Positions 1 through 64,000 of a stretch of DNA of 64,000 bases are shown here, in pieces. The notes under the pieces were generated by a model, which worked only from the letters and a program-made list of their open reading frames with translations, was not told the origin of the DNA and did no database searches. The first letter of the stretch is position 1. Every line of letters begins with the position of its first letter. The position numbers and the translations under genes were made by a program. The DNA comes from an uncultured Candidatus Saccharibacteria bacterium (GTDB lineage Bacteria; Patescibacteriota; Minisyncoccia; Phycocordibacterales; UBA9973), in contig CAZNZN010000001.1 in the NCBI GenBank assembly GCA_964577515.1, positions 876-64,875 of the forward strand. Direction: 5' to 3'.

Positions 1-47
1 AAAAATGAGATAATGATAAAAATTTCATTTTCACACTTTTAAACCCA

Positions 48-395
48 TTGTTTATGTCGAAAACGACAAAAGACCTGGCACATGATTTCATAAAAAACCA
101 GGCAATAGATTGTGGAACGGTTAATAGCTACAGGCTCGCGACTGGAATCAGAGAAGCGGCTGAAGACTTCAGTCGGATCTCTGGGCACTTTGCTCGTTAC
201 ACCATCAACGAACAACCTGTATTTCTCGTCGATGAAGACAAGATGCCAAAGCAAACCGCAGACATCATCAAACCTGCAGCATTGCAACCAACCGGTTTCC
301 CGGGCATCAAATTTCTAAAGGAGTGTGCATGCGCACACATCCCCACAGATCCCGTCGTTGCCACTATCACCCCTGCGGGGTACGTGGCTGATTAA
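48..395 (+). CDS. hypothetical protein
   Basis: 115-aa ORF with no recognisable motif. A hairpin terminator follows it. Confidence 0.35.
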   Translation: MFMSKTTKDLAHDFIKNQAIDCGTVNSYRLATGIREAAEDFSRISGHFARYTINEQPVFLVDEDKMPKQTADIIKPAALQPTGFPGIKFLKECACAHIPTDPVVATITPAGYVAD

Positions 396-411
396 AAATT
401 TTTAACCAAAC

Positions 412-447
412 AAAAGACCCCGATTTTTTAATCGGGGTTCACTTTTT
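412..447. terminator. bidirectional intrinsic terminator
   Basis: Hairpin GACCCCGAT-TTTTTA-ATCGGGGTT flanked by A/T runs. It sits between the convergent ORF 48..395 and truB. Confidence 0.5.
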
Positions 448-1210
448 ATAGTATCTTTGTTCTGTTTATGTTTGTTACTACCGCAGGAATACCAAGGGCT
501 TCTCCTAAAAGAACACCGAGACTACGAATATACACCCCACTAGAAACAGTGAACCGTACACTTGCTACAGTGACGAAGTCCTCACTGTTTTGATACGAGG
601 CCCACTGCGTCAAAATAGCTTCTTGTCGAAAATCTCCTACCACCTTTTCAATAGTAGCAACTGCTTCATCTATAACACTTTCAACCTTTTTATCTTCTAA
701 TGAGAGCAATATGGCTTCATACACTTCTCCTTCTTTTACCGGAAGATCCGAAGGAAGTGTCCCAGCTCGCGCATGATGAAACAGTGGCACTCCATCAACA
801 GGTTTTGATGAGTATGGAGGATACCGAAGCGACTGCGTTCCAATAATGGCTTGCAGTACACTGATAAGTGCTTCCTTTGATATTTTTCTGGGCGCATACT
901 GCGTGAGTATACCCAACATATCATAAGTATCCGTGGCAATGCCAAACACGATAGTACACTCATATACCTTATCGTGAAGCAACCACTGATCTTTCTTTTT
1001 GCACGCTTCACCAAGAAGAAGAATCATCTCTCCTTGAGCCATAGGATCGAGACGCCCTGCATAAGTGACAGGAACGGATTCAGACAAAGAAAGCGTTCGA
1101 CGAAACCGCGTCACAAGCATTGCAAGTGTTTCTCCGGCGAACTTCTTTCCCAAAAAGACCCCTGGTGCGATTTGACTAAAGTCATCTTTTTCTGTATGAT
1201 TGTCTGACAT
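446..1210 (-). CDS. truB: tRNA pseudouridine(55) synthase TruB-like
   Basis: AGRLDPMAQGEMILLLGEACK matches the TruB catalytic motif (G-x-LDP-x-A-x-G...LGEATK). Confidence 0.7.
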   Translation of the reverse strand: MSDNHTEKDDFSQIAPGVFLGKKFAGETLAMLVTRFRRTLSLSESVPVTYAGRLDPMAQGEMILLLGEACKKKDQWLLHDKVYECTIVFGIATDTYDMLGILTQYAPRKISKEALISVLQAIIGTQSLRYPPYSSKPVDGVPLFHHARAGTLPSDLPVKEGEVYEAILLSLEDKKVESVIDEAVATIEKVVGDFRQEAILTQWASYQNSEDFVTVASVRFTVSSGVYIRSLGVLLGEALGIPAVVTNINRTKIL

Positions 1211-1234
1211 AAACGATACTCATACTATACAGCC

Positions 1235-1750
1235 TTGAAGGAACGAATCAACAATCAAATACGAGCAACTGAATTACGCGTTCTTGACGCAGAAGGAACA
1301 AATCTCGGTGTACTTCCTTTTACAGAAGCATTGCAAATGGCGCGCGACCAGGGAGTAGATCTGATTGAAATCAACGCTGATGCAAAACCCCCTATCGCAA
1401 AAATAATGGAGTTTGGGAAATACCAATACGAACTCAAAAAGAAAGCGCAGAAGGCAAAAGCTGGAGCAAAAACTACAGAAACAAAATCTATCCAAATCAA
1501 AGTTGGCACCGGGGATCACGATCTTGAACTTAAGGCGAAAACAGCATCAAAATGGCTCAAAGAAGGTCACCGTATCAAAGTAGAGCTCTTCCTTCGCGGG
1601 CGCATGAAAGGGATGAACCAAGAGTTCCTTAGAGAACGCCTTGATCGAGTGCTCCATTTTATCACTGAACACTACAAAATCGCTGAGCCTCACAAGCAAT
1701 CCCCTAAAGGTATCGCCATTGTGATAGAAAAAGACAAAGCAGCAAAATAA
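1235..1750 (+). CDS. infC: translation initiation factor IF-3
   Basis: Conserved infC-rpmI-rplT order. The start is TTG (IF-3 genes typically use non-ATG starts). Full-length IF-3 N and C domains are present (IRATELRVLDAEG...KVELFLRGRMKG). Confidence 0.9.
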   Translation: MKERINNQIRATELRVLDAEGTNLGVLPFTEALQMARDQGVDLIEINADAKPPIAKIMEFGKYQYELKKKAQKAKAGAKTTETKSIQIKVGTGDHDLELKAKTASKWLKEGHRIKVELFLRGRMKGMNQEFLRERLDRVLHFITEHYKIAEPHKQSPKGIAIVIEKDKAAK

Positions 1751-1824
1751 GGTTGACGGAACGCTATTTTTTAGTATTATAGAGGGACTTATTCTCGCAA
1801 ATCTGAGAGAAACGGTAGATATAT

Positions 1825-2010
1825 ATGAAAACCAACAAATCATACACAAAACGCCTAAAAGTGACCAAAACTGGCAAAATCCTTGGACGGAAGCCTGGTT
1901 TCAACCACTTCAACGCGAAGCAGTCACGAACCAGCCAGCTTGAGGGACGAAAGATGGTGGCGTTCCCTATGACAAACAAGGAAAAAGCGCAGTTTATCCC
2001 CCACAATTAA
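1825..2010 (+). CDS. rpmI: 50S ribosomal protein L35
   Basis: 61-aa basic protein (KRLKVTKTGKILGRKPGFNHF). It lies between infC and rplT. Confidence 0.85.
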   Translation: MKTNKSYTKRLKVTKTGKILGRKPGFNHFNAKQSRTSQLEGRKMVAFPMTNKEKAQFIPHN

Positions 2011-2029
2011 CACCATTTAGAGTTACCAT

Positions 2030-2374
2030 ATGACACGAGTAAAAGGAGGCGTCGTAGCCCTAAAAAAACGAAAAAATGTGCTTGCGATGACCAAAGGATA
2101 CCGCTTTGGACGATCAACAAAGACAGCACAAGCAACAGAAGCGATTGCACACGCAGGAACATACGCATTTGCACACCGACGTGACAAAAAAAGCGATAAG
2201 CGCCAACTCTGGCAAGTACGTATCAATGCTGCAGTTCGAGAACTTGGCATGAGCTACTCAAAGTTCATCGGTGCACTCAAAAAGACAAACATCGAACTCG
2301 ACCGAAAGATTCTCTCAGATATTGCGCACACAAACCCTGAAACATTCAAAAAAATCGTTTCAAAAATACAATAA
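2030..2374 (+). CDS. rplT: 50S ribosomal protein L20
   Basis: L20-like sequence (MTRVKGGVVALKKRKNVL...RRDKKSDKRQLWQVRINAA). Confidence 0.9.
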   Translation: MTRVKGGVVALKKRKNVLAMTKGYRFGRSTKTAQATEAIAHAGTYAFAHRRDKKSDKRQLWQVRINAAVRELGMSYSKFIGALKKTNIELDRKILSDIAHTNPETFKKIVSKIQ

Positions 2375-2376
2375 AT

Positions 2377-2405
2377 AAAAAACCTCTCATATGAGAGGTT
2401 TTTTA
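2377..2405. terminator. bidirectional intrinsic terminator shared by rplT and map
   Basis: Perfect palindrome AACCTCTCATATGAGAGGTT flanked by an A6 run and T-run. The map stop codon overlaps the T-run. Confidence 0.6.
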
Positions 2406-3164
2406 TTTCGTCAAAATTTCTGCTCCTGTTTCAGTGATGAGTACCGTATGTTCAAAATGTGCAGCTCGAGTCCCGTCTGCAGTCTTGTAAGTATACCCGT
2501 CTGCGGCAAGCACTACATCCTCCCCTCCAAGAGTAAACATGGGTTCTATCGCGATTACCATTCCAGGAACAAGCGCTTCCCCTTTTCCTGGCTTGCCAGT
2601 ATTTTGAACATAAGGGTCTTCATGAATATACCGTCCAACACCATGCCCTGAAAAACCATAGACAATACCTAGCCCCGCTTCTTCAGCAACTGATTGTATG
2701 GCGTATCCAATATCTCCGAGTCGTGCACCAGGAACGATAGCTTCTATACCTGCCTCAAGCGCTGTCTTTGTTGCGCTAAGAAGTTTTTTGTTTTTTGCAG
2801 AAATCTCTCCAACAGGAACAGTTACTGCGTGGTCGAGAAATACTCCTTCGTAGTTGAGCCCTAAATCAAGAGAGACAATATCTCCTTCTTTAAGGATTTT
2901 TTTTCCAGGGATACCGTGCACTACCTCACTATTCACTGACACACAAAGCGTTGAAGGATATGGAAATGTCGCCCCTTCCGGCTGGTAATCTAAAAACGCA
3001 GGAGTGTGCCCAGCTTTTTTGATACACTCGTATGCATATGCATCGAGCTCTGCTGTGCTTATCCCGGGTGCAACACGCTTTGCAACATCGCGCAAAATAG
3101 CAGCGAGGATAGGACCCCCTTTTTTCAATCGTGCTATTTCACTATCGGTTTTGATAATAATCAT
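2403..3164 (-). CDS. map: methionine aminopeptidase type I
   Basis: Type-I methionine aminopeptidase (MetAP) metal-ligand motifs: VVHGIP, DIVSLD, GHGVGRYIHE, IAIEPM. Confidence 0.9.
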   Translation of the reverse strand: MIIIKTDSEIARLKKGGPILAAILRDVAKRVAPGISTAELDAYAYECIKKAGHTPAFLDYQPEGATFPYPSTLCVSVNSEVVHGIPGKKILKEGDIVSLDLGLNYEGVFLDHAVTVPVGEISAKNKKLLSATKTALEAGIEAIVPGARLGDIGYAIQSVAEEAGLGIVYGFSGHGVGRYIHEDPYVQNTGKPGKGEALVPGMVIAIEPMFTLGGEDVVLAADGYTYKTADGTRAAHFEHTVLITETGAEILTK

Positions 3165-3167
3165 ATT

Positions 3168-3761
3168 TTATACAAGCCCCAATTCTTCACAGATGTCTCT
3201 GTGTACTGCCTCAATACTTTGTTCACCATGAATCGTATGAAAAATAACTTTCCCCGAATCTCTAAGTGATTCTATTGCAGGTACTACATTTTCATGGAAC
3301 CATTGTATCCTGTTCCACACTCGATGCTGATCTGTATCGTCTGGGCGCCCTCTTCCGAGTAAATGTTCATATGCCCATTCATCACTTACCTGCAGAAAAA
3401 ATATGTGTGGCTCCCACTCATAAAAATCAAAAGCAGATAATAATGCCGGGATCTCAATAGCAATACGAGGAGTGCCGTCAATAAAAACATACTGTTCTCC
3501 ATCATAGTCTTCTATCAGGCGATGCGACCATGCATGTACACCTAGGAATGCCGGCGGTAGTCCACCTTGCTCCATAAGTGCTTTGGTTTTTTGCGCAGTA
3601 AAAGATTTTTTTTGGACAAGTTCTCGAAACATGGAACCTGTTTCAAGATGGTACGTCCTAATAGAAGGATCTATTGATTGAAGCTTCTTTTGAAGCAATG
3701 CAACTTGCGTGCCCTTACCAGCACCAGAGTGACCGATAAAGATATACACGTTATGTTTCAT
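3168..3761 (-). CDS. adk: adenylate kinase
   Basis: P-loop GHSGAGKGTQ and DGTPR (DGFPR-like). Canonical secY-adk-map position. Confidence 0.8.
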   Translation of the reverse strand: MKHNVYIFIGHSGAGKGTQVALLQKKLQSIDPSIRTYHLETGSMFRELVQKKSFTAQKTKALMEQGGLPPAFLGVHAWSHRLIEDYDGEQYVFIDGTPRIAIEIPALLSAFDFYEWEPHIFFLQVSDEWAYEHLLGRGRPDDTDQHRVWNRIQWFHENVVPAIESLRDSGKVIFHTIHGEQSIEAVHRDICEELGLV

Positions 3762-3802
3762 AGGTACTAGCAGTATAGCACTACTCCCCTTTCATCAAGA
3801 GT

Positions 3803-5077
3803 TTAGTATTCGTGAAGAGCAACCTGAGCATCCACTTTTCGAATAAGGTCAATAACCACAGAAACAACAATAAGTAGTGATGTGCCCCCTACAGCAAAAG
3901 CAGTGATACCTGTTGTTGTTTGGACAACAATAGGAAGGACAGCGACGATACCAAGGAACAATGATCCCACAAGGGTGATACGAGTCACAATAGTTGCAAG
4001 ATGGCGCATCGTCGCTTCTCCTGGACGAATCCCAGGGATAAACGCACCGTTTTTTTGAAGATTTTCAGCTATTTGCTTTGGATCAAAAGTGACTGCAGTA
4101 TAAAAATAGGTAAAGAATACTACAAGCACAAAATATACTAGTGCATATAGCCATGTTGTCTGAAGGAACCATGTGAGTCCGTGTCCTATTGATTGGAGAG
4201 CAGTAGAAGATGCATTAATAAATACACCTGAAAGAAAACGAGGGAAGAGGAGCAGTGATGATGCAAAAATAATTGGCATCACACCAGCTTGTGCAAGACG
4301 AAGCGGAAGGTATGTTTCACCTCCCCCAGTTGAACGAATTCCGCGCACTGCTCGAGCATAAGTTACCTGCACGGGACGCTCTGCTTCATAGATATACACC
4401 ACTCCAGCAATCACAAGGATACCAATAACTATATAGGCGAGAAGCATTGGAAGTTGATCAATGGTGAAAGTAAAGAAGAACTGTGCCACTTTTGCCGGGA
4501 TAACAGAAAGAATCCCCGACATAATGATAAGTGAAGTCCCATTTCCAATACCAAATTCATTGATGAGTTCCCCAATCCAAAGAAGGAGAACAGAACCAGC
4601 GGTGATGATCACAATGTTGAAGATAATCCCTTGCAATGAGAGTGCATCGATAGCTCCTTGAGATTGGAAAAGCTTTATAAAACTAAACGCTTGCAACACA
4701 GCCAACGGCACCGAGAGTAACCGTGTGTATTGGTTGAAGCGCTTACGTCCTGCCTCACCGTTTTCCTGCATCATCTCCTTGATACTAGGTACCATCATAG
4801 AGAGAAGTTGCATAATAATAGAAGCAGTAATATATGGACCAACACCGAGCATCACAATAGAAAAGTTTGAAAGTCCCCCACCTGAGAGAGCATTAAAGAT
4901 ACCAAGAAGCTGGTTTCCTTGAAGAAACTGATTGAGCTTCAACGTATCAACTCCTGGAACTGGGATAGTCGCAAGAAGACGAAATACGAAAAGCGCTCCA
5001 ACAACAAAGAGTACTCTATTGCGAAGCGTTCTGTCAGTAACGATGGTCTTGAGTTTTGAGAAAAATGAATTCATCAC
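3803..5077 (-). CDS. secY: preprotein translocase subunit SecY
   Basis: 424 aa and polytopic. SecY signature regions are present. Located after rplO. Confidence 0.95.
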   Translation of the reverse strand: MMNSFFSKLKTIVTDRTLRNRVLFVVGALFVFRLLATIPVPGVDTLKLNQFLQGNQLLGIFNALSGGGLSNFSIVMLGVGPYITASIIMQLLSMMVPSIKEMMQENGEAGRKRFNQYTRLLSVPLAVLQAFSFIKLFQSQGAIDALSLQGIIFNIVIITAGSVLLLWIGELINEFGIGNGTSLIIMSGILSVIPAKVAQFFFTFTIDQLPMLLAYIVIGILVIAGVVYIYEAERPVQVTYARAVRGIRSTGGGETYLPLRLAQAGVMPIIFASSLLLFPRFLSGVFINASSTALQSIGHGLTWFLQTTWLYALVYFVLVVFFTYFYTAVTFDPKQIAENLQKNGAFIPGIRPGEATMRHLATIVTRITLVGSLFLGIVAVLPIVVQTTTGITAFAVGGTSLLIVVSVVIDLIRKVDAQVALHEY

Positions 5078-5156
5078 GTACGAGATTAATTTTTGTAATG
5101 ACTACTATATGATACAGACGAGTAATTTTTCATGTTATTTCGTCCGTGATTCATGA

Positions 5157-5597
5157 CTAGCCGTGTACGACACCACCTACTTTTTCTATCTTTGTCTTTG
5201 CGGTAGTTGAAACAGCGCAGTCATAAAACGCAACTGCCTTAGTAAGATCTCCTGTTGAAAGGATCTTTACAGCAGGAAGCTTTCCTCCCGTGCGAGTAAT
5301 AAGCCCCTTTGCGAAAAGCGCTGAAGGAGTCACCGCTTCATTTACCTCAAAAGCAGCATTGATAGCAGCAAGGTTTACTACTTGTGGTTTTATCTGGAAA
5401 GCCTTGTTTATGTTCTTTCCGCGACCTCGAAGTTTTGGAAGTTTTTTAATAGCATCTCGGAGTGCTGGTCGGATTTTATGTCCAGCACGTGCTTTTTGCC
5501 CTTTAGTACCACGACCAGCAGTTTTCCCTCGTTTACTTCCTCTTCCAACAAGTTTTTCTTTTTTATTTTTTGTTTTTCGTTTTAGTGTGTGCAACAT
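5157..5597 (-). CDS. rplO: 50S ribosomal protein L15
   Basis: Gly/Arg/Lys-rich N-terminus (RGSKRGKTAGRGTKGQK), typical of L15. Confidence 0.9.
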   Translation of the reverse strand: MLHTLKRKTKNKKEKLVGRGSKRGKTAGRGTKGQKARAGHKIRPALRDAIKKLPKLRGRGKNINKAFQIKPQVVNLAAINAAFEVNEAVTPSALFAKGLITRTGGKLPAVKILSTGDLTKAVAFYDCAVSTTAKTKIEKVGGVVHG

Positions 5598-5611
5598 ACC
5601 ATAACTCTTGA

Positions 5612-6208
5612 TTACTTCTTTTCTCCAGAAGTAGCAGTCTCTGTTGAAAGAGCTTCTGGCTTAGGTGTAGTAAATGTGTGTGGAACACCAACACGAGCAA
5701 GGGCCTTCATGGTAGCTCGTGCTGTATTGAGCTTGTTCTTGCTTCCTGAAAGAATCTTTGTAGTGACATCACGAACACCTGCAATATTCAAAATATCGCG
5801 AGCCGCTGCTCCAGATACAAGTCCTTTTCCACGATTTGGGAAGATGGTGATAGAAGAAGAACAATACTTAGCATCAACACCAAAAGGAATAGACTGTGTC
5901 TTTGTACGCTTGATCTTGATAGCATGCTTTTTTGCGTCTTTTAGTGCTTTTGCAATAGCAAGTGCTGTATCGTTCCCTTTTCCAGTACCAAGGCCAACGA
6001 CACCGTTTTTGTCCCCGATAATCATTGAAACTGCAAAACTCATGCGGCGCCCTCCAGCAACAACACGAGTAACGCGTCGAATATCAATAATCTTCTGATC
6101 GACATCTTTTACTCGATCCGCAAATGACTTAGCACCGTCTGGACGAGGACGTCGTGGTGCCCCAGAACGAGGTGATGATGGTCTAGTTGTAGTTGTTTTT
6201 TCTGTCAT
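5612..6208 (-). CDS. rpsE: 30S ribosomal protein S5
   Basis: S5 dsRBD/C-terminal motifs (VTRVVAGGRRMSFAVSMIIGDKNGVVGLGTGKG). Carries a Pro/Arg-rich N-terminal extension. Confidence 0.9.
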   Translation of the reverse strand: MTEKTTTTRPSSPRSGAPRRPRPDGAKSFADRVKDVDQKIIDIRRVTRVVAGGRRMSFAVSMIIGDKNGVVGLGTGKGNDTALAIAKALKDAKKHAIKIKRTKTQSIPFGVDAKYCSSSITIFPNRGKGLVSGAAARDILNIAGVRDVTTKILSGSKNKLNTARATMKALARVGVPHTFTTPKPEALSTETATSGEKK

Positions 6209-6217
6209 AAATTTTTA

Positions 6218-6565
6218 TTAAAACTGAAGTCCTGCCTCACGTGCAGCATCAGCAAGTGCTTTTATTCGACCTGCGTACTTGAACCCGTTTCGGTCAAACA
6301 CTACAGTGGTAATACCCTTTGCAAGTGCAGCTTTTGCAATATCTTTTCCAACCTGGATCGCTCCTTGCATTTTGGTAGCGTTTTTTCGTCCCATATCATT
6401 TGCTGCAACAACCGTTCGTGCGCTGACATCATCAATAAGTTGCGCATACATGAAGTTATTTGAGCGAAAAACACTCATACGAGGGCGAGTCTCGGTACCT
6501 GAAACAAGCGCGCGAACTTTTCGCTTGATTCTCATTTTTTTCTCTTGTGTACTTTGTCGTGACAT
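6218..6565 (-). CDS. rplR: 50S ribosomal protein L18
   Basis: L18 family (RPRMSVFRSNNFMYAQLIDD). Confidence 0.9.
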   Translation of the reverse strand: MSRQSTQEKKMRIKRKVRALVSGTETRPRMSVFRSNNFMYAQLIDDVSARTVVAANDMGRKNATKMQGAIQVGKDIAKAALAKGITTVVFDRNGFKYAGRIKALADAAREAGLQF

Positions 6566-6584
6566 ATATTTCTCGTTAACTTAA

Positions 6585-7118
6585 CTATGCTGTTTTCTTT
6601 CCAGCTTTTCGACGAATAACCTCATCATCGTAGTGAAATCCTTTCCCTTTATATGGTTCTGGTTTCTTCATTGCACGAATCTTTGCAGAGAACTGACCAA
6701 CGAGTTCCTTATCAATACCAGAAAAAGTGATATTGTTCTTTTCTGCTGTTACAGTAAGTCCTTCTGGGATAGCGACAACAACAGGGTGAGAGAACCCGAG
6801 GGCGAGATGGAGCTCTTTCCCTTTTACCTCACTCTTATATCCAACCCCTTCAAGAATAAGCTTCTTTGTATACGGAGTATTTACTCCTTGCAGCATATTC
6901 TTTACATGTGATGCATATGTTCCCCAAAGAGCGCGTGAAAATGGATCTTCTGCTTTAGGCGAAAAAGAAACAATATTATCTGCAATAGTGATAGTAATAC
7001 TATCTTTGAACTCTTTTGAGAGCATTCCTAGTGGTCCCTTTACGGTAAAAATACCGTTAACAAAAGAAACTTCTGTTTTTGCTGGAATCGTTAGTTGTTG
7101 TTTTCCTACTCGGCTCAT
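6585..7118 (-). CDS. rplF: 50S ribosomal protein L6
   Basis: L6 family (MSRVGKQQLTIPAKTEV...). Confidence 0.9.
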   Translation of the reverse strand: MSRVGKQQLTIPAKTEVSFVNGIFTVKGPLGMLSKEFKDSITITIADNIVSFSPKAEDPFSRALWGTYASHVKNMLQGVNTPYTKKLILEGVGYKSEVKGKELHLALGFSHPVVVAIPEGLTVTAEKNNITFSGIDKELVGQFSAKIRAMKKPEPYKGKGFHYDDEVIRRKAGKKTA

Positions 7119-7128
7119 AGTAATAACT

Positions 7129-7533
7129 CTACCAGATCATAAATAATACTTCTCCACCGACCTGCTCCTTTCGAGCTTGTTTATCTGAAAGTATCCCCTT
7201 TGGAGTTGAAAATACTGTCATACCGTATCCACTTTTGATTGAGTGGATTTCTCGAACTCCCATGTATACTCGTCGAGATGGCTTTGAGACACGCTTCACA
7301 TCAGTGATTCGTGACTTCCCCATTGGGTATGCAAGTTCGATTTCGATAACGGGAACATTGTTCTTTTCTGTTTTCTTTGAGATATTTGCTACGAAACCGC
7401 TGTCTTTGAGACATTCAGCGATAGCAAATTTGATTTTTGAAAACGGAACAACCACTGATTTCTTAGAAACCATTGCTCCGTTTTTTATTGCAATAAGCAT
7501 GTTTGAAATAGGATCCATATGTGTTTTTACCAA
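7129..7533 (-). CDS. rpsH: 30S ribosomal protein S8
   Basis: S8 family ([25 protein letters not shown]). Confidence 0.9.
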
Positions 7534-7712
7534 GATGACTTACGAATGCCTGGAATCATTCCTTCGTTTGCGAGTTCGCGGAAACAGATACGACAAAGAC
7601 CGAAGTCTCTCATGTAGCCATGACGACGTCCGCAGCGAAAACAGCGGTTTACCGCTCGTGTACTATATTTGGGCGTCTTTTGAGAACGCGCAATAACTGA
7701 TGTTTTTGCCAT
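7527..7712 (-). CDS. rpsN: 30S ribosomal protein S14 type Z (zinc-binding)
   Basis: 61 aa with CxxC...CxxC ([20 protein letters not shown]). Confidence 0.9.
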
Positions 7713-7834
7713 AATTTGTTATATATCCTCTAAAATATCACCTCTTCCTTTCTAGGACATCGTTTTTCTCGATATACCAGAGAGATAGAAGGATTTCAAA
7801 GGAACTCAGGTATCCTACCAGAGAAGCCTTCCAA

Positions 7835-7870
7835 AGTCAAACAAAATCCCCCTACTCTGCAGGAGGGGGA
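7835..7870 (-). terminator. intrinsic terminator overlapping the stop of the inserted gene
   Basis: Hairpin TCCCCCT-(10 nt loop)-AGGGGGA. On the minus strand it is followed by TTTTGTTTG. Confidence 0.45.
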
Positions 7871-8478
7871 GCTGTTTTCTTCTTTTGTTTTCCTAACTGC
7901 AAGGAAATGCGCTCGCCCTGCATGACACTTTCATATGTCAATGAGGAGTTTGTATGTGCTGTCACAAACCCCATATCATTTTTAAACCTGTCCAGAAGCG
8001 CTCGTTTCTCTGGGTTTGAACTCTTCATAGTGAAAAGTTCGTGGGCCCTCTTCCTGCACAGATTTCCGATACGACCTTTTGCCTGTTCGACCGCAGCACT
8101 GTGAATTTTCTTCACCATCGCCACATCTTCAACAGAGTTTCGCTTATTGCCTACAAAAGCATCGTAACTCTGTAAAAAAGTAAAGAGTGCGTCAAAGGTA
8201 GCACAGGCATTGATTTGGGTAATAAAAAGACTTATTGCCCTGTCAACAAATTCGTATTGATTTGGGTTCTCTTTTTTGTACCGCAACCAAAAGTCAGCTA
8301 TTTGTTCATAACTGACTCTTCTTGGTGAAGCGTCAAAATGCAGTAACTGGCACACGTGCTCATACTTGATACGAGCGATAGTACGCTTTTGTTGCAGTAT
8401 TTTTGATATCAGAAAGAAAAACAAAAGTCCTATCGCCAAAACAATGGCGACAATGAAGATATATTCTCCGGGTTTCAT
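7852..8478 (-). CDS. hypothetical N-terminally membrane-anchored protein inserted between rpsN and rplE
   Basis: 208-aa ORF. One N-terminal TM helix (IFIVAIVLAIGLLFFFLI) and a charged cytoplasmic domain. No known motif. Confidence 0.55.
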   Translation of the reverse strand: MKPGEYIFIVAIVLAIGLLFFFLISKILQQKRTIARIKYEHVCQLLHFDASPRRVSYEQIADFWLRYKKENPNQYEFVDRAISLFITQINACATFDALFTFLQSYDAFVGNKRNSVEDVAMVKKIHSAAVEQAKGRIGNLCRKRAHELFTMKSSNPEKRALLDRFKNDMGFVTAHTNSSLTYESVMQGERISLQLGKQKKKTAPPPAE

Positions 8479-8522
8479 ATAAAGTAGTTTTGTCTGATAC
8501 TACAAGAAACCTCTAAAAAGTC

Positions 8523-8548
8523 AAAACCCTCTCATATGAGAGGGTTTT
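8523..8548. terminator. palindromic hairpin between rplE and the inserted gene
   Basis: AAAACCCTCTCATATGAGAGGGTTTT. Near-identical to the rplT/map terminator. Confidence 0.5.
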
Positions 8549-8559
8549 GTTAAAGAGTG

Positions 8560-9096
8560 TTATTTCTTGAAAGGGATACCGAGATGAGTGAAGTACGCAA
8601 GTGCTTCTTCTTTAGTTTTTGCAGAAGAGACAAGTGTCACTGCAAGACCAAACACGTCGCGGAGGTCTTCATCAGCAGTCTCTGGGAAGATAGTGTGCTC
8701 TTTGATACCGATAGTCATGTTTCCGATAGCATCAACTGATTTTGGATCAATTCCTCGGAAGTCTTTTGTTCGAGGAAGAGCGATGTTGATGAACTTATCC
8801 AAGAAGTGATACATACGTGCACCACGAAGAGTTACTGCAAGTCCGATAGGATCACCTGTTCGAGTTTTAAAACTTGCAACAGATTTCTTTGCTGTACGGA
8901 GTGAAGGTTTTTGCCCAGTGATTCGCGCAAGACGATCAGCAACAGTGTTGTTCTTCTCTCGATCTTTCTTCATTCCTGTTCCAGTCCCACTTGCTACAGT
9001 GATTTTAACAAGGTGCGGTGCTGACATCGGATTTTTGTACCCAAATTGCGCAAGCGCTTTCATTGTTTGTGATTCTTTTTCTTTAACTGTTTGCAT
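8560..9096 (-). CDS. rplE: 50S ribosomal protein L5
   Basis: L5 family (GLAVTLRGARMYHFLDKFINIALPRTKDFRG). Confidence 0.9.
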   Translation of the reverse strand: MQTVKEKESQTMKALAQFGYKNPMSAPHLVKITVASGTGTGMKKDREKNNTVADRLARITGQKPSLRTAKKSVASFKTRTGDPIGLAVTLRGARMYHFLDKFINIALPRTKDFRGIDPKSVDAIGNMTIGIKEHTIFPETADEDLRDVFGLAVTLVSSAKTKEEALAYFTHLGIPFKK

Positions 9097-9097
9097 A

Positions 9098-9406
9098 TTA
9101 CTTCAACTCTTGTCCGCTTTTTTTAGCAATGCGAACATTTTTATCAGCGACCTTCTTTGTTCCTACTCGACTTTGCTTTCCTGACTTAGGATCAACCACC
9201 ATCACGTTTGATGCGTTGATAGGTGCTTCTATTTCGATAATAGAACCTTTTTCATTACGGCTCTTTGGCTTTTGGTGACGCTTTACTTTGTTTACCCCAG
9301 CAACGACAACACGGTTTGCAGCGGAAAACACCTTTGAAATAGTGCCTTTTTGGCCTTTATTCTTTCCTGCGATGATTATGACGTTGTCTCCTTTTTTGAT
9401 CTTCAT
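9098..9406 (-). CDS. rplX: 50S ribosomal protein L24
   Basis: KOW motif MKIKKGDNVIIIAGKNKGQKG. The ORF-track upstream extension was trimmed to this Met. Confidence 0.85.
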   Translation of the reverse strand: MKIKKGDNVIIIAGKNKGQKGTISKVFSAANRVVVAGVNKVKRHQKPKSRNEKGSIIEIEAPINASNVMVVDPKSGKQSRVGTKKVADKNVRIAKKSGQELK

Positions 9407-9425
9407 ATAAAAACTCTTTGTGGTA

Positions 9426-9797
9426 TTAGAGCACTTCTGGTGCAAGTGATGCTATTTTCTGGTAGCCAAGCTCTGCGATTTCTCGAGGGATAGGACCAAA
9501 GATACGTCCAGCCTTAGGTTCCTGCTTTCCTTTTTCAAGAATTACTACCGCATTATCATCGAAAGAGATGTAAGAGCCATCAGCCCGACGAAATGGTGCT
9601 TTTTGACGAACAACAACAGCGTAACAAACGTCTTTCTTTTTCACTGCTTTTCGAGGTTCAGCTTTTTTGACAGAAATCACAACAATATCGCCAATTCCTG
9701 CATAACGACGCTTTGATCCACCAAGTACTTTGAAAATCTTTCCGATTTGTCCTCCGGCGTTATCTGTGATTTTAACTAATGATTCATTCTGCAACAT
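9426..9797 (-). CDS. rplN: 50S ribosomal protein L14
   Basis: L14 family (MLQNESLVKITDNAG...). Confidence 0.9.
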   Translation of the reverse strand: MLQNESLVKITDNAGGQIGKIFKVLGGSKRRYAGIGDIVVISVKKAEPRKAVKKKDVCYAVVVRQKAPFRRADGSYISFDDNAVVILEKGKQEPKAGRIFGPIPREIAELGYQKIASLAPEVL

Positions 9798-9807
9798 ATC
9801 ATAACTC

Positions 9808-10050
9808 TTACTTTACAACACTAAAGTGTTTATCCTTAGAAAGTGGTCGACTCTCAACAATCTCAACAATCTCTCCTACCTTGTGAGCATTATCTTCATC
9901 ATGTGCTTTAAACTTTTTTGTGATCTTAACGTACTTTTGATACTTTGGATGCTTCACAAAACGGGTCACAGCAACAACAACCGTCTTATCCATCTTGTCT
10001 GAGACAACGGTGCCCTTGATTGTTTTTTTGTTGTTGGTTGTTGTTTTCAT
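9808..10050 (-). CDS. rpsQ: 30S ribosomal protein S17
   Basis: S17 OB-fold ([29 protein letters not shown]). Confidence 0.9.
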
Positions 10051-10094
10051 ATTATTAAGTCTTGATACTATACCGTATTTTTATAAAAAGTCTA

Positions 10095-10277
10095 CTATTG
10101 GGTGTTTATGAGCGTAAGGATGCGAGCGATAGTTTTCTTATTTGCTCGATACTCTTTAAGATCTCCCCCTTTTCCAAGGTTTTTCCCAAAGGTCGCACTT
10201 GCAACCGCCGCTTTGAGCTTTGCGAGTTCTGCCACAAGTTCTTGTGGGGTTTTGTCTTTTAGTGATGTTTTTTTCAT
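10095..10277 (-). CDS. rpmC: 50S ribosomal protein L29
   Basis: 60-aa helical protein (TPQELVAELAKLKAA) between rplP and rpsQ. Confidence 0.85.
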   Translation of the reverse strand: MKKTSLKDKTPQELVAELAKLKAAVASATFGKNLGKGGDLKEYRANKKTIARILTLINTQ

Positions 10278-10282
10278 AGTGA

Positions 10283-10699
10283 TTATACTCGTGCAACAAC
10301 GCGTGATTTGATAGGAAGCTTGGTTCCCGCCTTTCGAAGCGCTTCTCGGGCAACTACCTCAGTAACACCGTCTACTTCAAAAATAATACGACCAGGAAGA
10401 ATTTCCATGCAGTACCCATCGAGATCTCCTTTTCCACCACCCATCGGTACTTCTGCTGGCTTTGAAGTAATAGGTCGGTCTGGAAATACACGTACCCACA
10501 TACGACCAGTCTTTCCAAGGTGACGAGATGCTGCCTTACGTGCCGCTTCGATTTGGTTTGAGGTAATACGAGCAAGAGACTCGGTCTTGAGTGCGAATGA
10601 CCCAAAAGATACTGTTGTTCCGCGAGTTTCAACACGCTTTGTCATGTCGGTTCGCTTCTTTTGCCATTTTCTAAATTTTACTTTTTTAGGATACAACAT
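10283..10699 (-). CDS. rplP: 50S ribosomal protein L16
   Basis: L16 family (MLYPKKVKFRKWQKKR...PMGGGKG). Confidence 0.9.
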   Translation of the reverse strand: MLYPKKVKFRKWQKKRTDMTKRVETRGTTVSFGSFALKTESLARITSNQIEAARKAASRHLGKTGRMWVRVFPDRPITSKPAEVPMGGGKGDLDGYCMEILPGRIIFEVDGVTEVVAREALRKAGTKLPIKSRVVARV

Positions 10700-10710
10700 G
10701 GTAATAACTC

Positions 10711-11379
10711 TTATTTCTTTTCTCCGCGAGAGAATATCTGACCCTTATAGATCCATACTTTGATACCAATATCTCCGTAGGCAAGGTGTGCGCGCTCACG
10801 AGCAAAATCAATATCAGCACGAACTGTTTGTAGTGGAATAGATCCACGTTTAAGCTCTTCACTTCGAGCGATTTCTGCCCCACCGAGACGTCCCCCCATG
10901 TAGAATTTCACCCCTTGGACACCACGAACTGCCATCACTTTTTCGATAAGCTGTTTCATAACGCGACGATACGGAAGACGTTTTTCAAGTCCTTCTGCAA
11001 GCATGTAGGCAACGATTTTTGCATCTGCTTCAGGATTTGTTACTTCAACAATCTCAAGCTTGATATCATCAGTAACAACAAGTTTTGCACGCTTAAGGGT
11101 CTTCACAATATCTGCTTTGAGTTTTGTTGCTCCCTCACCACTACGGCCAATCACCATTCCAGGACGAGAAGTACGGATAATGATACGTACTGCTTTTTGT
11201 CCTCGTTCAATTTCTACGCTTGATACATATGAACCACGAAGGCGTTTCTCGAGAAACTCACGAATAGTAACATCAACCTTGAGGTTGTCGACAAATTTTG
11301 CATCTGTAGCAAACCAGCGTGATTTCCAATCACGAAGTGTTACAAGACGATGTGCGTATGGGTGAACTACTTTAGACAT
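10711..11379 (-). CDS. rpsC: 30S ribosomal protein S3
   Basis: S3 KH plus C-terminal domain (GRLGGAEIARSEELKRGSIPLQTVRADIDF). Confidence 0.9.
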   Translation of the reverse strand: MSKVVHPYAHRLVTLRDWKSRWFATDAKFVDNLKVDVTIREFLEKRLRGSYVSSVEIERGQKAVRIIIRTSRPGMVIGRSGEGATKLKADIVKTLKRAKLVVTDDIKLEIVEVTNPEADAKIVAYMLAEGLEKRLPYRRVMKQLIEKVMAVRGVQGVKFYMGGRLGGAEIARSEELKRGSIPLQTVRADIDFARERAHLAYGDIGIKVWIYKGQIFSRGEKK

Positions 11380-11385
11380 AATGAT

Positions 11386-11760
11386 TTATTTATTTTTTGC
11401 TACTTTCTTCTTTGCAGCGACCTTCTTTGACTTCGGTGCTTTCTCAGCAAGAACAACATCAACATGGCTCATTTTCTTGCGAATAGGCTTTGCAGACCCC
11501 ATAGCGCGAGGCATGTACCGCTTCATGACGAGTCCTTTGTTTACCTCAATAGTTTTAATAACTAAATTGTCAGTAGCAAGACCAGATTGCACTGCATTTG
11601 CCGCAGCACTCTTGATGAGTTTCTTGATAGGATCAGCCGCCCGCTTTGGCATGTATGAAAGTGTCACCTCCGCATCAGCGATAGTTTTGCCTTTTACAGC
11701 GTTAGCAACAAGGCGAACCTTGCGTGGTGATTGGCGATAATTGGTAAGTGATGCTTTCAT
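11386..11760 (-). CDS. rplV: 50S ribosomal protein L22
   Basis: L22 family with a Lys-rich C-terminal tail. Confidence 0.9.
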   Translation of the reverse strand: MKASLTNYRQSPRKVRLVANAVKGKTIADAEVTLSYMPKRAADPIKKLIKSAAANAVQSGLATDNLVIKTIEVNKGLVMKRYMPRAMGSAKPIRKKMSHVDVVLAEKAPKSKKVAAKKKVAKNK

Positions 11761-11777
11761 AAAAGTAAACTAAACGA

Positions 11778-12125
11778 TTATTTTTTCTTAGTATCAGTGG
11801 TAGAAGCCTTCGCAGCTTTTGCAGCAGCAATTTCAGACTCTTTTTTCTTTTGATCGAGTTCTTTCTGCATCTTACCTCCATGACGAGTAAACTTGCGTGT
11901 AGGAGAAAATTCTCCGAGACGGTGTCCCACCATATCTTCAGTAACAAGGACCTCTATGTGCTGACGGCCGTTGTGTACCCCGAAGGTAAATCCTACCATT
12001 TCTGGTGCTATCTGTGAGTCTCGTGACCATGTTTTAATAACTCCTGCAGAAAGGGGTGCTTTGCCCGCAATCTTTTTGAGGAGTTTTTCATCAATATATG
12101 GTCCTTTTGCAAGTGATCGTGTCAT
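11778..12125 (-). CDS. rpsS: 30S ribosomal protein S19
   Basis: S19 core ([12 protein letters not shown]...[18 protein letters not shown]) plus a Lys-rich C-terminal extension. Start trimmed to [10 protein letters not shown]. Confidence 0.85.
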
Positions 12126-12196
12126 GGTTTTAGAATAAAAGAAGCTCGTTCTGAGCTCCGCATATCTTAGCAAATTATTAGGTATTGTCAAATCTT

Positions 12197-12583
12197 CTAT
12201 AAGAAAAGCTTCGGGATGAAGATGATGCACCCGACGGCGATAGCTCCTGCGACCGTCAAAAGGACTGCTCCGGCTGCAACATCTTTGGTATCACGAGCGT
12301 ACGGGTGGTAATTGGGACTCGTAAGATCAATGTCAAACTCAAGTGCTGTATTAAAACCTTCTGCAGCAAGGACTGCTGCTATAGAAAGTACAATAAGACC
12401 CCACTCTGCTTCGCTGATATGAAACCAGAAGCCCAGAAAAATTGCTATAAGCGCAACAACACCATGCACCCATGCGTTGTGCTGTGTCTTGAAAATGACC
12501 ACCACCCCTCGAAGGGCATACCTTAAACTCCTCGCTCGTGCTATTATCGAAAATCGTTTTTTCTCTGAGAGTTTCTTTTCCAT
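12197..12583 (-). CDS. dgkA: diacylglycerol/undecaprenol kinase DgkA family
   Basis: 128 aa with 3 TM helices. DgkA motifs are present (EGFNTALE...[12 protein letters not shown]). Inserted between rpsS and rplB. Confidence 0.7.
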
Positions 12584-12629
12584 ATACTAAGTATAACAAA
12601 AACCACTACTTTCGGAGTGGTTTTTAGTA

Positions 12630-13466
12630 CTATCGCTTTCCTTTTCTTCGAGAAACAATCAGTGAGTTTGAATATTTCTTTGGAGTTCGAGTTCGTACAC
12701 CGTACGCTTGTTTTCCATGTCGTGTTTTTGGACCACGTCGAAGACCGATACCTTGTCGTCCTTCTCCTCCACCGTGTGGGTGATCAACCGGGTTCATTGC
12801 AGTACCACGAACAGTTGGGCGAATACCCTTCCATCGAGAACGTCCTGCTTTACCAAAGTTGCGAAGTTTGCTCTCTTCGTTTGATACCTCTCCGATACAT
12901 GCCCATGCACTGTCGAGTACTTTTCGAACCTCTCCAGAAGGCATTTTAAGGTTAGTATATCCGTTATCTTGAGCGGCAACTTGTGCAAATACCCCCGCAG
13001 AACGAACAAGTGATGCTTTTGCGCCAGGCTTAAGAGCCACGTTGTATACAAAAGTACCAACAGGAACATTTTTGAGCGGAAGTCGATTTGCCACCTCTAC
13101 AGGTGCGGTTTCAGATACGATAAATGCAGCGCCAACCCCGACGTTCTTCGGGAGAACAACATACCGCTTTTCTCCATCAGCGTACACAGCAATACCAACA
13201 AAAGCGGTGCGATTTGGATCGTATTCTACAGAAACAATCTTTGCTGGGATGTCTATCTTGTTGTACAAGAAATCAACTGCTCGATATGCTCGCTTATGCC
13301 CTCCTCCTTTATGCGGAGTAGTGATACGACCTTGGTTGTTTCGTCCAACAGAACGCTTCTTTCCTTTAGTGAGGGATTTGAGCGGTTTTGTAGCAGTGAG
13401 CACCTTTCGGTATTCAACCCCTTGCTGTTGTCGTTTTGATGGTGTTGTTGGTTTAAATTTCTTCAT
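12630..13466 (-). CDS. rplB: 50S ribosomal protein L2
   Basis: L2 family (GGGHKRAYR...HPHGGGEGR). Confidence 0.95.
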   Translation of the reverse strand: MKKFKPTTPSKRQQQGVEYRKVLTATKPLKSLTKGKKRSVGRNNQGRITTPHKGGGHKRAYRAVDFLYNKIDIPAKIVSVEYDPNRTAFVGIAVYADGEKRYVVLPKNVGVGAAFIVSETAPVEVANRLPLKNVPVGTFVYNVALKPGAKASLVRSAGVFAQVAAQDNGYTNLKMPSGEVRKVLDSAWACIGEVSNEESKLRNFGKAGRSRWKGIRPTVRGTAMNPVDHPHGGGEGRQGIGLRRGPKTRHGKQAYGVRTRTPKKYSNSLIVSRRKGKR

Positions 13467-13483
13467 ATAATTGCGATTACGGA

Positions 13484-13777
13484 TTAAATGACATCAATAG
13501 TCTTTCCTTTTGGAAGCGTGATGTATGCCTTCTTCCCTGCTGCACCAAACCCGAGTGTTCCCTTGCGGAAAAAAGTTTTTCGTTTTATTTGAACAGTACG
13601 AACTGAGAGTGGTTTTTGCTTGTATTGCGCTTCAAATGCTTTTCCTATCTCACTTTTTGTAGCATCAACCGCCACATCAAAAGTGTAGGTACGTACTGAT
13701 TGGGCATTTGCTGCCTTTTCAGTGATACGAGGGTTCTTCAAAATACCAGTAATTGTTGTTGTTTCTTTTGTCGCCAT
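13484..13777 (-). CDS. rplW: 50S ribosomal protein L23
   Basis: L23 family (ILKNPRITEKA). Confidence 0.9.
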   Translation of the reverse strand: MATKETTTITGILKNPRITEKAANAQSVRTYTFDVAVDATKSEIGKAFEAQYKQKPLSVRTVQIKRKTFFRKGTLGFGAAGKKAYITLPKGKTIDVI

Positions 13778-13787
13778 ATACTAACTC

Positions 13788-14450
13788 TTATGCCATCTTC
13801 GCTTCTAGAGAAGGGAGGATATCTTTAGGGTCGACCATAATAATGTGTGAGAAATGCATTACATCAAGTGTATTGATATCTTTTGCAAGTGCTACGGTTA
13901 CTCCAGGAAGATTTGCAAAGCTCTTCTCTATCACTGTATCACGCTTTGGAAGCGCAAGAAGTGCAGTAGTTGCTTTCTTAGAGGTAAGTTTTTCAAATCC
14001 TTTCACTGTAGCAAGGTCCTTAAGAACACTTTGTGCAGTTTTTGTTTTCATTGCATCAAGTGCGAGAGTATCAACAAAGAGTACTTGATTATCTGCAAAG
14101 CGTTTTGATAACACAGTAAAGAGTGCTTTTGCACGCATTTTCTTATTGATCTTTTGTGAGTAATCTTTTTCGTTGCGAGGACCAAAAGTGACTCCTCCTC
14201 CTACCCAGATAGGGCTTCGTGAAGACCCGTGTCGAGCACGACCGGTTCCTTTTTGTTTCCATGGCTTTTTACCACCACCAGAAACTTCGCCGCGATCCTT
14301 TGTATGTGCAGTACCAGCACGCTTGTTTGCGGCCATACCTACTGCAACCTGGTGTACCAAATCAGCGTTCCATTTTACTCCAAACACTTTTGCTGGAAGT
14401 GTAAGAGATCCTGCTTTTGTTCCTTTTTGATTATAGAGTGTTGTTTCCAT
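13788..14450 (-). CDS. rplD: 50S ribosomal protein L4
   Basis: L4 family (GGGKKPWKQKGTGRARHGS). Confidence 0.9.
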   Translation of the reverse strand: METTLYNQKGTKAGSLTLPAKVFGVKWNADLVHQVAVGMAANKRAGTAHTKDRGEVSGGGKKPWKQKGTGRARHGSSRSPIWVGGGVTFGPRNEKDYSQKINKKMRAKALFTVLSKRFADNQVLFVDTLALDAMKTKTAQSVLKDLATVKGFEKLTSKKATTALLALPKRDTVIEKSFANLPGVTVALAKDINTLDVMHFSHIIMVDPKDILPSLEAKMA

Positions 14451-14461
14451 AGTATTAACTC

Positions 14462-15073
14462 TTATTTCGCTGTACTAATAAGTACTACTGAATCACGTCG
14501 ACCTGGTACTGCACCGCTGATATAAAGGGTGTTTGTAGCAGCATCAACAGCAACTACTTTGAGCCCCTTTACGGTTACTGTGTCACCACCGGTACGTCCC
14601 GCCATACGCATTCCTTTTGGAACACGAGTACGGAGCCCTCCTCCGATAGATCCTGGTTCACGTTCTGAGTGCTTCTGACCGTGTGACCGTGGTCCTCCAT
14701 GGAAGCCATGGCGCTTCACAACACCTTGAAATCCTTTTGATTTTGAGGTACCTGTTACCACCACCTCATCACCTGAAGCAAATGTCGATACTGCTATAGT
14801 ATCCCCGACCGCACCCTCTGGTGCTGCATCAAAACGAAACTCTTGAATGAGCTTGTATGCTTTACCACCAAGCGCCCCTTTGAGCGCTTGAGAGATGCGA
14901 GACTCTTTTTGGTCTTCTGAAGCAACCTGTACGGCGTTGTAACCGTCAGTAGCAACAGTTTTTATCTTTGTAATAACGTTTGGAGACGCAACTACCGCAG
15001 TGACTGGAAGTACTTTTCCATCCTCACTAAAGAGCTGTGTCATATTCACTTTTCTTCCGACGATGTATTTCAT
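14462..15073 (-). CDS. rplC: 50S ribosomal protein L3
   Basis: L3 family (GTSKSKGFQGVVKRHGFHGGP). Confidence 0.9.
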   Translation of the reverse strand: MKYIVGRKVNMTQLFSEDGKVLPVTAVVASPNVITKIKTVATDGYNAVQVASEDQKESRISQALKGALGGKAYKLIQEFRFDAAPEGAVGDTIAVSTFASGDEVVVTGTSKSKGFQGVVKRHGFHGGPRSHGQKHSEREPGSIGGGLRTRVPKGMRMAGRTGGDTVTVKGLKVVAVDAATNTLYISGAVPGRRDSVVLISTAK

Positions 15074-15145
15074 AATGTTCTTGTCCTAAACGACTTAATG
15101 CCGAAGGATATTGGACCATTTAAAGACTATTTAAATGTGGTTGAG

Positions 15146-15173
15146 ATTATACACGGGATTTAAAAAAGCGCAA
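15146..15173 (-). promoter_or_regulatory. sigma70-like promoter upstream of rplC
   Basis: On the minus strand: TTGCGC-N16-TATAAT, about 65 nt upstream of the rplC ATG. Confidence 0.4.
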
Positions 15174-15182
15174 GAACAATGC

Positions 15183-15210
15183 AAAAAACCACCCGTAGGG
15201 GTGGTTTTTT
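15183..15210. terminator. intrinsic terminator between rpsJ and rplC
   Basis: A6-CCACCC-GTAG-GGGTGG-T6, symmetric. Confidence 0.55.
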
Positions 15211-15223
15211 GTTGAGAGATGCA

Positions 15224-15574
15224 TTACATCATCTTTACATCAATATCTACACCAGATGGCATTGAGAGGTTTGTAAGCGCCTCAATCACCTTTGGTGATG
15301 GGTTCTCGATGTCGATCAGTCGTTTATGCACGCGCATTTCGAACTGTTCTCGAGAGTTTTTGTAGATGAACGGCGATCGGTTAACCGTGTACTTCTTGAT
15401 CTCTGTAGGGAGAGGGATCGGTCCACGAACCTTTGCATCGTACCGTGTTGCAGTATCAATAATCTGCTTGGTACTTGCGTCAAGAATCTTGTTCTCATAC
15501 GCACGTACTCGGATACGAAGCATTGATTGCACATCATCCTTTGCGTTTTTTTTGTTTGTTGTTTTTGCTGTCAT
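15224..15574 (-). CDS. rpsJ: 30S ribosomal protein S10
   Basis: S10 family ([17 protein letters not shown]...). Confidence 0.9.
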
Positions 15575-15665
15575 ACGAATGTACTAAGCGGAGGGCTGGT
15601 GTTTCTGTCGTAAGTGCATATGTTTTTACTACAGAACCCGGGCCACTCTACGCAATAGGCTGATA

Positions 15666-16853
15666 TTACTTGATAACCTTTGTTACCACACCGGCACCAA
15701 CAGTCTTTCCTCCTTCTCGGATTGCGAAGCGCATTTGGTCTTCCATAGCAACTGGAGCAACGAGTTTAACTGTTACTTTCACTGTGTCTCCTGGCATTAC
15801 CATTTCTGTTCCTGCTGGGAGTGTTACTTCTCCAGTAACGTCAGTGGTTCGGATGTAGAACTGTGGTTTGTATCCGTTCATAAATGGAGTGTGTCGTCCA
15901 CCTTCCTCTTTCTTGAGTACGTATACTTCACCTTCAAATTCTGTGTGTGGAGTTACAGAGCCGGTCTTCGCGAGCACTTGTCCTCGGGTGAGATCTTCTT
16001 TCTTCACACCGCGGAGAAGGATACCTGCGTTGTCCCCTGCTTGTCCTTCAGAAAGTGACTTGTTGAACATTTCGATACCAGTCACTGTGGTTTTCATAGT
16101 GTCCTTGATACCAACGATTTCAACTTCTTCACCAACTTTCACGATTCCACGTTCGATACGTCCTGTTACTACAGTTCCGCGTCCTTCGATAGAAAAGATA
16201 TCTTCGATAGGCATGAGGAACGCTTTGTCGAGGTCGCGAACTGGAAGTGGGATGTAGGTGTCGAGTGCGTTTGCAAGCTCGAGCACTTTTTGTGCCCATG
16301 TATCATCAAGACTTGTAGCTTCAAGCGCTTTAAGTCCAGACCCACGGATTACAGGACAATCCTTGTCAAATCCTTGCTTTGCAAGAATTTCACGGATTTC
16401 TTCTTCAACGAGGTCAATCATGTCTGGGTCATCCACCATGTCACACTTGTTGAGGAACACGATAATCTTTGGAACACCCACTTGTTTTGCAAGGAGGATG
16501 TGCTCTCGTGTTTGAGGCATTGCACCATCAGTAGCAGCAACCACAATGATTGCTCCGTCCATTTGTGCTGCACCAGTGATCATGTTCTTGATGTAGTCAG
16601 CGTGTCCTGGAGCGTCGATGTGCGCGTAGTGACGTGTCTCTGTCTCGTACTCGTTGTGAGAAATGTTGATAGTAATACCACGTGCTTTCTCTTCAGGAGC
16701 ACCGTCGATTTCATCAACTTTCTTGAGCTTCACTTGCTTTCCGGCCATGTTCAACACATGGAGGATAGCCGCAGTAAGCGTAGTCTTTCCGTGGTCAACG
16801 TGACCAATAGTTCCTACGTTTACGTGTGGCTTTGAACGATTAAATTCTGCCAT
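15666..16853 (-). CDS. tuf: elongation factor Tu
   Basis: [15 protein letters not shown]-type motifs, NKCD. 395 aa. Confidence 0.95.
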
Positions 16854-16924
16854 AATAAATTAACGTTAAATTACTTAATAAAAATCGCAAATAAAAACAA
16901 AACGCAAAACTGCGATTGCCCTTC

Positions 16925-16952
16925 ATCATAGCACTCCGGGCACCTTTGTCAA
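16925..16952 (-). promoter_or_regulatory. sigma70-like promoter for tuf
   Basis: On the minus strand: TTGACA-N16-TATGAT, about 65 nt upstream of the tuf ATG. Confidence 0.45.
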
Positions 16953-16980
16953 ATAAAACACCCCCTCTTGCGAGGGGGCT
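16945..16980 (-). terminator. intrinsic terminator after the hypothetical gene, upstream of tuf
   Basis: CCCCCTC-TTGC-GAGGGGG hairpin followed on the minus strand by TGTTTTATTTG. Confidence 0.5.
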
Positions 16981-16983
16981 TCT

Positions 16984-17448
16984 TCATTTTTTAAGAGTAC
17001 CCGCTATTTCCTTGCAGGCCTCAAACATTTTAAAAACGACAGCGAGTGCTTCTTCAGAGAGGGTGTGCATTGGAAGTTGCATATCAACCCACTGCTTTTC
17101 GTCGGGAGCGTCATAGAGCGCCTTCCAGTTGAAAATGTACGGCCTGTTTGACCGCAACGCACTGTCTTTCGCCCATTTCTTTTCAGTGAAATACTTTTCA
17201 GGACGAGAACTGTCAAACAGTCGAACAATAATGTCGTTGTTTGTCTGGGTAACAAATACAACAGTCTTTTCCCCTTGATGGTTTATCACCATCCGATGGA
17301 TGCTCCCTGTTAAATCAGGGAAGTGTCCAATCGGTCTCTCTTCAACAATGGAAAAATGTTTTTTGATAATCTTCTTGGCTCTCTCAAGTGGAGAGTGTAA
17401 GGAACTGGTCATATGAATGAAATTTTCATAAAGATACCACAAAATCAT
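16984..17448 (-). CDS. hypothetical protein
   Basis: 154-aa ORF (possibly starting at the internal MTSSLHSP). No known motif. Lies between the SDR gene and tuf. Confidence 0.45.
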   Translation of the reverse strand: MILWYLYENFIHMTSSLHSPLERAKKIIKKHFSIVEERPIGHFPDLTGSIHRMVINHQGEKTVVFVTQTNNDIIVRLFDSSRPEKYFTEKKWAKDSALRSNRPYIFNWKALYDAPDEKQWVDMQLPMHTLSEEALAVVFKMFEACKEIAGTLKK

Positions 17449-17485
17449 TTTTTGTCAAAAAAAACACCTGAAAGGGTGCTTTAAC

Positions 17486-18178
17486 TTACAAAGAAAGTAC
17501 TTTCCTCAAGTGTTCTACATACTGACCCGGGGTGAGTTTTTCCACAGCTGGATCAGCAATGAGTTCTGGAAATTCTCGCTCTGTAAGCGGTGTCACGATA
17601 AGCGACGGTTCATCGCAGATCACTTCTTTGAAGACTTTTTCTTCTCTCCACTGCGCTAGTAAGCTACTGAGCTTTGCTTTCGCCTGTACGTACCCCTCTT
17701 CGTCTTTACGATATGGGTGCCCCGGCTCAAAGTGCGCGGCCCAAGAGCTAACTCCAAGGAGAACGGTATCTTCTTGGAGCTTTTCACCAAAGATCTCTTT
17801 GAGTCCAAACACTACTGTTTCAGCAGTACGGACATTTACCCTTTCGTGATACTCAATAGAGTGAGTTTCCTTCTCTTCTTGCGTCTCCCCTGGAAACATA
17901 GGGTCACTATCTTTCCGTAGATCTCCTACCAACAGTACTACCTGTTCAGGGAGAACTCCTTCTGTAGAAAGATTTTTAAAATAGTTAACCATACTATCAT
18001 GACTTTCTATTTCTACTGTCGCACAGTGTGCATTTGGGAAAGTACCAAAAAGGTCTTGTGCCTTTTGGATACTTCTCACTGGAAGATAGAGTTCGTGGCC
18101 CTCACTAAGCATTTGTAGAGTAAACGCAGTACCAATACCACCAGTACTTCCTGTTACAACGATTGTTTGTTTTTTCAT
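17486..18178 (-). CDS. atypical short-chain dehydrogenase/reductase (Rossmann NAD(P)-binding)
   Basis: N-terminal TGSTGGIG glycine-rich loop. Start trimmed to MKKQTIVVTG. Inserted between fusA and tuf. Confidence 0.6.
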   Translation of the reverse strand: MKKQTIVVTGSTGGIGTAFTLQMLSEGHELYLPVRSIQKAQDLFGTFPNAHCATVEIESHDSMVNYFKNLSTEGVLPEQVVLLVGDLRKDSDPMFPGETQEEKETHSIEYHERVNVRTAETVVFGLKEIFGEKLQEDTVLLGVSSWAAHFEPGHPYRKDEEGYVQAKAKLSSLLAQWREEKVFKEVICDEPSLIVTPLTEREFPELIADPAVEKLTPGQYVEHLRKVLSL

Positions 18179-18245
18179 GTGCAGTATTTTACGCCTACTG
18201 TAGCACAAAAACAAAAAGTCCCCGTAAGGGACTTTTTGAGAACAC

Positions 18246-20387
18246 TTATGCTCGAGATTTGATGATGGTATCAGCCACATTTTGCGGCACGATATCATAT
18301 CGCAAGAATTCCATAGTAAATCCTGCGCGTCCTTCAGTCATAGATCGAAGGGTTGTCATGTATCCAAACATTTCAGAAAGTGGGACAACGGCGTTAACTA
18401 CTTGGTTCATACCGCGAGTCTCCATACCTTCGATAAGTCCACGACGTGACGAAAGTGATCCAGTAACATCTCCCATGAACTTATCAGGGGTGACCACTTC
18501 TACTTTCATCATCGGCTCAAGGATCACTGGGCGAGCAGCTTTTGCCGCATCTTGAAGTGCCATAGATGCTGCAATCTTAAAGGCCATTTCGTTTGAGTCC
18601 ACTTCGTGGAAGCTTCCGTCATAGAGGTCAACAGATACGTTTTCCATCTTAAATCCTGCAACCACTCCACGATCAAGTCCTTCTCGAAGCCCTTTTTCAA
18701 CAGCAGGGATGTATTCCCCTGGGATCGCCCCTCCTTTGATACTGTTCACAAACTCGAAGAATCCATCACGTTTAACGTTCTTTGGAAGATCTTTTGGATC
18801 AACACTGAGATCCATAGGTTTGATCTTGATCTTAACGTGACCATAGTTACCCTTACCTCCAGACTGCTTGATGTACTTTCCTTCTGCTTCTGCAGTACCA
18901 GTAATAGTCTCACGGTATGCCACTTGTGGCTTACCAACATTTGCTTCAACACCAAACTCACGCTTCATACGATCAACGATAATTTCAAGGTGAAGCTCTC
19001 CCATTCCTGCGATGATTGTTTCCTCTGTTTCAGGATCGGTTGATACTTTAAAGGTTGGATCTTCTTGTGCAAGACGATTGAGCGCAAGCCCCATTTTTTC
19101 TTGGTCTGCTTTTGTCTTTGGTTCAATACGAAGGTTGATCACTGGTTCTGGGAATTTGATACGATCAAGCATGATTGGTGTCTTCTCATCGCAGAGCGTA
19201 TCTGAAGTGTTAGTATCTTTGAGTCCTACCGCAGCAGCGATTTCTCCAGCAAAGACCTTCTTTACTTCCTCACGTTGGTCCGCTTGCATACGCACAATAC
19301 GACTCATACGCTCTTTGTTGCGTGTACGAGGGTTGTAAATATATGACCCTGCTTCAACAGTACCTGAATACACACGGAAGAAAACAAGCTGTCCAACGAA
19401 TGGGTCAGACATACTCTTAAATGCGAGCGCAGCAAATGGTGCCTTGTCATCTGCAGGACACGCTATGACTTCTTCTGTTTCTGGGTTGATAGCAGCTGCT
19501 GGTTTGATATCTGTTGGCGCTGGAAGATAGTCCACCACTGCGTCGAGCACGAGCTGTACTCCTTTGTTCTTAAGTGCACTTCCTGCATAAACTGGGAAGA
19601 TTTCGTTGGCAATCACCGCCTTTCGAAGTGTCTTTTTGAGATCTTCAAGAGATGGTTCGTTCCCTTCAAGGTATGCACTCATAAGCGCTTCGTCATTTTC
19701 AACGATACGCTCAATGAGCTCTGCACGATACTTAGTAGCATCTGCCATCATGTTCTCAGGGATTTCTTTTTCTACTACCTTGTTTCCCATATCACCTTCG
19801 AAGTAGTATGCCTTCATTTTAAGAAGATCTACCACCCCTTCGTGGTGATCCTCAAGTCCAATAGGAAGCTGTGCGCGCACCGCTTTCTTTGAGAGACGTT
19901 CGAGAATAGTTTTATATGAGTGCTCAAATGATGCACCAGTACGATCGAGTTTGTTCACAAAACAGATACGAGGAACATTTGCTTCATCAGCATAGCGCCA
20001 GTTGGTTTCAGACTGTGGTTCTACCCCTGCAACACCATCAAACACTACAACAGCACCGTCGAGCACACGAAGTGATCGTTTCACCTCAACGGTAAAGTCG
20101 ATGTGTCCTGGAGTGTCGATAATATTAAACCGAAAACGCTTACTTTTGTCTGCATTTGCATACGTCGGGATCCATGAACATGTCACCGCAGCTGAGGTAA
20201 TAGTAATACCACGCTCTCGTTCTTGTTCCATCCAGTCAGTGGTAGTCTCACCATCGTGCACTTCACCGATTTTGTGTGACATTCCTGTATAGAAAAGCAC
20301 ACGCTCTGAAGTTGTTGTTTTACCCGCATCAATGTGGGCGATAATTCCGAAGTTTCGTGTCTTATCAAGGGGAAATTCTCGTTCCAT
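18246..20387 (-). CDS. fusA: elongation factor G
   Basis: [10 protein letters not shown], 713 aa, five-domain EF-G. Confidence 0.95.
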
Positions 20388-20454
20388 AAATAAAATATGT
20401 ATTGTTTTGTGAATTCGATTAATAATGCCGCGTCAAACGCGGTCAGGTGAGGAT

Positions 20455-20483
20455 ACTATACGAAGAAAACAGCCTTTTTGCAA
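20455..20483 (-). promoter_or_regulatory. sigma70-like promoter for fusA
   Basis: On the minus strand: TTGCAA-N17-TATAGT, about 60 nt upstream of the fusA ATG. A GCCGCG/CGCGGT hairpin lies in the leader. Confidence 0.4.
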
Positions 20484-20489
20484 GAGCAG

Positions 20490-20522
20490 GAAAGCCCCCT
20501 CACTGCCAGAGGGGGCTTTTTT
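20490..20522. terminator. intrinsic terminator (first of a tandem pair) between rpsG and fusA
   Basis: AAA-AGCCCCCT-(9 nt)-AGGGGGCT-T6. Confidence 0.55.
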
Positions 20523-20566
20523 GAGAAAAAGAGGGGTACAGATAGAGACCTAATCGAGAGTATAAC

Positions 20567-20592
20567 AAAAAATCCCCGTTTGGGGATTTTTT
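20567..20592. terminator. intrinsic terminator (second of the tandem pair) just after rpsG
   Basis: A6-TCCCC-GTTT-GGGGA-T6. Confidence 0.55.
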
Positions 20593-20605
20593 GTTGGAGA
20601 GTTTT

Positions 20606-21076
20606 TTACCAAGCAAAGTGAGCAAATGCTTTGTTTGATTCTGCCATCTTGTGAGTATCTTTCTTTTTCTTGACAGCGTTTCCTTCTCCTTTCGCTGCTT
20701 GCATAAATTCTTCAGCAAGTGCATCAGCCATTTTCATACCTTTTCGGCCTCGAGCACTTTCGATGATCCATCGCATAGCAAGTGCAAGACGTCGCTCTGC
20801 ACGTACCTCTCGAGGGACCTGGTAGTTTGCACCACCAATACGTCGTGAACGAACCTCAACGAGTGGTCCAGCGTTTTTAAGTGCGTTATCAAAAACTTCA
20901 AGAGGATTTTCGGTACCTTCCTTTTCTTTTACAATATCAAGTGCTCCATATACTACAGCACGTGCAGTGTTTTTCTTTCCATCCCACATGATACAGTTGA
21001 TGAATTTTTCAAGCTGTTCTGAGCCGAACTTGATGTCAGGAGAAACAATATTTCGATTAGTTACTTTTCTTCGCAT
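20606..21076 (-). CDS. rpsG: 30S ribosomal protein S7
   Basis: S7 family (MWDGKKNTARAVVYGALD). Confidence 0.9.
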   Translation of the reverse strand: MRRKVTNRNIVSPDIKFGSEQLEKFINCIMWDGKKNTARAVVYGALDIVKEKEGTENPLEVFDNALKNAGPLVEVRSRRIGGANYQVPREVRAERRLALAMRWIIESARGRKGMKMADALAEEFMQAAKGEGNAVKKKKDTHKMAESNKAFAHFAW

Positions 21077-21094
21077 AGTATTATATAGATTCTA

Positions 21095-21514
21095 TTACGC
21101 TTTTGCTTTTGGACGCTTTGTTCCATAAAGTGAGCGACTCTTTCGACGCTTATCGAGCCCTTGTGTATCAAGACGACCGCGAACGATGTGGTATCGAACT
21201 CCAATCAAGTCTTTCACACGACCACCTCGGATCACTACCACTGAGTGTTCCTGAAGGTTGTGTCCTTCACCAGGAATGTAAGCAGTTACTTCTTGCCCAT
21301 TGGTAAGACGTACACGAGCGATTTTTCGAACCGCTGAGTTTGGTTTCTTTGGGGTGGTAGTAGTCACTTTCACACATACTCCTCGTTTAAATGGAGATGG
21401 GTAAAATACTGGTTTGTTATGAATATGGTTCATTCCACGAGAAAGTGCCACCGCTTTTGATTTTCGGGCAACCTTTGTTCGTGGTTTCTTTATAAGCTGA
21501 TTTATCGTAGCCAT
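21095..21514 (-). CDS. rpsL: 30S ribosomal protein S12
   Basis: [12 protein letters not shown]...[10 protein letters not shown]...[14 protein letters not shown]. Carries a ~13-aa insertion ([13 protein letters not shown]) before the KRGVC motif. Start trimmed. Confidence 0.9.
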
Positions 21515-21568
21515 TTGTCCCGCTATCCTACTATACAAACACCAACCGCGCAAGTACCCTCCCCTTTT

Positions 21569-22243
21569 TTAGAGAGAAATACCGGTAAAAAGGGTAAAAA
21601 GTGAAAAGGCAAGAGGTGCGACAAACTTCCACCCGAAAAACACAAAGACAACAAGGAGTGGGAGACTGTACTGCTCAAGGCGTTGCATACTCTTTGCAAA
21701 ACGCCATGGGACCACTGCACTCAAGAAACGAAACCCATCAAGTGGCGCAAGCGGAATAGCATTAAATAGCGCGAGGACAATATTGATAAGTACAACAATA
21801 CTTGCGATTTCAAACAGTGCTTGTGTTCCAAAACCCACTGCAGCAGCACCACGAATAACAAGCCCAACAAAAAGCGCGATACTGAGATTCACTACTATTC
21901 CTGCTATAGAAACTATAGCAACACTTTTACGGCCTCGTTTTAGGTTGTCAGGATTATATGGCACAGGCTTTGCCCATCCTACAACAAACCCAGCACCTGA
22001 GAGGATCAAGACGAGTGGTAAAATAACAGAACCAAACCATTCTATGTGTTTAAGCGGGTTCAGTGTGATACGCCCAAGCATCCGTGCGGTAGGATCGCCT
22101 TCTCGCTCTGCAGCTATCCCGTGGGCAACTTCATGCACAATAATAGAAATAATGAGTACCAAGAAATAAAAGATTGAAATTGGACCTGACATACCACCAC
22201 AGTATACTAGACCTCTAGAAAATCTCCTCCCAAAACCGAACAA
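21569..22243 (-). CDS. site-2 protease family (peptidase M50) membrane metalloprotease
   Basis: HEVAHG (HExxH) and NAIPLAPLDG motifs. Multiple TM helices. Confidence 0.75.
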   Translation of the reverse strand: MFGFGRRFSRGLVYCGGMSGPISIFYFLVLIISIIVHEVAHGIAAEREGDPTARMLGRITLNPLKHIEWFGSVILPLVLILSGAGFVVGWAKPVPYNPDNLKRGRKSVAIVSIAGIVVNLSIALFVGLVIRGAAAVGFGTQALFEIASIVVLINIVLALFNAIPLAPLDGFRFLSAVVPWRFAKSMQRLEQYSLPLLVVFVFFGWKFVAPLAFSLFTLFTGISL

Positions 22244-22289
22244 GCGCTCGTTTGCACTATTAAAAAGAGTATGTTACTATGCGACCACT

Positions 22290-22535
22290 ATGGCAAAGAC
22301 ATGCGTCGTAACAGAAAAATCATCTATTGTGGCAGGTGGCTACTCAAACCGCACTCGTGCAACCAAGTTTCAACCACTTCCTGCAAAGCGAACTTATGCA
22401 AACCTTCAAAAGAAGCGTGTATTCGTTCCTGAACTTAACAAAACAGTAGTACTCACTGTTTCAGCAAAAGGTCTCCGTACCATCAAGAAAAACGGTGCCT
22501 ACGCTACGCTTAAAAAAGCAGGAGCAATCAAATAA
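22290..22535 (+). CDS. rpmB: 50S ribosomal protein L28
   Basis: 81 aa (CVVTEK...VSAKGLRTIKKNG). Confidence 0.8.
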   Translation: MAKTCVVTEKSSIVAGGYSNRTRATKFQPLPAKRTYANLQKKRVFVPELNKTVVLTVSAKGLRTIKKNGAYATLKKAGAIK

Positions 22536-22540
22536 CACCA

Positions 22541-22566
22541 AACGCCACCGACAGGTGGTGTTTTTG
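22541..22566 (+). terminator. intrinsic terminator after rpmB
   Basis: CGCCACC-GACA-GGTGGTG-T5. Confidence 0.5.
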
Positions 22567-22600
22567 TTGATAACGGTATACAGTACAAGAAAAAAACAAC

Positions 22601-22759
22601 ATGGCAGCAAAATGTCCTTGGTGCAAAGAAGGAGTAGCTGAAGCACAAATAGCAGCACACAAGAAAACTTGCTCCTTCCGAAAACCTGTTCCCACAATCA
22701 CGGGGATTGATCGATCTCCTGTAAAAATGAATGCTAAAAAACCAAAAAAGGAGCACTGA
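22601..22759 (+). CDS. small CxxC...HxxxC zinc-ribbon-like protein (52 aa). Not in the ORF track.
   Basis: Own translation: MAAKCPWCKEGVAEAQIAAHKKTCSFRKPVPTITGIDRSPVKMNAKKPKKEH. Confidence 0.3.
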   Translation: MAAKCPWCKEGVAEAQIAAHKKTCSFRKPVPTITGIDRSPVKMNAKKPKKEH

Positions 22760-22799
22760 GCTCTTTTTTATTTTGTCTTATTTCGTTTATACTAAACCG

Positions 22800-23012
22800 A
22801 TGCATCGAGAAAAAAGAGTTCGCTCAATACTAAAAGCTATCACCTACCGTATCATCAGTATCATCCTCGACAGTACTATTGCTTACGCTATCACCCAAGA
22901 CACGCGACAAACAGTGCTCCTCGTCATTGTTTCAAACCTCATCAGTATCCTCGTCTATTTCATCCACGAACGCGCCTGGAACCGTATTCACTGGGGGAAA
23001 CACACACTCTAA
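22800..23012 (+). CDS. DUF2061-like small membrane protein
   Basis: YFIHERAWNRIHWGK C-terminal motif typical of DUF2061. Start trimmed to MHREKRV. Confidence 0.5.
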   Translation: MHREKRVRSILKAITYRIISIILDSTIAYAITQDTRQTVLLVIVSNLISILVYFIHERAWNRIHWGKHTL

Positions 23013-23017
23013 TATCT

Positions 23018-23875
23018 TTATTTCCTCCACCATTTTGTGCCGTCTGTTTCAAAAGTCACAGTACCTTCTGTTTGAGTAGAAACGTACGGTATAGAAAACT
23101 GCTTAAGTAACGTGAGCACCTCTTTATGAGGGTGTCCGTAGGAGTTGTCACGCCCTGCAGAGATAAGGGCAAGGTCCGGGGTTGCAACCTTGAGCAATGC
23201 TGCTGTTGTCGAAGTTCGTGAGCCATGGTGCCCAAGTTTCAAAATATCTATATCAAGATTTTTTGATTGTTTTTTTACTAAGTACTGTTCTATCGGTGCA
23301 GGAGAATCCCCTGTAAAAAGAATACTCCGCTCTCCAGAGGTAAACTTTCCTACAACAGAACCAGTATTTGTCTCCCAGTCATGCACATCACGATCAGGGA
23401 ACAACACTGTAAAAGTATCGGTATCAGAGAGTGCCACCTCCATTCCAGCCCGAGCAACATAGAGCGGTATACGCTTTTTTTGTACAAGTGTGAGTAATTG
23501 CTCGTATTCTTTTGTATCACCCCCAACACCCGAAACGAGCATCATCCCTATCTTGTATCGAGCAATAATCGAAGTGAGTCCACCAATATGATCCATGTCG
23601 GGATGCGTCGCGACGACAACATCAATGCTCCTATCTCCCCAAGGCATCGTTTGTGCAAGTGCCGCTAATGCTTTCGTATCTTTTCCTCCATCAATAAGCA
23701 TCTGTTTTCCGTTCTTTGCCTGTATAAAAAAACTATCCCCCTGCCCCACATCAAACATAGTTACTGTGGTGTATCGCAGAGTCTCCGCATGACGAGAAAC
23801 TACCACTAACACTGTTCCAAGCCCAAAAACAACGATGAGGAGAAGTGCTAAACGCACAGTTTTTGTATTTACCAC
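23018..23875 (-). CDS. ComEC-type metallo-beta-lactamase domain protein (stand-alone)
   Basis: N-terminal TM anchor, then an MBL fold (VATHPDMDHIGG, LKLGHHGSRTS, GHPH). Confidence 0.75.
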   Translation of the reverse strand: MVNTKTVRLALLLIVVFGLGTVLVVVSRHAETLRYTTVTMFDVGQGDSFFIQAKNGKQMLIDGGKDTKALAALAQTMPWGDRSIDVVVATHPDMDHIGGLTSIIARYKIGMMLVSGVGGDTKEYEQLLTLVQKKRIPLYVARAGMEVALSDTDTFTVLFPDRDVHDWETNTGSVVGKFTSGERSILFTGDSPAPIEQYLVKKQSKNLDIDILKLGHHGSRTSTTAALLKVATPDLALISAGRDNSYGHPHKEVLTLLKQFSIPYVSTQTEGTVTFETDGTKWWRK

Positions 23876-24033
23876 ATACCAAGTATACTATCTCTATTAT
23901 AAGGATTTACACTCTTATGAGAGTACCTTATGTTCCGAGGAAACCTTGGGAGGCGTGACTGACCCCGGACAGAGAAAATATTTAGCAAAATATTTTCGTG
24001 TTTTCACAGGAATATAAGTACGAGAATAGTATT

Positions 24034-24621
24034 ATGTTTACCGAACAATCATTCAACATCCCCTCATTACAAGGTATCAGTGCAAAAAACATCGAAGAAC
24101 ACCTCAAGCTCTACGCTGGGTATGTAAAAAATGCAAACACTATCGTTGAAAAAATGGCAACTATCGACAGCGAGAAAGATGCTTACGTACTTGGAGAACT
24201 CTTCCGTCGGTTTAGTTTCGAATACAACGGCATGCGAAACCATGAAATATATTTCTCTTCGTTTGAAGGGGGAGCAGCGCCACTTAACCCAGAGAGTGCC
24301 CTCGGCAAAACACTTCTTGGACTTTTTGGAAACTATGAAACATTTGTGAGAGAGTTCACCTCACTCGCCCTCACCCGCGGTATCGGGTGGGCAATGCTTT
24401 GGTACGACACAAAGACAGAAAAAATACTTGCATCGTGGGTAGATGAACAACACCTCGGACAACTTCAAGGATGCGCACCAATAGTCGCGCTCGATATGTG
24501 GGAGCATTCTTACGTTGCTGACTACCACCCTTCTGGCAAGAAACAGTACGTACAAGATTTTTTTGCAAACATCAACTGGACTAGCGCTGAAAAACGGTTC
24601 GAAGATGCAATAAAAAAGTAA
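24034..24621 (+). CDS. sod: Fe/Mn superoxide dismutase
   Basis: DMWEHSYVADY (D-x-WEH-x-YY signature), plus N-terminal helical and C-terminal domains. Start trimmed to MFTEQSF. Confidence 0.85.
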   Translation: MFTEQSFNIPSLQGISAKNIEEHLKLYAGYVKNANTIVEKMATIDSEKDAYVLGELFRRFSFEYNGMRNHEIYFSSFEGGAAPLNPESALGKTLLGLFGNYETFVREFTSLALTRGIGWAMLWYDTKTEKILASWVDEQHLGQLQGCAPIVALDMWEHSYVADYHPSGKKQYVQDFFANINWTSAEKRFEDAIKK

Positions 24622-26026
24622 GGATATCTTTTCGAAAACAAACAACCACAACAAATATATAGAACACCGAGACGCCCCAGCCAGAAATGACTGGGGTGTT
24701 CCACGATGGTGCCTTCGAAAAAAGAGTGAGCAGCTCTACTACTCCATTACCAAACAGTGAAACAATATCTCCGATAAGATTTGCGAGTGGTGAGAACCAA
24801 AACAACACTACTGTGAGCAATCCTCCGAACATAAGTATAGGAATGATTGGAACCATAACAATATTTGCAAGAGGAGTAATCAGAGGAAACATTCCTGAAA
24901 AATACATAGTATACGGCAGTGTAAACAATGGGAGCCCTACTGCAAGGAGTAGCGTTTCTTGGAGCTGTAGTTTTTGTGGTATCCAGTGAAACACCCCTTT
25001 CAAAAGGGGGAGGAACATAATGATAAACAGTGTCGCAAGAAATGATAAATGAAATCCAGGATCTACAAATACCGTCAACGGGTGGAAAAAGAAAAAGAAT
25101 AAAAATGCCACAAGCAATGCGCGAAGTGTATGGTACGTGTTGAGTGTTGCTCCGGCAAAAAGGGCAATACTCCCCATTATCCCCGCGCGGACAGCAGCAA
25201 CACCACTACCACTGACAACGACTAGTACTATCACCCCAAAAAATATCAGTATTGTTTTAGCACGAAACGGAAAGCGTCGAAACAAAAAACCAAGAAATCC
25301 TGCGAGTACTGTGATGTTGTACCCAGAAAGAACAAGTGTATGTAGTGTTCCTGTCTGACGGAAAAGATCTGAGATAAAGGATGGAATACCACCTTGAAAA
25401 CCGACAAGCATGCCCCCAACAATCCCATCTATAGGAAACCCTATGCGTTGCGCAAGCATTGCTGCAATCCACAATCGAACCTGTGTCGCGATGCGAACTA
25501 CTTCCCAGCGATACTCACGATTCTTTTCAGTAAGAGGTACTACTTGCGCACGATACATGACTGCATCTACTCCACGACTTTCGAGATAGCCGTCATAGTC
25601 AAACACTCGCCCTGTCTCTGTACTAAAATCTTCTGGTAAAGCAACAACACCCCGGAAAGAAATAGTATCCCCCGGGAGTACTCGTTGTTGTTCGAAAGTG
25701 CTGACCTGTATGCGCACTGTTGTGCCTGACGGAATAACAATAAGACTGGTCTTTTCGAGACGCGTATCAACACGAGCCACGACCCCGGTGAGCGCTTGAT
25801 TGCCAAGTGGTACTTCTAGAGTATCGACCACAGAAAACCGCAATGCGCCGACAAGGACACTTCCTGTAAGCGCGAGTGCCAACACCACCGATTTCTTTGA
25901 GCGGAACAACAAAACAAAAAGTGCACCCCAGAGTGCACCAAGTACTACCACTTCACCAAAAGAAAACCCGAGTACATGATACCCTACTGCACCAATGACA
26001 ACGCTGATGCAAAAAAGAATAAGCAC
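24581..26026 (-). CDS. comEC: ComEC/Rec2 DNA-uptake channel, membrane (DUF4131 + competence) domains only
   Basis: 481 aa and polytopic. Matches the ComEC competence domain pattern. Lacks an MBL domain. Confidence 0.75.
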   Translation of the reverse strand: MLILFCISVVIGAVGYHVLGFSFGEVVVLGALWGALFVLLFRSKKSVVLALALTGSVLVGALRFSVVDTLEVPLGNQALTGVVARVDTRLEKTSLIVIPSGTTVRIQVSTFEQQRVLPGDTISFRGVVALPEDFSTETGRVFDYDGYLESRGVDAVMYRAQVVPLTEKNREYRWEVVRIATQVRLWIAAMLAQRIGFPIDGIVGGMLVGFQGGIPSFISDLFRQTGTLHTLVLSGYNITVLAGFLGFLFRRFPFRAKTILIFFGVIVLVVVSGSGVAAVRAGIMGSIALFAGATLNTYHTLRALLVAFLFFFFFHPLTVFVDPGFHLSFLATLFIIMFLPLLKGVFHWIPQKLQLQETLLLAVGLPLFTLPYTMYFSGMFPLITPLANIVMVPIIPILMFGGLLTVVLFWFSPLANLIGDIVSLFGNGVVELLTLFSKAPSWNTPVISGWGVSVFYIFVVVVCFRKDILTFLLHLRTVFQR

Positions 26027-26044
26027 ACTAAAAGTGTAACAAAC

Positions 26045-26770
26045 TTACAGCAAACTACTGAGTGTATAGTCTTGCACGAGATCGGTCTCTTCTGCTTTTG
26101 AAAACACTTTTTTATATTTTGCGCCTTTTGCACCCTTCACACGCTTTTCACACGCAGCCCATGTCTTGTCGACATGCACTTTACCTCCAACAAAAGAAAC
26201 ATACGAATACGCTTCTTTACCTTTGTTTGCTGACGGTGCTTTTTTCGGAGCTGACTTTGGCGGTGTTTCAGCAAGTTGTGCAATATATTTGGTATATGTC
26301 CCTTTGAACAAAGGGATCTTTTTCCCTAGCGCATAGGCGACTGCAAGCTCATCACAACGATCATTGAACTCATGCCCGCTATGCCCTGCCACTTTTACTA
26401 AGTGCAAGTGACGCCCGAGTGTGTCACGAAATGTAAGCAATTTTTGCCAATACTGTTTGTTCTCAACAGGCTTCTTTGTTGTCGCTGCTATCCAGTTATT
26501 ACGCACCCACCCATCAAGCCAAGAGTGTATCCCGTTTAATACGTATGTTGAGTCTGCGTGTAGTACTACTGTGTACCCCTTATATTTTTTTATTGCGAGT
26601 GCAAGTGCTTGTACAACAGCCTCAAGTTCCATCTGATTGTTTGTTGCAGGATCTCGTGCACCGGCTATTTCAACCACCTCTTTATCAGTCATGAGCACAG
26701 CCGCCCATCCACCTTTTCCAGGATTCCCTCGTGACGCCCCGTCGGTATATACAATCAATTCTTTTGTCAT
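26045..26770 (-). CDS. rnhA: ribonuclease HI with a C-terminal hybrid-binding (Cauli_VI/HBD) domain
   Basis: VYTDGASRGNPGKGGW...TNNQMEL...DELA catalytic core. C-terminal YSYVSFVGGKVHVDKTWAACEKRVKGAKGAKYKKVF resembles the RNase H1 HBD. Confidence 0.75.
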   Translation of the reverse strand: MTKELIVYTDGASRGNPGKGGWAAVLMTDKEVVEIAGARDPATNNQMELEAVVQALALAIKKYKGYTVVLHADSTYVLNGIHSWLDGWVRNNWIAATTKKPVENKQYWQKLLTFRDTLGRHLHLVKVAGHSGHEFNDRCDELAVAYALGKKIPLFKGTYTKYIAQLAETPPKSAPKKAPSANKGKEAYSYVSFVGGKVHVDKTWAACEKRVKGAKGAKYKKVFSKAEETDLVQDYTLSSLL

Positions 26771-26808
26771 GTAGAAAGTATACCAAAACAAAAAAAACAC
26801 TGTTGTAA

Positions 26809-27129
26809 TCAACAGTATCCTTTATCTAAAACAATCAATAAATCCTGAATAACAAGCCTAAACTGCTCCCATTGTTCATTTTTTGACTGGTCGTTATACC
26901 GTGGATGTTCTTTGAACCAACACTCAATAACATCTATTGGTTCAAGAGATAGTGCTCCTGCATAAGCGGAAAGCCTTGCTAGTGTCATATGAGCATGACC
27001 TCTTTCTATTTTGGAAAGAAATGAGCTAGAAATTCCCATTAGCTTCGCAAAATCTTTTCCTCGGCGTAACCCTTTTTTGATTCTAAGAGAAACAAGAACA
27101 TCACCTATACTACAAAGGTTTTTTTCCAT
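26809..27129 (-). CDS. XRE-family HTH transcriptional regulator
   Basis: Cro/C1-type helix-turn-helix (FAKLMGISSSFLSKIERG). Confidence 0.65.
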   Translation of the reverse strand: MEKNLCSIGDVLVSLRIKKGLRRGKDFAKLMGISSSFLSKIERGHAHMTLARLSAYAGALSLEPIDVIECWFKEHPRYNDQSKNEQWEQFRLVIQDLLIVLDKGYC

Positions 27130-27168
27130 AGTTATTTTTTAAAAAGAATACTAATGATTTCTATTTTG

Positions 27169-28806
27169 TCAAAAACTTTCCTGTATCCTCACTCGCACCC
27201 CTCCTTTCCAGCCAGCTTCGAGGGTGCCGATAAACGAGATTGTCGCACCAGGAACATATTGATTTTTCATTTCATCACCAACAAAAAAGGTAAACGCAGT
27301 AGCAATCCCTGTAGCATCGCGCACGACACACTCAAGGTGCTCTTTGTTTTTGCCGAACATCTTTGTACTAAGTATTTCGACATCCTCAAAAAGAAATCGT
27401 GGCTCAGGGTTCCCTACACCAAACGGCGCAAGCGCACGGAGCTTTTGTAGATGACGCATCGTTGCGATACCAAGTGGGAATGAAAGCGCATTCTCACTCT
27501 CGGTCGTATCTGCACTATGATCAACACGTTCAATTGCGGCGTTGAGCTCTTGTTCGAGAAAATGTATCTGCTCTTTTGCTACTGCGAACCCTCCTGCTGC
27601 TTGGTGCCCCCCTGCATGAAGCAACACTCCCTCGGGAAGTGCTTGAAAAAGATATGCAGCATGATGCTCGTCGAGCATGCGACATGATCCCTTGATGATA
27701 CCGTCTCCACTTTCGCCCCAAACAAAGAAACTCCGCTCATATGTTTCTTGGAGTTTGGTCGCAACGAGTCCGAGCACTGCTGGTCGCCACGTGAGATCTC
27801 CGAGGACAACAATCGGCGGGAGCTCCCGTGCTTCGAGTTTTTTGTGCGCTTCTTTGACGATACGAGCAACGAGTGTCTTTCGTTCGTTATTGATAGCTTC
27901 GAGTTTCTTGACGATTGCAAGCGCAGTGCTTGTATCTTCTGTTGCAAGGAGTTCAAACGCGAGCATTGGAGTGTCCATACGAGATGCCGCATTTAACCGC
28001 GGCGCAACAGAGAAGGTCAGATCGCTCTCGGTGAGTGTGTCGGGGTTCATATAGTTTTCAGCAAAGAGTGTGCGCAGACCGACGCGTCGAGTCTTTCGCA
28101 TGACGAGGATGCCGTAGGAAGCGAGCATTCTATTTTCTCCGACAAGTGGCACCATATCTGAAAGTGTTGCAAACCCGACTAAGTCGAGAAGCCATTTCTC
28201 CCACCCTTCTTTGATACCAAACTCATCGCGATGTTTTTCGAGAAATGCACAGACGAGATAAAACGCGACCCCCGCACCACAGGGATCACTGTTGGGGTAT
28301 GCACTCTTTTTTGGGTGGACCACTGCAAGCGCACTTGGAAGTTCGGCAAGAGGCTGGTGGTGATCAGTGATGATGACATCGATACCACGACTACGAGCAT
28401 CAGCTACTTCTGCAAGCGCGGTAATCCCGAGGTCTACAGTGATGATGAGCGTCACCTCTTGCGCTTCAAGCGCATCGAGTCCTCGAGTACTCATTCCATA
28501 CCCCTCATCGTGTCTATCAGGGATATATACATGGACTCGGTCAGCGCACCCTACTGCGCGAAAGAGATCGAGAAGGACAACTGCCCCTGGGATACCATCA
28601 CAGTCATAGTCTGCATAAATACCGAGACGCTCACCGTTTTTGATGGCAGTATAAATACGAGAGATAGCGGTGTGCATATCTTCAAAAAGCCAAAGGTCAC
28701 CGAGCGTGTACTCTGGGAAAAGAAACGGTTTCACTCCCGCTTCATCAATACCACGCGCTTCAAGGAGTAGTTTCTGAAATTCATCCGGAGTGGGAATAGT
28801 CTGCAT
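27169..28806 (-). CDS. recJ: single-stranded-DNA-specific exonuclease RecJ
   Basis: DHH (DYDCDG, ITDHH) plus DHHA1 (GGHQAAGG) motifs. Start taken as MQTIPTP. Confidence 0.85.
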   Translation of the reverse strand: MQTIPTPDEFQKLLLEARGIDEAGVKPFLFPEYTLGDLWLFEDMHTAISRIYTAIKNGERLGIYADYDCDGIPGAVVLLDLFRAVGCADRVHVYIPDRHDEGYGMSTRGLDALEAQEVTLIITVDLGITALAEVADARSRGIDVIITDHHQPLAELPSALAVVHPKKSAYPNSDPCGAGVAFYLVCAFLEKHRDEFGIKEGWEKWLLDLVGFATLSDMVPLVGENRMLASYGILVMRKTRRVGLRTLFAENYMNPDTLTESDLTFSVAPRLNAASRMDTPMLAFELLATEDTSTALAIVKKLEAINNERKTLVARIVKEAHKKLEARELPPIVVLGDLTWRPAVLGLVATKLQETYERSFFVWGESGDGIIKGSCRMLDEHHAAYLFQALPEGVLLHAGGHQAAGGFAVAKEQIHFLEQELNAAIERVDHSADTTESENALSFPLGIATMRHLQKLRALAPFGVGNPEPRFLFEDVEILSTKMFGKNKEHLECVVRDATGIATAFTFFVGDEMKNQYVPGATISFIGTLEAGWKGGVRVRIQESF

Positions 28807-28841
28807 GCCAAGAAGTGTACCATGGTACACTTCTTGGCATG
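28804..28841. repeat. 38-bp perfect palindrome spanning the divergent recJ and HIT start codons
   Basis: CATGCCAAGAAGTGTACCATGGTACACTTCTTGGCATG. Confidence 0.9.
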
Positions 28842-29249
28842 GAAAAAACGATATTTCAAAAAATCATTGCTCGAGAAATCCCAGCAATTATTGTCTATGA
28901 AGACGACCGATGTGTGGCAATACTCGACATCAGTCCTATCAACCCAGGCCACACCCTTGTTATTCCTCGCGACCCTTACAAAAATATTTTTGAACTCCCA
29001 AAAGAGTTACTCGCACACCTCTTTTCAGTAGTACAAAAAATTGCAGGAGTACAGAAAAGTGCACTAGGTGCTGATGGTGTAAACATCATTATGAACAACG
29101 ATGCCGCAGCAGGGCAAGTAGTTTTCCATGCACATATCCATGTCATCCCTCGATACACTGGGGACGGTTACGAACATTGGCACAGCAAACGTCCCTACAA
29201 CGAAGGTGAAGCAGACCTTATTGCAGAAAAAATTAAAAATGCATTATAA
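28839..29249 (+). CDS. HIT-family (histidine triad) hydrolase
   Basis: HAHIHVIPR histidine triad. Start taken as MEKTIFQ. Confidence 0.8.
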   Translation: MEKTIFQKIIAREIPAIIVYEDDRCVAILDISPINPGHTLVIPRDPYKNIFELPKELLAHLFSVVQKIAGVQKSALGADGVNIIMNNDAAAGQVVFHAHIHVIPRYTGDGYEHWHSKRPYNEGEADLIAEKIKNAL

Positions 29250-29665
29250 AAAGCTGCCGACAATGTCGGCAGTTCTTTTGTAAAAACAATCGGAACCATT
29301 ATATGGATCCAACTTTTTTCGGTTTCGTCTGTGCGAAAGTACAGCACTACCTTCCCGCCAATATCGGCAAGAACGGGTTCGTAGACCCTGTCCCCTAAAG
29401 AACACGAGAAAACGGGTGTCTTCCCAGACACTCCTCGCTCTTCCCATATACAGAACATGTAGGAAGAATCCTTACCTTCTCCAACCTTCACAAGCGCCGC
29501 TTGTAAAAGAGCGAGAGGGGAGGAAAAAGTTTTTTCAATGTTCATACATTCAGGAAGCGCAAAGCGTTCGACAGGGTTCCCTATGGGGCCACCATAGGGA
29601 CGGCCTTGTCCTTTCGCACACAGTGTGACGACAAGGGACAATAAAATGCAGAGAATCTTTTTCAT
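29195..29665 (-). CDS. small secreted/lipoprotein-like hypothetical protein
   Basis: Signal peptide MKKILCILLSLVVTLCAKG with a possible lipobox. Its 3' end overlaps the HIT gene and its terminator, so the call is uncertain. Confidence 0.35.
   Translation of the reverse strand: MKKILCILLSLVVTLCAKGQGRPYGGPIGNPVERFALPECMNIEKTFSSPLALLQAALVKVGEGKDSSYMFCIWEERGVSGKTPVFSCSLGDRVYEPVLADIGGKVVLYFRTDETEKSWIHIMVPIVFTKELPTLSAAFYNAFLIFSAIRSASPSL
29251..29280 (+). terminator. intrinsic terminator after the HIT gene
   Basis: CTGCCGAC-loop-GTCGGCAG followed by TTCTTTTG. Confidence 0.5.
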
Positions 29666-29712
29666 ACAAAAAGTTTTCTTAACTGTATATGAGTCAAACA
29701 ATAAGTCAACAC

Positions 29713-29737
29713 AAAAGCCCGGAGAACCGGGCTTTTT
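29713..29737. terminator. intrinsic terminator after pgk (end of the pilus-tpiA-pgk operon)
   Basis: AAAA-GCCCGG-AGAA-CCGGGC-TTTTT. Confidence 0.55.
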
Positions 29738-29796
29738 AATTTTTTTCTTAGGACTTGGAAGTGGAGTGAGCCCTACCTTGGTTTTTCATAATTGCG

Positions 29797-30921
29797 CTAT
29801 TTCAACGATTGTATCCCAGGAAGTGTTCCTTTTGCAAGATATTCAATAGTAGCACCCCCTCCTGTAGAGACAAAAATATTTTTTTTGCCAAGTGTTTTTT
29901 GTTCGACCACTGCCCCAGTGTCCCCTCCACCGATCAGTACTGATGCTTTGGTCGAAGCCATAGCATCCGCGAGCCCAAGTGTTCCTTTGGTGAACCCTTT
30001 TTCATACCATCCTGTAGGCCCATTCCAGACTACGACCTTTGCTTGTGCTATTTTTGCAGCAATAAGCGCTACACTCTGAGGACCAATATCAACGATAACA
30101 TCTCCCTTTTCTACAGCATCAATAGTAACCGCTGTTTTCTTTTCATCACGAAGTACAACAACATCAACAGGTAAGAGCACTTTTGGAGAACGAAGTAGCG
30201 TAGCGATCTCTTTTTCATACCCATTTTCCACGACTGACCTCCCGACTTCAAGTCCTGCAGTTTTATAGAAAGCATTGAGTATTGCTCCTGCGATCACTAC
30301 CTGATCGGCATCTTTTATAAAACGTTTCAAAAGAGGAATCTTGGTACTAAACTTTGCTCCACCGAGAATAAACAAGAAAGGATGCTTTTTATTTTCGAAA
30401 AGTGGCGCAATAGCACGTAGTTCTTTTTCTAGCTGGATACCAGCATATGAGGGGAGGTAGCGTGGCACTCCGACCACTGACGCATGCGCTCGGTGTGAAA
30501 CAGAGAAAGCGTCATTGACATACACCTCTGCAAGACCAGCAAGTGTCTTAGAAAATGATGCAGCATTTTTTTCTTCTTCAGGATATTGACGAATATTCTC
30601 AAAAAGCATTACGGTGTCTTGTGTAACTGCAGCACAAAGCTCGACAATCGCGCTGGTGTTGTAGAGTGGTTCAGTAATAAACACTGTTTTGAACTTGTTG
30701 GAAAGGTATGTTGCAATAGGACGTAGTGAAAGTGACGCATCACCAAGGTGTGCAAGCAGGAGTACCTGGTAGCCTTTCCTCTGCAAAGTTTGGATAGAAG
30801 CTACTGCCGCATCAATACGTCGAGTATCGAGTATTTTGTTCCCTTTTAACGGAACATTGAAGTCTACACGAACAAGCGCTCGACCTTTTTTTGTTTTTGG
30901 AATAGTAGTAAGTGATTTCAT
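29797..30921 (-). CDS. pgk: phosphoglycerate kinase
   Basis: Pgk N and C domains (RVDFNVPL..., GGGA...). 374 aa. Confidence 0.95.
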   Translation of the reverse strand: MKSLTTIPKTKKGRALVRVDFNVPLKGNKILDTRRIDAAVASIQTLQRKGYQVLLLAHLGDASLSLRPIATYLSNKFKTVFITEPLYNTSAIVELCAAVTQDTVMLFENIRQYPEEEKNAASFSKTLAGLAEVYVNDAFSVSHRAHASVVGVPRYLPSYAGIQLEKELRAIAPLFENKKHPFLFILGGAKFSTKIPLLKRFIKDADQVVIAGAILNAFYKTAGLEVGRSVVENGYEKEIATLLRSPKVLLPVDVVVLRDEKKTAVTIDAVEKGDVIVDIGPQSVALIAAKIAQAKVVVWNGPTGWYEKGFTKGTLGLADAMASTKASVLIGGGDTGAVVEQKTLGKKNIFVSTGGGATIEYLAKGTLPGIQSLK

Positions 30922-30925
30922 ACGG

Positions 30926-31708
30926 TTACGCGAGAAGTGCTATATTTTTTGCGAGCATTGCAAAACGGCGCGCATCAAGACTTACCCGACCAACAAGAAA
31001 GCCTTGTGCACCACCTTCACTAACAAATGCTGCAGCATTCTGTTCGTTGACAGAGCCTCCATAAAGGATAGTAACCTTCTGACTCTCTTTTTCACCGAGA
31101 GCATCAGCAATCACTTTTCTAATAAAAATCACCATTTCTCGACACTCTACAGGCGTTGCTTCACGTACTGCATTTTTTCCAATAGCCCAGACTGGTTCAT
31201 AAGCGATCACTAGCTGTTTTAACTGCGCTTTTGGTATGCTTGTTACTACTTTTTCTACTTGTTCTTTGACAGTACTCAAATACCACCCATGCGCATCACG
31301 TTCTTTTTCTCCAACACAAACAATAGGGATAATCTTCTTCTGCAAAAGAAGCTCCGCAGAAAGTGCTACCTGTTCATCGGTTTCTCCACGAGCACGACTT
31401 TCTGAGTGGCCGACAATACAATACTGCGCACCGTATGACTTGAGCATCCCAGCGCTTACGAGCCCTGTCTGAGCTATCTCGCTCATTGCAGCTACTCCCT
31501 GTGCTCCTACAGCGAGTGTTTTCTTACTCTGTTTTGTAATAAAAGGAAGGTGTATTGTCGGAACACAAACAGCAACACCAATTTTTTTATAGGTTCGAGC
31601 AATAGCAAGCGTTTTTTTAGCAAGTGAGAGAGCATCAGAAGCTTTTTCTGGTGCCATTTTCCAATTCCCAATCAAAAGTATCATAGGAAGCAGTATACCA
31701 CGCCGCAA
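30926..31708 (-). CDS. tpiA: triosephosphate isomerase
   Basis: GNWKM, IVGHSESR, and GGS loop motifs. The true start may be the internal MILLIGNWKM. Confidence 0.9.
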   Translation of the reverse strand: MRRGILLPMILLIGNWKMAPEKASDALSLAKKTLAIARTYKKIGVAVCVPTIHLPFITKQSKKTLAVGAQGVAAMSEIAQTGLVSAGMLKSYGAQYCIVGHSESRARGETDEQVALSAELLLQKKIIPIVCVGEKERDAHGWYLSTVKEQVEKVVTSIPKAQLKQLVIAYEPVWAIGKNAVREATPVECREMVIFIRKVIADALGEKESQKVTILYGGSVNEQNAAAFVSEGGAQGFLVGRVSLDARRFAMLAKNIALLA

Positions 31709-31711
31709 ATG

Positions 31712-33199
31712 TTACTCTTCGAGCTCTTCCCAGAGAATGATTTGGTATTTGTCAGATGCAAGCGGAAAATTTGGGGGTGGCGCATAGAGAAGGTTTGTAT
31801 CGTAGGTAATAGTACGAGTATCATATCCTGTGCCATCAGTATATGCATACCCATATCGTTGATTTGTCCCAAGCATTCCATAAAGCGAGATGCTATTGCG
31901 ATACACGTTGCTTCCACAATAGTTTGTCCCCCCACCATTTGTTGGAGGATCATAGTACGGCCGACCAATACGTCCATTTTGAGCAATCAATGCAGCATCA
32001 ATTTTAAGATTATTTGCTGAAAATAGCCCTGTAGTAATGTTATTTTGAGCAACAAGAGCAATAACATCTGACCCGTCATAATTGGTATAGCTCAGGTTAT
32101 TATTAACAATGATAGATCTTCGAGTTGTCGCGTTGTCAGGAAAACGAGCAGCCGCAATAGTAATTCTAGCGGTGTTTATTTGCCCCTCAACCCATACGTT
32201 GTCATCAACATAAATCAACCCATTAGAAGGTATCGTGTAATTTGCAACAAATGTTTTAGTGCCTATGCTCCAAGTACCCCAGTTTGCCTCACCAGTAACA
32301 TTTGTACAGTTATTTGGTGCAGCAGTGAGTGTATTTACCTTATACACATCAAAAGTATCATTTGTTTTGAGGATTATTTGGTACCCTTGAGCTCCAGACG
32401 GCAGAAGCGCTACTCCTCCTGCTTGCGCCTGTGTTTTGATTGTTGCGAGATCGTTTGTAATCCCAGCAAAATCAACAGCAGGAACAGGAAATGATCGTCC
32501 AGCCTTAAAAACATCTGTCCGAGTAGCAATTGAAGAAGGCGGTGCTTCTGCTGGACGAAAAGAAGTGTTTACCGTACCTGTACCAGCAGTAATATGCGTA
32601 TGAACACCAAACTCATTTCCCCCACTATGATCAGGATCATCGTAGGAAGTCTTTGCACTAGTTATTTTGTTCCATGCAACTCCATCAAAACGGATTCCTC
32701 CGTTTGAATGCAATGGCCCATACACAATAGTCCCTTCTCCAAAACGAATATCCGCATTCGCAAGTACTGAGTATTTTGCCAAAGAAGGGATAGCAAGATG
32801 GACAATGATGCTTCGAGAAGCTGAAGTATCAGCAAGCGCTGTTCCTGTTGATTTTATTTTTACCAATGTTGATCCGTCTGGTGGTGGTGTAATACTGAGT
32901 GTGTAAGTACCAATTTGTTGCCCCTCTTTGTCAGTAAACGGGTATGTATACGGTCCGGCCCCAGCATTTCCGAGAGTGTACCCATTCTGATAATGTGCCA
33001 AATACCATCGTGCATACTCGATACCAGCTTCTGCTATCTGCAAGGACACCTCTCTGCTTTGCACTCGTCGAGAAAGTTTTGTACTTGTCGCTCCCCATGA
33101 AACAAATGCGACAACCACCGTTATACTAATTGCCGCAAAAATCAACACCCCCATAAGAAGCATCCCTTTTTGTTTTAAGGTGTAAAGATTTTTTCTCAT
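31712..33199 (-). CDS. PilX-like minor pilin / pilus-associated protein
   Basis: N-terminal KQKGMLLMGVLIFAAISITVVVAF resembles the PilX N-terminal domain. The rest is a Gly/Thr/Asn-rich beta-rich region. Confidence 0.5.
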   Translation of the reverse strand: MRKNLYTLKQKGMLLMGVLIFAAISITVVVAFVSWGATSTKLSRRVQSREVSLQIAEAGIEYARWYLAHYQNGYTLGNAGAGPYTYPFTDKEGQQIGTYTLSITPPPDGSTLVKIKSTGTALADTSASRSIIVHLAIPSLAKYSVLANADIRFGEGTIVYGPLHSNGGIRFDGVAWNKITSAKTSYDDPDHSGGNEFGVHTHITAGTGTVNTSFRPAEAPPSSIATRTDVFKAGRSFPVPAVDFAGITNDLATIKTQAQAGGVALLPSGAQGYQIILKTNDTFDVYKVNTLTAAPNNCTNVTGEANWGTWSIGTKTFVANYTIPSNGLIYVDDNVWVEGQINTARITIAAARFPDNATTRRSIIVNNNLSYTNYDGSDVIALVAQNNITTGLFSANNLKIDAALIAQNGRIGRPYYDPPTNGGGTNYCGSNVYRNSISLYGMLGTNQRYGYAYTDGTGYDTRTITYDTNLLYAPPPNFPLASDKYQIILWEELEE

Positions 33200-33828
33200 T
33201 GTTGTATTTTAAGGTTACGAATAGCGACCTGCGAACTGACTTCTGCTACAGGAGGAGGTTGCTTTGTATCTTGATCAATTCTTATCTTAATACCAATCAA
33301 GCGCACCGACTCCAAAGCACCCGAAGTTGGGTCAACAATACCTCCAGAGCCTCCAGTATAGGTATCACTATAATAGGTAAACATAGAGATACTTTCAGAT
33401 TGATTTCTGACCCCTGTCATAAAGGTAGTAGTTATTTTATTTGCTTGGTTATAGACAAGCGGGTTCCCTGTTGGTTTAATCACTTCTTTTATTAGATTCG
33501 TCCCTGAAACACTGTACTTAACCCATTCTTTTAAATTATCATTATCAATATCGCTATAGAAAGAGAAGCTATAGGCCCCTATTGCATCAATCGGGTACGC
33601 ACCAGCATTTGAAGGGCTCGATGAACGAATTTCTTCAGTCATTGGACGAAGGAGTTTTTGTGCACTATCGGCAGTAGAAAGTGTATTATTAAAATATCGC
33701 CCATAAGAGAAAACATCTGCTTCAAACTTTCCAATAACAACACTGAGTACTCCGACGATAGCAACAACGACAAGAATCTCAATGAGTGTAAGTCCTTTAT
33801 TCTTATGGAGTGATTGTTGTTGTATCAT
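33196..33828 (-). CDS. type IV pilin-like protein (prepilin N-terminal methylation motif)
   Basis: KGLTLIEILVVVAIVGVL class-III signal (G/TLIE). Start overlaps the upstream gene. Confidence 0.7.
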   Translation of the reverse strand: MIQQQSLHKNKGLTLIEILVVVAIVGVLSVVIGKFEADVFSYGRYFNNTLSTADSAQKLLRPMTEEIRSSSPSNAGAYPIDAIGAYSFSFYSDIDNDNLKEWVKYSVSGTNLIKEVIKPTGNPLVYNQANKITTTFMTGVRNQSESISMFTYYSDTYTGGSGGIVDPTSGALESVRLIGIKIRIDQDTKQPPPVAEVSSQVAIRNLKIQQ

Positions 33829-35572
33829 ACGTATCACCATTAATTGTAATATCTTTTACTACTGACGTATAGCCGGACTTACTTATAATCATACTGTATA
33901 TACCGTTTGAAAGTCCCCCAAAGTCAATCTGCCCAGGAGGAAGACATCCAGAAGAGTATGTAATACCTATATCACTTATACTTGGTGTTTTGGTTGTATC
34001 AATGGTTGAAAGAAATATCTTATAACGAAGGTATTGGTCTCCATTATGACTATCAGCGATATCTGCTCCGTTCACTGTGTAGTATGTTTGATCTGTGCCA
34101 TCAGGACCGACAAAGTTCCATGTTGTAGCATCATTATTGGTTGCTATTTGAAAACGTATCGCACTTGCTCCTACTCCAACAGGCTGAGTCCCTGGGAGCC
34201 AAGATAGTTGCTGAAATGTTGTCGGCGCACCAAAGTCGATAGTTGAAGAGGTAAGCGATCCGTTTTGAATGTATAGTCCAGCGCTTCCCAAAAGAGTGAT
34301 TGCTCCAACCGTGCTGTAGTCAATATTTCCATCAGAAGAAGCAAATTTTGTTTCATCGGTAAACAATGACTGTCCGCCACCACCGCTCCAATCTGTCTGC
34401 GTTAGCGAGCCGACACTTGTTTGACCACTACGACTTGCTGGACCGGAAAGAGCTACAGTAGCACCTGCGACAGGAAGACCTGAAGCATCAACAACTGCAA
34501 CAACAAGACGGTTGGGGGCTTCATCGTCTAGTGTAAGCGTCACTTGCGGCGCAGCTCCGGGCGAAATTGATAGCGGAGCAATAGGGTTGGTCCCCACAAT
34601 ATCGTATGTTGTCCCATTAATAACAGGAGAGTACGTGTCCCATTCAATACCTGAAAGGGTCAATGTACTTCCTGTCACAGAAAAAGGAATAGTAGTTTTT
34701 CTAACATCAGGGCTAGTTCCTATAAGTTTTGTTCCTACAAAACTACCAGATACACCACTGATGACAGTACATTGTGTAGTGCGCAAAGCAAGTGTTACTG
34801 TTGCGGTTGTATCAATAGCAAACGTTGATTGTGTAACAGTATTTGCAGCAACAGTAAGATGCGGCTTCACTGGATTAGGGTTACCTGTATCACCAGGCGT
34901 ATAGGTTCGGTCAACAGAATACCCTGATTTTGTCACAGTGATTTTATACTGCTCCGTCGAAGGAGGAGCATCAACAATAGTAAGCACCCCGTTCGTATCG
35001 GTAGTATCAGTAATGTTCACCTGTGGATTTAAGGCGGTGTTTTGTATTGTTACAGTAGCAGCAGGAACAGGTGCACCATTTGCATCAATAGCTTTTATTA
35101 TAAGCGCACCATTTCCATTTTCGGTTTCTAACCCTTTAGGAGCAACACCACTAGTATATTCAGCGGTAACAGGAGTAATACAAGAAGTGCACGCTACCTC
35201 TATAGAAACAAGTTTGTTGTCTGCAGGAGATAAATCGTTTGGTGTACCACCAAGGGTGCCATCCGCAGGGTAATCAATGTTACGAATTGTTGTTGTGACA
35301 AGAAAAGTAATACCGTTACGAACAACAGTCGCTGTCTGCGCAACGATTCCTGAAGGGATACCGTTTATTGTTCCAACATCTGTATATTGGAGGTTACGAA
35401 TAAATTCCATTTTTTCACTGGCGATCTGCGTTGCGATAGTCTTAACACGGATCCGTGTCGCAACTTCAGAAAGCTTTGCATATAATTGATATAGTGCTAC
35501 CGAGAAAACAACAAAAACAGCTGCTGCCACAAGTGTTTCTATAAGTGTTGTTCCTCGCTGAGAGCGACGCAT
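33803..35572 (-). CDS. large (589 aa) type IV pilin-like protein with carboxypeptidase-regulatory-like beta-sandwich repeats
   Basis: RGTTLIETLVAAAVFVV prepilin motif. Repeated ATVTIQNT...TDTNGVLTI-like segments. Confidence 0.65.
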   Translation of the reverse strand: MRRSQRGTTLIETLVAAAVFVVFSVALYQLYAKLSEVATRIRVKTIATQIASEKMEFIRNLQYTDVGTINGIPSGIVAQTATVVRNGITFLVTTTIRNIDYPADGTLGGTPNDLSPADNKLVSIEVACTSCITPVTAEYTSGVAPKGLETENGNGALIIKAIDANGAPVPAATVTIQNTALNPQVNITDTTDTNGVLTIVDAPPSTEQYKITVTKSGYSVDRTYTPGDTGNPNPVKPHLTVAANTVTQSTFAIDTTATVTLALRTTQCTVISGVSGSFVGTKLIGTSPDVRKTTIPFSVTGSTLTLSGIEWDTYSPVINGTTYDIVGTNPIAPLSISPGAAPQVTLTLDDEAPNRLVVAVVDASGLPVAGATVALSGPASRSGQTSVGSLTQTDWSGGGGQSLFTDETKFASSDGNIDYSTVGAITLLGSAGLYIQNGSLTSSTIDFGAPTTFQQLSWLPGTQPVGVGASAIRFQIATNNDATTWNFVGPDGTDQTYYTVNGADIADSHNGDQYLRYKIFLSTIDTTKTPSISDIGITYSSGCLPPGQIDFGGLSNGIYSMIISKSGYTSVVKDITINGDTYDTTTITP

Positions 35573-35579
35573 GGTATTG

Positions 35580-36788
35580 TTATTTAATTGAATCCATTAT
35601 TGAATACATAGGAGAGAGCATTGAAACCGCAAAAAATCCAACAGCTGCTCCGATAAAAATCATAAGTACTGGTTCAATAATCGTCGAGAGATCTTTAGTT
35701 TTATTATCGACTTCTCCTTCATAAAAAGTAGCGACGTCTAAAAGCATCGTTCCAAGATTTCCTGTCTCCTCTCCTACTTCTATCATCTCGCTCATCATCA
35801 CAGGGTAGAGTTGTGTATGTGTTTTAAATACTCCAGAAATAGGAGCACCTTTCTGCACTGCAGCTTCGACTTCTTCAAGCACTTCTTTATAATACGCGTT
35901 TTGCACAACCTCTTTTGTAATAGCAATCGCTCGACTAATAGAAACGCCTGACCCTAGAAGAGATGAAAGTGTTCGCGTTGTACGAGCAGTATTCACTTCC
36001 TTTGCAATCCCTCCAACAACAGGAAGACGTGTAGAAAGCCAATCAATCATCCTTTTTGTTCTTGGTATCTTACTTATCGCTACTCCAAGACCAACAACCG
36101 CAGCAAGCGCGAGGAAAACTAACAGCACATGATTTGATATCAAGTCACTAAGTCCTATAACAAATTTTGTTGAACCAGGAAGTTCTGTACCAAGATCTTT
36201 AAAAGTCTTCGTGAGTGTTGGGACAACATAAATAAACATAAGTATCGCTATAAGTATGATCGCTGACATGATGATAGATGGGTACATCATTGCGCTTTTT
36301 ATTTTTTTATTTAACGCATAACTTTTTTCAAGGTTAAGCCCGATTTCATTGAGTGTTTTTGGGAGACCACCTGACTCTTCTCCTGCGCGAACCATAGCAA
36401 CAAACAGCGGTGAAAACACTTTGGGAAACTTTGTAAGCCCTTCAGAGAACGTCCCTCCTTTATCAATTGTTTCTGAGAGTGTTTGGATTATTTTTTTAAA
36501 GTAAGCATTTGTAGTCTGCTTAGAGAGTACCTGAAACGCTCTCGAAAGAGAGAGTCCTGCGCGAAGCATCCCTGAAAGATTTTTAGTAAAGATAATTTTT
36601 TCACTCAGCTTAACACTGTTACCTATAAAAGGAATAGTGATATTCATAGCCCCCTTCTTTTCTTCAAGCATAACAGGTGAAAGCCCTTGATTTTTTAGCG
36701 CAACAATAGCAGTTGCTTTATCATCGGCCTCGAGGGTTCCACTCACTACTCTTCCTGTTACTTGTCGTGCTTTGTAAGAAAACTTCAT
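35580..36788 (-). CDS. pilC: type IV pilus assembly platform protein PilC (GspF family)
   Basis: 402 aa. Two T2SSF repeats and 3 TM helices. Confidence 0.85.
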   Translation of the reverse strand: MKFSYKARQVTGRVVSGTLEADDKATAIVALKNQGLSPVMLEEKKGAMNITIPFIGNSVKLSEKIIFTKNLSGMLRAGLSLSRAFQVLSKQTTNAYFKKIIQTLSETIDKGGTFSEGLTKFPKVFSPLFVAMVRAGEESGGLPKTLNEIGLNLEKSYALNKKIKSAMMYPSIIMSAIILIAILMFIYVVPTLTKTFKDLGTELPGSTKFVIGLSDLISNHVLLVFLALAAVVGLGVAISKIPRTKRMIDWLSTRLPVVGGIAKEVNTARTTRTLSSLLGSGVSISRAIAITKEVVQNAYYKEVLEEVEAAVQKGAPISGVFKTHTQLYPVMMSEMIEVGEETGNLGTMLLDVATFYEGEVDNKTKDLSTIIEPVLMIFIGAAVGFFAVSMLSPMYSIMDSIK

Positions 36789-36853
36789 GTCTCTCTAGTA
36801 TACCGTGTGACATAAAAAAAACGACCCTTGGTAGGATCGTTTTGTTGAAAACA

Positions 36854-38602
36854 TTACTCACTCACCACACGGAGCACTTCTTCAATGGTTGTTTTTCCTT
36901 GCACTGCTTGAAAGATACCATCTTCAATCATTGTTATCATCCCCTCTTTTTTTGCTTGTGCCTCTACCTCGTCAGCAGATCCGCCGCGTAGAATGATTTC
37001 CTTCACTGCGGGGCTCACTTTGAGTGCCTCATGAATACCAACGCGGCCCTTATATCCATCCTCTGATTCTTCATTTTTTACTGGACGAAAGAGAGGTATC
37101 TCTTTCCATGGCGTTTTTGGTTTTATTATCTGCTCTCCTTCAAGGAACCCACGGATACGTTCAAGATCAACTATCTTGTTAAGGTTCACTATCTCTGCAT
37201 CAGTTAAGAAATACTGTTCTTTTTTTGCAGTGAGTCGACGTACAAGACGCTGTGCAATAATCACCTTTGCAGTAGAAACGATCAGAAACGGTTCAACCCC
37301 CATATCTATAAGCCGAGGAATAGCCCCAGCAGCTGAGTTGGTGTGGATAGTAGAAAGCACCAAGTGACCAGTAAGCGCAGCATTCACCGCAAGAGAAGCC
37401 GTCTCTCCATCACGAATCTCCCCCACCATAATGATATTTGGATCTTGTCGAAGGAGTGCACGAAGCCCGTTTGCAAACGTCATACCAATCTCACTTTTTA
37501 CTTGCGTTTGATTGATACGTGGCATTTGATACTCAATCGGATCTTCAATGGTTGAGATATTCACCGCAGGAGTATTTAAAATATCAAGCATTGTATAGAG
37601 CGTCGTTGTCTTTCCTGATCCTGTCGGACCAGACGCAAGCACAATCCCTGAGTGCTGTTTCATTCCTTCGTGGATACTTTCAAGACATGATCCGTGAAAC
37701 CCAAGCCCTTCAAGAGTGAACCCGTGTGAAGACTCACGCAAAATACGTATCACCGTCTTCTCGCCAAAGTATGTTGGGAGTGTTGAAACACGAAATGATA
37801 CGGGTGAATCATCAAGTACGATTTTGAACCGTCCGTCTTGTGGAAGACGTTTTTCGTCAAGTTTCAAATTTGAAAGGACCTTGATACGAGCCGTCATTGC
37901 TGGAGCAGCGTCTTTCGGAAGCGTCATAGCGTCATGGAGTATCCCGTCAATACGATATCGCACCACCAGTGACTCTTCTCCAGGCTCAATATGTACATCA
38001 GAAGCTCCTTGCAAGATAGCGTGTGAAATAAGACTGTCAACGATTTTCACCACTGGCAAATCCTCTGCAAGTTCTTTGAGATCTTTTTCTGATGTTGTGT
38101 CGTCTTTCTCATCAACTTTTTGAATACTCCCGACCTCTTTTTGAATAATAGAATCAAACTCTGCCTGAAGACTCTTTTTGTACTGCAGTAGTACCGCCTT
38201 TATAGATTCACTATCAGTAAGACGAGGAAGAATACGAAGTCCTGTTTTTTTCTTTACGAAATCAATCGCAGGAAGGTTATCAATATCGAGAAGACATATT
38301 TCGAGATCGTTTCCCTTTTTTCGACAAGGCACCACGTTATATTTACGTGCAATTGGTTCTGGAATTAGTTGCAGTATTTCTTTATCGATTTTTTCTTTTT
38401 CAATATTAAGGTATGGGACACCGATCACGTACGCCTGCAACTTACGAAGCTCTTGCTCTTTGAGTTTGTTGTTTGTAAGGAGGTAGTCAGAAAGCGTTGT
38501 TCCTTTTGCTTTTTTTTCTGCTTCAAACGCATTCAAATCATCAACAGAGATGATGTTCGTATCAAGAATAAGTCGTGTTAATTTTGCTTCATCAACAACC
38601 AT
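36854..38602 (-). CDS. pilB: type IV pilus assembly ATPase PilB (GspE family)
   Basis: Walker A GPTGSGKTTTL, Asp box, His box. N-terminal GSPII-like domain. Confidence 0.9.
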   Translation of the reverse strand: MVVDEAKLTRLILDTNIISVDDLNAFEAEKKAKGTTLSDYLLTNNKLKEQELRKLQAYVIGVPYLNIEKEKIDKEILQLIPEPIARKYNVVPCRKKGNDLEICLLDIDNLPAIDFVKKKTGLRILPRLTDSESIKAVLLQYKKSLQAEFDSIIQKEVGSIQKVDEKDDTTSEKDLKELAEDLPVVKIVDSLISHAILQGASDVHIEPGEESLVVRYRIDGILHDAMTLPKDAAPAMTARIKVLSNLKLDEKRLPQDGRFKIVLDDSPVSFRVSTLPTYFGEKTVIRILRESSHGFTLEGLGFHGSCLESIHEGMKQHSGIVLASGPTGSGKTTTLYTMLDILNTPAVNISTIEDPIEYQMPRINQTQVKSEIGMTFANGLRALLRQDPNIIMVGEIRDGETASLAVNAALTGHLVLSTIHTNSAAGAIPRLIDMGVEPFLIVSTAKVIIAQRLVRRLTAKKEQYFLTDAEIVNLNKIVDLERIRGFLEGEQIIKPKTPWKEIPLFRPVKNEESEDGYKGRVGIHEALKVSPAVKEIILRGGSADEVEAQAKKEGMITMIEDGIFQAVQGKTTIEEVLRVVSE

Positions 38603-38650
38603 AACTGTATTGTAACAAAAAAACCGACATAGTGTCGGTTTTTTTGTTTT

Positions 38651-39739
38651 TTAAAACTCTTTAAAAATTGATTTTCGCTTATTGAGCTCAGACGTATCGT
38701 TTGGATCGTACACGCCGTTGGTATAACACCCCGGATCATTTGCATCTTTTACACCGTCACCGTCATTATCAATACCATCGCTACATTCAGGTTGCGGTGC
38801 ACCGGTCACTGTAACTGTTGCGTTGGCATCAGTAGTCCCTCCTGCTCCAGTACATGAGACAGTGTAGGTAGTAGTACTTGCAGGAGATACTGCGAGAGAT
38901 CCACTCGTTGCACCTCCAGTATTAAACCCAAACCCACTACATGATGTTGCGTTTGTTGAACTCCAAGTAAGTGTTGAAGAATTCCCGAGCGGTATCGATG
39001 TAGGGTTTGCAGTAAGAGAAGCTGTTGGAGCAGGTGGATTTACCTGACAAATACTTCCGTTCCATGTTGTCCCCCCAGCACATGAAGCTGTTGCAGAAGA
39101 CTGTGCGAGAAGCACTGCATTGTGGTACAGATAAAAATCAGTTTGCCCATAGCCAAGCGTTGTCGCTTGCGTCCCTCCAGCAAGTGGAGACGGGGTAAAT
39201 GATGCAGGAGAGCCAGTGTTTCGAGTAATCGCTGTAGGGTTCACCGTGAGATTTGCAGTAGTCCATGAAACAGTACTTCCACAAGACGAAGCATTTGCAG
39301 CAATGGTACACCCTACAGCTGATAGGGTCCCTGAAGGCGCCCCTCCGTTGTTTACCACAACAAGCGCAGTATCTGACGCATTCGCATACCCAGCCTTCAC
39401 ACAGGTTATTTCAAAGAGATGACTTCCAGCGGTAAGTCCTGTGATATCTTCAAACTGTGTCGCGTTTGCACTCTTATTCCCTGACCACCAACCGTTGTTT
39501 GTTGCTGTACAACTATCAGGAGATCCTGTGGTGGTCCATGTAAGACGTGTTTGGTTGGTAGGGAGAGTCATTGTATCTGGAACAGCAGTAAGTGTTACTG
39601 TGATAGCAACAGGAGCTCCTCCATCTACAACATACGGGAGTGCACTACTATAAGGGACAAAGCCTGCTAAAGCCTCCCTTGAAAAACCAAAGAAAGTGAA
39701 AGCAGTTAAAACAATAAAAGAAAGAAAGTATTTATTCAT
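38651..39739 (-). CDS. secreted Thr/Ser/Gly-rich protein with a C-terminal Asp-rich Ca-binding-like motif
   Basis: Signal peptide, then repeated Cys-containing beta-rich segments. C-terminal CSDGIDNDGDGVKDANDPGC resembles TSP3/dockerin-like Ca-binding motifs. Confidence 0.55.
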   Translation of the reverse strand: MNKYFLSFIVLTAFTFFGFSREALAGFVPYSSALPYVVDGGAPVAITVTLTAVPDTMTLPTNQTRLTWTTTGSPDSCTATNNGWWSGNKSANATQFEDITGLTAGSHLFEITCVKAGYANASDTALVVVNNGGAPSGTLSAVGCTIAANASSCGSTVSWTTANLTVNPTAITRNTGSPASFTPSPLAGGTQATTLGYGQTDFYLYHNAVLLAQSSATASCAGGTTWNGSICQVNPPAPTASLTANPTSIPLGNSSTLTWSSTNATSCSGFGFNTGGATSGSLAVSPASTTTYTVSCTGAGGTTDANATVTVTGAPQPECSDGIDNDGDGVKDANDPGCYTNGVYDPNDTSELNKRKSIFKEF

Positions 39740-39768
39740 ATCAATAACTATGGTTAGAACTGACTAAT

Positions 39769-41724
39769 TTATTCACAATATTCTCCATCAACGATTTCAA
39801 TACTCAAAGGGAGTGCCCCACTCATATCTACGTTCGACCATGTAAACGTAGGGTCTGGGTCACCTCTTTGCTGTACTGCACAGGTCGACATTCTGTTTCC
39901 GTACGTGTCATACAGGTTAGTATGACCTCCTGGCATTGAGCTACCCAAAGACCATCGAATATACACATCAGATACTCCAAAAAAATTTAGAGGGCCGGCA
40001 GTGCCACCACCAGGACCAAGGGGGAATGGATTATTTGATGGCACTAATGAAACACCGTCAACAGCAGCATCTTCCAAAATAGTCGCCAGTGAATTATTTG
40101 TAGCGTTAAACTCATGTACACCAGAATTCACAGAATCATCTACCTCAACGGTAAAGCTGACATAAAACGTCTGTGGCAAAGGAGGAGTTGTGGGGACGTT
40201 CACTGTGAAATACTGTGATGCCGGTGCAAAATAAGGACTATATGCAGGAATAGAAACTACGCCAGGAAAAAGATTAGCTGTGTTTCCTGTAGGAAGATCT
40301 ATCCATGAGAAGGTAACCGTTTGATCAAGTGCTGACAAATTTTCAATGTAGCCATCCACCTGTATCTCATCCCCTTGTGAAAAAGGTTGACCAGGGTGGG
40401 TAAAGTTGGACAAGCTTATAGTCACATACAACTCATTATTTGCACCAGCATAAAACTGAGCAGCTTGTACTTCCGCTGTAGGAAGAACACTAAGAGCAAG
40501 GAATATAACAAACCCAGCAATGATTTGCGGAGATGCTCGTCGCTTCTTTATATAGAGTCCGATAAGTGCAATAACAACAAGGATAAGAACGAGAAGCACC
40601 GCTCCTTGTCCCCCAGAAAATACACTAGGATTCTTTGTTGATGTTGTGGCAATACTGGTTTCGTCTTGCGCAACTGTAGCACCTGCAGCATTTGTGACTG
40701 CAACAGAAACTACTGGATTAAAACAGTTATGTTTTACTTGCACAGTTGCTGTTTGTACCCCGTTTTTTGGTGACGAAACTACTGCTTTACCGCAGGTAAG
40801 CCCTCCACTTGTCTTTATGACAACTGCAGCATCTTTGAAAACAGCCCCTGCACTAGTAAGCGCAAATGCTATTACTGCTTGTTCACCTTTAGCGTAATAA
40901 TCCTTATCAGCAAGAATACTTTTGATAGAAGCAAATGATCCAAAGACACTGTATCCCGCAACAACACTGTTTGATACTGATTGTCCGTTTACAAGCTGTA
41001 CGACTGTTTTATAGAGCCCTGCATCTTTTGGAACAGGAAGAGTGACTGCAATTGTTTTCTTTTCAGCTGGCTTCACCAAAAAAGGAGTAGTCGTACCTCC
41101 GATAGCTTCTACAGAAGCGCCGTAGATGTTTCCTGAAAATGTTTTAAAAGAAGGAGTGCCTGCAATAGGACCACTTGCGGTGTTGGTAACAACACAGGTA
41201 AGCACCGGTGCTTCGTTTTCACGGAGAAGCACTGTAGATGATAGTTGCAACGACTTTTTCTGTTCAGCACCACTGACAGTACAGCTTCCTGGGACAATAA
41301 CGAGTCCCTTCTCTTCTGCACTGAAGGTGACATCTTTCAATGTCATCAGTCCAAGTGTAAGTCCTGACTTTTCAGAAACAACAAGCTGCATCGTGTAGGT
41401 ACCACTAAGCACTGCTGGTGGTACATAGACTGCACTCTTCTTTAGAGTGCCTTGTTCCGCTAGAGCAAAAACCTCTGGGAAAACTGTCTCATCAACAACA
41501 ACCCGATCTTTGTTCAAAAGGCGAATACCGTACATCACTTCAGGATGTGCACCTGCACCATTTGTCATGGTAAATGAAAAGGCAACCGAACGACCTACTT
41601 GGTCAGTAACGGAAGCACCTTGAATATTTACTTGCGAAAGTTGTCGAACTTGTTGCGCAAACGCGACAGGCGAAGCGACAAACATTCCGAGGACAATCAA
41701 AACACCTACAATGATTCTCTTCAT
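39769..41724 (-). CDS. large surface protein with two extracellular domains joined by a predicted TM helical hairpin
   Basis: Signal peptide MKRIIVGVLIVLGMFVASPVAFA, a ~390-aa domain, TM (GAVLLVLILVVIALIGLY), KKRRASPQ, a second hydrophobic helix (IIAGFVIFLALSVLPTA), then a ~260-aa Pro-rich domain. Confidence 0.55.
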   Translation of the reverse strand: MKRIIVGVLIVLGMFVASPVAFAQQVRQLSQVNIQGASVTDQVGRSVAFSFTMTNGAGAHPEVMYGIRLLNKDRVVVDETVFPEVFALAEQGTLKKSAVYVPPAVLSGTYTMQLVVSEKSGLTLGLMTLKDVTFSAEEKGLVIVPGSCTVSGAEQKKSLQLSSTVLLRENEAPVLTCVVTNTASGPIAGTPSFKTFSGNIYGASVEAIGGTTTPFLVKPAEKKTIAVTLPVPKDAGLYKTVVQLVNGQSVSNSVVAGYSVFGSFASIKSILADKDYYAKGEQAVIAFALTSAGAVFKDAAVVIKTSGGLTCGKAVVSSPKNGVQTATVQVKHNCFNPVVSVAVTNAAGATVAQDETSIATTSTKNPSVFSGGQGAVLLVLILVVIALIGLYIKKRRASPQIIAGFVIFLALSVLPTAEVQAAQFYAGANNELYVTISLSNFTHPGQPFSQGDEIQVDGYIENLSALDQTVTFSWIDLPTGNTANLFPGVVSIPAYSPYFAPASQYFTVNVPTTPPLPQTFYVSFTVEVDDSVNSGVHEFNATNNSLATILEDAAVDGVSLVPSNNPFPLGPGGGTAGPLNFFGVSDVYIRWSLGSSMPGGHTNLYDTYGNRMSTCAVQQRGDPDPTFTWSNVDMSGALPLSIEIVDGEYCE

Positions 41725-41843
41725 ATTAAAATTTTTATATTGAAAACAACTACTAATACTTGTAAAGTATAGCATTTAAAAAAGAGGAAAAGAAAAAACC
41801 TTCGGTGTACACCGAAGGTTTTAATCTTTTTGCATCTTACTAC

Positions 41844-42527
41844 TTACTGCTTCACCCACCGTGTCCTAGTCAACGTTCCGTTAGACGACGGAGCTGACGT
41901 TAAGTCCATTACCGTTTCCGATATGAACTCAACTGTTTGAACCTTATTAGCTGTAGTGAGAGTATTTCCCACTAAAGCCCAATGACTGTTCCAGCTATCC
42001 TGAGGTGAACCGCAAACGGTCGTTTGAAGCGTCAGGAAGTAATCCTGCTGCTTAAAGACCATAGGAGGCTGGCACGGCATTGCTGCAGTACCATCAAACC
42101 ATACCGTCTGACCTGGAAACAAAGCCCACTGGTTTGTTGCAACCCAGCGAGAACTTCCAGTGCAAATCAACCGTGTTTCATTCTGTGTAAACACAGAGAC
42201 TGAAACGGTTTTTGTTGCAGGGGTCGTCCCCTCTTCGCCCTGAGCGACGAAAGCTAACTGCGTGTCAGCAGTTGCAGTAACAGTGTAAGATCCTGTTACG
42301 GCCGGCTGAACCTGGTTCCCCACCAACACTGTTTTTGCGTAAGCAGTGCTGAAAGGAATTGTAACCACTTGTCCATACAGCGCCTTTGCAGGCTCTGACA
42401 CGGTCAGGGTTGGGTTTTGTTTAACCGGATCCGGATTTTTAGGGATGTCATCTTTGCCGCATGATGCAATAAAAAGGGTGGCAAATACAGCGCTCCACCC
42501 TAAAGCGCCTGTAAAAAACTTTTTCAT
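41844..42527 (-). CDS. lipoprotein (hypothetical)
   Basis: Lipobox LFIASCGKDD. Local GC is visibly higher than the surroundings. Confidence 0.5.
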   Translation of the reverse strand: MKKFFTGALGWSAVFATLFIASCGKDDIPKNPDPVKQNPTLTVSEPAKALYGQVVTIPFSTAYAKTVLVGNQVQPAVTGSYTVTATADTQLAFVAQGEEGTTPATKTVSVSVFTQNETRLICTGSSRWVATNQWALFPGQTVWFDGTAAMPCQPPMVFKQQDYFLTLQTTVCGSPQDSWNSHWALVGNTLTTANKVQTVEFISETVMDLTSAPSSNGTLTRTRWVKQ

Positions 42528-42747
42528 TTTTTAGGTTTTCTAGGTGAGAGGCAATATCGCCAAAAGAAGTTTTAAGGTGCTTAGAGACCTTTGAGTACAG
42601 TATACACCTTTTAGGGCTTTTTGTCAAAGTTTTCCACAGGACTTGACCATTCTTAGCACATATACTACTATATGTGTAGTAAGTGTCCGGCCGAGAGGTG
42701 CGGACATTTCTGTTAAAAACCCTTACAAATCAATACAAAATCAATAT

Positions 42748-43950
42748 ATGTTAGATATAAAAGCCTTAAAAGTCGCCATCGAACAGCTCGAAAGTGAGCG
42801 TCGAATCGCTCGAGATAAGCTCATTGACGCTATTGAGCAGTCTCTTGCTGCGGCATACAAAAAAGAATACGGAAAGAAAGGGCAAGTAGTCCGCAGTCAC
42901 ATCGACCTTGATGCGGGGACTGTTGCTTTTGACCAGGTCAAGACGGTCGTTGACGGGTCTATGGTGTACTTCGAAGATGAAGACATCTCTGAAACCGACG
43001 AACGCGAAGCATACAACGAGGAAAAACATATCCTCCTCGAAGACGCGCGTATCATGAAAGCTGACGCACAGCTTGGTGATGAAATCGTGTTTGATCTTGA
43101 ATCAAAAGACGATTTTGGACGTATCGCAGCACAAACAGCAAAGCAGGTTATTATCCAGCGTATCCGCGAGGCAGAACGTTCATCTATTATGGAAGAGTTC
43201 GGTGGAAAAGAAGGCGATATCGTTAGTGGGTATATCCAAAAAGTAGACCGTGGCACGGTGTTCATTGATTTTAACCGTGCAACAGGGGTTATTCCTCAAG
43301 CAGAACAAATACCAGGCGAGCACTACGCCCGAGGACAACGTATCCGTGGGTACCTCTATCACGTGGAAGAGTCTCCTCGTGGTATCAACCTTCGTATCTC
43401 TCGTACACATCCTAAGTTTCTCGAAAAACTCTTTGCATACGAATCTCCTGAAGTAGCAAGTGGCATCGTAGAAATCCGTTCTGTGGCACGAGAACCAGGA
43501 AGTCGTTCAAAGATCGCTGTGTACACTGCGGATGCAAACATTGATCCAGTAGGATCATGCGTAGGACAGCGTGGCGTACGTGTCAGTACTGTGATGAGTG
43601 AACTCGCAGGAGAAAAAATCGACATTATCGAATGGTCAGAAGATCCAGCGGAATTCGTTCGAAAAGCACTTTCTCCAGCAAAAGTACTCGACATCACCCT
43701 TGACGAACAAGAACACAAGGCAACTATTGAGGTTACCCCCGATCAGCTTTCTCTTGCAATCGGTAAGGGAGGGCAAAATGTTCGACTTGCTGCACGACTT
43801 ACCGGATGGAAAATCGATATCAAAGGCAACGAAGACGCTCCTGTGGCAGAACAAGAAGAAACAGCAACAGACGACTTCCAGCCGCTTGCGTCTCTTTCAA
43901 ATACCGATGAAGCGCCAATGATTAGTAGCAGTAACGAAGAATTAGAATAA
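42748..43950 (+). CDS. nusA: transcription termination/antitermination factor NusA
   Basis: NusA N-terminal, S1 and two KH domains (KIDIIEWSEDP, GKGGQNVRLAARLTGWKIDI). Start trimmed to MLDIKALK. Confidence 0.9.
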   Translation: MLDIKALKVAIEQLESERRIARDKLIDAIEQSLAAAYKKEYGKKGQVVRSHIDLDAGTVAFDQVKTVVDGSMVYFEDEDISETDEREAYNEEKHILLEDARIMKADAQLGDEIVFDLESKDDFGRIAAQTAKQVIIQRIREAERSSIMEEFGGKEGDIVSGYIQKVDRGTVFIDFNRATGVIPQAEQIPGEHYARGQRIRGYLYHVEESPRGINLRISRTHPKFLEKLFAYESPEVASGIVEIRSVAREPGSRSKIAVYTADANIDPVGSCVGQRGVRVSTVMSELAGEKIDIIEWSEDPAEFVRKALSPAKVLDITLDEQEHKATIEVTPDQLSLAIGKGGQNVRLAARLTGWKIDIKGNEDAPVAEQEETATDDFQPLASLSNTDEAPMISSSNEELE

Positions 43951-43957
43951 ACATCAC

Positions 43958-44488
43958 ATGAATCTTCTCCACGAAATCACCGCAGGGAAACAAACCCCGC
44001 ATGTCATCAATGTTATTGTCGAAATCCCGAAAGGATCAAAAAACAAATACGAGCTTGATAAAGAAACAGGTCTGATCACTCTTGATCGTGCGCTACACAC
44101 TTCTCAAGACTATCCTTTTGACTATGGGTTTATGCCACAAAGCCACTGGGCCGACGGCGACCCACTTGATGTGGTCCTCCTCACTACGTATCCGCTAGCA
44201 CCAGGAGTACTCGTAAAAGTACGCCCTGTTGGTATCATGCACATGGTAGATGACGGTGAAAGCGATGCGAAGATCCTCGGTGTGCCAGATCATGACCCTC
44301 GTTGGGATGATGTGCAAGACCTTGAAGACATCAACAAGCATACCCTCAAAGAAATCGAGCACTTCTTCCTTACCTATAAGAAACTGCAAAACAAAGAAGT
44401 GCACATTGATGGTATCGAAGGGAAAGAACAAGCACTTGCTGCAATCACAAAAAGCCAAGAGCTCTATAAAGAAAAATTTGGAAACTAA
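43958..44488 (+). CDS. ppa: inorganic pyrophosphatase (family I)
   Basis: DxDPLD-type motifs (ADGDPLDVVLL) and KYE. Confidence 0.9.
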   Translation: MNLLHEITAGKQTPHVINVIVEIPKGSKNKYELDKETGLITLDRALHTSQDYPFDYGFMPQSHWADGDPLDVVLLTTYPLAPGVLVKVRPVGIMHMVDDGESDAKILGVPDHDPRWDDVQDLEDINKHTLKEIEHFFLTYKKLQNKEVHIDGIEGKEQALAAITKSQELYKEKFGN

Positions 44489-44493
44489 CCCAC

Positions 44494-44521
44494 AAAAAAG
44501 ACCGCTTTTGCGGTCTTTTTT
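44494..44521 (+). terminator. intrinsic terminator after ppa
   Basis: A6-GACCGC-TTTT-GCGGTC-T6. Confidence 0.6.
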
Positions 44522-44598
44522 GCCCTCTAGGTAAAGAGAGGCATCCTGTAAGAAGCCCTCTACCAAATCGTCAGTATTTGTGTATACTAAGAAACGAT

Positions 44599-45114
44599 AT
44601 GAAACGCTTTATTACTCTAGGATTTATTGTTATAGCACTTCTCCCACGCCTTGCTGCCGCACAAGAAAAGGTAGGTATTTCTCCTGTACAAAAGGAAACA
44701 GCTGAGATCAGAAAACCAACAAAAGAAGAAATTGCACAAACAAAAAAACAAAAAATGGAAGCTGACTTCCAAGAAACTATCAAACAACTCACCGCTGTGG
44801 CAACACGAACTCAAACAGCTATTGATCTCCTTTCAAAAAATGGAAAAGATACATCAGACGCTCAAGTGCTCCTCACTAAAGCGACTGACGCATTAACAGC
44901 TGCACAAACGAGTCTCGATATCTTAAGTGCGACACCTGAAAAACCATCAGAAGAAAAAATCCCTCCAAAAGCAGCAAAAGCTGTCCCTTCTATAAAAGAA
45001 CAAGTGAAAAAGATTCAAGACACACTCAAAGAAAGTCGTGATGCGCTTATAAAAAGCATTGCAACGCTCAAAGAAATACTCGCTCCACAAAAAGAAGCAG
45101 AACAAGAATCATAG
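44599..45114 (+). CDS. secreted coiled-coil hypothetical protein
   Basis: Signal peptide MKRFITLGFIVIALLPRLAAA. Lys/Glu/Thr-rich helical sequence. Confidence 0.45.
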   Translation: MKRFITLGFIVIALLPRLAAAQEKVGISPVQKETAEIRKPTKEEIAQTKKQKMEADFQETIKQLTAVATRTQTAIDLLSKNGKDTSDAQVLLTKATDALTAAQTSLDILSATPEKPSEEKIPPKAAKAVPSIKEQVKKIQDTLKESRDALIKSIATLKEILAPQKEAEQES

Positions 45115-45117
45115 TTT

Positions 45118-45399
45118 ATGGATAAGAGCACCCTTACACAAACAACGCTCGCACAGATTCCGGAAGAATTTCGTCCAAACAAACATGAACACCGAAGCCC
45201 TTGGGCATTGATAAGTATCTTTATTATCGTCATCGTCTTTGGAGCATTTTTTATTTTTAGAAAAAATCGGATTGTTACAACTCTCTCTGTAGTACCAACA
45301 CCTTCTTCTACACCCACAACAAAAACGCCCCCAGCACTTTCTGAGCTTGAAGCTTCAGTTGGGGCAATCACCATTCCGGACTATACCGAAAGTCTCTAA
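45118..45399 (+). CDS. small single-pass membrane protein with a Pro/Thr/Ser-rich tail
   Basis: TM helix LISIFIIVIVFGAFFIF. Confidence 0.4.
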   Translation: MDKSTLTQTTLAQIPEEFRPNKHEHRSPWALISIFIIVIVFGAFFIFRKNRIVTTLSVVPTPSSTPTTKTPPALSELEASVGAITIPDYTESL

Positions 45400-45448
45400 C
45401 TATTCGTGTTTTGTCGAAACTACGCCAGTATGTTAGACTGTCGCCACA

Positions 45449-46489
45449 ATGAAAAAACACAATGTGCAAACAACAGTAAAAACCTTGGAAAACGCAATGG
45501 TTGAAATACAAGGAACACTTTCTTGGGAAGATTTTAGTACATATGAAAAGAAAGCCTTTGAGCGACTTGCTGCCCACTTAGAAGTAGACGGTTTTCGTAA
45601 AGGAAATGTTCCCGAAGCAGTAGCAAAAAGCAAAATTGGCGACGAGCTCATTCTGGCAGACATGGCTGAGCTTGCGATTGCAGAGCTCTATCCTACAATT
45701 CTTGAAACTGAAAAAATTGATGCTATTGGACACCCGGCGCTTGCCATAACAAAACTTGCACGAAACAATGAACTCAGATTCACTCTCACGACAGCAGTGC
45801 TCCCAAAAATAACACTTCCAGAATATAAAAAAGTAGCAAAAGGGATCGCCGCAAAAGCGCCTGCAACAGCAACCGAAGAGGAAATCGATAAGGTTGTTGA
45901 GGATCTCCGACAAATTCGTGCGTATGGACATGTACATGATCACGCAGATCATGACCATGGGCACACCGAGCAGCTTCCTGAAGTGAACGACGAATTTGCA
46001 AAATCTTTTGGTAACTTTGCAACAGTAGCAGAACTCCGAGCAAAAATTAAAGAAAATATCCTTAAAGAAAAAGAACAAGGGGAAAAAGACAAACGACGCA
46101 TTGCTATTATGGACGCAATCATCGCCGAGACGACTTTCCCTGTACCAGCAGTTGTTATTGCTTCAGAACAAGAAAAGATGATCGGACAAATGGAGCAAGA
46201 AGTAACACGGAGTGGTATGAAGTTTGAAGAATACCTCACCCATATCAAAAAAACTCGTGAAGAGCTGGTAAAAGAGTTCGCGCCAGAAGCAGAACGACGT
46301 GCACGCTTTCAAATGCTCATCAATGCAATCGCCAAAGATGCTGGTATAGCACCAACAGAAGAAGAGGTGAAGAAAGAAGCTGAATCGCTGATGGCCACAT
46401 ACCCAGGGGCAGATCTTGCTCGAACTACAGCATACGCTGACATGGTACTGACAAACGACAAGGTCCTCTCAATGCTCGAAGAACAATAA
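45449..46489 (+). CDS. tig: trigger factor lacking the PPIase (FKBP) domain
   Basis: N-domain signature GFRKGNVP and the C-domain arms are present. The PPIase segment is replaced by a His-rich loop HVHDHADHDHGH. Adjacent to clpP. Confidence 0.75.
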   Translation: MKKHNVQTTVKTLENAMVEIQGTLSWEDFSTYEKKAFERLAAHLEVDGFRKGNVPEAVAKSKIGDELILADMAELAIAELYPTILETEKIDAIGHPALAITKLARNNELRFTLTTAVLPKITLPEYKKVAKGIAAKAPATATEEEIDKVVEDLRQIRAYGHVHDHADHDHGHTEQLPEVNDEFAKSFGNFATVAELRAKIKENILKEKEQGEKDKRRIAIMDAIIAETTFPVPAVVIASEQEKMIGQMEQEVTRSGMKFEEYLTHIKKTREELVKEFAPEAERRARFQMLINAIAKDAGIAPTEEEVKKEAESLMATYPGADLARTTAYADMVLTNDKVLSMLEEQ

Positions 46490-46520
46490 AAAAACCCCTC
46501 CAAACGGAGGGGTTTTGTTT
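46488..46520. terminator. bidirectional intrinsic terminator (tig / LpxC-like)
   Basis: A7-CCCCTCC-AAAC-GGAGGGG-TTTTGTTTT. Confidence 0.6.
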
Positions 46521-47329
46521 TAGGAAAAAACATTGTTAATAGCAGAGAGTGTTTCACGATGCCCCGCCATATAAGAAGTTGCAGCACCTATGGGAAGAGC
46601 AGTGTGACTAACAAGGGACAGTTCACCAAGAAAATCTTGCATCCGGTGATACCCCCAGTGGATAGCCGCAACCTCCTTTGATGGAAAATCACTTTTCCAT
46701 GAGACAGTGCGCATGTGCCCCCAAATACCAAGAGTGCTCAGAACTTTTGCTGGAACCTTTCTTTTTGAAAGCCCTTGTGGTTTTGCTGAGAGCACCTCTA
46801 AAATCTTAGCAGTTTCATAAAGTTTGGAGAAAAGAATGCTCTGCTTGTTTTCAGGAAGGTCTTCCCACTGAGAAACAACTTCCAACCGCAAATCCGGGAG
46901 TGGTTGCGGTGCGAGCACCACATAAGAACCCAGCTTGTTTGCACTTGCATACTCTCCTTTTTGAGGAAAACGCACAACAGGAAGTATGGCTTCTGTTCCA
47001 TACAGATAAGGAGAGAGCTCAGTGAAATACTCAAGCGCTGTATAGTAGGGCGGCCAAGTATCAGCGCTAATCAGAACACAATCAATACCAAGGAATCGAA
47101 GTATTCCGATATGCTCCCAGACATTAAGGACGTGCCCTTTATAAAAAAGTTGTACTCTTCCTTTTTTATATCGTGCGATACGCCAATCTATTGGAATGAT
47201 TTCATCACCAACCTTCCACCACCATCCAAGTTTACTGTATGGAGCAAAAGTGATAGCACTTCTTTTGTTTAAGAAGTTTTTTCCTGTTATTGTTACAGAA
47301 CGAGACAATAGTTTTTGTTTAATATCCAT
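46520..47329 (-). CDS. LpxC-family (UDP-3-O-acyl-GlcNAc deacetylase-like) protein
   Basis: VWEHIGILRFLGID resembles LpxC TVEHL..AL.GLGID. HRMQDFLGEL resembles HKMLDAIGDL. A GH motif lies near the C-terminus. Start trimmed to MDIKQKLL. Confidence 0.55.
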   Translation of the reverse strand: MDIKQKLLSRSVTITGKNFLNKRSAITFAPYSKLGWWWKVGDEIIPIDWRIARYKKGRVQLFYKGHVLNVWEHIGILRFLGIDCVLISADTWPPYYTALEYFTELSPYLYGTEAILPVVRFPQKGEYASANKLGSYVVLAPQPLPDLRLEVVSQWEDLPENKQSILFSKLYETAKILEVLSAKPQGLSKRKVPAKVLSTLGIWGHMRTVSWKSDFPSKEVAAIHWGYHRMQDFLGELSLVSHTALPIGAATSYMAGHRETLSAINNVFS

Positions 47330-47612
47330 TTTGTCTTTTTTTCTAGAGACTACTAGAAAACAAGAAAAAGTCAAAAGAAAAAGCCCCTAAAGGCTTTTAT
47401 TTTTGTAGCAAACCCAGAAACGTCATCTGGATTTCAATGAGTTCTATATATGAATACATGGCAAGGTTTTTGTTTATTTAATTCTACAATAGAAATACAT
47501 ATAGTCAATGTATTCCCCTTTTACTACCAAAACGGTATAGTACCTCTATACTGCAATGCTGCTACGACCGTCTGCCGATAGTATTATTCATTTTGATTTT
47601 TTGAACACACAT

Positions 47613-48203
47613 ATGTTGATTCCAACCGTTATTGAAAAGACAGGGATGGGAGAGCGTGCATACGATATCTACTCTCGCCTCCTTAAAGAAAGAATTGTTT
47701 TTATAAACGATGAAATAAACGATCACACCGCAAACCTTGTTATCGCCCAATTACTCTTTCTCGCAAACGAAGATCCTAAAAAAGATATTCATCTGTATAT
47801 CAACTCACCAGGAGGATCAATCACCGCAGGACTTGCTATTTATGACACCATGCAATTTATCAAACCCGATGTGAGCACATACTGTCTGGGACTCGCAGCA
47901 TCAATGGGGGCGCTGTTACTTCTTGCTGGAAAAAAAGGGAAACGCTACGCACTTCCTCACGCTCGCGTCATGATTCATCAACCATGGGGCGGTGTCCAAG
48001 GGCAGTCAGTAGATATTCAGATCCAAGCAAAGGAATACGAGAAAATGCGAAAAACAACTGACGGCCTTATTGCAAAACATACTGGGCAAAAACTCGACAA
48101 AGTAGAAAAAGATACCGATCGAGATTTTTGGATGTCAGCTGAAGAAGCAAAGAAATATGGCATCGTCGATGCGGTGATTACAAAAACTCCTAACGAAAAA
48201 TAA
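47613..48203 (+). CDS. clpP: ATP-dependent Clp protease proteolytic subunit
   Basis: Ser-His-Asp catalytic context ([16 protein letters not shown]). Start trimmed to MLIPTVIE. Confidence 0.9.
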
Positions 48204-48208
48204 TCTCC

Positions 48209-49729
48209 ATGGACAACTTCATCCTCGCAATCGCCATGCTCCTTGCAGGTGGAGCGCTTGGGTACAGTATTAGAGCAGTTATTTTTGTTCTCAGAAAAAA
48301 CTCTGTCGAGTTCTCTGTTTCACAGCGACTAATGCACGCTCGTGAGCAAGCACAAAAAATCGTTGACGAAGCTCAAGAAAAAGTCACCGCGTTGTGGGAC
48401 GAAATAAGAGATACTGAAAAACAAAAAGAGGGTGACTATAAGCAAACCGAGGATCGTCTTATAAAGAAAGAATCTCTTCTTGATATTCGAGCACAAGAGC
48501 TGGATGAGCGCTCTCGACAACTAGAACAACGCTCCCTCCAAGTAGAAACACTTACCCGACAGGCTGAAACACTCCTTGAAACACGAGAAAGTGAACTCGA
48601 ACGCCTTGCGGGATTCTCACAAGAAGACGCACGGAACGCACTTGTTATTGATACACAAAAAAAATATGAGGAAGATCTTCTTGTGCAGAGCATGAAACTC
48701 GATACCGTATTACGAGAAACCCTTGAAGAGAGGGCAAAAAACATTCTTCTTACGACAATTCAACGACTTGCCGTGCCAACAACCAACGAACTCACCACTG
48801 CAACTGTCACACTCCCTAGTGATGACCTCAAAGGGAAAATCATCGGAAAAGAAGGAAGGAACATACGAGTATTCGAACGTATCGCAGGGGTAGAGCTGTT
48901 AGTAGATGAAGCCCCAGGATGTATTATTGTTTCTTGTTTTGATCCAGTACGACGAGCTATTGCAGCAGATGCTCTGGAGGTACTCGTAAAAGACGGCAGG
49001 ATCCAACCCGCAAAAATCGAGGAGGAGCTTGAAAAAGCAAAAGAGCGAATTCACCAAACCATCAAAGATAAAGGTGCCCAAGCTGTCTATGAGTGCGGGA
49101 TTTACACGCTTGATCCGCGAGTTGTAGCAATACTCGGGAGACTGCACTACCGCACAAGCTATGGACAGAACGTATTGCAACACTCTATTGAAATGGCGCA
49201 CATTGCAGGAATGCTCGCAGCCGAGCTTGGTGCGGATGTTGCTATAGCAAAAGCTGGAGCACTTGTGCACGACATAGGAAAAGCACTTGACCACGAGTTT
49301 GAAGGAACACATGTAGAGATTGGAATAAAAATGCTTCGACGTTTTGGCACCGATGAAAAAATTATTAGCGCAATGAAGAGTCACCACGACGACTGTCCTC
49401 ACGAATCAGTAGAAGCAGTACTCGTACAGACCGCAGATATGATATCTGGAAGTCGACCTGGTGCACGCCGAGACACTGCCGAGATGTACCTCAAACGACT
49501 CACCGACCTCGAAGGCCTTGCCACACGGTTTGGTGGAGTAGAAAAAGCATACGCACTACAAGCAGGAAGAGAGATTCGCATTTTTGTTCATCCAGAAGCT
49601 ATCTCCGATATGGAGGCGCGAACACTTGCTCGATCAATAGCACAAAATATTGAAGAAGAGCTACGCTATCCAGGACAAATAAAGGTGACCATTATTCGGG
49701 AAACTCGTATCACTGACTATGCACGATAA
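48209..49729 (+). CDS. rny: ribonuclease Y
   Basis: N-terminal TM, coiled coil, KH (GKIIGKEGRNIRVFE) and HD (HSIEMAHIAG...HD) domains. Confidence 0.9.
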   Translation: MDNFILAIAMLLAGGALGYSIRAVIFVLRKNSVEFSVSQRLMHAREQAQKIVDEAQEKVTALWDEIRDTEKQKEGDYKQTEDRLIKKESLLDIRAQELDERSRQLEQRSLQVETLTRQAETLLETRESELERLAGFSQEDARNALVIDTQKKYEEDLLVQSMKLDTVLRETLEERAKNILLTTIQRLAVPTTNELTTATVTLPSDDLKGKIIGKEGRNIRVFERIAGVELLVDEAPGCIIVSCFDPVRRAIAADALEVLVKDGRIQPAKIEEELEKAKERIHQTIKDKGAQAVYECGIYTLDPRVVAILGRLHYRTSYGQNVLQHSIEMAHIAGMLAAELGADVAIAKAGALVHDIGKALDHEFEGTHVEIGIKMLRRFGTDEKIISAMKSHHDDCPHESVEAVLVQTADMISGSRPGARRDTAEMYLKRLTDLEGLATRFGGVEKAYALQAGREIRIFVHPEAISDMEARTLARSIAQNIEEELRYPGQIKVTIIRETRITDYAR

Positions 49730-49766
49730 AAAAAATACTCGGACCATGTCCGAGTATTTTTTTTAC
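49727..49766 (+). terminator. intrinsic terminator after rny
   Basis: A8-ATACTCGGAC-CAT-GTCCGAGTAT-T8 (10-bp stem). Confidence 0.65.
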
Positions 49767-49781
49767 TGTATACTTGTAAAT

Positions 49782-52472
49782 ATGTTTACTCCTCGCGAAA
49801 CTTTTTCTACAACACAACAAGAGCTATCACACCTTGGCCAAGAATCGCAGCGCGCATATATATTACAGAAAGAACATGTTCGATCGCTCGAATCAGCAAC
49901 GACACATACCGTTGAAACATACGCTCGAGCACAAGCAGCTGATTTTCTCCATGAGAGCGCAATACTTCCCGCCCATGAGGCAGAGCGCATTATTCTTCGA
50001 CTTAAACCAGAGTCTCATGACAAAAAAATAGAAGAGCTTTTTGGTGTCATGGTAGAAAAAGGAGTTAAAAACGCTCTTGATATTGTACAAAAAATGAAAG
50101 ACCCTCATTTACGAGATGATTTTCATCGATTCCTTGTGCAGTACCTCCATAGTATCGGAGCAATCCCAGGACTTAAAGAAAAAGATGGTCTCTATAGTGA
50201 GCTTTCTCACACGCTCTTTTCTATCGCTCTCCCCCAAGAAGAAAATGAGGACTTCAAAAAGAAAACAGCTGCAATGGAACAGTTTTGTACAAGTCTTGTT
50301 TCACTTGTTGGTATTGGTAACAGCGTTGCAATAGAACTCGCAGTTGAACACAGTAGGAAAGATATTGTTGTCTATATTGCCGTACCCAAAAATACTATTG
50401 ACGGCTTTGAGAAGCTTGTACATTCTTTTTTTCCTGGAGCAGCAGTGGAGGAAGCAGTAGATGATTACAACATTTTTGGAACTGAGACGCCAGCAATTTC
50501 TGGAAGTACAGCAACACTACGAGATGCAGCATGGAAACCATTGCAAACATACGAGGATTTCCAAAACGATCCTTTTGGTGCAATCCTAGGAGCCCTTTCT
50601 CGTATAGCAGAAACAGGAGAAGGCTGCGCTATACAGTGTGTTATTGCAGAACCGTTTGAGCGTATTACCGAACGAAACAACGCTATTATCAGCGATACAC
50701 AAAAAGGAGGAGTCACTGTCAAAGATCTTTATAAGAATGCAACTGAAGGAGTAGTTACTGGTCTTGCAAAGGAAGCATGGTCACTATTTTCTTCAAAAAA
50801 ACACGAAGAAAACACCACTGTTGATACTGAAGGGTTGGAACTTCTCAAAAAGAAAAATAGTGCCCGTATCGTAGAAGCAACACTGCGCATTATTGCGAGT
50901 GCTCAAAACAGTACACGCGCTGAACAACTACGTACATCCGTAGAGGCGACCTTTGGTCAATTTACACACCCACAAGGAAATATGCTCACCTGGGTTCCAG
51001 CAAAAGGTGATGCCCTACTATCACTCGCAGAAGATTTCTCATTCCGTCGCAGCGGGAGAAATCCGCTTGAACTCTCTCTCAAAGAAACCGCTTCTCTTTT
51101 TCACTTCCCTACAGGAACCAAGAGCCCCCACGAGCTTATAGGAAACGACGGTGTAAGCGCGCCTGCACCACAAAACGCAACTCAAAGAGGAGAAGGAGTG
51201 TACCTTGGAACCAATACCTTCAGAGGACAAACGAGTGATATATTCCTCGCAAAAGAAGACCGTGTTCGTCACTGTTATGTGATAGGGCAAACAGGGACAG
51301 GAAAAACGACCATACTAAAAAACATGGTGATCCAAGACATCAAAAACGGTAACGGCGTCTGCTTCATTGATCCACATGGAAGCGATCTAGAAGATATTTT
51401 GGCAAATATTCCTGCTGAACGTATCGACGATGTTATCTACTTTGACCCAGCGCATACCGCTCGACCTATGGGGCTCAACATGCTTGAGTATGATATACAG
51501 TTTCCTGAACAAAAAATCTTTGTTATCAACGAACTTCTTGCTATTTTCAACAAACTCTTTGATATGAAAGTTGCCGGAGGGCCTGCCTTTGAACAATACT
51601 TCAGAAACTCTGCAGGGTTGGTCATGGAGGATCCCGAAAGTGGATCTACACTACTTGAAATTGGACGAGTACTTTCTGACAAAGCATTCCGACAGATGAA
51701 ACTCGAACGATGCAAAAACCCTATCATCAAACAGTTTTGGGAAAATGCAGAAAAAACTACAGGTGAAGCCTCTCTTGCAAACTTTGTTCCCTACATCACC
51801 AACAAGTTTGATGTATTCATCTCTAACGACATCATGCGTCCAGTGATTGCGCAACAAAAAAGTGTTCTTAATTTCCGCGAAATAATGGACAAGAAAAAAA
51901 TACTTTTGGTAAACCTTTCAAAAGGACGCCTCGGAGATATAAACTCTCACCTTATCGGTCTTGTTCTTGTAGGAAAGCTCACCATGGCAGCACTCTCTCG
52001 TGTGGATATGGTTGGCAAAGGACCGATCAACGATTTCTACCTCTATATTGATGAGTTCCAAAATGTTACTACTGACTCTATTGCAACCATTCTCTCAGAA
52101 GCTCGAAAATATCGACTTTCACTTACCGTTGCACACCAATACATTGAACAGCTTGAAGAAAATATAAAAAACGCAGTATTTGGTAACGTCGGAAGTATGA
52201 TCATTTACCGTGTTAGCCCTGAAAATGCTGCAGTATTCGAACGCCAACTTGCGCCAACCTTTACTCCTGATGATATTCTCAAGTTACAAAACTTCAACGC
52301 TATCGCGAAAATGTTGGTACAAGGAATCCCAGAAAAACCTTTCACGCTTCGCATTCCTCCACCACCAAAAGGAAACGCTACGATTGCTGAAAAGGTAAAA
52401 GAGTTGTCGTATCTCAAATATGGACGCCCTCGTGAGGAGGTTGAGAACGAAATAATGGCACGGTATCGCTAA
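49782..52472 (+). CDS. TraG/TraD/VirD4-like type IV coupling-protein-family P-loop ATPase with a ~450-aa N-terminal domain of unknown function
   Basis: Walker A GQTGTGKTT, Walker B LYIDEFQN. The TraG-D_C-like segment is RKYRLSLTVAHQYIEQLEE...VGSMIIYRVSPENA. No TM helices were seen. Confidence 0.6.
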   Translation: MFTPRETFSTTQQELSHLGQESQRAYILQKEHVRSLESATTHTVETYARAQAADFLHESAILPAHEAERIILRLKPESHDKKIEELFGVMVEKGVKNALDIVQKMKDPHLRDDFHRFLVQYLHSIGAIPGLKEKDGLYSELSHTLFSIALPQEENEDFKKKTAAMEQFCTSLVSLVGIGNSVAIELAVEHSRKDIVVYIAVPKNTIDGFEKLVHSFFPGAAVEEAVDDYNIFGTETPAISGSTATLRDAAWKPLQTYEDFQNDPFGAILGALSRIAETGEGCAIQCVIAEPFERITERNNAIISDTQKGGVTVKDLYKNATEGVVTGLAKEAWSLFSSKKHEENTTVDTEGLELLKKKNSARIVEATLRIIASAQNSTRAEQLRTSVEATFGQFTHPQGNMLTWVPAKGDALLSLAEDFSFRRSGRNPLELSLKETASLFHFPTGTKSPHELIGNDGVSAPAPQNATQRGEGVYLGTNTFRGQTSDIFLAKEDRVRHCYVIGQTGTGKTTILKNMVIQDIKNGNGVCFIDPHGSDLEDILANIPAERIDDVIYFDPAHTARPMGLNMLEYDIQFPEQKIFVINELLAIFNKLFDMKVAGGPAFEQYFRNSAGLVMEDPESGSTLLEIGRVLSDKAFRQMKLERCKNPIIKQFWENAEKTTGEASLANFVPYITNKFDVFISNDIMRPVIAQQKSVLNFREIMDKKKILLVNLSKGRLGDINSHLIGLVLVGKLTMAALSRVDMVGKGPINDFYLYIDEFQNVTTDSIATILSEARKYRLSLTVAHQYIEQLEENIKNAVFGNVGSMIIYRVSPENAAVFERQLAPTFTPDDILKLQNFNAIAKMLVQGIPEKPFTLRIPPPPKGNATIAEKVKELSYLKYGRPREEVENEIMARYR

Positions 52473-52516
52473 GCACCGCCACCCCTCTTTACTAGAGGGG
52501 TTTTGTGTTATTATAG

Positions 52517-53428
52517 GTGCATATGAGTGAAAAAATCCCCCCAGAAATAGAGATCCAAGGCCAAGAAGAACACGCACCAGCACACACTGAAGAGGGTGCA
52601 CTAGAAGTACCTGTTATTAAAACAGAAGCAGTAGAAGAAACAAATGCCAAAGTACAAGAAGTAAGCGCTGCTATTCATGAAGAGCTAGCAACAGCTACAA
52701 AAGAAGTAGAAAAGACCCCTGAGGTACCAGGTACTAGTTTTACCGTTATGAGTGATAAACAAACCGCAAGCGAGGGCTTCCTTAAGAGAGCAGCCGCAAA
52801 AGGAAGAAAAATGCTCATGCTCCTTGGTATGACAGGTGTTATGGCATCTTCTGCGCACGCAGGGAGCAACTCAACACTAGAACATGATGGTGGTAGTACG
52901 CCAGAAAAAACGGCGGCAGCACCAAGCGAAGGAGAGAAGCCATACGAACAAGTCTTTTCTCAAGAAAAAGTAGGGCACATCACCCTTGAAGGGCGTATGC
53001 TTATACCTCAGTCAGATACTACAAGAGAATTCTATTCAGTATACTTCTCTCATGATGGAAAATCAGAAAATACCTTAGGAGAATTTTTGACCCTCATGAA
53101 AAAAAAGGGATATATTCCAGCTAATGGTAAAATGCTTGAAAAAATCTATAACCAAAACAAGGATGACCCACTGTTTAACAAAAAAGCGAAATGGTTGCTT
53201 GCCCCAATACCAGCAGGAGACATTGACGATACTCGACCTAATGAAGAAAAAGTCATTAATCATGAAGACGGGTCAATTGAATATATTTTTCCAACAAACG
53301 CAGTTTACCCTACTAAAAACCCTGTGGGGCTTGGGCGCTACGAGATCAGCCAAGGAATTCCAAACGATAGCTACGGATTCCTTTTCTACAAAGTAAAAAC
53401 CACTGCACACTACCAAGAAGGACTCTAA
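52517..53428 (+). CDS. hypothetical protein with an acidic N-terminal region
   Basis: 303-aa ORF directly downstream of the ATPase. No known motif. Confidence 0.4.
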   Translation: MHMSEKIPPEIEIQGQEEHAPAHTEEGALEVPVIKTEAVEETNAKVQEVSAAIHEELATATKEVEKTPEVPGTSFTVMSDKQTASEGFLKRAAAKGRKMLMLLGMTGVMASSAHAGSNSTLEHDGGSTPEKTAAAPSEGEKPYEQVFSQEKVGHITLEGRMLIPQSDTTREFYSVYFSHDGKSENTLGEFLTLMKKKGYIPANGKMLEKIYNQNKDDPLFNKKAKWLLAPIPAGDIDDTRPNEEKVINHEDGSIEYIFPTNAVYPTKNPVGLGRYEISQGIPNDSYGFLFYKVKTTAHYQEGL

Positions 53429-53431
53429 CAG

Positions 53432-53725
53432 TTAGCAGAAAAACGAAACCCTCCGACTGGAGGGTTTCTTGCGCAAAAAGCGCGGAAGAAATGATTGTCG
53501 CACCTCGCGACACATTTTTTTGTACTCTTCATCCCCCAACGCTTTTCGCATTAGGCGATTTTCGTGTCTTACAGTTATAACAATCAACATGATCGCCATA
53601 ACCAAAACAAAACAGATTATCCAAAGTACGAAAAATAAAACAATGTTGTTCATAAAAACGGATTTTTGATTTAAGTATATTATAACACATAATATGTTTT
53701 TTTGCAAATATTGGATACCTTGCAC
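53432..53725 (-). CDS. possible small membrane protein
   Basis: TM helix IVLFFVLWIICFVLVMAIMLIVI. The 3' end runs through the hairpin terminator at 53449-53470, so the call is doubtful. Confidence 0.25.
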   Translation of the reverse strand: MQGIQYLQKNILCVIIYLNQKSVFMNNIVLFFVLWIICFVLVMAIMLIVITVRHENRLMRKALGDEEYKKMCREVRQSFLPRFLRKKPSSRRVSFFC

Positions 53726-53747
53726 CGAAAAAGCCTTGGTATATAAT
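53720..53747 (+). promoter_or_regulatory. sigma70-like promoter upstream of hup
   Basis: TTGCAC-N16-TATAAT, about 85 nt upstream of the hup ATG. Confidence 0.4.
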
Positions 53748-53831
53748 GATAAAAGCGAAACGCCCTCGTTTTCGCATACACACTGACGAGATTATTAGCA
53801 CCTAGTCCTTTGGGATTTCCCAAATACAGCT

Positions 53832-54104
53832 ATGAATAAACAAGCACTTGTTGAACTCGTGCACAACAAACTCGGCGGTACGAAAGTGCAAGCCGAAGAA
53901 GTTGTAGAGAGTCTGATCGAAGCGATCACCAAGACCCTCAAGAAAGGCGAAGAAGTTTCTATCGCTGGTCTTGGTATCTTTTCAGTAAAGACCCGCGCTG
54001 CTCGAATGGCTCGCAATCCAAAAACTGGAGAGCAAGTAAAAGTTGCAGCAGCCCGCGTTCCTCGCTTCCGCGCAGCGAAAGCACTCAAGGACGCTGTCAA
54101 ATAG
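53832..54104 (+). CDS. hup: DNA-binding protein HU
   Basis: HU/IHF fold (GLGIFSVKTRAARMARNPKTGEQVKVAAARVPRF). Confidence 0.9.
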   Translation: MNKQALVELVHNKLGGTKVQAEEVVESLIEAITKTLKKGEEVSIAGLGIFSVKTRAARMARNPKTGEQVKVAAARVPRFRAAKALKDAVK

Positions 54105-54212
54105 TCATTTTCCGGTACCGGAGCATGATCTCGCAAAACAACCCCACGAAGGGGTTGTTTTGTTTGACAAATGAGTGTCATGGGGTAGTATAAGGAAAAA
54201 TATATTTCCAAT

Positions 54213-54566
54213 ATGAAAAAAGTTCTGTTGTTGTCTCCGCAGGGCACTGATGTTTCTGAAACAAGAAACGTTTTGCTGCAATCAGGTCTTCGACCTGAAA
54301 ACATTTTAGCAAAAAGTATCACTGAGATCCCTCCATCAGATTTTCCACGAATAGTGGCAAAGAATGATATTTCCAGGGTACTGATCTTTGGTATTGACCC
54401 AGGGACGATCAAGACCTTGATGCAAAAAGTACAAAAAACACTCCAGAATCAAATCTGCCCACAATTTTTTAAAAAAGCAGAAGGAGAAAAAGACCAAAAC
54501 CTCACCTTTAAAGGTGTCACCGGTTCTTGTAAAGTAATCAATTGTCCTACTGAAATATTTCGGTAG
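54213..54566 (+). CDS. hypothetical protein
   Basis: 117-aa ORF with no known motif. Confidence 0.4.
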   Translation: MKKVLLLSPQGTDVSETRNVLLQSGLRPENILAKSITEIPPSDFPRIVAKNDISRVLIFGIDPGTIKTLMQKVQKTLQNQICPQFFKKAEGEKDQNLTFKGVTGSCKVINCPTEIFR

Positions 54567-54567
54567 T

Positions 54568-54609
54568 AAAAAGAGCCTTACCGCTGTAGCAGTAAGGCTT
54601 TATTTTTAT
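54568..54609. terminator. bidirectional intrinsic terminator
   Basis: AGCCTTAC-(10 nt)-GTAAGGCT followed by TTTATTTTTA. Overlaps the desaturase stop codon. Confidence 0.55.
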
Positions 54610-55682
54610 ACAGGCCTCCTTCCAAGAAGTTTGAGGAAGCGTACATGAGAAGCAAGAGCATCACGCATCGTGTTATGCACGACCATTTGCACACCATGCT
54701 TTTGACATATTGGCTTGATAAGCCGATGAATCACGGGATAGTGTACATGAGAAAATCCCGGAAAAAGATGATGCTCAATTTGGAAATTGAGTCCTCCTAC
54801 CCACCAACTAAGCACACTGTTCTCCACAGCAAAGTCTGCAGTTGTCACAACTTGGTGACGGAACCATTCTGTCTTGTGCACCGTTGCTGCGCTAGGGTGT
54901 TGTGTTTCATCCACACTATGCGCAAGTTGAAACACTGTTGCAATCTTGAGTCCACAGGATAGCGACATAACACTATACCCTATCACCCACTGCCACACAC
55001 CAAGTGTATACATAGGCACAACAACAAAAAACAGTATGTGTACAACTTTGCTCATCCAGAAGAGCACGTGTTCTCCTGGCGAAAAAGCAATAGGGCTCTT
55101 GTACAGAATCCTTCGTGTAAAATACTTCTTGTAATCATTCCACCATACCCACTGTAGATACAGGAGACTGTAGAAAAATCGCCAGTACCACCATTTATGC
55201 TGGTGGCGATGTCTAGGTCGCCAGGGCTGTTCTTCATGTAAACGCAACCTCTCTGCTGTTTCAATGTCTTCATCAAACCCATCAATGTTGGTATGGGTGT
55301 GGTGAATAATGTTGTGTTTCGTTTTCCAGAGCGTGTCATTTGCCCCGAGAAAGTTCAAGGATAATCCCGCCACTGTATTGATCCATGCCTTTTTACTGTA
55401 GCTTCCGTGTAACGCATCGTGCATCACACAAAAACCTATTCCAGGGAGAATATATCTTCCCAAAAGAACTACCGCAAAAAGCTTTAACCACCATGGTGGA
55501 GCCATCCCTACAATAAAAAAGTACAGTGCGAAGAACAAGGAAAACAGGACAATCGTCTTTTGATACAAACGCCAATCCCCTTTTTCGCTTATCCCATGAG
55601 AATCGAAATACTCGTAAACAACATTTTTGACTTCTGTTGTGAAGTCGCCTGCATTTGTAAACTTTGGAACTAGTTGTTTCAT
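54606..55682 (-). CDS. membrane fatty-acid desaturase
   Basis: Three histidine boxes (HDALH, HNIIHH, QIEHHLFP). Multiple TM helices. Start trimmed to MKQLVPKF. Confidence 0.8.
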   Translation of the reverse strand: MKQLVPKFTNAGDFTTEVKNVVYEYFDSHGISEKGDWRLYQKTIVLFSLFFALYFFIVGMAPPWWLKLFAVVLLGRYILPGIGFCVMHDALHGSYSKKAWINTVAGLSLNFLGANDTLWKTKHNIIHHTHTNIDGFDEDIETAERLRLHEEQPWRPRHRHQHKWWYWRFFYSLLYLQWVWWNDYKKYFTRRILYKSPIAFSPGEHVLFWMSKVVHILFFVVVPMYTLGVWQWVIGYSVMSLSCGLKIATVFQLAHSVDETQHPSAATVHKTEWFRHQVVTTADFAVENSVLSWWVGGLNFQIEHHLFPGFSHVHYPVIHRLIKPICQKHGVQMVVHNTMRDALASHVRFLKLLGRRPV

Positions 55683-55793
55683 AGTTGAAGTTTTTTGTGA
55701 AAGAAAAAGATGTTTCCTTATAGTGTAGCAATAGTACAGAAGCTGTAAATTGACAAAAAAGTATCTTGCCGTAGTATCAAGAAAAAAGGAAAA

Positions 55794-56129
55794 ATGCAAA
55801 AAATAACAATTTTACTCTTCAGCTTCAACGCTGAAGAAATCGTTATGCAGCTCAAAGAGCTGCTCCCTGTAACCACTGTAGTGTCGTGTGCTCCAAAAGA
55901 AAACGCATACGACCCAGTGAGGAAAGAAAGGCCGAGATGGGTATTTATAGACGCTTGCCTCCCCGAAACGCTTATCGAAGAGGTTCACAACGCTTCTGAA
56001 GAGGCAAAGTGGGATTTCGATATTCAACTTGATCATATCCTGGTAGGGCACACTGATCTTCGACCACCCGGGGTGCATATCTTCCGAGGTCTAAAAGAGG
56101 CTGCAGAACTTATTAAGAAAAATTTTTAA
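55794..56129 (+). CDS. hypothetical protein
   Basis: 111-aa ORF with no known motif. Confidence 0.4.
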   Translation: MQKITILLFSFNAEEIVMQLKELLPVTTVVSCAPKENAYDPVRKERPRWVFIDACLPETLIEEVHNASEEAKWDFDIQLDHILVGHTDLRPPGVHIFRGLKEAAELIKKNF

Positions 56130-56134
56130 CCACG

Positions 56135-56159
56135 AGCGCCGGAAACGGTGCTTTTTTTT
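56135..56159 (+). terminator. intrinsic terminator
   Basis: AGCGCC-GGAAAC-GGTGCT-T7. Confidence 0.45.
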
Positions 56160-56189
56160 ATAACCGTTTGTTTACCTACTCTTACGTTG

Positions 56190-56260
56190 TGCGAGTACGG
56201 GGAATCGAACCCCGGTCTCAACCTTGGGAAGGTCGCATTCTACCACTAAACCATACTCGC
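56190..56260 (-). tRNA. tRNA-Gly (anticodon CCC), no encoded CCA
   Basis: Cloverleaf folded by hand: acceptor GCGAGTA/TACTCGC, anticodon stem CGACC/GGTTG, loop TTCCCAA, T-loop GGTTCGATTCC. Confidence 0.8.
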
Positions 56261-56344
56261 AAATGCCCTGTGGCACTATTTTACTCCCCTTTTATCAAAA
56301 ACAAAAATACTCTAGAAAATCTCTTCTAGAGTATTTTTGTTTTG

Positions 56345-56415
56345 TGCGGGATAGGGGAATCGGACTCCTGCTCTCAGTTTGGAAAACTGATGTTCTACCA
56401 TTAAACTAATCCCGC
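56345..56415 (-). tRNA. tRNA-Gly (anticodon TCC), no encoded CCA
   Basis: Acceptor GCGGGAT/ATCCCGC, anticodon stem TCAGT/ACTGA, loop TTTCCAA, T-loop AGTCCGATTCC. Confidence 0.8.
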
Positions 56416-56484
56416 GTATTGTTATCTTAACAAAAAGTCGTTCAAAATCAAAGACTTTTTAGGGGCGCTATTTTAAACCCTAAG

Positions 56485-56557
56485 TCGGGGTGCCGGGATT
56501 CGAACCCGGAGTCACCTGTTCCCAAAACAGGCATGTTAGCCGTTACACCACACCCCG
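56485..56557 (-). tRNA. tRNA-Pro (anticodon TGG), no encoded CCA
   Basis: Acceptor CGGGGTG/CACCCCG, D-loop with GG, anticodon stem CCTGT/ACAGG, loop TTTGGGA (G37), T-arm CCGGGTTCGAATCCCGG. Confidence 0.8.
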
Positions 56558-56639
56558 ACTTAGCTTTCAAAGACCCAGCACTATTCGTATAGGAAAGTAC
56601 GAAGCACACTATACTACAAATCCTCTCGATTTACCAGAG

Positions 56640-56996
56640 TTACTCAATGTCAAAAATCTCCACAATAGATCCCTGCCCTGAGAGAAGCACCACAATCCCC
56701 TGTATACGGTAATGAGAAATCTTTTTTGTTGCTACATAATACTGCGCAGATACATACACCTTCTGCATTTTTTGTTTTGTCAGGTTTTCTGCTGGGTTTA
56801 TCAAACCTCCCTGTTTCCCTGTCTTTACCTCAAAAAAATACCAAGTAATCCCTTTTTTCGCGACAACGTCAATCTCTCCATATCGATTGGCGACATTTCG
56901 CTCAATAACAACGAAGCCATTCTTTTTGAGGAAATCGCAGGCAGCACTCTCTCCTAGCTCCCCAATTTTTTGTGTTTTAGAAGTAAAATGTTTCAC
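56640..56996 (-). CDS. yraN: YraN-family (UPF0102) endonuclease-like protein
   Basis: GELGESAACDFLKKNGFVVIERNVANRYGEIDVVAKK...FFEVKTGK matches the YraN pattern. Confidence 0.7.
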   Translation of the reverse strand: MKHFTSKTQKIGELGESAACDFLKKNGFVVIERNVANRYGEIDVVAKKGITWYFFEVKTGKQGGLINPAENLTKQKMQKVYVSAQYYVATKKISHYRIQGIVVLLSGQGSIVEIFDIE

Positions 56997-57267
56997 GTGA
57001 AACGTCTCCCCTCTCTTGTTTCATATGAAACAAATTAGGGCTTATGTACAAAGGTTTTTTAGCAACAAATCATAAGGACACTTCTAGTATACGCCATAAA
57101 AAGGCGTCTGTTATCCTATCTACACACACACTTATCCACAGTTTTGTCAAAAAAACTGAAAAATAAGGTGAAAAACAACATATACGACGCCTTTTGTCTA
57201 AAAGACGTCTCATAGCATGGTGCGTACCTATATAAAAAGCCCCTTATCAGGGACTTTTTATATTTTG

Positions 57268-57338
57268 TGCGGCTACAGAGAATCGAACTCTGGTCTCGTC
57301 CTTGGCAAGGACGCATTCTACCACTAAACCATAACCGC
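57268..57338 (-). tRNA. tRNA-Gly (anticodon GCC), no encoded CCA
   Basis: Acceptor GCGGTTA/TAGCCGC, anticodon stem CGTCC/GGACG, loop TTGCCAA, T-loop AGTTCGATTCT. Confidence 0.8.
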
Positions 57339-57998
57339 TTATTCAAAGTTTTCATCCTGCGCTAAAGAAATCCATTTCATGATCTTTTTCTTTAAAACAG
57401 TACTTGAGATTATACTCATACCAGTACCATATTGCAATCTCCCAACCTCCTCCTTCCCCTTAATGATCTGAGTTTTATAAAACTGTTCTCTGGAAATACC
57501 TAAAAGGTTCGCCCACACTTCCTTGCACAAGGATTCGTTCAAAGCAGAAGAGATACTTAGACATACCCGCAACTTCTCCCTTGAAATACCTAGATATTTC
57601 AAGGAAAAAGCTAAAAAAATCTTATGGAGAGAAAAGTCGGTATTTGTAATCCTTACAAAATGTCTTGACTGCCTATCTCCTTCTCCTGCATAAATCATAA
57701 GCCCTGCCCAAAATAAGGGGTCTTTTCGATATAGTTGGTACTCTTTCTCCGCTTCTTTTTCAACAAGAGCATACTGGTACTGCAACTTAAGTTTCCGTAC
57801 CATGTTCATCCGCTCCATCCGTTCTTTTGAACCGCCTATATTTTTTTTGGAATGTTCTGAAGAAAGCTGTTTTGACCATTCTTCCCCCTTAAACCAGGTA
57901 GAAAGTGTTGCACGTGAAACTCCCGTATCGCGGTGTATTTCTCGGTAGGTTCTTCCCTCTCTACGCAATTGGAATATTCTTTGCTTATCAGGTCTCAT
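57339..57998 (-). CDS. HTH-domain protein with a LAGLIDADG-like motif (possible homing-endonuclease relic)
   Basis: N-terminal HTH (TYREIHRDTGVSRATLSTWFK) and FWAGLMIYAGEGD (LAGLIDGDG-like). The stop codon abuts the 5' end of tRNA-Gly(GCC). Confidence 0.35.
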   Translation of the reverse strand: MRPDKQRIFQLRREGRTYREIHRDTGVSRATLSTWFKGEEWSKQLSSEHSKKNIGGSKERMERMNMVRKLKLQYQYALVEKEAEKEYQLYRKDPLFWAGLMIYAGEGDRQSRHFVRITNTDFSLHKIFLAFSLKYLGISREKLRVCLSISSALNESLCKEVWANLLGISREQFYKTQIIKGKEEVGRLQYGTGMSIISSTVLKKKIMKWISLAQDENFE

Positions 57999-58064
57999 TA
58001 TTTATAAGTATAATACGACGGTTTTATTTTACAAATCTAACGTCTTGTACTATTATTAAGACAC

Positions 58065-58136
58065 GCACCTATGGTGAAATGGATATCACAGCGGTCTTCG
58101 GAACCGTTATTCTGGGTTCGAGTCCTGGTAGGTGCA
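58065..58136 (+). tRNA. tRNA-Arg (anticodon TCG), no encoded CCA
   Basis: Acceptor GCACCTA/TAGGTGC, D-stem GTGA/TCAC, anticodon stem GCGGT/ACCGT, loop CTTCGGA, T-loop GGTTCGAGTCC. Confidence 0.75.
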
Positions 58137-58149
58137 CAAAGTAATCTCT

Positions 58150-59661
58150 ATGAAAAAAATAAATAAAGAACAAATCCCTCTATTTGTTTCACATGTAACA
58201 AAGCGCCTGCAAGATGCTGGGTTTGAAGCCTACCTAGTCGGTGGATGTGTCCGAGACCTTCTTATGGGGAACAAGCCCAAAGATTGGGACCTTACAACTA
58301 ACGCTCGCCCGGAAGAGGTCCAAGCTGTATTCTCAGAACTCAAGACCGTGTACGAAAACACCTTTGGAACGGTTACCATTTTAAACATGCCCCCAGAGGA
58401 AACTATAGGTGTTACACGTGTAACACCTGACCAAGACAATACCGTCCAGGCAACAACATATCGTTCTGAAGGAGGGTATAGTGACAACCGTCGTCCTGAC
58501 ACTGTTTCCTATGAAACAGTGCTCGAAAAAGATCTTGAACGCCGAGATTTCACCATAAACGCCATAGCCTATGACCCCATAAAAGACATTGTAAAAGACA
58601 TATTTGAAGGTATAAAAGACATAAAAGACAAAGTTGTTTCTTGTGTCCTTGAGCCAAGTACTCGCTTCCGAGAGGATGCTCTCCGTATGGTTCGTGCAGT
58701 AAGGTTTTCCACAACACTAGGATTTTCTATTGCACCAGGTACACTAAGTGCGATAGAGAAGGAGCACCGTCTTGCACAGCACCTTTCTCAGGAAAGAATC
58801 CGCGATGAGCTTCTCAAAATAATCTCTTCAAAAGAACCAGCCTACGGGGTAGACCTTTTGCAAAAAACAGGACTTCTTTCCCATATACTCCCAGAGCTTG
58901 AGGAAGGGCTTGGATGTGAACAAAAAGGGGCCCATATTTATGATGTCTACCAACACTGTCTCCACGCACTCCAGCATGCAGCGGACAAAAACTTTTCATT
59001 AGAGGTACGTCTTGCTGCACTTTTCCATGATATTGGGAAGCCAAGAACGCGCCGATATGACAGCAAGAAAGACAAATACACCTTTTTTGGACATGAAGTA
59101 GTAGGGGCAAAAATGGCAAAGATAGCACTCGAACGATTAAAAGTCTCACGTGAAACAGTCTCACGTGTAACATCCCTGGTGCGAAACCATATGTTTTTCT
59201 CAGATACCGAGCAGATCACGCTCTCTGCGGTTCGACGTATTATTGCAAAAGTAGGACCTGAACATATATGGGAACTCATGCAGGTCCGAGAATGTGACCG
59301 TGTAGGTATGAAAAAGGCTGAAGCGCCATACCGACTCCGCAAGTATCACGCTATGATTGAGGAAGCACTTCGAGACCCGATATCTGTGGGGCAGCTTGCT
59401 ATAGACGGAAACTACCTCATGAAGGAGTTAGATATGAAACCAGGACCTCGTATGGGGTGGCTTCTCCATGCGCTCCTTGAAGAGGTACTCGAAAACCCAA
59501 GCATAAATACTGTTGAACAACTCACAGAACGAGTAAAAGACCTCGAGGAACTCGAAGACAAAGACTTAAAAACACTAGGGGAGAAGGGGAAGGAGAAGAA
59601 AGAGGAAGTAAATGAAGGAGAAGTACAGCAATTGCACGCGAAACATAACGTAAAAAAATAA
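58150..59661 (+). CDS. cca: CCA-adding tRNA nucleotidyltransferase with an HD domain
   Basis: Pol-beta head GGCVRDLLMG...DWDL. HD motif LFHDIGK. Lys/Glu-rich C-terminal tail. Confidence 0.85.
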   Translation: MKKINKEQIPLFVSHVTKRLQDAGFEAYLVGGCVRDLLMGNKPKDWDLTTNARPEEVQAVFSELKTVYENTFGTVTILNMPPEETIGVTRVTPDQDNTVQATTYRSEGGYSDNRRPDTVSYETVLEKDLERRDFTINAIAYDPIKDIVKDIFEGIKDIKDKVVSCVLEPSTRFREDALRMVRAVRFSTTLGFSIAPGTLSAIEKEHRLAQHLSQERIRDELLKIISSKEPAYGVDLLQKTGLLSHILPELEEGLGCEQKGAHIYDVYQHCLHALQHAADKNFSLEVRLAALFHDIGKPRTRRYDSKKDKYTFFGHEVVGAKMAKIALERLKVSRETVSRVTSLVRNHMFFSDTEQITLSAVRRIIAKVGPEHIWELMQVRECDRVGMKKAEAPYRLRKYHAMIEEALRDPISVGQLAIDGNYLMKELDMKPGPRMGWLLHALLEEVLENPSINTVEQLTERVKDLEELEDKDLKTLGEKGKEKKEEVNEGEVQQLHAKHNVKK

Positions 59662-59676
59662 CCCCTTTCCAGGAGG

Positions 59677-60165
59677 TTAGTTTTTTTGTAATGCATGCGG
59701 AGAAACCACCAAAGGAGAAAAAGCTGTGGTATCCAAGACATCAGAGCAACAATAATCAGTCTCCTCCTTAGTAAAAAGCGCTTCATTTGCTTTTTTACTA
59801 TAGGAAAGTTGATCCAGTACCCTGCAATACAGTGCTTCATTTTTTGAAAGCACCCTGCTAAGCAACCTGCGGTCTTTTCGTGAAAGAAGGTACTCTTCTT
59901 TCATAAGAGCTGCTAGGGAATTACCTTTGGAGACGATCCATTCAAGCTGTAATGTTGCGTGTTCTAACATTGAAACGGTGTCAAACACATGATAGCGCAG
60001 TACCCAAAGGTTGATCGCTGTAGTTTGCCGATAGATAAGACAGATTGCTTCAAACAATCTAAGAAACATGGTGATATTTTTGGGACACTCTCTATAAGAG
60101 ATCTCTTGCCAAAAATCAGCCAGTCCACTCGTGATTTGATCATGGTTTTTAAAGGTTCTCTTCAT
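59677..60165 (-). CDS. hypothetical protein
   Basis: ORF trimmed to MKRTFKNHDQ. No known motif. Confidence 0.35.
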   Translation of the reverse strand: MKRTFKNHDQITSGLADFWQEISYRECPKNITMFLRLFEAICLIYRQTTAINLWVLRYHVFDTVSMLEHATLQLEWIVSKGNSLAALMKEEYLLSRKDRRLLSRVLSKNEALYCRVLDQLSYSKKANEALFTKEETDYCCSDVLDTTAFSPLVVSPHALQKN

Positions 60166-60182
60166 AAAAAGCTTTTCTTGAG

Positions 60183-60214
60183 TATAACAAAACCCCCTTC
60201 TTAGAGAAGGGGGG
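60183..60214 (-). terminator. intrinsic terminator after the small membrane protein gene
   Basis: CCCCCTTC-TTAGA-GAAGGGGG. T-run on the minus strand (TTTTGTTATA). Confidence 0.5.
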
Positions 60215-60235
60215 AGAAATGGGAGAGGTCGTTGA

Positions 60236-60463
60236 CTAACACATACCAGAAGTGAGCATTCGTTCCTTTTGCGCTCTTTTAGCGCTTCTGTATTGGAAAA
60301 ATCCCCAAACAAGCGTCACAAGAGCCGCCAGAGCAGAAAGCCCTGCAATGACAACGGCAAACAATGTTACCGGCTGAACCTTAAAGAGAAAGACAATGCT
60401 TACACCAATGATACCCGCACCAGCGAAGCATCCGGCAAGAACAAGTGGTAGTTTCATAAACAA
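60236..60463 (-). CDS. small two-TM membrane protein
   Basis: 75 aa, two hydrophobic helices, basic C-terminal tail. Confidence 0.4.
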   Translation of the reverse strand: MFMKLPLVLAGCFAGAGIIGVSIVFLFKVQPVTLFAVVIAGLSALAALVTLVWGFFQYRSAKRAQKERMLTSGMC

Positions 60464-60515
60464 CAGGTTTATATGTTTTGCATCATACTACCACAAAACA
60501 GCTTGTCGTACAGAG

Positions 60516-61310
60516 CTAATCACTGAGTTCAAGCACGACAGGGCAGTGATCACTCCCAAAAACGTCTGGCAAAATACTTGCATGTACAACTCGATCTCGA
60601 AGAGTAGCGCTTGCAACTATATAGTCGATACGCCACCCAACATTGCGTTCGCGTGCTTTTGCAAAGTGGCTCCACCATGTATATCCACCGTTTCCGTTAT
60701 GGAATAGCCGGTAGGTGTCGACAAAACCTGCAGCAACAATGCGGTCGAATCCTTCACGTTCTTCATCAGTAACCCCCTTGTTGCCAACATTATCCTTTGG
60801 ACGAGCGAGGTCATCTGGAGTATGTGCGACGTTGAGATCCCCACAGAATACCACCGGCTTTTTCTCCTCGAGCTGTTTCATATAAGCGAGAAATGCTGGA
60901 TCCCACCCCTTGTGCCGAAGAGGAAGGCGAGAAAGGTCGTCTTTTGCATTTGGCGTATAGACGGTCACGACAAACATATCTGCAAACTCTGCAGCAATAA
61001 CGCGCCCTTCAGTGTTGAGGTCTCCATATTCATCAACGAGGGAGTATTTTTTTGCGATAGCTTCCGGTATATCGTTTGTCACAGAGAGCGGTTTTTGTTT
61101 TGAAAAAAGAGCAGTACCACTATACCCCTTACGCGATGCACTGTTCCAATACTCGTAATACTGCGAAAGATCAACTTCGTTTTGGTGCTGCTCTGCTTTT
61201 GTTTCTTGAAGACACAAGACATCTGGATCGTGCGTTTTGATAAATGGAAGGAGAAGTCCCTTTTTATGTACCGCTCTGATACCGTTGACGTTCCAAGAGA
61301 TGATTTTCAT
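60516..61310 (-). CDS. xth: exodeoxyribonuclease III / AP endonuclease
   Basis: MKIISWNVNG, LCLQETK, and C-terminal SDHCPV motifs. Confidence 0.9.
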   Translation of the reverse strand: MKIISWNVNGIRAVHKKGLLLPFIKTHDPDVLCLQETKAEQHQNEVDLSQYYEYWNSASRKGYSGTALFSKQKPLSVTNDIPEAIAKKYSLVDEYGDLNTEGRVIAAEFADMFVVTVYTPNAKDDLSRLPLRHKGWDPAFLAYMKQLEEKKPVVFCGDLNVAHTPDDLARPKDNVGNKGVTDEEREGFDRIVAAGFVDTYRLFHNGNGGYTWWSHFAKARERNVGWRIDYIVASATLRDRVVHASILPDVFGSDHCPVVLELSD

Positions 61311-61349
61311 ACTTCTCATCATAACAAAAAAATCGACCAAAAGGTCGAT

Positions 61350-61700
61350 TCACAAAAAAGATGCAAGCACGTACTTTTTTTCTTCGGCAGAAAGTGCCTG
61401 ACTCATGCACTGGTACTTCACCCCTCCAATATAAGCTTCTTTGACCTCTGATGAGTGAACATCTGCAAAAGAAAGCGACGGTTTCTCCTTCGTATCCTTC
61501 CCATACGTCGTATGAAGTATCTGACGAATAGCCCACACAAACTCTTCGAGTCCTGTAGCTTGGAGTGGTATTACTGAGCGTTTGGGAGCGAAAAGGACTG
61601 CTTCTGCAACAATGCACGATATATGTGTATACTGCGTTTCAACTCTCCGAATTTCTTTTATATAGAGCATGGTTAGACATTTTTGTTTGTTATAGCACAA
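61350..61700 (-). CDS. hypothetical protein
   Basis: 116-aa ORF with no known motif. Confidence 0.3.
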   Translation of the reverse strand: MCYNKQKCLTMLYIKEIRRVETQYTHISCIVAEAVLFAPKRSVIPLQATGLEEFVWAIRQILHTTYGKDTKEKPSLSFADVHSSEVKEAYIGGVKYQCMSQALSAEEKKYVLASFL

Positions 61701-61771
61701 AAACTACTTACCCAAAAACACACAAGCCCCGGTCTTTCGACACGGGGCTTTTCATACTTCACAAAATCAAA

Positions 61772-62485
61772 TTACTTTGCCTCACCAGCAGACGAATTTT
61801 CTGCGGGCTTAACATCAGCCGGCTTCTCCTCTTTTTTTACAGGAGGAATAACCTTGAAACCGCCATTGTCAAACACCTGTAAAGTACATCCGGTATCTGC
61901 TGCTTGCTTAAACATTTCTTTCATGTCCAACGCGGGAGTAACAGCGGTACGATGAGCAGGAGCCGGAGGCGATGGGGGTATGTGATTTTGTATTGTTATC
62001 GGAGTTTGATTTTGCCTTGTAAGCATATAGATTACAAAAGCAATCAGTCCGAAAAACAACAGAAGCCACAGAGGCCACAACCATCCGAGGTCATCATACC
62101 AGTAATAATGGTGATGGCGACATTCCGGAGCCGGCATCCTCTTGTAGGAAATGTGTCGATTGAAACTACCACTTACCTCCTTGAGGTTTGAAACCGCAGG
62201 AGGGAAAAAGCGTTCGGGCACATTGGGGATACCGGGGAACATTGTTCCTGAACCAGCGTAATCCTCAACGACGATTGAGTCGTTGAAGCTCTGGGTGATG
62301 ATCCCTTTAGCCCTTTTTTCTTCCACCACATACCTCCACGGACGCGGAGCGGGAGGAGACATTTTAACCGGCTTGGGCTGGATGCAAGGACAGGTGTCTT
62401 TTTTCACAGGTGCAAAAGACGGCTGCGCAGTGGCGCAAAAAGTCAGGATGGTGCTGGTCAGTACCAGCATGAAGAAATTCTTCAT
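61772..62485 (-). CDS. hypothetical membrane protein (signal peptide plus one internal TM)
   Basis: MKNFFMLVLTSTILTFCATAQ signal. TM WLWPLWLLLFFGLIAFVIYML. Pro-rich segments. Confidence 0.45.
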   Translation of the reverse strand: MKNFFMLVLTSTILTFCATAQPSFAPVKKDTCPCIQPKPVKMSPPAPRPWRYVVEEKRAKGIITQSFNDSIVVEDYAGSGTMFPGIPNVPERFFPPAVSNLKEVSGSFNRHISYKRMPAPECRHHHYYWYDDLGWLWPLWLLLFFGLIAFVIYMLTRQNQTPITIQNHIPPSPPAPAHRTAVTPALDMKEMFKQAADTGCTLQVFDNGGFKVIPPVKKEEKPADVKPAENSSAGEAK

Positions 62486-62593
62486 TTTAATTGATTTTGA
62501 GAGTTAAAGATCAGTCCACTTGTATTTAGGCGGGACCAGTTATGCCTTTATGTATTTAAATAAATTGTAGCACCTTTTAGCTTTTTTGTCAAG

Positions 62594-63499
62594 CTATCGC
62601 TTTGAATGGAACTTTTTGTGAACTTCGCGAAGTTGTTTGTCAGTGATATGGGTATATACCTGGGTTGTCGCAATATTTGCGTGTCCAAGCATCATCTGCA
62701 CACTACGGATATCTGCACCATTCGAAAGAAGGTCTGTTGCAAACGAGTGCCTCAGCACGTGTGGGGTCACCTTCTTTGAAATACCTGCCTTTATCGCATA
62801 GTGTTTGACGGTGCGCTCTATAGAGCGGGGAGTGAGTCGGCCCGCGGTGTCGTTGTTTGAACTGTTGACGAACAATGGCTCTGCCATATCTTTACGTGCT
62901 TTGAGGTATGTAGCGATTGCTGCTTTCGCATCATCAGAAAGAAACACCACTCGTACTTTTTCACCTTTCCCACGAATAGAGAACTCATCTTTTGAAAGAT
63001 CGAGATCGCGGTTTAGTGAACAAAGCTCTGAAAGACGAAGTCCAGTAGAGAAAAAGAGTTCAAGCAATGCTTTGTCACGCATCCCTCGTAGGGTAGCGGT
63101 ATCAGGCGCCTTCAGTAAACGAGAGAGCTCATCGACAGAGATCAGATCAAGATGTCGAGCACCGGTCTTTGCAAGCTCGATCACATCAGGCGCAACAGCG
63201 ACAATGTTTCGTTTGCGACAATATTTCAAAAAAGACCGGAGCGCTATCATGTAGTAGTTCTGTGTATTCTTCTTCATTGTTGCCGCAGCTTGCCCACGCA
63301 CCTTGACCCCTGGCGCTCGATTGAGCTTGAGACGGAACTCTCTCAAAAGATCTTCAGTGATGTCTGCTACCTTTTGTACCTGCATATCGAGCGCAAAACG
63401 ACTAAGATACCGATCATAGTTCTCGACCGTTTTGAGGCTGCGCCCTTTTTCTATTTCTATATATTCGAGAAACTGTCGTTTCGCAGCAGAAAAATCCAT
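62594..63499 (-). CDS. xerC: tyrosine recombinase XerC/XerD family
   Basis: C-terminal catalytic HVLRHSFAT...LGHANIATTQVYTH (R-H-R-Y tetrad context). 301 aa. Confidence 0.85.
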   Translation of the reverse strand: MDFSAAKRQFLEYIEIEKGRSLKTVENYDRYLSRFALDMQVQKVADITEDLLREFRLKLNRAPGVKVRGQAAATMKKNTQNYYMIALRSFLKYCRKRNIVAVAPDVIELAKTGARHLDLISVDELSRLLKAPDTATLRGMRDKALLELFFSTGLRLSELCSLNRDLDLSKDEFSIRGKGEKVRVVFLSDDAKAAIATYLKARKDMAEPLFVNSSNNDTAGRLTPRSIERTVKHYAIKAGISKKVTPHVLRHSFATDLLSNGADIRSVQMMLGHANIATTQVYTHITDKQLREVHKKFHSKR

Positions 63500-63590
63500 A
63501 CCTTGTATATATAGTATAGCCGAAAGACCCGCTATTGTGCGACATAAACATGAGACTTGCTTTTTTTATTGAATATGTTAGAATAGCATC

Positions 63591-63851
63591 ATGCTAACGT
63601 CGAAGAAAAAACAATCAATCATCAAAAAGCACCAGGTACACGACAAGGATACTGGTTCTAAAAAGGTGCAGGTTGCAGTGTTGACTGAGACTATCGATAA
63701 GCTTGCTGACCATTTGAAAAAGCACAAGAAGGACAACCACTCTCGTCGCGGACTCATCAAGATGGTTGCACACCGTCGTAGTCACCTCAAGGTACTTGAG
63801 AAATCAAATCCAAAGCAATACGCTGAAGCACTCAAGATTGTAAAATCATAA
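63591..63851 (+). CDS. rpsO: 30S ribosomal protein S15
   Basis: S15 family (GSKKVQVAVLTETIDKLADHLKKHKKDNHSRRGL). Confidence 0.9.
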   Translation: MLTSKKKQSIIKKHQVHDKDTGSKKVQVAVLTETIDKLADHLKKHKKDNHSRRGLIKMVAHRRSHLKVLEKSNPKQYAEALKIVKS

Positions 63852-63854
63852 AAC

Positions 63855-63892
63855 AAAAAATCATCCTTCGACATGTTCAGGATGATTTTTTG
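63855..63892 (+). terminator. intrinsic terminator after rpsO
   Basis: AATCATCC-(13 nt)-GGATGATT-T6. Confidence 0.55.
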
Positions 63893-64000
63893 TTTGTGCG
63901 CTATACTTAGCAAGGTACTTATATTTTTTATACACAAACAGTCAGTACCGCTGTTACTAATCATTTTTTATACTATGGCAATTATTAAACAGAAAGAACA

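Follow-up and report, generated by a model that had tools for sequence, protein, structure and literature searches.

Gene 39769..41724 and the question it raises

The window, the stretch of 64,000 nucleotides of DNA analyzed here, carries on its minus strand a gene (39769..41724, stop codon at 39769-39771) encoding a 651-aa precursor in which two extracellular parts are separated by two hydrophobic segments. A preliminary description of this DNA left two readings, a fusion of two secreted proteins or one protein displaying two ectodomains from a single membrane hairpin, and the question is which of them describes what the gene makes. Each proved partly right: in this precursor two Sec substrates have been stably fused in evolution, and its sequence suggests a hairpin-topology precursor that is probably cut into two polypeptides. 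We regard it as reasonably probable that the gene specifies a polyprotein-like Sec precursor for two surface polypeptides, one a conserved base held in the membrane, the other a fragment that is released separately and bears a variable tip.

Organization of the precursor and its N-terminal ectodomain

The order of elements in the translated ORF is signal peptide, N-ectodomain, first transmembrane segment (TM1), KKRRASPQ loop, second hydrophobic segment (TM2), beta-sandwich and tip. Translation and hydropathy agree with the preliminary description on the ORF, its strand and this order, while the domain sizes had to be corrected: the first ectodomain, put at ~390 aa, has about 350 (residues 24-373), and the second, put at ~260 aa, has about 230 (residues 422-651). 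The second domain had also been called Pro-rich; its enrichment is moderate (8.8% Pro) rather than strong, and it ends with ...GEYCE. The longest possible ORF begins 17 codons upstream, at 41775, and because homologues of the precursor begin at a Met of the MKRII type, 41724 is the likely start. Between residues 380 and 425 there is no in-frame ATG, GTG or TTG, hence no start for a second gene in the loop, so the C-terminal part is made only within the precursor and its independent translation from an internal start is ruled out.

All features of the precursor described below lie on the minus strand. The N-terminal Sec signal peptide (residues 1-23, 41656..41724; MKRIIVGVLIVLGMFVASPVAFA, then QQ) was recognized by hydropathy and ends in PVAFA↓QQ, with A23 nearly invariant in the family alignment. 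The conserved N-ectodomain follows (residues 24-373, 40606..41655); AF2 models it with pLDDT above 90 as three beta-sandwich domains (about 28-135, 141-260 and 264-357), and Cys148/177 and Cys311/334 are among its invariant columns. Fold matches were generic only (Ig-, FN3- or MG-like). The top Foldseek class comprised alpha-2-macroglobulin and complement thioester proteins, with TM-scores of 0.12-0.24; this identity was rejected, as there is no CGEQ motif and the resemblance is that of an MG-like beta-sandwich only. Pfam and NCBIfam searches with the window protein gave noise only, and no match in a profile search of PDB reached an E-value below 0.1. In three proteins, the segment formed by signal peptide 1 and domain 1 weakly matched that formed by signal peptide 2 and the C-domain (E = 1e-5 to 2e-3), which is a hint of internal duplication within the precursor.

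The predicted membrane hairpin and internal signal peptide

TM1 (residues 374-392, 40549..40605; GAVLLVLILVVIALIGLYI) has a hydropathy of 3.1, falls in a predicted helix at 372-392 and is the candidate stop-transfer membrane anchor. A sortase-like reading of TM1 and KKRR (LPXTG, PEP-CTERM or PGF-CTERM) was rejected, because no conserved motif lies upstream and the element is not C-terminal; in 139 of 150 family members the chain extends a further 200 to over 1,400 aa past TM1 and the basic cluster. The KKRRASPQ loop (residues 393-400, 40525..40548), predicted to be cytoplasmic and with K393 invariant, doubles as the n-region of the putative internal signal peptide, whose h- and c-regions occupy residues 401-421 (40462..40524; IIAGFVIFLALSVL-PTAEVQA) according to column statistics and homology with split loci. 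Across 140 aligned hairpin representatives, pairwise below 50% identical, the loop between TM1 and TM2 has a median length of 5 aa and is basic, at least two K/R after TM1 having been a criterion for their selection.

Residues 393-421 have the features of a signal peptide, namely a basic n-region, an h-region followed by a polar c-region, and small residues at -3 and -1. The predicted cleavage position after A421 (PTAEVQA↓AQ) is, by its sequence, a textbook signal peptidase I site. Among the 140 representatives, the -1 column is occupied by Ala in 133, Gly in 3 and Ser in 2, and the -3 column by A in 90, V in 35, T in 7 and S in 2 (A, V or T in 132; the window has V-Q-A); the -2 position is polar, and helix breakers are found at -7 (Pro in 49, or Gly/Ser) and at -6 (T/G/P/S). 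After the site, the family alignment shows D at +1, T at +2 and F/Y/W at +3, and part of this conservation (D-T-F/Y) could serve the fold of the C-domain, not the peptidase.

The gene is naturally split in two at four loci (L028, L030, L034 and L035), two of which, L034 and L035, are found at the syntenic position of the window gene. At these loci the product of gene 1 ends a few residues after the TM1 helix (7-20 aa past TM1, after its basic tail), and gene 2, which overlaps gene 1 or starts 4-12 nt downstream, opens with an ordinary signal peptide followed by the same C-domain. The sites of these signal peptides are MNLKNFKILLFVVAFLILLPAGSAKA↓DSF (…AKA↓DSF) in L028, …HHASA↓DQY in L030, …KPVSA↓DTY in L034 and …KVSA↓NTY in L035. 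An HMM of TM2 plus the C-domain matches three of the four gene 2 products (E = 5.6e-29, 3.9e-15 and 1.5e-16); L035 gene 2, with no reported HMM match, was assigned by its signal peptide and VSA↓NTY site. P0139, recorded together with the split versions, is present on 18 contigs. L027 was rejected as a split form: a frameshift interrupts the gene, and the hairpin is intact when the other frame is read. By comparison with the four split loci, the TM2 segment can act as an export signal of its own, and because orthologous loci exist as two genes, covalent linkage is dispensable. The preliminary suggestion that the second helix followed by AXA is an internal signal peptide is thus borne out by the family-wide A/V-x-A and by the use of the segment as an N-terminal signal peptide in split genes.

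An uncleaved bitopic hairpin, in which one polypeptide displays both ectodomains and the second segment is a reverse signal-anchor, is the strongest alternative, and we think it unlikely though worth weighing. Its topology follows from the hydropathy and the positive-inside loop, AF2 packs the two helices as a hairpin, and the apolar core of TM2 (median 16 aa, up to 24 among the representatives) can span the membrane in some members, signal peptidase cleavage of the precursor being itself a prediction. However, an uncleaved hairpin has no need for Ala at -1 (95%), A/V/T at -3 (94%) or a helix breaker at -6/-7, nor does it fit with split orthologues that use the same segment as an N-terminal signal peptide and dispense with the covalent link.

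For the cleaved precursor, the following course of events is proposed. The N-terminal signal peptide would initiate export of the conserved ectodomain of three beta-sandwiches, TM1 would stop the transfer with the KKRR loop remaining in the cytoplasm, and the second hydrophobic segment, acting as an internal signal peptide, would restart export for the C-terminal part. Signal peptidase I would then cleave after A421 (VQA↓AQ), giving a membrane-anchored base, composed of the N-domain and the TM1-loop-TM2 hairpin, and a free C-fragment, composed of one conserved beta-sandwich and a hypervariable tip. The C-fragment would probably be kept on the cell by docking of its conserved domain onto the base, a step suggested by pTM values only. 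With both products encoded in a single ORF, they would necessarily be made 1:1, and the tip protein would be released beside its anchor.

The C-fragment and its variable tip

The first domain of the C-fragment (residues 422-532, 40129..40461) is a beta-sandwich with AF2 pLDDT of 83-93 and is kept in all homologues. For residues 1-532 AF2 gives a pTM of 0.83, a value that is hard to reach unless the N-domain, the hairpin and the C-domain have a fixed mutual arrangement. The strain-specific tip (residues 533-651, 119 aa, 39772..40128) is modelled with pLDDT below 50 and contains Cys at 615 and 650; the homologue search with these 119 aa found nothing, so the tip is an orphan sequence. Compared with P0002, the window protein is 93% identical over the N-domain, 84% over the C-domain (about 90% outside the tip) and only 18% over the tip. 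At the DNA level, a cassette at 39660..40130 has been replaced relative to the closest relative, L003: the flanks are about 93% identical and the sequence between them is unalignable. The cassette takes in the 3' end of the precursor gene, where the tip is encoded, together with the spacer behind it and the signal-peptide codons of the adjoining gene (its first ~80 nt).

Across the family, the length of the C-fragment varies between about 200 and over 1,400 aa, and the modules found in it are TSP1, InlB-B-repeat, ASH, CARDB, PKD, Big and Hint. A C-terminal Phi-x-E motif occurs in half of the family, and the window protein lacks it. The Pfam search gave no Hint match in the window protein, and Hint matches, all sub-threshold, were confined to its relatives P0003 and L035 gene 2; a polymorphic toxin with a pretoxin-HINT was rejected for the window protein on this ground.

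Four confident beta-sandwiches and a TM anchor in the AF2 model give the tandem-Ig-stalk-plus-anchor arrangement by which fibrillar adhesins are recognized. A role in variable surface recognition or adhesion in an ultra-small episymbiont of the Parcubacteria type is likely by analogy. Because the beta-sandwiches are generic, no diagnostic ligand-binding domain is present and the pLDDT of the tip is low, the adhesin role is argued by analogy, and we infer adhesion from the Ig-like folds and the variable tips only.

Neighbouring genes and the type IV pilus locus

The neighbours named in the preliminary description, a secreted protein, a lipoprotein and pilB on the same strand, were all recovered. 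Downstream of the precursor gene, 38651..39739 (minus strand) encodes a secreted Ig-like-repeat protein of 362 aa ending in …IFKEF, and elsewhere some C-fragments of the family contain fused repeats of this type. On the other side, 41844..42527 (minus strand) encodes a predicted lipoprotein of 227 aa with the lipobox LFIAS↓C, which is conserved in position and fast-evolving. Between the lipoprotein gene and the precursor gene lies a terminator-like hairpin with a 12 bp stem and a T-run (41795..41822, minus strand), and judging from this arrangement transcription probably begins anew at the precursor gene and takes in the downstream genes. Pfam hits and ORFs place type IV pilus genes further downstream (31712..38602, minus strand): pilB (36854-38602), pilC (35580-36788), a 589-aa prepilin with a CarboxypepD_reg domain (33803-35572), a 214-aa prepilin (33196-33840) and a PilX-like protein of 495 aa (31712-33199).

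It is improbable, in our estimate, that the precursor is a dedicated part of the type IV pilus, such as an envelope-spanning conduit or alignment component replacing PilN/PilO/secretin where there is no outer membrane, or a pilus-associated adhesin. The order lipoprotein, precursor, repeat protein, pilB, pilC and three pilins is kept in six lineages of the sub-clade to which the window belongs, down to about 30% precursor identity, the spacers leading to the next genes measure just 29 and 48 nt, and the pilus cluster is without pilM/N/O, all of which speak for such a part. Nevertheless, the protein shows no similarity to any Pil/Gsp family in Pfam, NCBIfam or PDB, its fold matches being the generic Ig/FN3 ones, and hypervariable tips with several paralogues per genome are unusual for core machinery. 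In the sub-clade of the window the whole NusA...TIM region is colinear, and because this syntenic block extends from RNase Y/ClpP/NusA to TIM/PGK, the adjacency to pilB may be plain colinearity. In 20 more distant genomes no pilB was found within 8 kb of family members, so that the linkage is limited to the sub-clade; L014 is the only one of them with a pilC-like match, about 6 kb downstream. All-vs-all clustering of the neighbours at distant loci revealed no conserved gene except family paralogues. The adhesion or host-contact module with pilB that the preliminary description proposed is therefore weakly supported, the gene order holding within the sub-clade and the linkage failing beyond it in the 20 genomes. 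In L001 the precursor is 34% identical, compared with 84% for PilB and 69% for PilC; by these sequence comparisons it evolves much faster than its neighbours.

Breadth of the family and integrity of the fused frame

Clustered at 50% identity, the family has 1,780 representatives at E<=1e-3, of which 1,002 remain at E<=1e-30. Of the top 150 representatives, which are pairwise less than 50% identical, 139 have the signal peptide, N-domain, TM1, basic loop and TM2, and among 22 GTDB genomes all the informative ones show the precursor architecture. This recurrence is far beyond chance, and the fused ORF is genuine and ancient. The family is large, unnamed and unannotated, with no Pfam, NCBIfam or PDB relative, and the literature searched gave no description of it or of a CPR C-terminal motif. 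Some genomes carry two family copies or tandem paralogues.

The possibility that a missed stop or a frameshift in the assembly or its annotation has joined two ordinary genes for secreted proteins is favoured by the split versions of some lineages and by the frameshift just ahead of TM1 at L027, but was rejected as having a negligible probability, given that the identical 651-aa ORF (P0001) is present on four contigs from different sources, that an 88% relative and relatives at 24-37% identity keep a continuous frame through the hairpin, and that the loop offers no start codon for a second gene. For the window gene this excludes the outcome that the preliminary description had named as fatal to its own reading, the fused form being dominant in the family.

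Comparison with known systems

Viral glycoproteins are the textbook case of a precursor with two signal peptides, a design rarely described in bacteria, where isolated cases are known. Precursors of the bunyavirus Gn-Gc type, and those of flaviviruses and alphaviruses, have the same order of signal peptide, ectodomain 1, TM, cytoplasmic segment, internal signal peptide and ectodomain 2; the Gn-Gc polyproteins are processed by host signal peptidase, and their products, made 1:1, assemble together on the membrane (PMC7926653). The viral precursors belong to a viral and eukaryotic ER context and have no sequence or specific fold relationship to the window precursor. Their second product has its own TM anchor, whereas the C-fragment of the window has none, and their cleavage is proven, whereas that of the window precursor is predicted.

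In bacteria, Thony-Meyer et al. reportedly found that the Bradyrhizobium japonicum FbcH cytochrome b/c1 polyprotein is cleaved at an internal signal peptide. It is a precedent for one bacterial ORF giving two membrane or exported proteins through a signal peptidase cut at an internal signal, and the parts of FbcH are encoded as separate genes in other bacteria. FbcH differs in being a respiratory complex subunit with a polytopic upstream part, no variable tip and no homology to the precursor. Leader peptidase (Lep) of E. coli and M13 procoat are helical hairpins with both N- and C-termini outside, and procoat is cut by signal peptidase after insertion. They share with the window precursor two hydrophobic segments, a short basic cytoplasmic loop and flanks that are both outside, but their N-terminal periplasmic tail is tiny, while in the window precursor a domain of 350 aa, equipped with a cleavable signal peptide of its own, comes before the hairpin.

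Fibrillar or stalk-and-tip adhesins resemble the precursor in their strings of Ig-like beta-sandwiches, cell anchor, variable distal modules and fast evolution, and those known consist of one chain, which LPXTG/sortase, a C-terminal TM or an outer-membrane domain fixes to the cell (PMC8286594). The distal modules PKD, CARDB, TSP1 and Big belong to members of the precursor family elsewhere, and the tip in the window is an orphan. We know of no fibrillar adhesin described with an internal signal peptide that splits the anchor from the tip. In Mycoplasma pneumoniae, a genome-reduced, host-attached bacterium, proteolysis of the Mpn142 precursor gives two surface proteins of an adhesion complex, P40 and P90, from one ORF (PMC7156367). 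The cut is not known to involve a TM hairpin or an internal signal peptide, and sequences and folds are unrelated.

Implications

A wider generalization, put forward tentatively, is that these proteins form a widespread, so far undescribed class in Parcubacteria similar to glycoprotein precursors, with double Sec threading, a cut at the internal signal peptide, a conserved membrane base, a tip that docks non-covalently and can be swapped rapidly, modular host recognition exchangeable by cassette, co-expression with the pilus in the lineage of the window, and toggling between fused and split forms. If true, bacteria would offer an abundant, naturally occurring case of a two-signal-peptide precursor that uses stop-transfer and re-initiation, and the coexistence of fused and split orthologues would be a natural experiment on why two Sec substrates fuse. 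Standard annotation would call such a product a membrane protein with 2-3 TM helices and miss the half that is, judging from its signals, a probable released exoprotein. Cultivated CPR/Patescibacteria attach to other cells, and their surface recognition molecules are almost unknown; this large, fast-evolving family with exchangeable tips (at least 1,000 clusters at 50% identity) is a concrete candidate for host-contact specificity.

Architecture of the precursor

The minus-strand ORF at 39769..41724 encodes 651 aa (ORF list, translation); the longest ORF starts 17 codons upstream, and the MKRII-type methionine is the start in all homologues. By hydropathy and inspection (slashes mark predicted cleavage positions), the protein opens with an N-terminal signal peptide (aa 1-23, MKRIIVGVLIVLGMFVASPVAFA/QQ), followed by a V/A/S/T/G-rich region (aa 24-373), a 19-residue apolar helix (TM1, aa 374-392, GAVLLVLILVVIALIGLYI, mean Kyte-Doolittle 3.1) and, directly after it, the loop KKRRASPQ. 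A second, shorter apolar stretch (IIAGFVIFLALSVL then PTAEVQA/AQ, aa 401-421) leads into a C-terminal part of 230 further residues ending in GEYCE. From these elements the chain is predicted to carry two Sec-type export signals and a stop-transfer helix followed by a basic loop in the cytoplasm, giving an N-out/C-out topology. Coordinates and element order agree with the preliminary description, which had recognised two ectodomains around a membrane hairpin; the domains are shorter than it gave (350 and 230 aa instead of 390 and 260), and the second, called Pro-rich, contains only 8.8% Pro. Its structural interpretation was essentially right and is sharpened here to a conserved fusion of two Sec substrates with an internal signal peptide that is probably cleaved.

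Extent of the family

The identical precursor protein occurs on four contigs (NCBI and ENA), and a word-index search returned only four relatives, all of which keep the entire arrangement, at 88%, 34% and 29% identity; these observations essentially exclude an artefactual ORF. When the conserved 532 residues of the precursor were used as the query of an exhaustive profile search, 1,780 cluster representatives matched at E<=1e-3, of which 1,002 reached E<=1e-30. Among the best 150 representatives, the N-domain, TM1, basic loop and second hydrophobic segment are all present in 139, the chain ends shortly after TM1 in 9, and 3 were unscorable. Members are ~560 to 2,185 aa long in total; conservation covers the N-terminal 530 residues, and what follows is variable. 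A GTDB scan (one genome per species) found 22 family loci, nearly all labelled Parcubacteria, Paceibacterota, Moraniibacteriota, Campbellbacteria or Nomurabacteria, and the hairpin is present in all loci that are not interrupted by the end of a contig. At the family locus L027 (3063-3381, MAG WY5.bin169) a frameshift lies just before TM1, with the hairpin and A-R-A/DTY intact in the other frame; the locus is either misassembled or a pseudogene. Some genomes carry two copies or tandem paralogues. Database searches gave no Pfam, NCBIfam or PDB sequence relative of the precursor, and no description of the family was found in the searchable literature.

Conservation of the internal signal peptide

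The hairpin was aligned across 140 representatives, each <50% identical to the others, with A421 of the window as reference column. Position -1 is Ala in 133 of the 140, Gly in 3 and Ser in 2; position -3 is Ala in 90, Val in 35 and Thr in 7; and position -2 is polar (K/S/H/R/Q). Further upstream, Pro occupies -7 in 49 sequences and -7/-6 are otherwise mostly G/S/T, while downstream Asp predominates at +1 (75), Thr at +2 (102) and Phe/Tyr/Trp at +3 (110). The loop is basic, with a median length of 5 residues; median values are 16 residues for the apolar core ahead of the site and 26 residues for the distance from the last loop K/R to the site. The segment thus has the n-h-c organisation and follows the A-x-A rule of signal peptidase I substrates, and its site is as conserved as the N-terminal signal peptide, whose A23 is also at least 90% conserved. 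Between residues 380 and 425 the window gene offers no in-frame start codon (ATG, GTG or TTG), so the C-terminal part can be exported only by re-initiation within the precursor.

Naturally split forms

Four short family members were looked up, and in all four a second gene overlaps gene 1 or starts <=12 nt past its stop; the explanation of short members as truncations was therefore rejected. In L028, and identically in L029 from an independent sample, gene 1 ends in YFRHKKNQNES and gene 2 overlaps it by 11 nt, its product starting MNLKNFKILLFVVAFLILLPAGSAKA/DSFQV…NIGLNKTTYAPGESI. In L030, gene 1 ends in NRRKNTIAKI and gene 2 begins 6 nt later in the same frame (MNYFSVKNFIRFTIALAIMAMMFTTHHASA/DQY). 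The corresponding spacing is 4 nt in L034 (gene 1 end YMKKKKLKESGENFTKKIDL, gene 2 start MKTTLTNIKFITLGLAISLSVFLISKPVSA/DTY) and 11 nt past the stop in L035, a protein found on 18 contigs (gene 1 end YISRKKKINNVTM, gene 2 start MKNILKNIKYIGFGFAVVVTLFSYSKVSA/NTY). An HMM built from the internal signal plus C-domain of fused proteins matches the gene 2 products of L028 (E = 5.6e-29), L030 (3.9e-15) and L034 (1.5e-16), in each case from that product's own signal peptide onwards. No match was reported for the fourth, L035 gene 2, whose putative assignment rests on its position, signal peptide and VSA/NTY site.

L034 and L035 share the syntenic position of the window gene, pointing away from NusA and following the gene for a ~240-aa protein, so both fused and split versions occur among orthologous loci. 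It follows from the split forms that the internal segment has a functioning N-terminal signal peptide as its homologue and that each half can work as a polypeptide of its own, which is precisely the outcome expected if signal peptidase cleaved the fused precursor. The main rival, a hairpin that stays uncleaved and displays both ectodomains, would share the predicted topology and leave the conserved A-x-A site uncut; we consider it rather unlikely.

The same HMM also gave weak domain matches (E = 1e-5 to 2e-3) to the N-terminal signal plus first beta-sandwich, confined to the L018, L014 and L019 proteins, in which an ancient tandem duplication is possible on this weak evidence.

A constant base and a variable tip

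AlphaFold2 on the full precursor (71-sequence alignment) gave three beta-sandwiches at ~28-135, 141-260 and 264-357 (pLDDT >90), helices at 372-392 and 400-411, and a fourth beta-sandwich at 422-530 (pLDDT 83-93), whereas the tip (534-651) was unmodelled (pLDDT <50). The pTM was 0.74 for the full chain and 0.83 without the tip (mean pLDDT 88.8). Since the N-domain is only 63% of the tip-less chain, so high a pTM suggests that the model positions both the C-domain and the hairpin with confidence against it. Four invariant cysteines in the family alignment (148/177 and 311/334) are consistent with extracytoplasmic disulfides.

Compared with the closest relative, P0002, identity is 93% in the N-domain, 75% in the hairpin and 84% in the C-domain, and falls to 18% in the last 119 residues. 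At the DNA level, the window and the related locus L003 are ~93% identical on both sides of 39660-40130 and unalignable inside, a sharp cassette replacement that takes in the tip-coding end, the spacer and, in the next gene, the region for the signal peptide. No homologue of the tip was detectable by search. The C-fragments of the family have a median length of ~370 aa, can exceed 1,400 aa and bear TSP1, InlB-B-repeat, ASH, CARDB, PKD and Big modules. Identity between the window and locus L001 is 34% for the precursor, compared with 84% for PilB, 69% for PilC and 57-67% for the pilins. Tip replacement, varied modules, paralogues and this low identity fit an exposed, diversifying surface molecule.

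In L011, L013, L016, L020, L023 and L024 the Ig-like repeat type (…LTWSSTNATSC…TYTVSCTG…) of the 362-aa neighbour (38651-39739) is built into the C-fragment, a Rosetta-stone-type link between the two adjacent genes. Sub-threshold matches to several Hint or pretoxin-HINT models were seen in the variable C-fragment of the relative P0003 (aa 745-886), followed by a ~70-aa Cys-rich tail, and in L035 gene 2 (4311-5720); they hint that a module there might cleave itself and so set free a small peptide from the terminus.

A motif of the form hydrophobic-x-Glu-x(1-4)-end closes 66 of 137 representatives, against ~3% at random internal cut points (examples are NWKEVAP, NWREVSPN, PIFKEF and PIIKEI). Other secreted neighbours bear it as well, among them the 362-aa repeat protein of the window (38651-38680, …SIFKEF), and it is present at L006, L009, L010, L014-L018, L021 and L024; the window precursor, ending in GEYCE, is without it. 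Searches for an NCBIfam or Pfam model of this motif, and for a paper on it, gave nothing; it may be a tag for sorting or attachment of Parcubacteria exoproteins that has yet to be described.

Genomic neighbourhood

A 227-aa protein with lipobox LFIAS/C is encoded upstream of the precursor gene, from which it is separated by a terminator-like hairpin with a 12-bp stem (41795-41822); its gene (41850-42530) is also unusually diverged from L003 (~65-80% DNA identity). The 362-aa secreted repeat protein follows 29 nt downstream of the precursor gene and pilB a further 48 nt on, in line with the neighbours named in the preliminary description. Next come pilC and three minus-strand proteins with prepilin-type N-termini (589, 214 and 495 aa, 31712-35572). 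A second terminator-like hairpin (36818-36843) lies between pilB and pilC in this same-strand cluster, and both strong hairpins may be attenuators or transcript-stability elements. The pilin set is unusual: the 589-aa prepilin combines an N_methyl motif with a CarboxypepD_reg/Big-like domain, and the 495-aa protein is PilX-like. No pilM/N/O and no short major pilin were seen in the cluster. ComEC is present ~6 kb from the pilus genes as two adjacent minus-strand ORFs (23018-26026; Competence domain 24581-26026, metallo-beta-lactamase domain 23018-23875), a proximity that fits a DNA-uptake role for the pilus of this CPR genome. Adjoining RNase Y in a conserved block, a 917-aa protein (49719-52472, plus strand) matches TrwB/TraG/VirD4-type coupling ATPases; its orthologue in L003 and L004 also has a DUF8128 match.

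The order lipoprotein-like, precursor, repeat protein, pilB, pilC, pilins and TIM is shared by the window, L003, L001, L031, L032 and L033. Across the clade of the window, gene order is preserved all the way from RNase Y/ClpP/trigger factor/NusA to TIM/PGK, so a position next to pil genes says little by itself about function. The family members of 20 more distant genomes have no pilB inside 8 kb and share no other conserved neighbour; the sole pilC-like match is ~6 kb downstream at L014. Given both observations, co-expression with the pilus is treated as a lineage-specific feature and not as the family-defining function, and the adhesion linked to pili that had been proposed at first stays a candidate role. 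A role in the pilus machinery, possible only for the sub-clade of the window, is improbable.

Proposed function

The sequences and their comparison show a conserved peptidase motif, alternation of fused and split forms, predicted beta-sandwich folds and tip replacement. The precursor is a conserved fusion of two Sec substrates in which the internal signal peptide is probably cleaved. Known parallels are the B. japonicum FbcH cytochrome b/c1 polyprotein and the way in which Lep and M13 procoat insert as hairpins; the precursor is homologous to none of them. Its functional layout is also like that of viral glycoprotein precursors, again with no homology: in the bunyavirus Gn-Gc precursor, signal peptidase cuts an internal signal peptide that comes after the first TM anchor (PMC7926653). 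In fold and evolutionary behaviour it is like the stalk-and-tip fibrillar adhesins (PMC8286594), to which it is not homologous. We infer that signal peptidase I likely cuts after A421, which would yield a hairpin-anchored base and a free C-fragment. More tentatively, the conserved C-domain might then dock on the base, and the variable tip might mediate binding to a partner surface, possibly that of a host cell.

What the first reader, a model, noticed from the sequence alone, without database searches (positions are those of the whole stretch)
46520..47329. Lone LpxC-family deacetylase homologue in a genome segment with no other lipid A genes
The product shows the LpxC-like blocks VWEHIGILRFLGID, HRMQDFLGEL and a C-terminal GH motif. 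The alignment was done by eye against E. coli LpxC. If this organism is a monoderm CPR bacterium without LPS, an LpxC homologue would need another substrate, such as a cell-wall glycolipid. Alternatively it indicates an unexpected outer-membrane lipid pathway.
Basis: partly seen in the sequence, partly recalled or inferred. Interest (0 to 1): 0.5.

Follow-up and report, generated by a model that had tools for sequence, protein, structure and literature searches.

The report
Divergent LpxC-like deacetylase in a CPR bacterium
This gene encodes a very divergent relative of LpxC, the zinc enzyme that commits Gram-negative bacteria to making lipid A; it belongs to a small, undescribed family found in ultra-small bacteria (Patescibacteria/CPR), described as having no outer membrane, so it probably removes an acetyl group from some other, still unknown, molecule.

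The parts
46520..47329 (-). CDS, 269 aa: LpxC-superfamily zinc deacetylase homologue (Patescibacteria LpxC-like family)
47111..47116 (-). Codons for E72-H73, equivalent to the general base E78 and zinc ligand H79 of E. coli LpxC
   Evidence: hmmalign mapping: E in 99% and H in 100% of 139 family members. Coordinates verified.
46634..46648 (-). Codons for H228-R-M-Q-D232, the H(K/R)xxD motif; H228 and D232 are equivalent to zinc ligands H238 and D242, and R229 to K239
   Evidence: H 99%, R 94%, D 100% in the family. Aligned to HKMLD of E. coli LpxC.
46559..46564 (-). Codons for G256-H257, equivalent to G264-H265 (the catalytic His of LpxC)
   Evidence: G 96%, H 100% in the family.
46775..46783 (-). 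Codons for K183-P184-Q185, aligned with R190-T191-F192 of LpxC; the oxyanion-stabilising Thr is Pro here and the Phe is Gln
   Evidence: the family has T 42 / P 23 / S 17 / A 16 % at the T191 column and Q 68% at the F192 column. Coordinates verified.
46491..46516 (.). GC-rich hairpin with T-runs on both sides: a bidirectional intrinsic terminator shared by this gene and the convergent tig gene
   Evidence: 11-bp stem, 6 GC pairs. It begins 4 nt after the stop codon.
47347..47374 (-). Candidate proximal promoter TTGACT-N16-TAGTCT, 18 nt upstream of the ATG (inferred)
   Evidence: This block is conserved between the window and the 65%-identity relative L008 within an otherwise divergent intergenic region. 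It was not reported by the consensus scan, so it is an inference.
47379..47398 (.). Terminator-like hairpin upstream of the gene, between a distal promoter-like site and the proximal one
   Evidence: L008 has a hairpin at the same place with a different stem sequence.
47481..47508 (-). Distal sigma-70-like promoter match TTGACT-16-TAGAAT (10 of 12)
   Evidence: One site was found where shuffles give 2.5, so this is weak evidence on its own.

Best explanation
The gene encodes a soluble, cytoplasmic, zinc-dependent amide hydrolase (N-deacetylase) with the two-domain LpxC fold and the complete LpxC catalytic apparatus. A zinc ion would be held by H73, H228 and D232. E72 would act as general base on the zinc-bound water. 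H257 would act as the second catalytic residue, and R229 would replace K239. The protein belongs to a distinct family that, as far as I could find, has not been described. About 320 sequence clusters were found, and every member carrying a taxonomic label is from Patescibacteria/CPR. These bacteria are described as having a single membrane. No partner enzyme of the lipid A pathway was seen near any member examined. The chemistry is therefore LpxC-like, but the substrate is most likely not UDP-3-O-acyl-GlcNAc. The positions that in LpxC line the acyl-chain tunnel and contact the sugar are replaced by other conserved residues: Trp, Arg, Gln and His. My best guess for the substrate is an N-acetylated amino-sugar intermediate of cell-envelope synthesis or salvage. 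Candidates are a UDP-HexNAc or UDP-MurNAc-type precursor, which also carries a 3-O substituent, or a GlcNAc phosphate. Shown: homology, fold, conservation of the catalytic residues, purifying selection, and absence of lpx neighbours. Inferred: catalytic activity, cytoplasmic location (no N-terminal signal peptide is apparent, and the N-terminus aligns with that of LpxC), a non-lipid-A substrate, and the link to the cell wall.
For: Homology and fold:
- The 139-sequence profile hits only LpxC chains in the PDB, over the full length (Aquifex 9e-18, E. coli 1.7e-16, Pseudomonas 6e-12).
- 125 of 139 family members hit PF03331 at E<=1, and no other Pfam family recurs.

Active site: E72 99%, H73 100%, H228 99%, R229 94%, D232 100%, H257 100%. 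The roles of the E. coli residues are taken from PMC13333357.

Real gene: dN/dS 0.18, and it has its own terminator.

Distinct family:
- 319 representatives at E<=1e-3, nearly all 260-300 aa.
- In the word-indexed search, family members score 226-310 bits and canonical LpxC-FabZ proteins 46-64 bits.
- NCBIfam has no dedicated model.

Altered substrate positions: T191->P184, F192->Q185 (Q 68%), L62->G57 (R 57%), V217->W211 (W 99%), I198->R190, D246->E236 (A 57%). The tunnel residue list is from PMC11472313.

No lipid A partners: none in the 64-kb window and none in 370 kb of window plus relatives' loci by tblastn.

CPR origin:
- Relatives occur in two MAGs labelled Candidatus Saccharibacteria.
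- One family member is filed in NCBI under 'Patescibacteria group'.
- The S5-L15 junction lacks L30.

Cell-wall neighbours: three members lie next to mraZ-rsmH-ftsL-ftsI-murF, one next to ddl with a nearby GH3, one near murE/murD-like ligases, and one next to a PGM/PMM (GlmM-like) gene.
Against: - No enzymology exists for any member.
Insert II (beta-alpha-beta, residues about 185-211) is still present in the model, so a lipid-binding passage cannot be excluded.
- Gene neighbourhoods are heterogeneous. The window itself and its two closest relatives have tig and clpP as neighbours. Other members sit beside unrelated housekeeping genes. The three dcw-adjacent cases may share that arrangement by descent.
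- Peptidoglycan genes are common in small genomes, so the adjacency may be chance.
- Only 64 kb of this genome was seen.
- The T191 equivalent is Pro here, which might lower activity.
Confidence: 0.7

Rival explanations
1. It is a genuine LpxC (EC 3.5.1.108) acting on UDP-3-O-acyl-GlcNAc, as part of a lipid A-like or other acylated glucosamine glycolipid pathway that has gone unrecognised in these CPR bacteria.
For: Full LpxC fold including both inserts. All zinc and catalytic residues are kept. NCBI's pipeline already names one family member UDP-3-O-acyl-N-acetylglucosamine deacetylase. An acyl carrier protein gene lies next to one member. A fatty-acid desaturase gene lies 7 kb away in the window.
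Against: No LpxA, LpxD, LpxB, FabZ or BamA homologue was found in the window or in the other fetched loci and listed contexts. LpxC's substrate requires LpxA. The T191, F192, L62, V217, I198 and D246 equivalents are replaced, several by polar or bulky conserved residues. The few CPR organisms whose envelope has been described are monoderm (PMC8871954). Family members score only up to about E 1e-12 against the curated LpxC models, and the window protein does not hit them at all.
Confidence: 0.08
2. It functionally replaces a missing amino-sugar salvage deacetylase. It would act as a NagA analogue converting GlcNAc-6-P to GlcN-6-P, or a related step, feeding scavenged GlcNAc into UDP-GlcNAc and peptidoglycan synthesis. 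This is a specific sub-case of the best explanation.
For: One member lies directly downstream of a PGM/PMM (GlmM-like) gene. Another lies two genes from a GH3 (NagZ-like) glycosidase and next to ddl. The conserved basic residues (family 'RR' at the L62/C63 columns, R229) would suit a phosphorylated substrate. From general knowledge, CPR bacteria depend heavily on scavenging.
Against: It rests on single, unreplicated adjacencies. The presence or absence of nagA in these genomes was not tested. The family is rare (319 clusters), so it cannot be a general CPR solution.
Confidence: 0.12
3. It is a non-catalytic relic of a lost lipid A pathway, retained as a structural or regulatory protein (a pseudoenzyme).
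For: It is a lone gene in a lineage without LPS. It evolves faster than its neighbours: 42% identity vs 54-70% against L006, and 65% vs 76-81% against L008. The T191 and D246 equivalents are lost.
Against: The five metal-binding and catalytic residues are conserved at 99-100% across members only 22-30% identical overall. That pattern is expected for an enzyme, not for a pseudoenzyme. dN/dS is 0.18.
Confidence: 0.05
4. The resemblance to LpxC is a chance match of short motifs, and the protein is unrelated.
For: The single-sequence Pfam hit is sub-threshold (E 0.18). NCBIfam gives nothing. tblastn with E. coli LpxC does not find the gene. Single-sequence phmmer against the PDB ranks de novo TIM barrels first.
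Confidence: 0.01

Closest known systems
LpxC, UDP-3-O-acyl-N-acetylglucosamine deacetylase (Pfam PF03331; E. coli NP_414638; PDB 4MDT, 1XXE)
   Same: Two-domain beta-alpha-alpha-beta fold with both inserts. Similar length (269 vs 270-305 aa). Zinc ligands His/His/Asp, the general-base Glu and the C-terminal catalytic His all lie in the same order and motifs (EH, H-basic-x-x-D, GH). No signal peptide is apparent.
   Different: About 16-20% identity. The window protein fails the Pfam and NCBIfam cut-offs. The T191 equivalent is Pro. The F192, L62, V217, I198, D246, K143, F161 and K262 equivalents are replaced. There is no C-terminal tail beyond the last helix. No lpxA/lpxD/lpxB was seen in the window or in other members' contexts. 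The host lineage is described as lacking an LPS outer membrane.
Singleton lpxC and paralogous 'lpxC2' genes reported in monoderm Bacillota (Desulfotomaculum acetoxidans, Peptococcaceae bacterium DCMF; PMC11448272)
   Same: An lpxC homologue standing alone in a bacterium that lacks the rest of the LPS outer-membrane gene set, interpreted as a remnant or repurposed paralogue of unknown function.
   Different: Those genes were recognised as lpxC by standard searches and occur in Bacillota. The present family is in Patescibacteria. Its window subclade is invisible to Pfam. I did not test whether the two groups are specifically related.
Other zinc-dependent GlcNAc deacetylases: NagA, the LmbE family (MshB, BshB, PIG-L), CE4 peptidoglycan deacetylases (from general knowledge)
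   Same: The proposed kind of reaction: metal-assisted hydrolysis of the acetamido group of an amino sugar in envelope or thiol-cofactor metabolism.
   Different: Unrelated folds. No sequence or structure match to them appeared in any search here.

Membership tests
LpxC superfamily (fold level) | Two-domain beta-alpha-alpha-beta sandwich with Insert I and Insert II | tested here: met
LpxC superfamily (sequence homology) | Statistically significant, full-length, collinear profile match to LpxC | tested here: met
   The family profile A2 against the PDB gives E 9e-18 to 3e-11 for 28 distinct LpxC sequences and no other protein below E 0.8. 125 of 139 members hit PF03331 at E<=1.
LpxC (Pfam PF03331 / NCBIfam TIGR00325 membership of this protein) | Score above the curated gathering cut-off | tested here: not met
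   PF03331 scores 11.7 bits against a cut-off of 27, E 0.18, and only residues 228-266 align. No NCBIfam hit at E<=10.
LpxC enzyme (EC 3.5.1.108) | Zinc ligands H79, H238, D242 | tested here: met
   H73, H228 and D232 are present in 100%, 99% and 100% of 139 family members. The residue roles are from PMC13333357. Convergence of the three side chains in 3-D could not be measured because the coordinates are not exposed.
LpxC enzyme (EC 3.5.1.108) | Catalytic E78 and H265 | tested here: met
   E72 (99%) and H257 (100%).
LpxC enzyme (EC 3.5.1.108) | Oxyanion-stabilising T191 | tested here: not met
   The aligned residue is P184. The family shows T 42 / P 23 / S 17 / A 16 % at this column.
LpxC enzyme (EC 3.5.1.108) | Hydrophobic acyl-chain tunnel (E. 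coli L18, L62, I198, C207, F212, V217) | tested here: inconclusive
   The aligned residues are F19, G57 (family R 57%), R190, T199, M206 (family H 40%) and W211 (family W 99%). This suggests a remodelled or occluded passage. The mapping comes from a low-identity sequence alignment, and no cavity calculation was possible.
LpxC enzyme (EC 3.5.1.108) | Genomic co-occurrence with lpxA and lpxD (which make and consume its substrate and product) and the rest of the Raetz pathway | tested here: not met
   None in the 64-kb window and none in about ten contexts of family members. tblastn with E. coli LpxA/B/D, FabZ and BamA against 370 kb found nothing. Whole genomes were not available, so absence is shown only locally.
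LpxC enzyme (EC 3.5.1.108) | Deacetylation of UDP-3-O-(R-3-hydroxyacyl)-GlcNAc | not testable with these tools
   Requires an enzyme assay or genetic complementation.

The most novel reading that the evidence does not exclude
The family is a vertically inherited, repurposed survivor of the lipid A pathway in Patescibacteria. On this reading an LpxC that lost its acyl tunnel now deacetylates a peptidoglycan-type nucleotide sugar. UDP-MurNAc is one candidate because, like LpxC's substrate, it is a 3-O-substituted UDP-GlcNAc. That would be molecular evidence that CPR bacteria descend from an ancestor with an LPS outer membrane. It would also point to an undescribed, cytoplasmic N-deacetylation step in their cell-wall synthesis.
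Probability: 0.12. Interest if true: 0.8.

Novelty: new variant of a known kind. Interest (0 to 1): 0.52.

Why it matters
LpxC is regarded as a hallmark of bacteria with an LPS outer membrane, and it is a major antibiotic target. This family has the LpxC fold and an intact catalytic centre. It has a remodelled substrate region, and it occurs in Patescibacteria that show no lipid A genes nearby. That matters in three ways.

1. It points to an unknown amide-hydrolysing step in the poorly understood envelope or salvage metabolism of CPR bacteria.
2. It gives a concrete marker for testing whether CPR bacteria lost an outer membrane. A phylogeny of this family against canonical LpxC would do that.
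3. It warns that automatic 'LpxC' labels in CPR genomes, and LPS-pathway calls based on them, are probably wrong.

The window's own subclade is missed by Pfam and NCBIfam, so it is currently annotated as hypothetical.

Tried and rejected
- **Single-sequence searches.** Pfam, NCBIfam and phmmer against the PDB gave only a sub-threshold LpxC hit. They also gave spurious de novo TIM-barrel hits, caused by one WEH..LR.LG-like stretch. I rejected these as uninformative.
- **Word-indexed homologue search.** It found only 5-12 relatives and badly understated the family size. The exhaustive search found 319.
- **First AlphaFold model.** Built from 5 sequences, it was mediocre (pLDDT 68). It was superseded by the 139-sequence model.
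- **Metagenome scan with the 139-sequence alignment.** It failed because no stretch was conserved enough. I repeated it with 15 sequences.
- **AFDB50 fold search.** The library was unavailable, so I obtained no UniProt organism names.
- **Literature.** I searched for LpxC with Saccharibacteria, Patescibacteria or CPR, for 'LpxC-like/homolog/paralog', and for Patescibacteria with deacetylase. I also searched the supplements of the Southlakia Tn-seq paper. None describes this family.
- **Rfam on the upstream intergenic region.** Nothing was significant.
- **Longer TTG start at 47374.** Rejected. The homologues' N-termini align with the ATG, and the TTG overlaps a conserved TTGACT box just after a hairpin.
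- **Family-conserved Asp three residues after the catalytic His.** I considered whether it replaces D246. In the window protein that position is Thr, so I make no claim.

Full report
**1. The observation**

The window has an ORF on the minus strand at 46520-47374. The ATG at 47329 gives a 269-aa product beginning MDIKQK. VWEHIGILRFLGID lies at 47081-47122, HRMQDFLGEL at 46619-46648, and GH at 46559-46564.

The same protein, without a single nucleotide difference, is encoded on several independent metagenome contigs. A 92%-identical allele (L012) differs mostly at synonymous sites (dS 0.24, dN 0.043, dN/dS 0.18). This is therefore a real gene under purifying selection.

A GC-rich bidirectional terminator follows the stop codon at 46491-46516 and is shared with the convergent tig gene. 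The upstream 226-bp spacer towards clpP contains a promoter-like site at 47481-47508 and a hairpin at 47379-47398. It also contains a TTGACT-N16-TAGTCT block at 47347-47374 that is conserved in the 65%-identity relative. The gene is a stand-alone transcription unit, opposite in orientation to both neighbours.

**2. Is it an LpxC homologue?**

PF03331 is the only Pfam hit, but at E 0.18 and 11.7 bits against a cut-off of 27, covering only residues 228-266. NCBIfam gives nothing. Single-sequence phmmer against the PDB gives only noise. tblastn with E. coli LpxC does not find the gene.

Building up the family resolved the question:

- The word-indexed search found five clusters. Their alignment has E72, H73, H228, D232 and H257 invariant. 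It already aligns end to end with E. coli LpxC (positions 3-258 vs 2-267, E 2e-3).
- An exhaustive HMMER scan of 1.84 billion representatives with that profile found 319 proteins at E<=1e-3 and 256 at E<=1e-10. Nearly all are 260-300 aa and match over their full length.
- A 139-sequence alignment of these gives a profile that hits 28 distinct LpxC sequences in the PDB. Scores are Aquifex 9e-18, E. coli 1.7e-16 and Pseudomonas 6e-12. Nothing else scores below E 0.8.
- 125 of the 139 members hit PF03331 at E<=1 (best 7e-16), and no other family recurs.

**3. What kind of LpxC relative?**

I aligned authentic E. coli LpxC (NP_414638) to the family HMM and read off the functional columns. The residue roles come from PMC13333357 (zinc ligands H79, H238, D242; catalytic E78, T191, H265). 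The acyl-tunnel residues L18, L62, I198, C207, F212 and V217 come from PMC11472313.

The catalytic core is kept almost perfectly in a family whose members are only 22-30% identical to each other:

| E. coli residue | Window residue | Conservation in family |
|---|---|---|
| E78 | E72 | E 99% |
| H79 | H73 | H 100% |
| H238 | H228 | H 99% |
| K239 | R229 | R 94% |
| D242 | D232 | D 100% |
| G264-H265 | G256-H257 | G 96%, H 100% |

The substrate-side positions are not kept:

| E. coli residue | Window residue | Family |
|---|---|---|
| T191 | P184 | T 42, P 23, S 17, A 16 % |
| F192 | Q185 | Q 68% |
| L62 | G57 | R 57% |
| C63 | R58 | R 71% |
| I198 | R190 | L 43, R 22 % |
| F212 | M206 | H 40% |
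| V217 | W211 | W 99% |
| D246 | E236 | A 57% |

K143, F161 and K262 are also not conserved. The pattern is identical chemistry with a different pocket, which is what a change of substrate would produce. There are three caveats. The mapping rests on a low-identity sequence alignment. I could not access the model coordinates to compute a cavity. The beta-alpha-beta element corresponding to Insert II is still present.

The family is clearly separate from canonical LpxC. In one search, family members score 226-310 bits and canonical LpxC-FabZ fusion proteins 46-64 bits. NCBIfam has no dedicated model, and only a third of members weakly touch the LpxC models. The window protein belongs to a subclade with no precomputed Pfam hit at all (P0001-P0005, P0158). 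More central members do carry PF03331.

**4. Whose gene is it, and is it alone?**

Pfam annotation of the called genes covers the whole window. It shows the S10-spc ribosomal operon, secY, EF-G/EF-Tu, type IV pilus genes, pgk/tpi, recJ, nusA, ppa, tig, clpP, rny, a DUF8128/TrwB-like ATPase and tRNAs. It shows no lpxA/B/D/H/K, kds, waa, lpt or bam gene.

S5 is followed after 14 nt by L15, with no L30 between them. From general knowledge, this is a CPR trait.

Several relatives carry taxonomic labels:

- Two MAGs are labelled Candidatus Saccharibacteria. One of them, L006, shares the tig-X-clpP-rny-ATPase synteny and has 54-70% identical neighbours.
- One member of a more distant cluster is in NCBI as a 'Patescibacteria group' protein, auto-named UDP-3-O-acyl-N-acetylglucosamine deacetylase.

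The few CPR organisms whose envelopes have been described are monoderm (PMC8871954).

None of about ten genomic contexts of family members contains lipid A genes. tblastn with E. coli LpxA, LpxB, LpxD, FabZ and BamA against 370 kb of window plus relatives' loci found nothing. I could not scan complete genomes.

**5. Neighbourhoods**

| Locus or member | Arrangement around X |
|---|---|
| Window, L008, L006 | tig \| X \| clpP-rny; X is inverted in L006 relative to the window |
| L007, P0021, P0020 | mraZ-rsmH-ftsL-ftsI-murF <- \| X -> \| lysS-greA |
| L013 | X, tsaD, cmk-like, murE-like, murD-like, DUF218 |
| L015, L016 | GH3, BspA-LRR \| X \| ddl |
| P0169 | PGM/PMM (GlmM-like) \| X |
| P0045 | aminoacyl-tRNA synthetase (tRNA-synt_1b) \| X \| acyl carrier protein |
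| P0050, P0031 | Unrelated housekeeping genes |

Peptidoglycan-related neighbours recur, but they are not universal. In small genomes they could be coincidental, and the three dcw-adjacent cases may share ancestry. I treat this as a hint only.

**6. Mechanism proposed**

- Shown: an LpxC fold, a conserved His/His/Asp plus Glu plus His centre, purifying selection, and no lipid A partners nearby.
- Inferred: a cytoplasmic zinc hydrolase that removes an acetyl (or similar acyl) group from an amino-sugar-type substrate other than UDP-3-O-acyl-GlcNAc. No signal peptide is apparent, and the N-terminus aligns with that of LpxC.
- Speculative: the conserved Arg, Trp and His residues at the former tunnel positions would suit an anionic or compact 3-O substituent or a phosphate. 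That makes UDP-MurNAc-type precursors or GlcNAc phosphates attractive candidates, in line with the mur, ddl and glmM neighbours.

I put about 0.9 on 'catalytically competent LpxC-superfamily metallo-deacetylase'. I put about 0.7 on 'not a lipid A enzyme', and about 0.3 on a cell-wall or amino-sugar substrate specifically.

**7. Rivals**

- A true LpxC in a cryptic glycolipid pathway: about 0.08.
- A NagA-like salvage role, which is a sub-case of the best explanation: about 0.12.
- A pseudoenzyme relic: about 0.05. The 99-100% conservation of the catalytic residues argues against it.
- Chance resemblance: refuted.

**8. Comparison with the known, and novelty**

The closest family is LpxC itself. 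The protein meets the fold, homology, metal-ligand and catalytic-residue criteria. It fails the curated model cut-offs, the T191 criterion and the pathway-context criterion. I therefore place it in the LpxC superfamily but not as an LpxC (EC 3.5.1.108).

A partial precedent exists. Singleton lpxC and 'lpxC2' genes in monoderm Bacillota have been interpreted as remnants with possible new roles (PMC11448272).

I found no description of the Patescibacteria family in the searchable literature. Databases carry its members as 'hypothetical protein', as unnamed proteins, or in one case as LpxC.

My verdict is a new variant of a known kind. It is of moderate interest now, and of high interest if it proves to be a repurposed relic of an ancestral lipid A pathway.

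Noticed in passing
window 47379-47508 (- strand), between clpP and the LpxC-like gene: A promoter-like site (TTGACT-16-TAGAAT) is followed about 85 nt later by a terminator-like hairpin plus T-run. The leader folds better than shuffles (z = -3.1). The 65% relative L008 has a hairpin at the same place with a different stem sequence. This could be a small RNA, a leader or attenuator, or an insulator against the divergent clpP promoter. There was no Rfam match.
   Followed up: partly
window 12197-12583 (- strand): A prokaryotic diacylglycerol kinase gene (PF01219, 128 aa) is inserted inside the S10 ribosomal protein operon, between rplB (L2) and rpsS (S19). This is an unusual place for a lipid-metabolism gene.
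   Followed up: no
window 5157-6208 (- strand): rpsE (S5) is followed directly by rplO (L15) after a 14-nt gap, with no rpmD (L30) gene. This is consistent with a CPR/Patescibacteria origin of the window.
   Followed up: partly
window 54606-55682 (- strand): A fatty-acid desaturase family gene (PF00487, 358 aa) sits in a reduced CPR-type genome, about 7 kb from the LpxC-like gene. The relevance to membrane lipid remodelling is unknown.
   Followed up: no
window 49719-52472 (+ strand): A large DUF8128 / TrwB-like (DUF87, AAA) ATPase lies directly after rny. It is conserved next to rny in L006 and L008, and DUF8128 proteins also occur near family members in other CPR contigs. It may be the coupling-protein-like ATPase of the Patescibacteria type IV secretion or competence machinery.
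   Followed up: no
window 46520-47329 compared with L006 9980-10798: The LpxC-like gene keeps its position between tig and clpP but is inverted in L006 relative to the window and L008. It is also the fastest-evolving gene of the block: 42% identity vs 54-70% for its neighbours.
   Followed up: partly
L007 10007-10846; P0021 and P0020 contexts; E. coli L021: In three CPR members the LpxC-like gene lies divergently next to mraZ at the 5' end of the dcw cell-division/cell-wall cluster. In E. coli, lpxC lies at the 3' end of the same cluster, directly after ftsZ. This may be a coincidence or an ancient linkage.
   Followed up: no
L019 13800-15186: A bAvd accessory gene plus a reverse transcriptase (RVT_1), the signature of a diversity-generating retroelement, lies 3 kb from the LpxC-like gene in a Patescibacteria MAG (GCA_964363585.1).
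   Followed up: no
L020 3968-6358: The DNA polymerase III gamma/tau (dnaX) gene carries an intein with a LAGLIDADG homing endonuclease, in a CPR MAG (GCA_964548405.1).
   Followed up: no
window 30926-41775 (- strand): A type IV pilus gene cluster (PilB-like T2SSE ATPase 36854-38602, PilC-like T2SSF 35580-36788, a prepilin-like N_methyl protein and several large unannotated proteins), as is typical of episymbiotic CPR bacteria.
   Followed up: no
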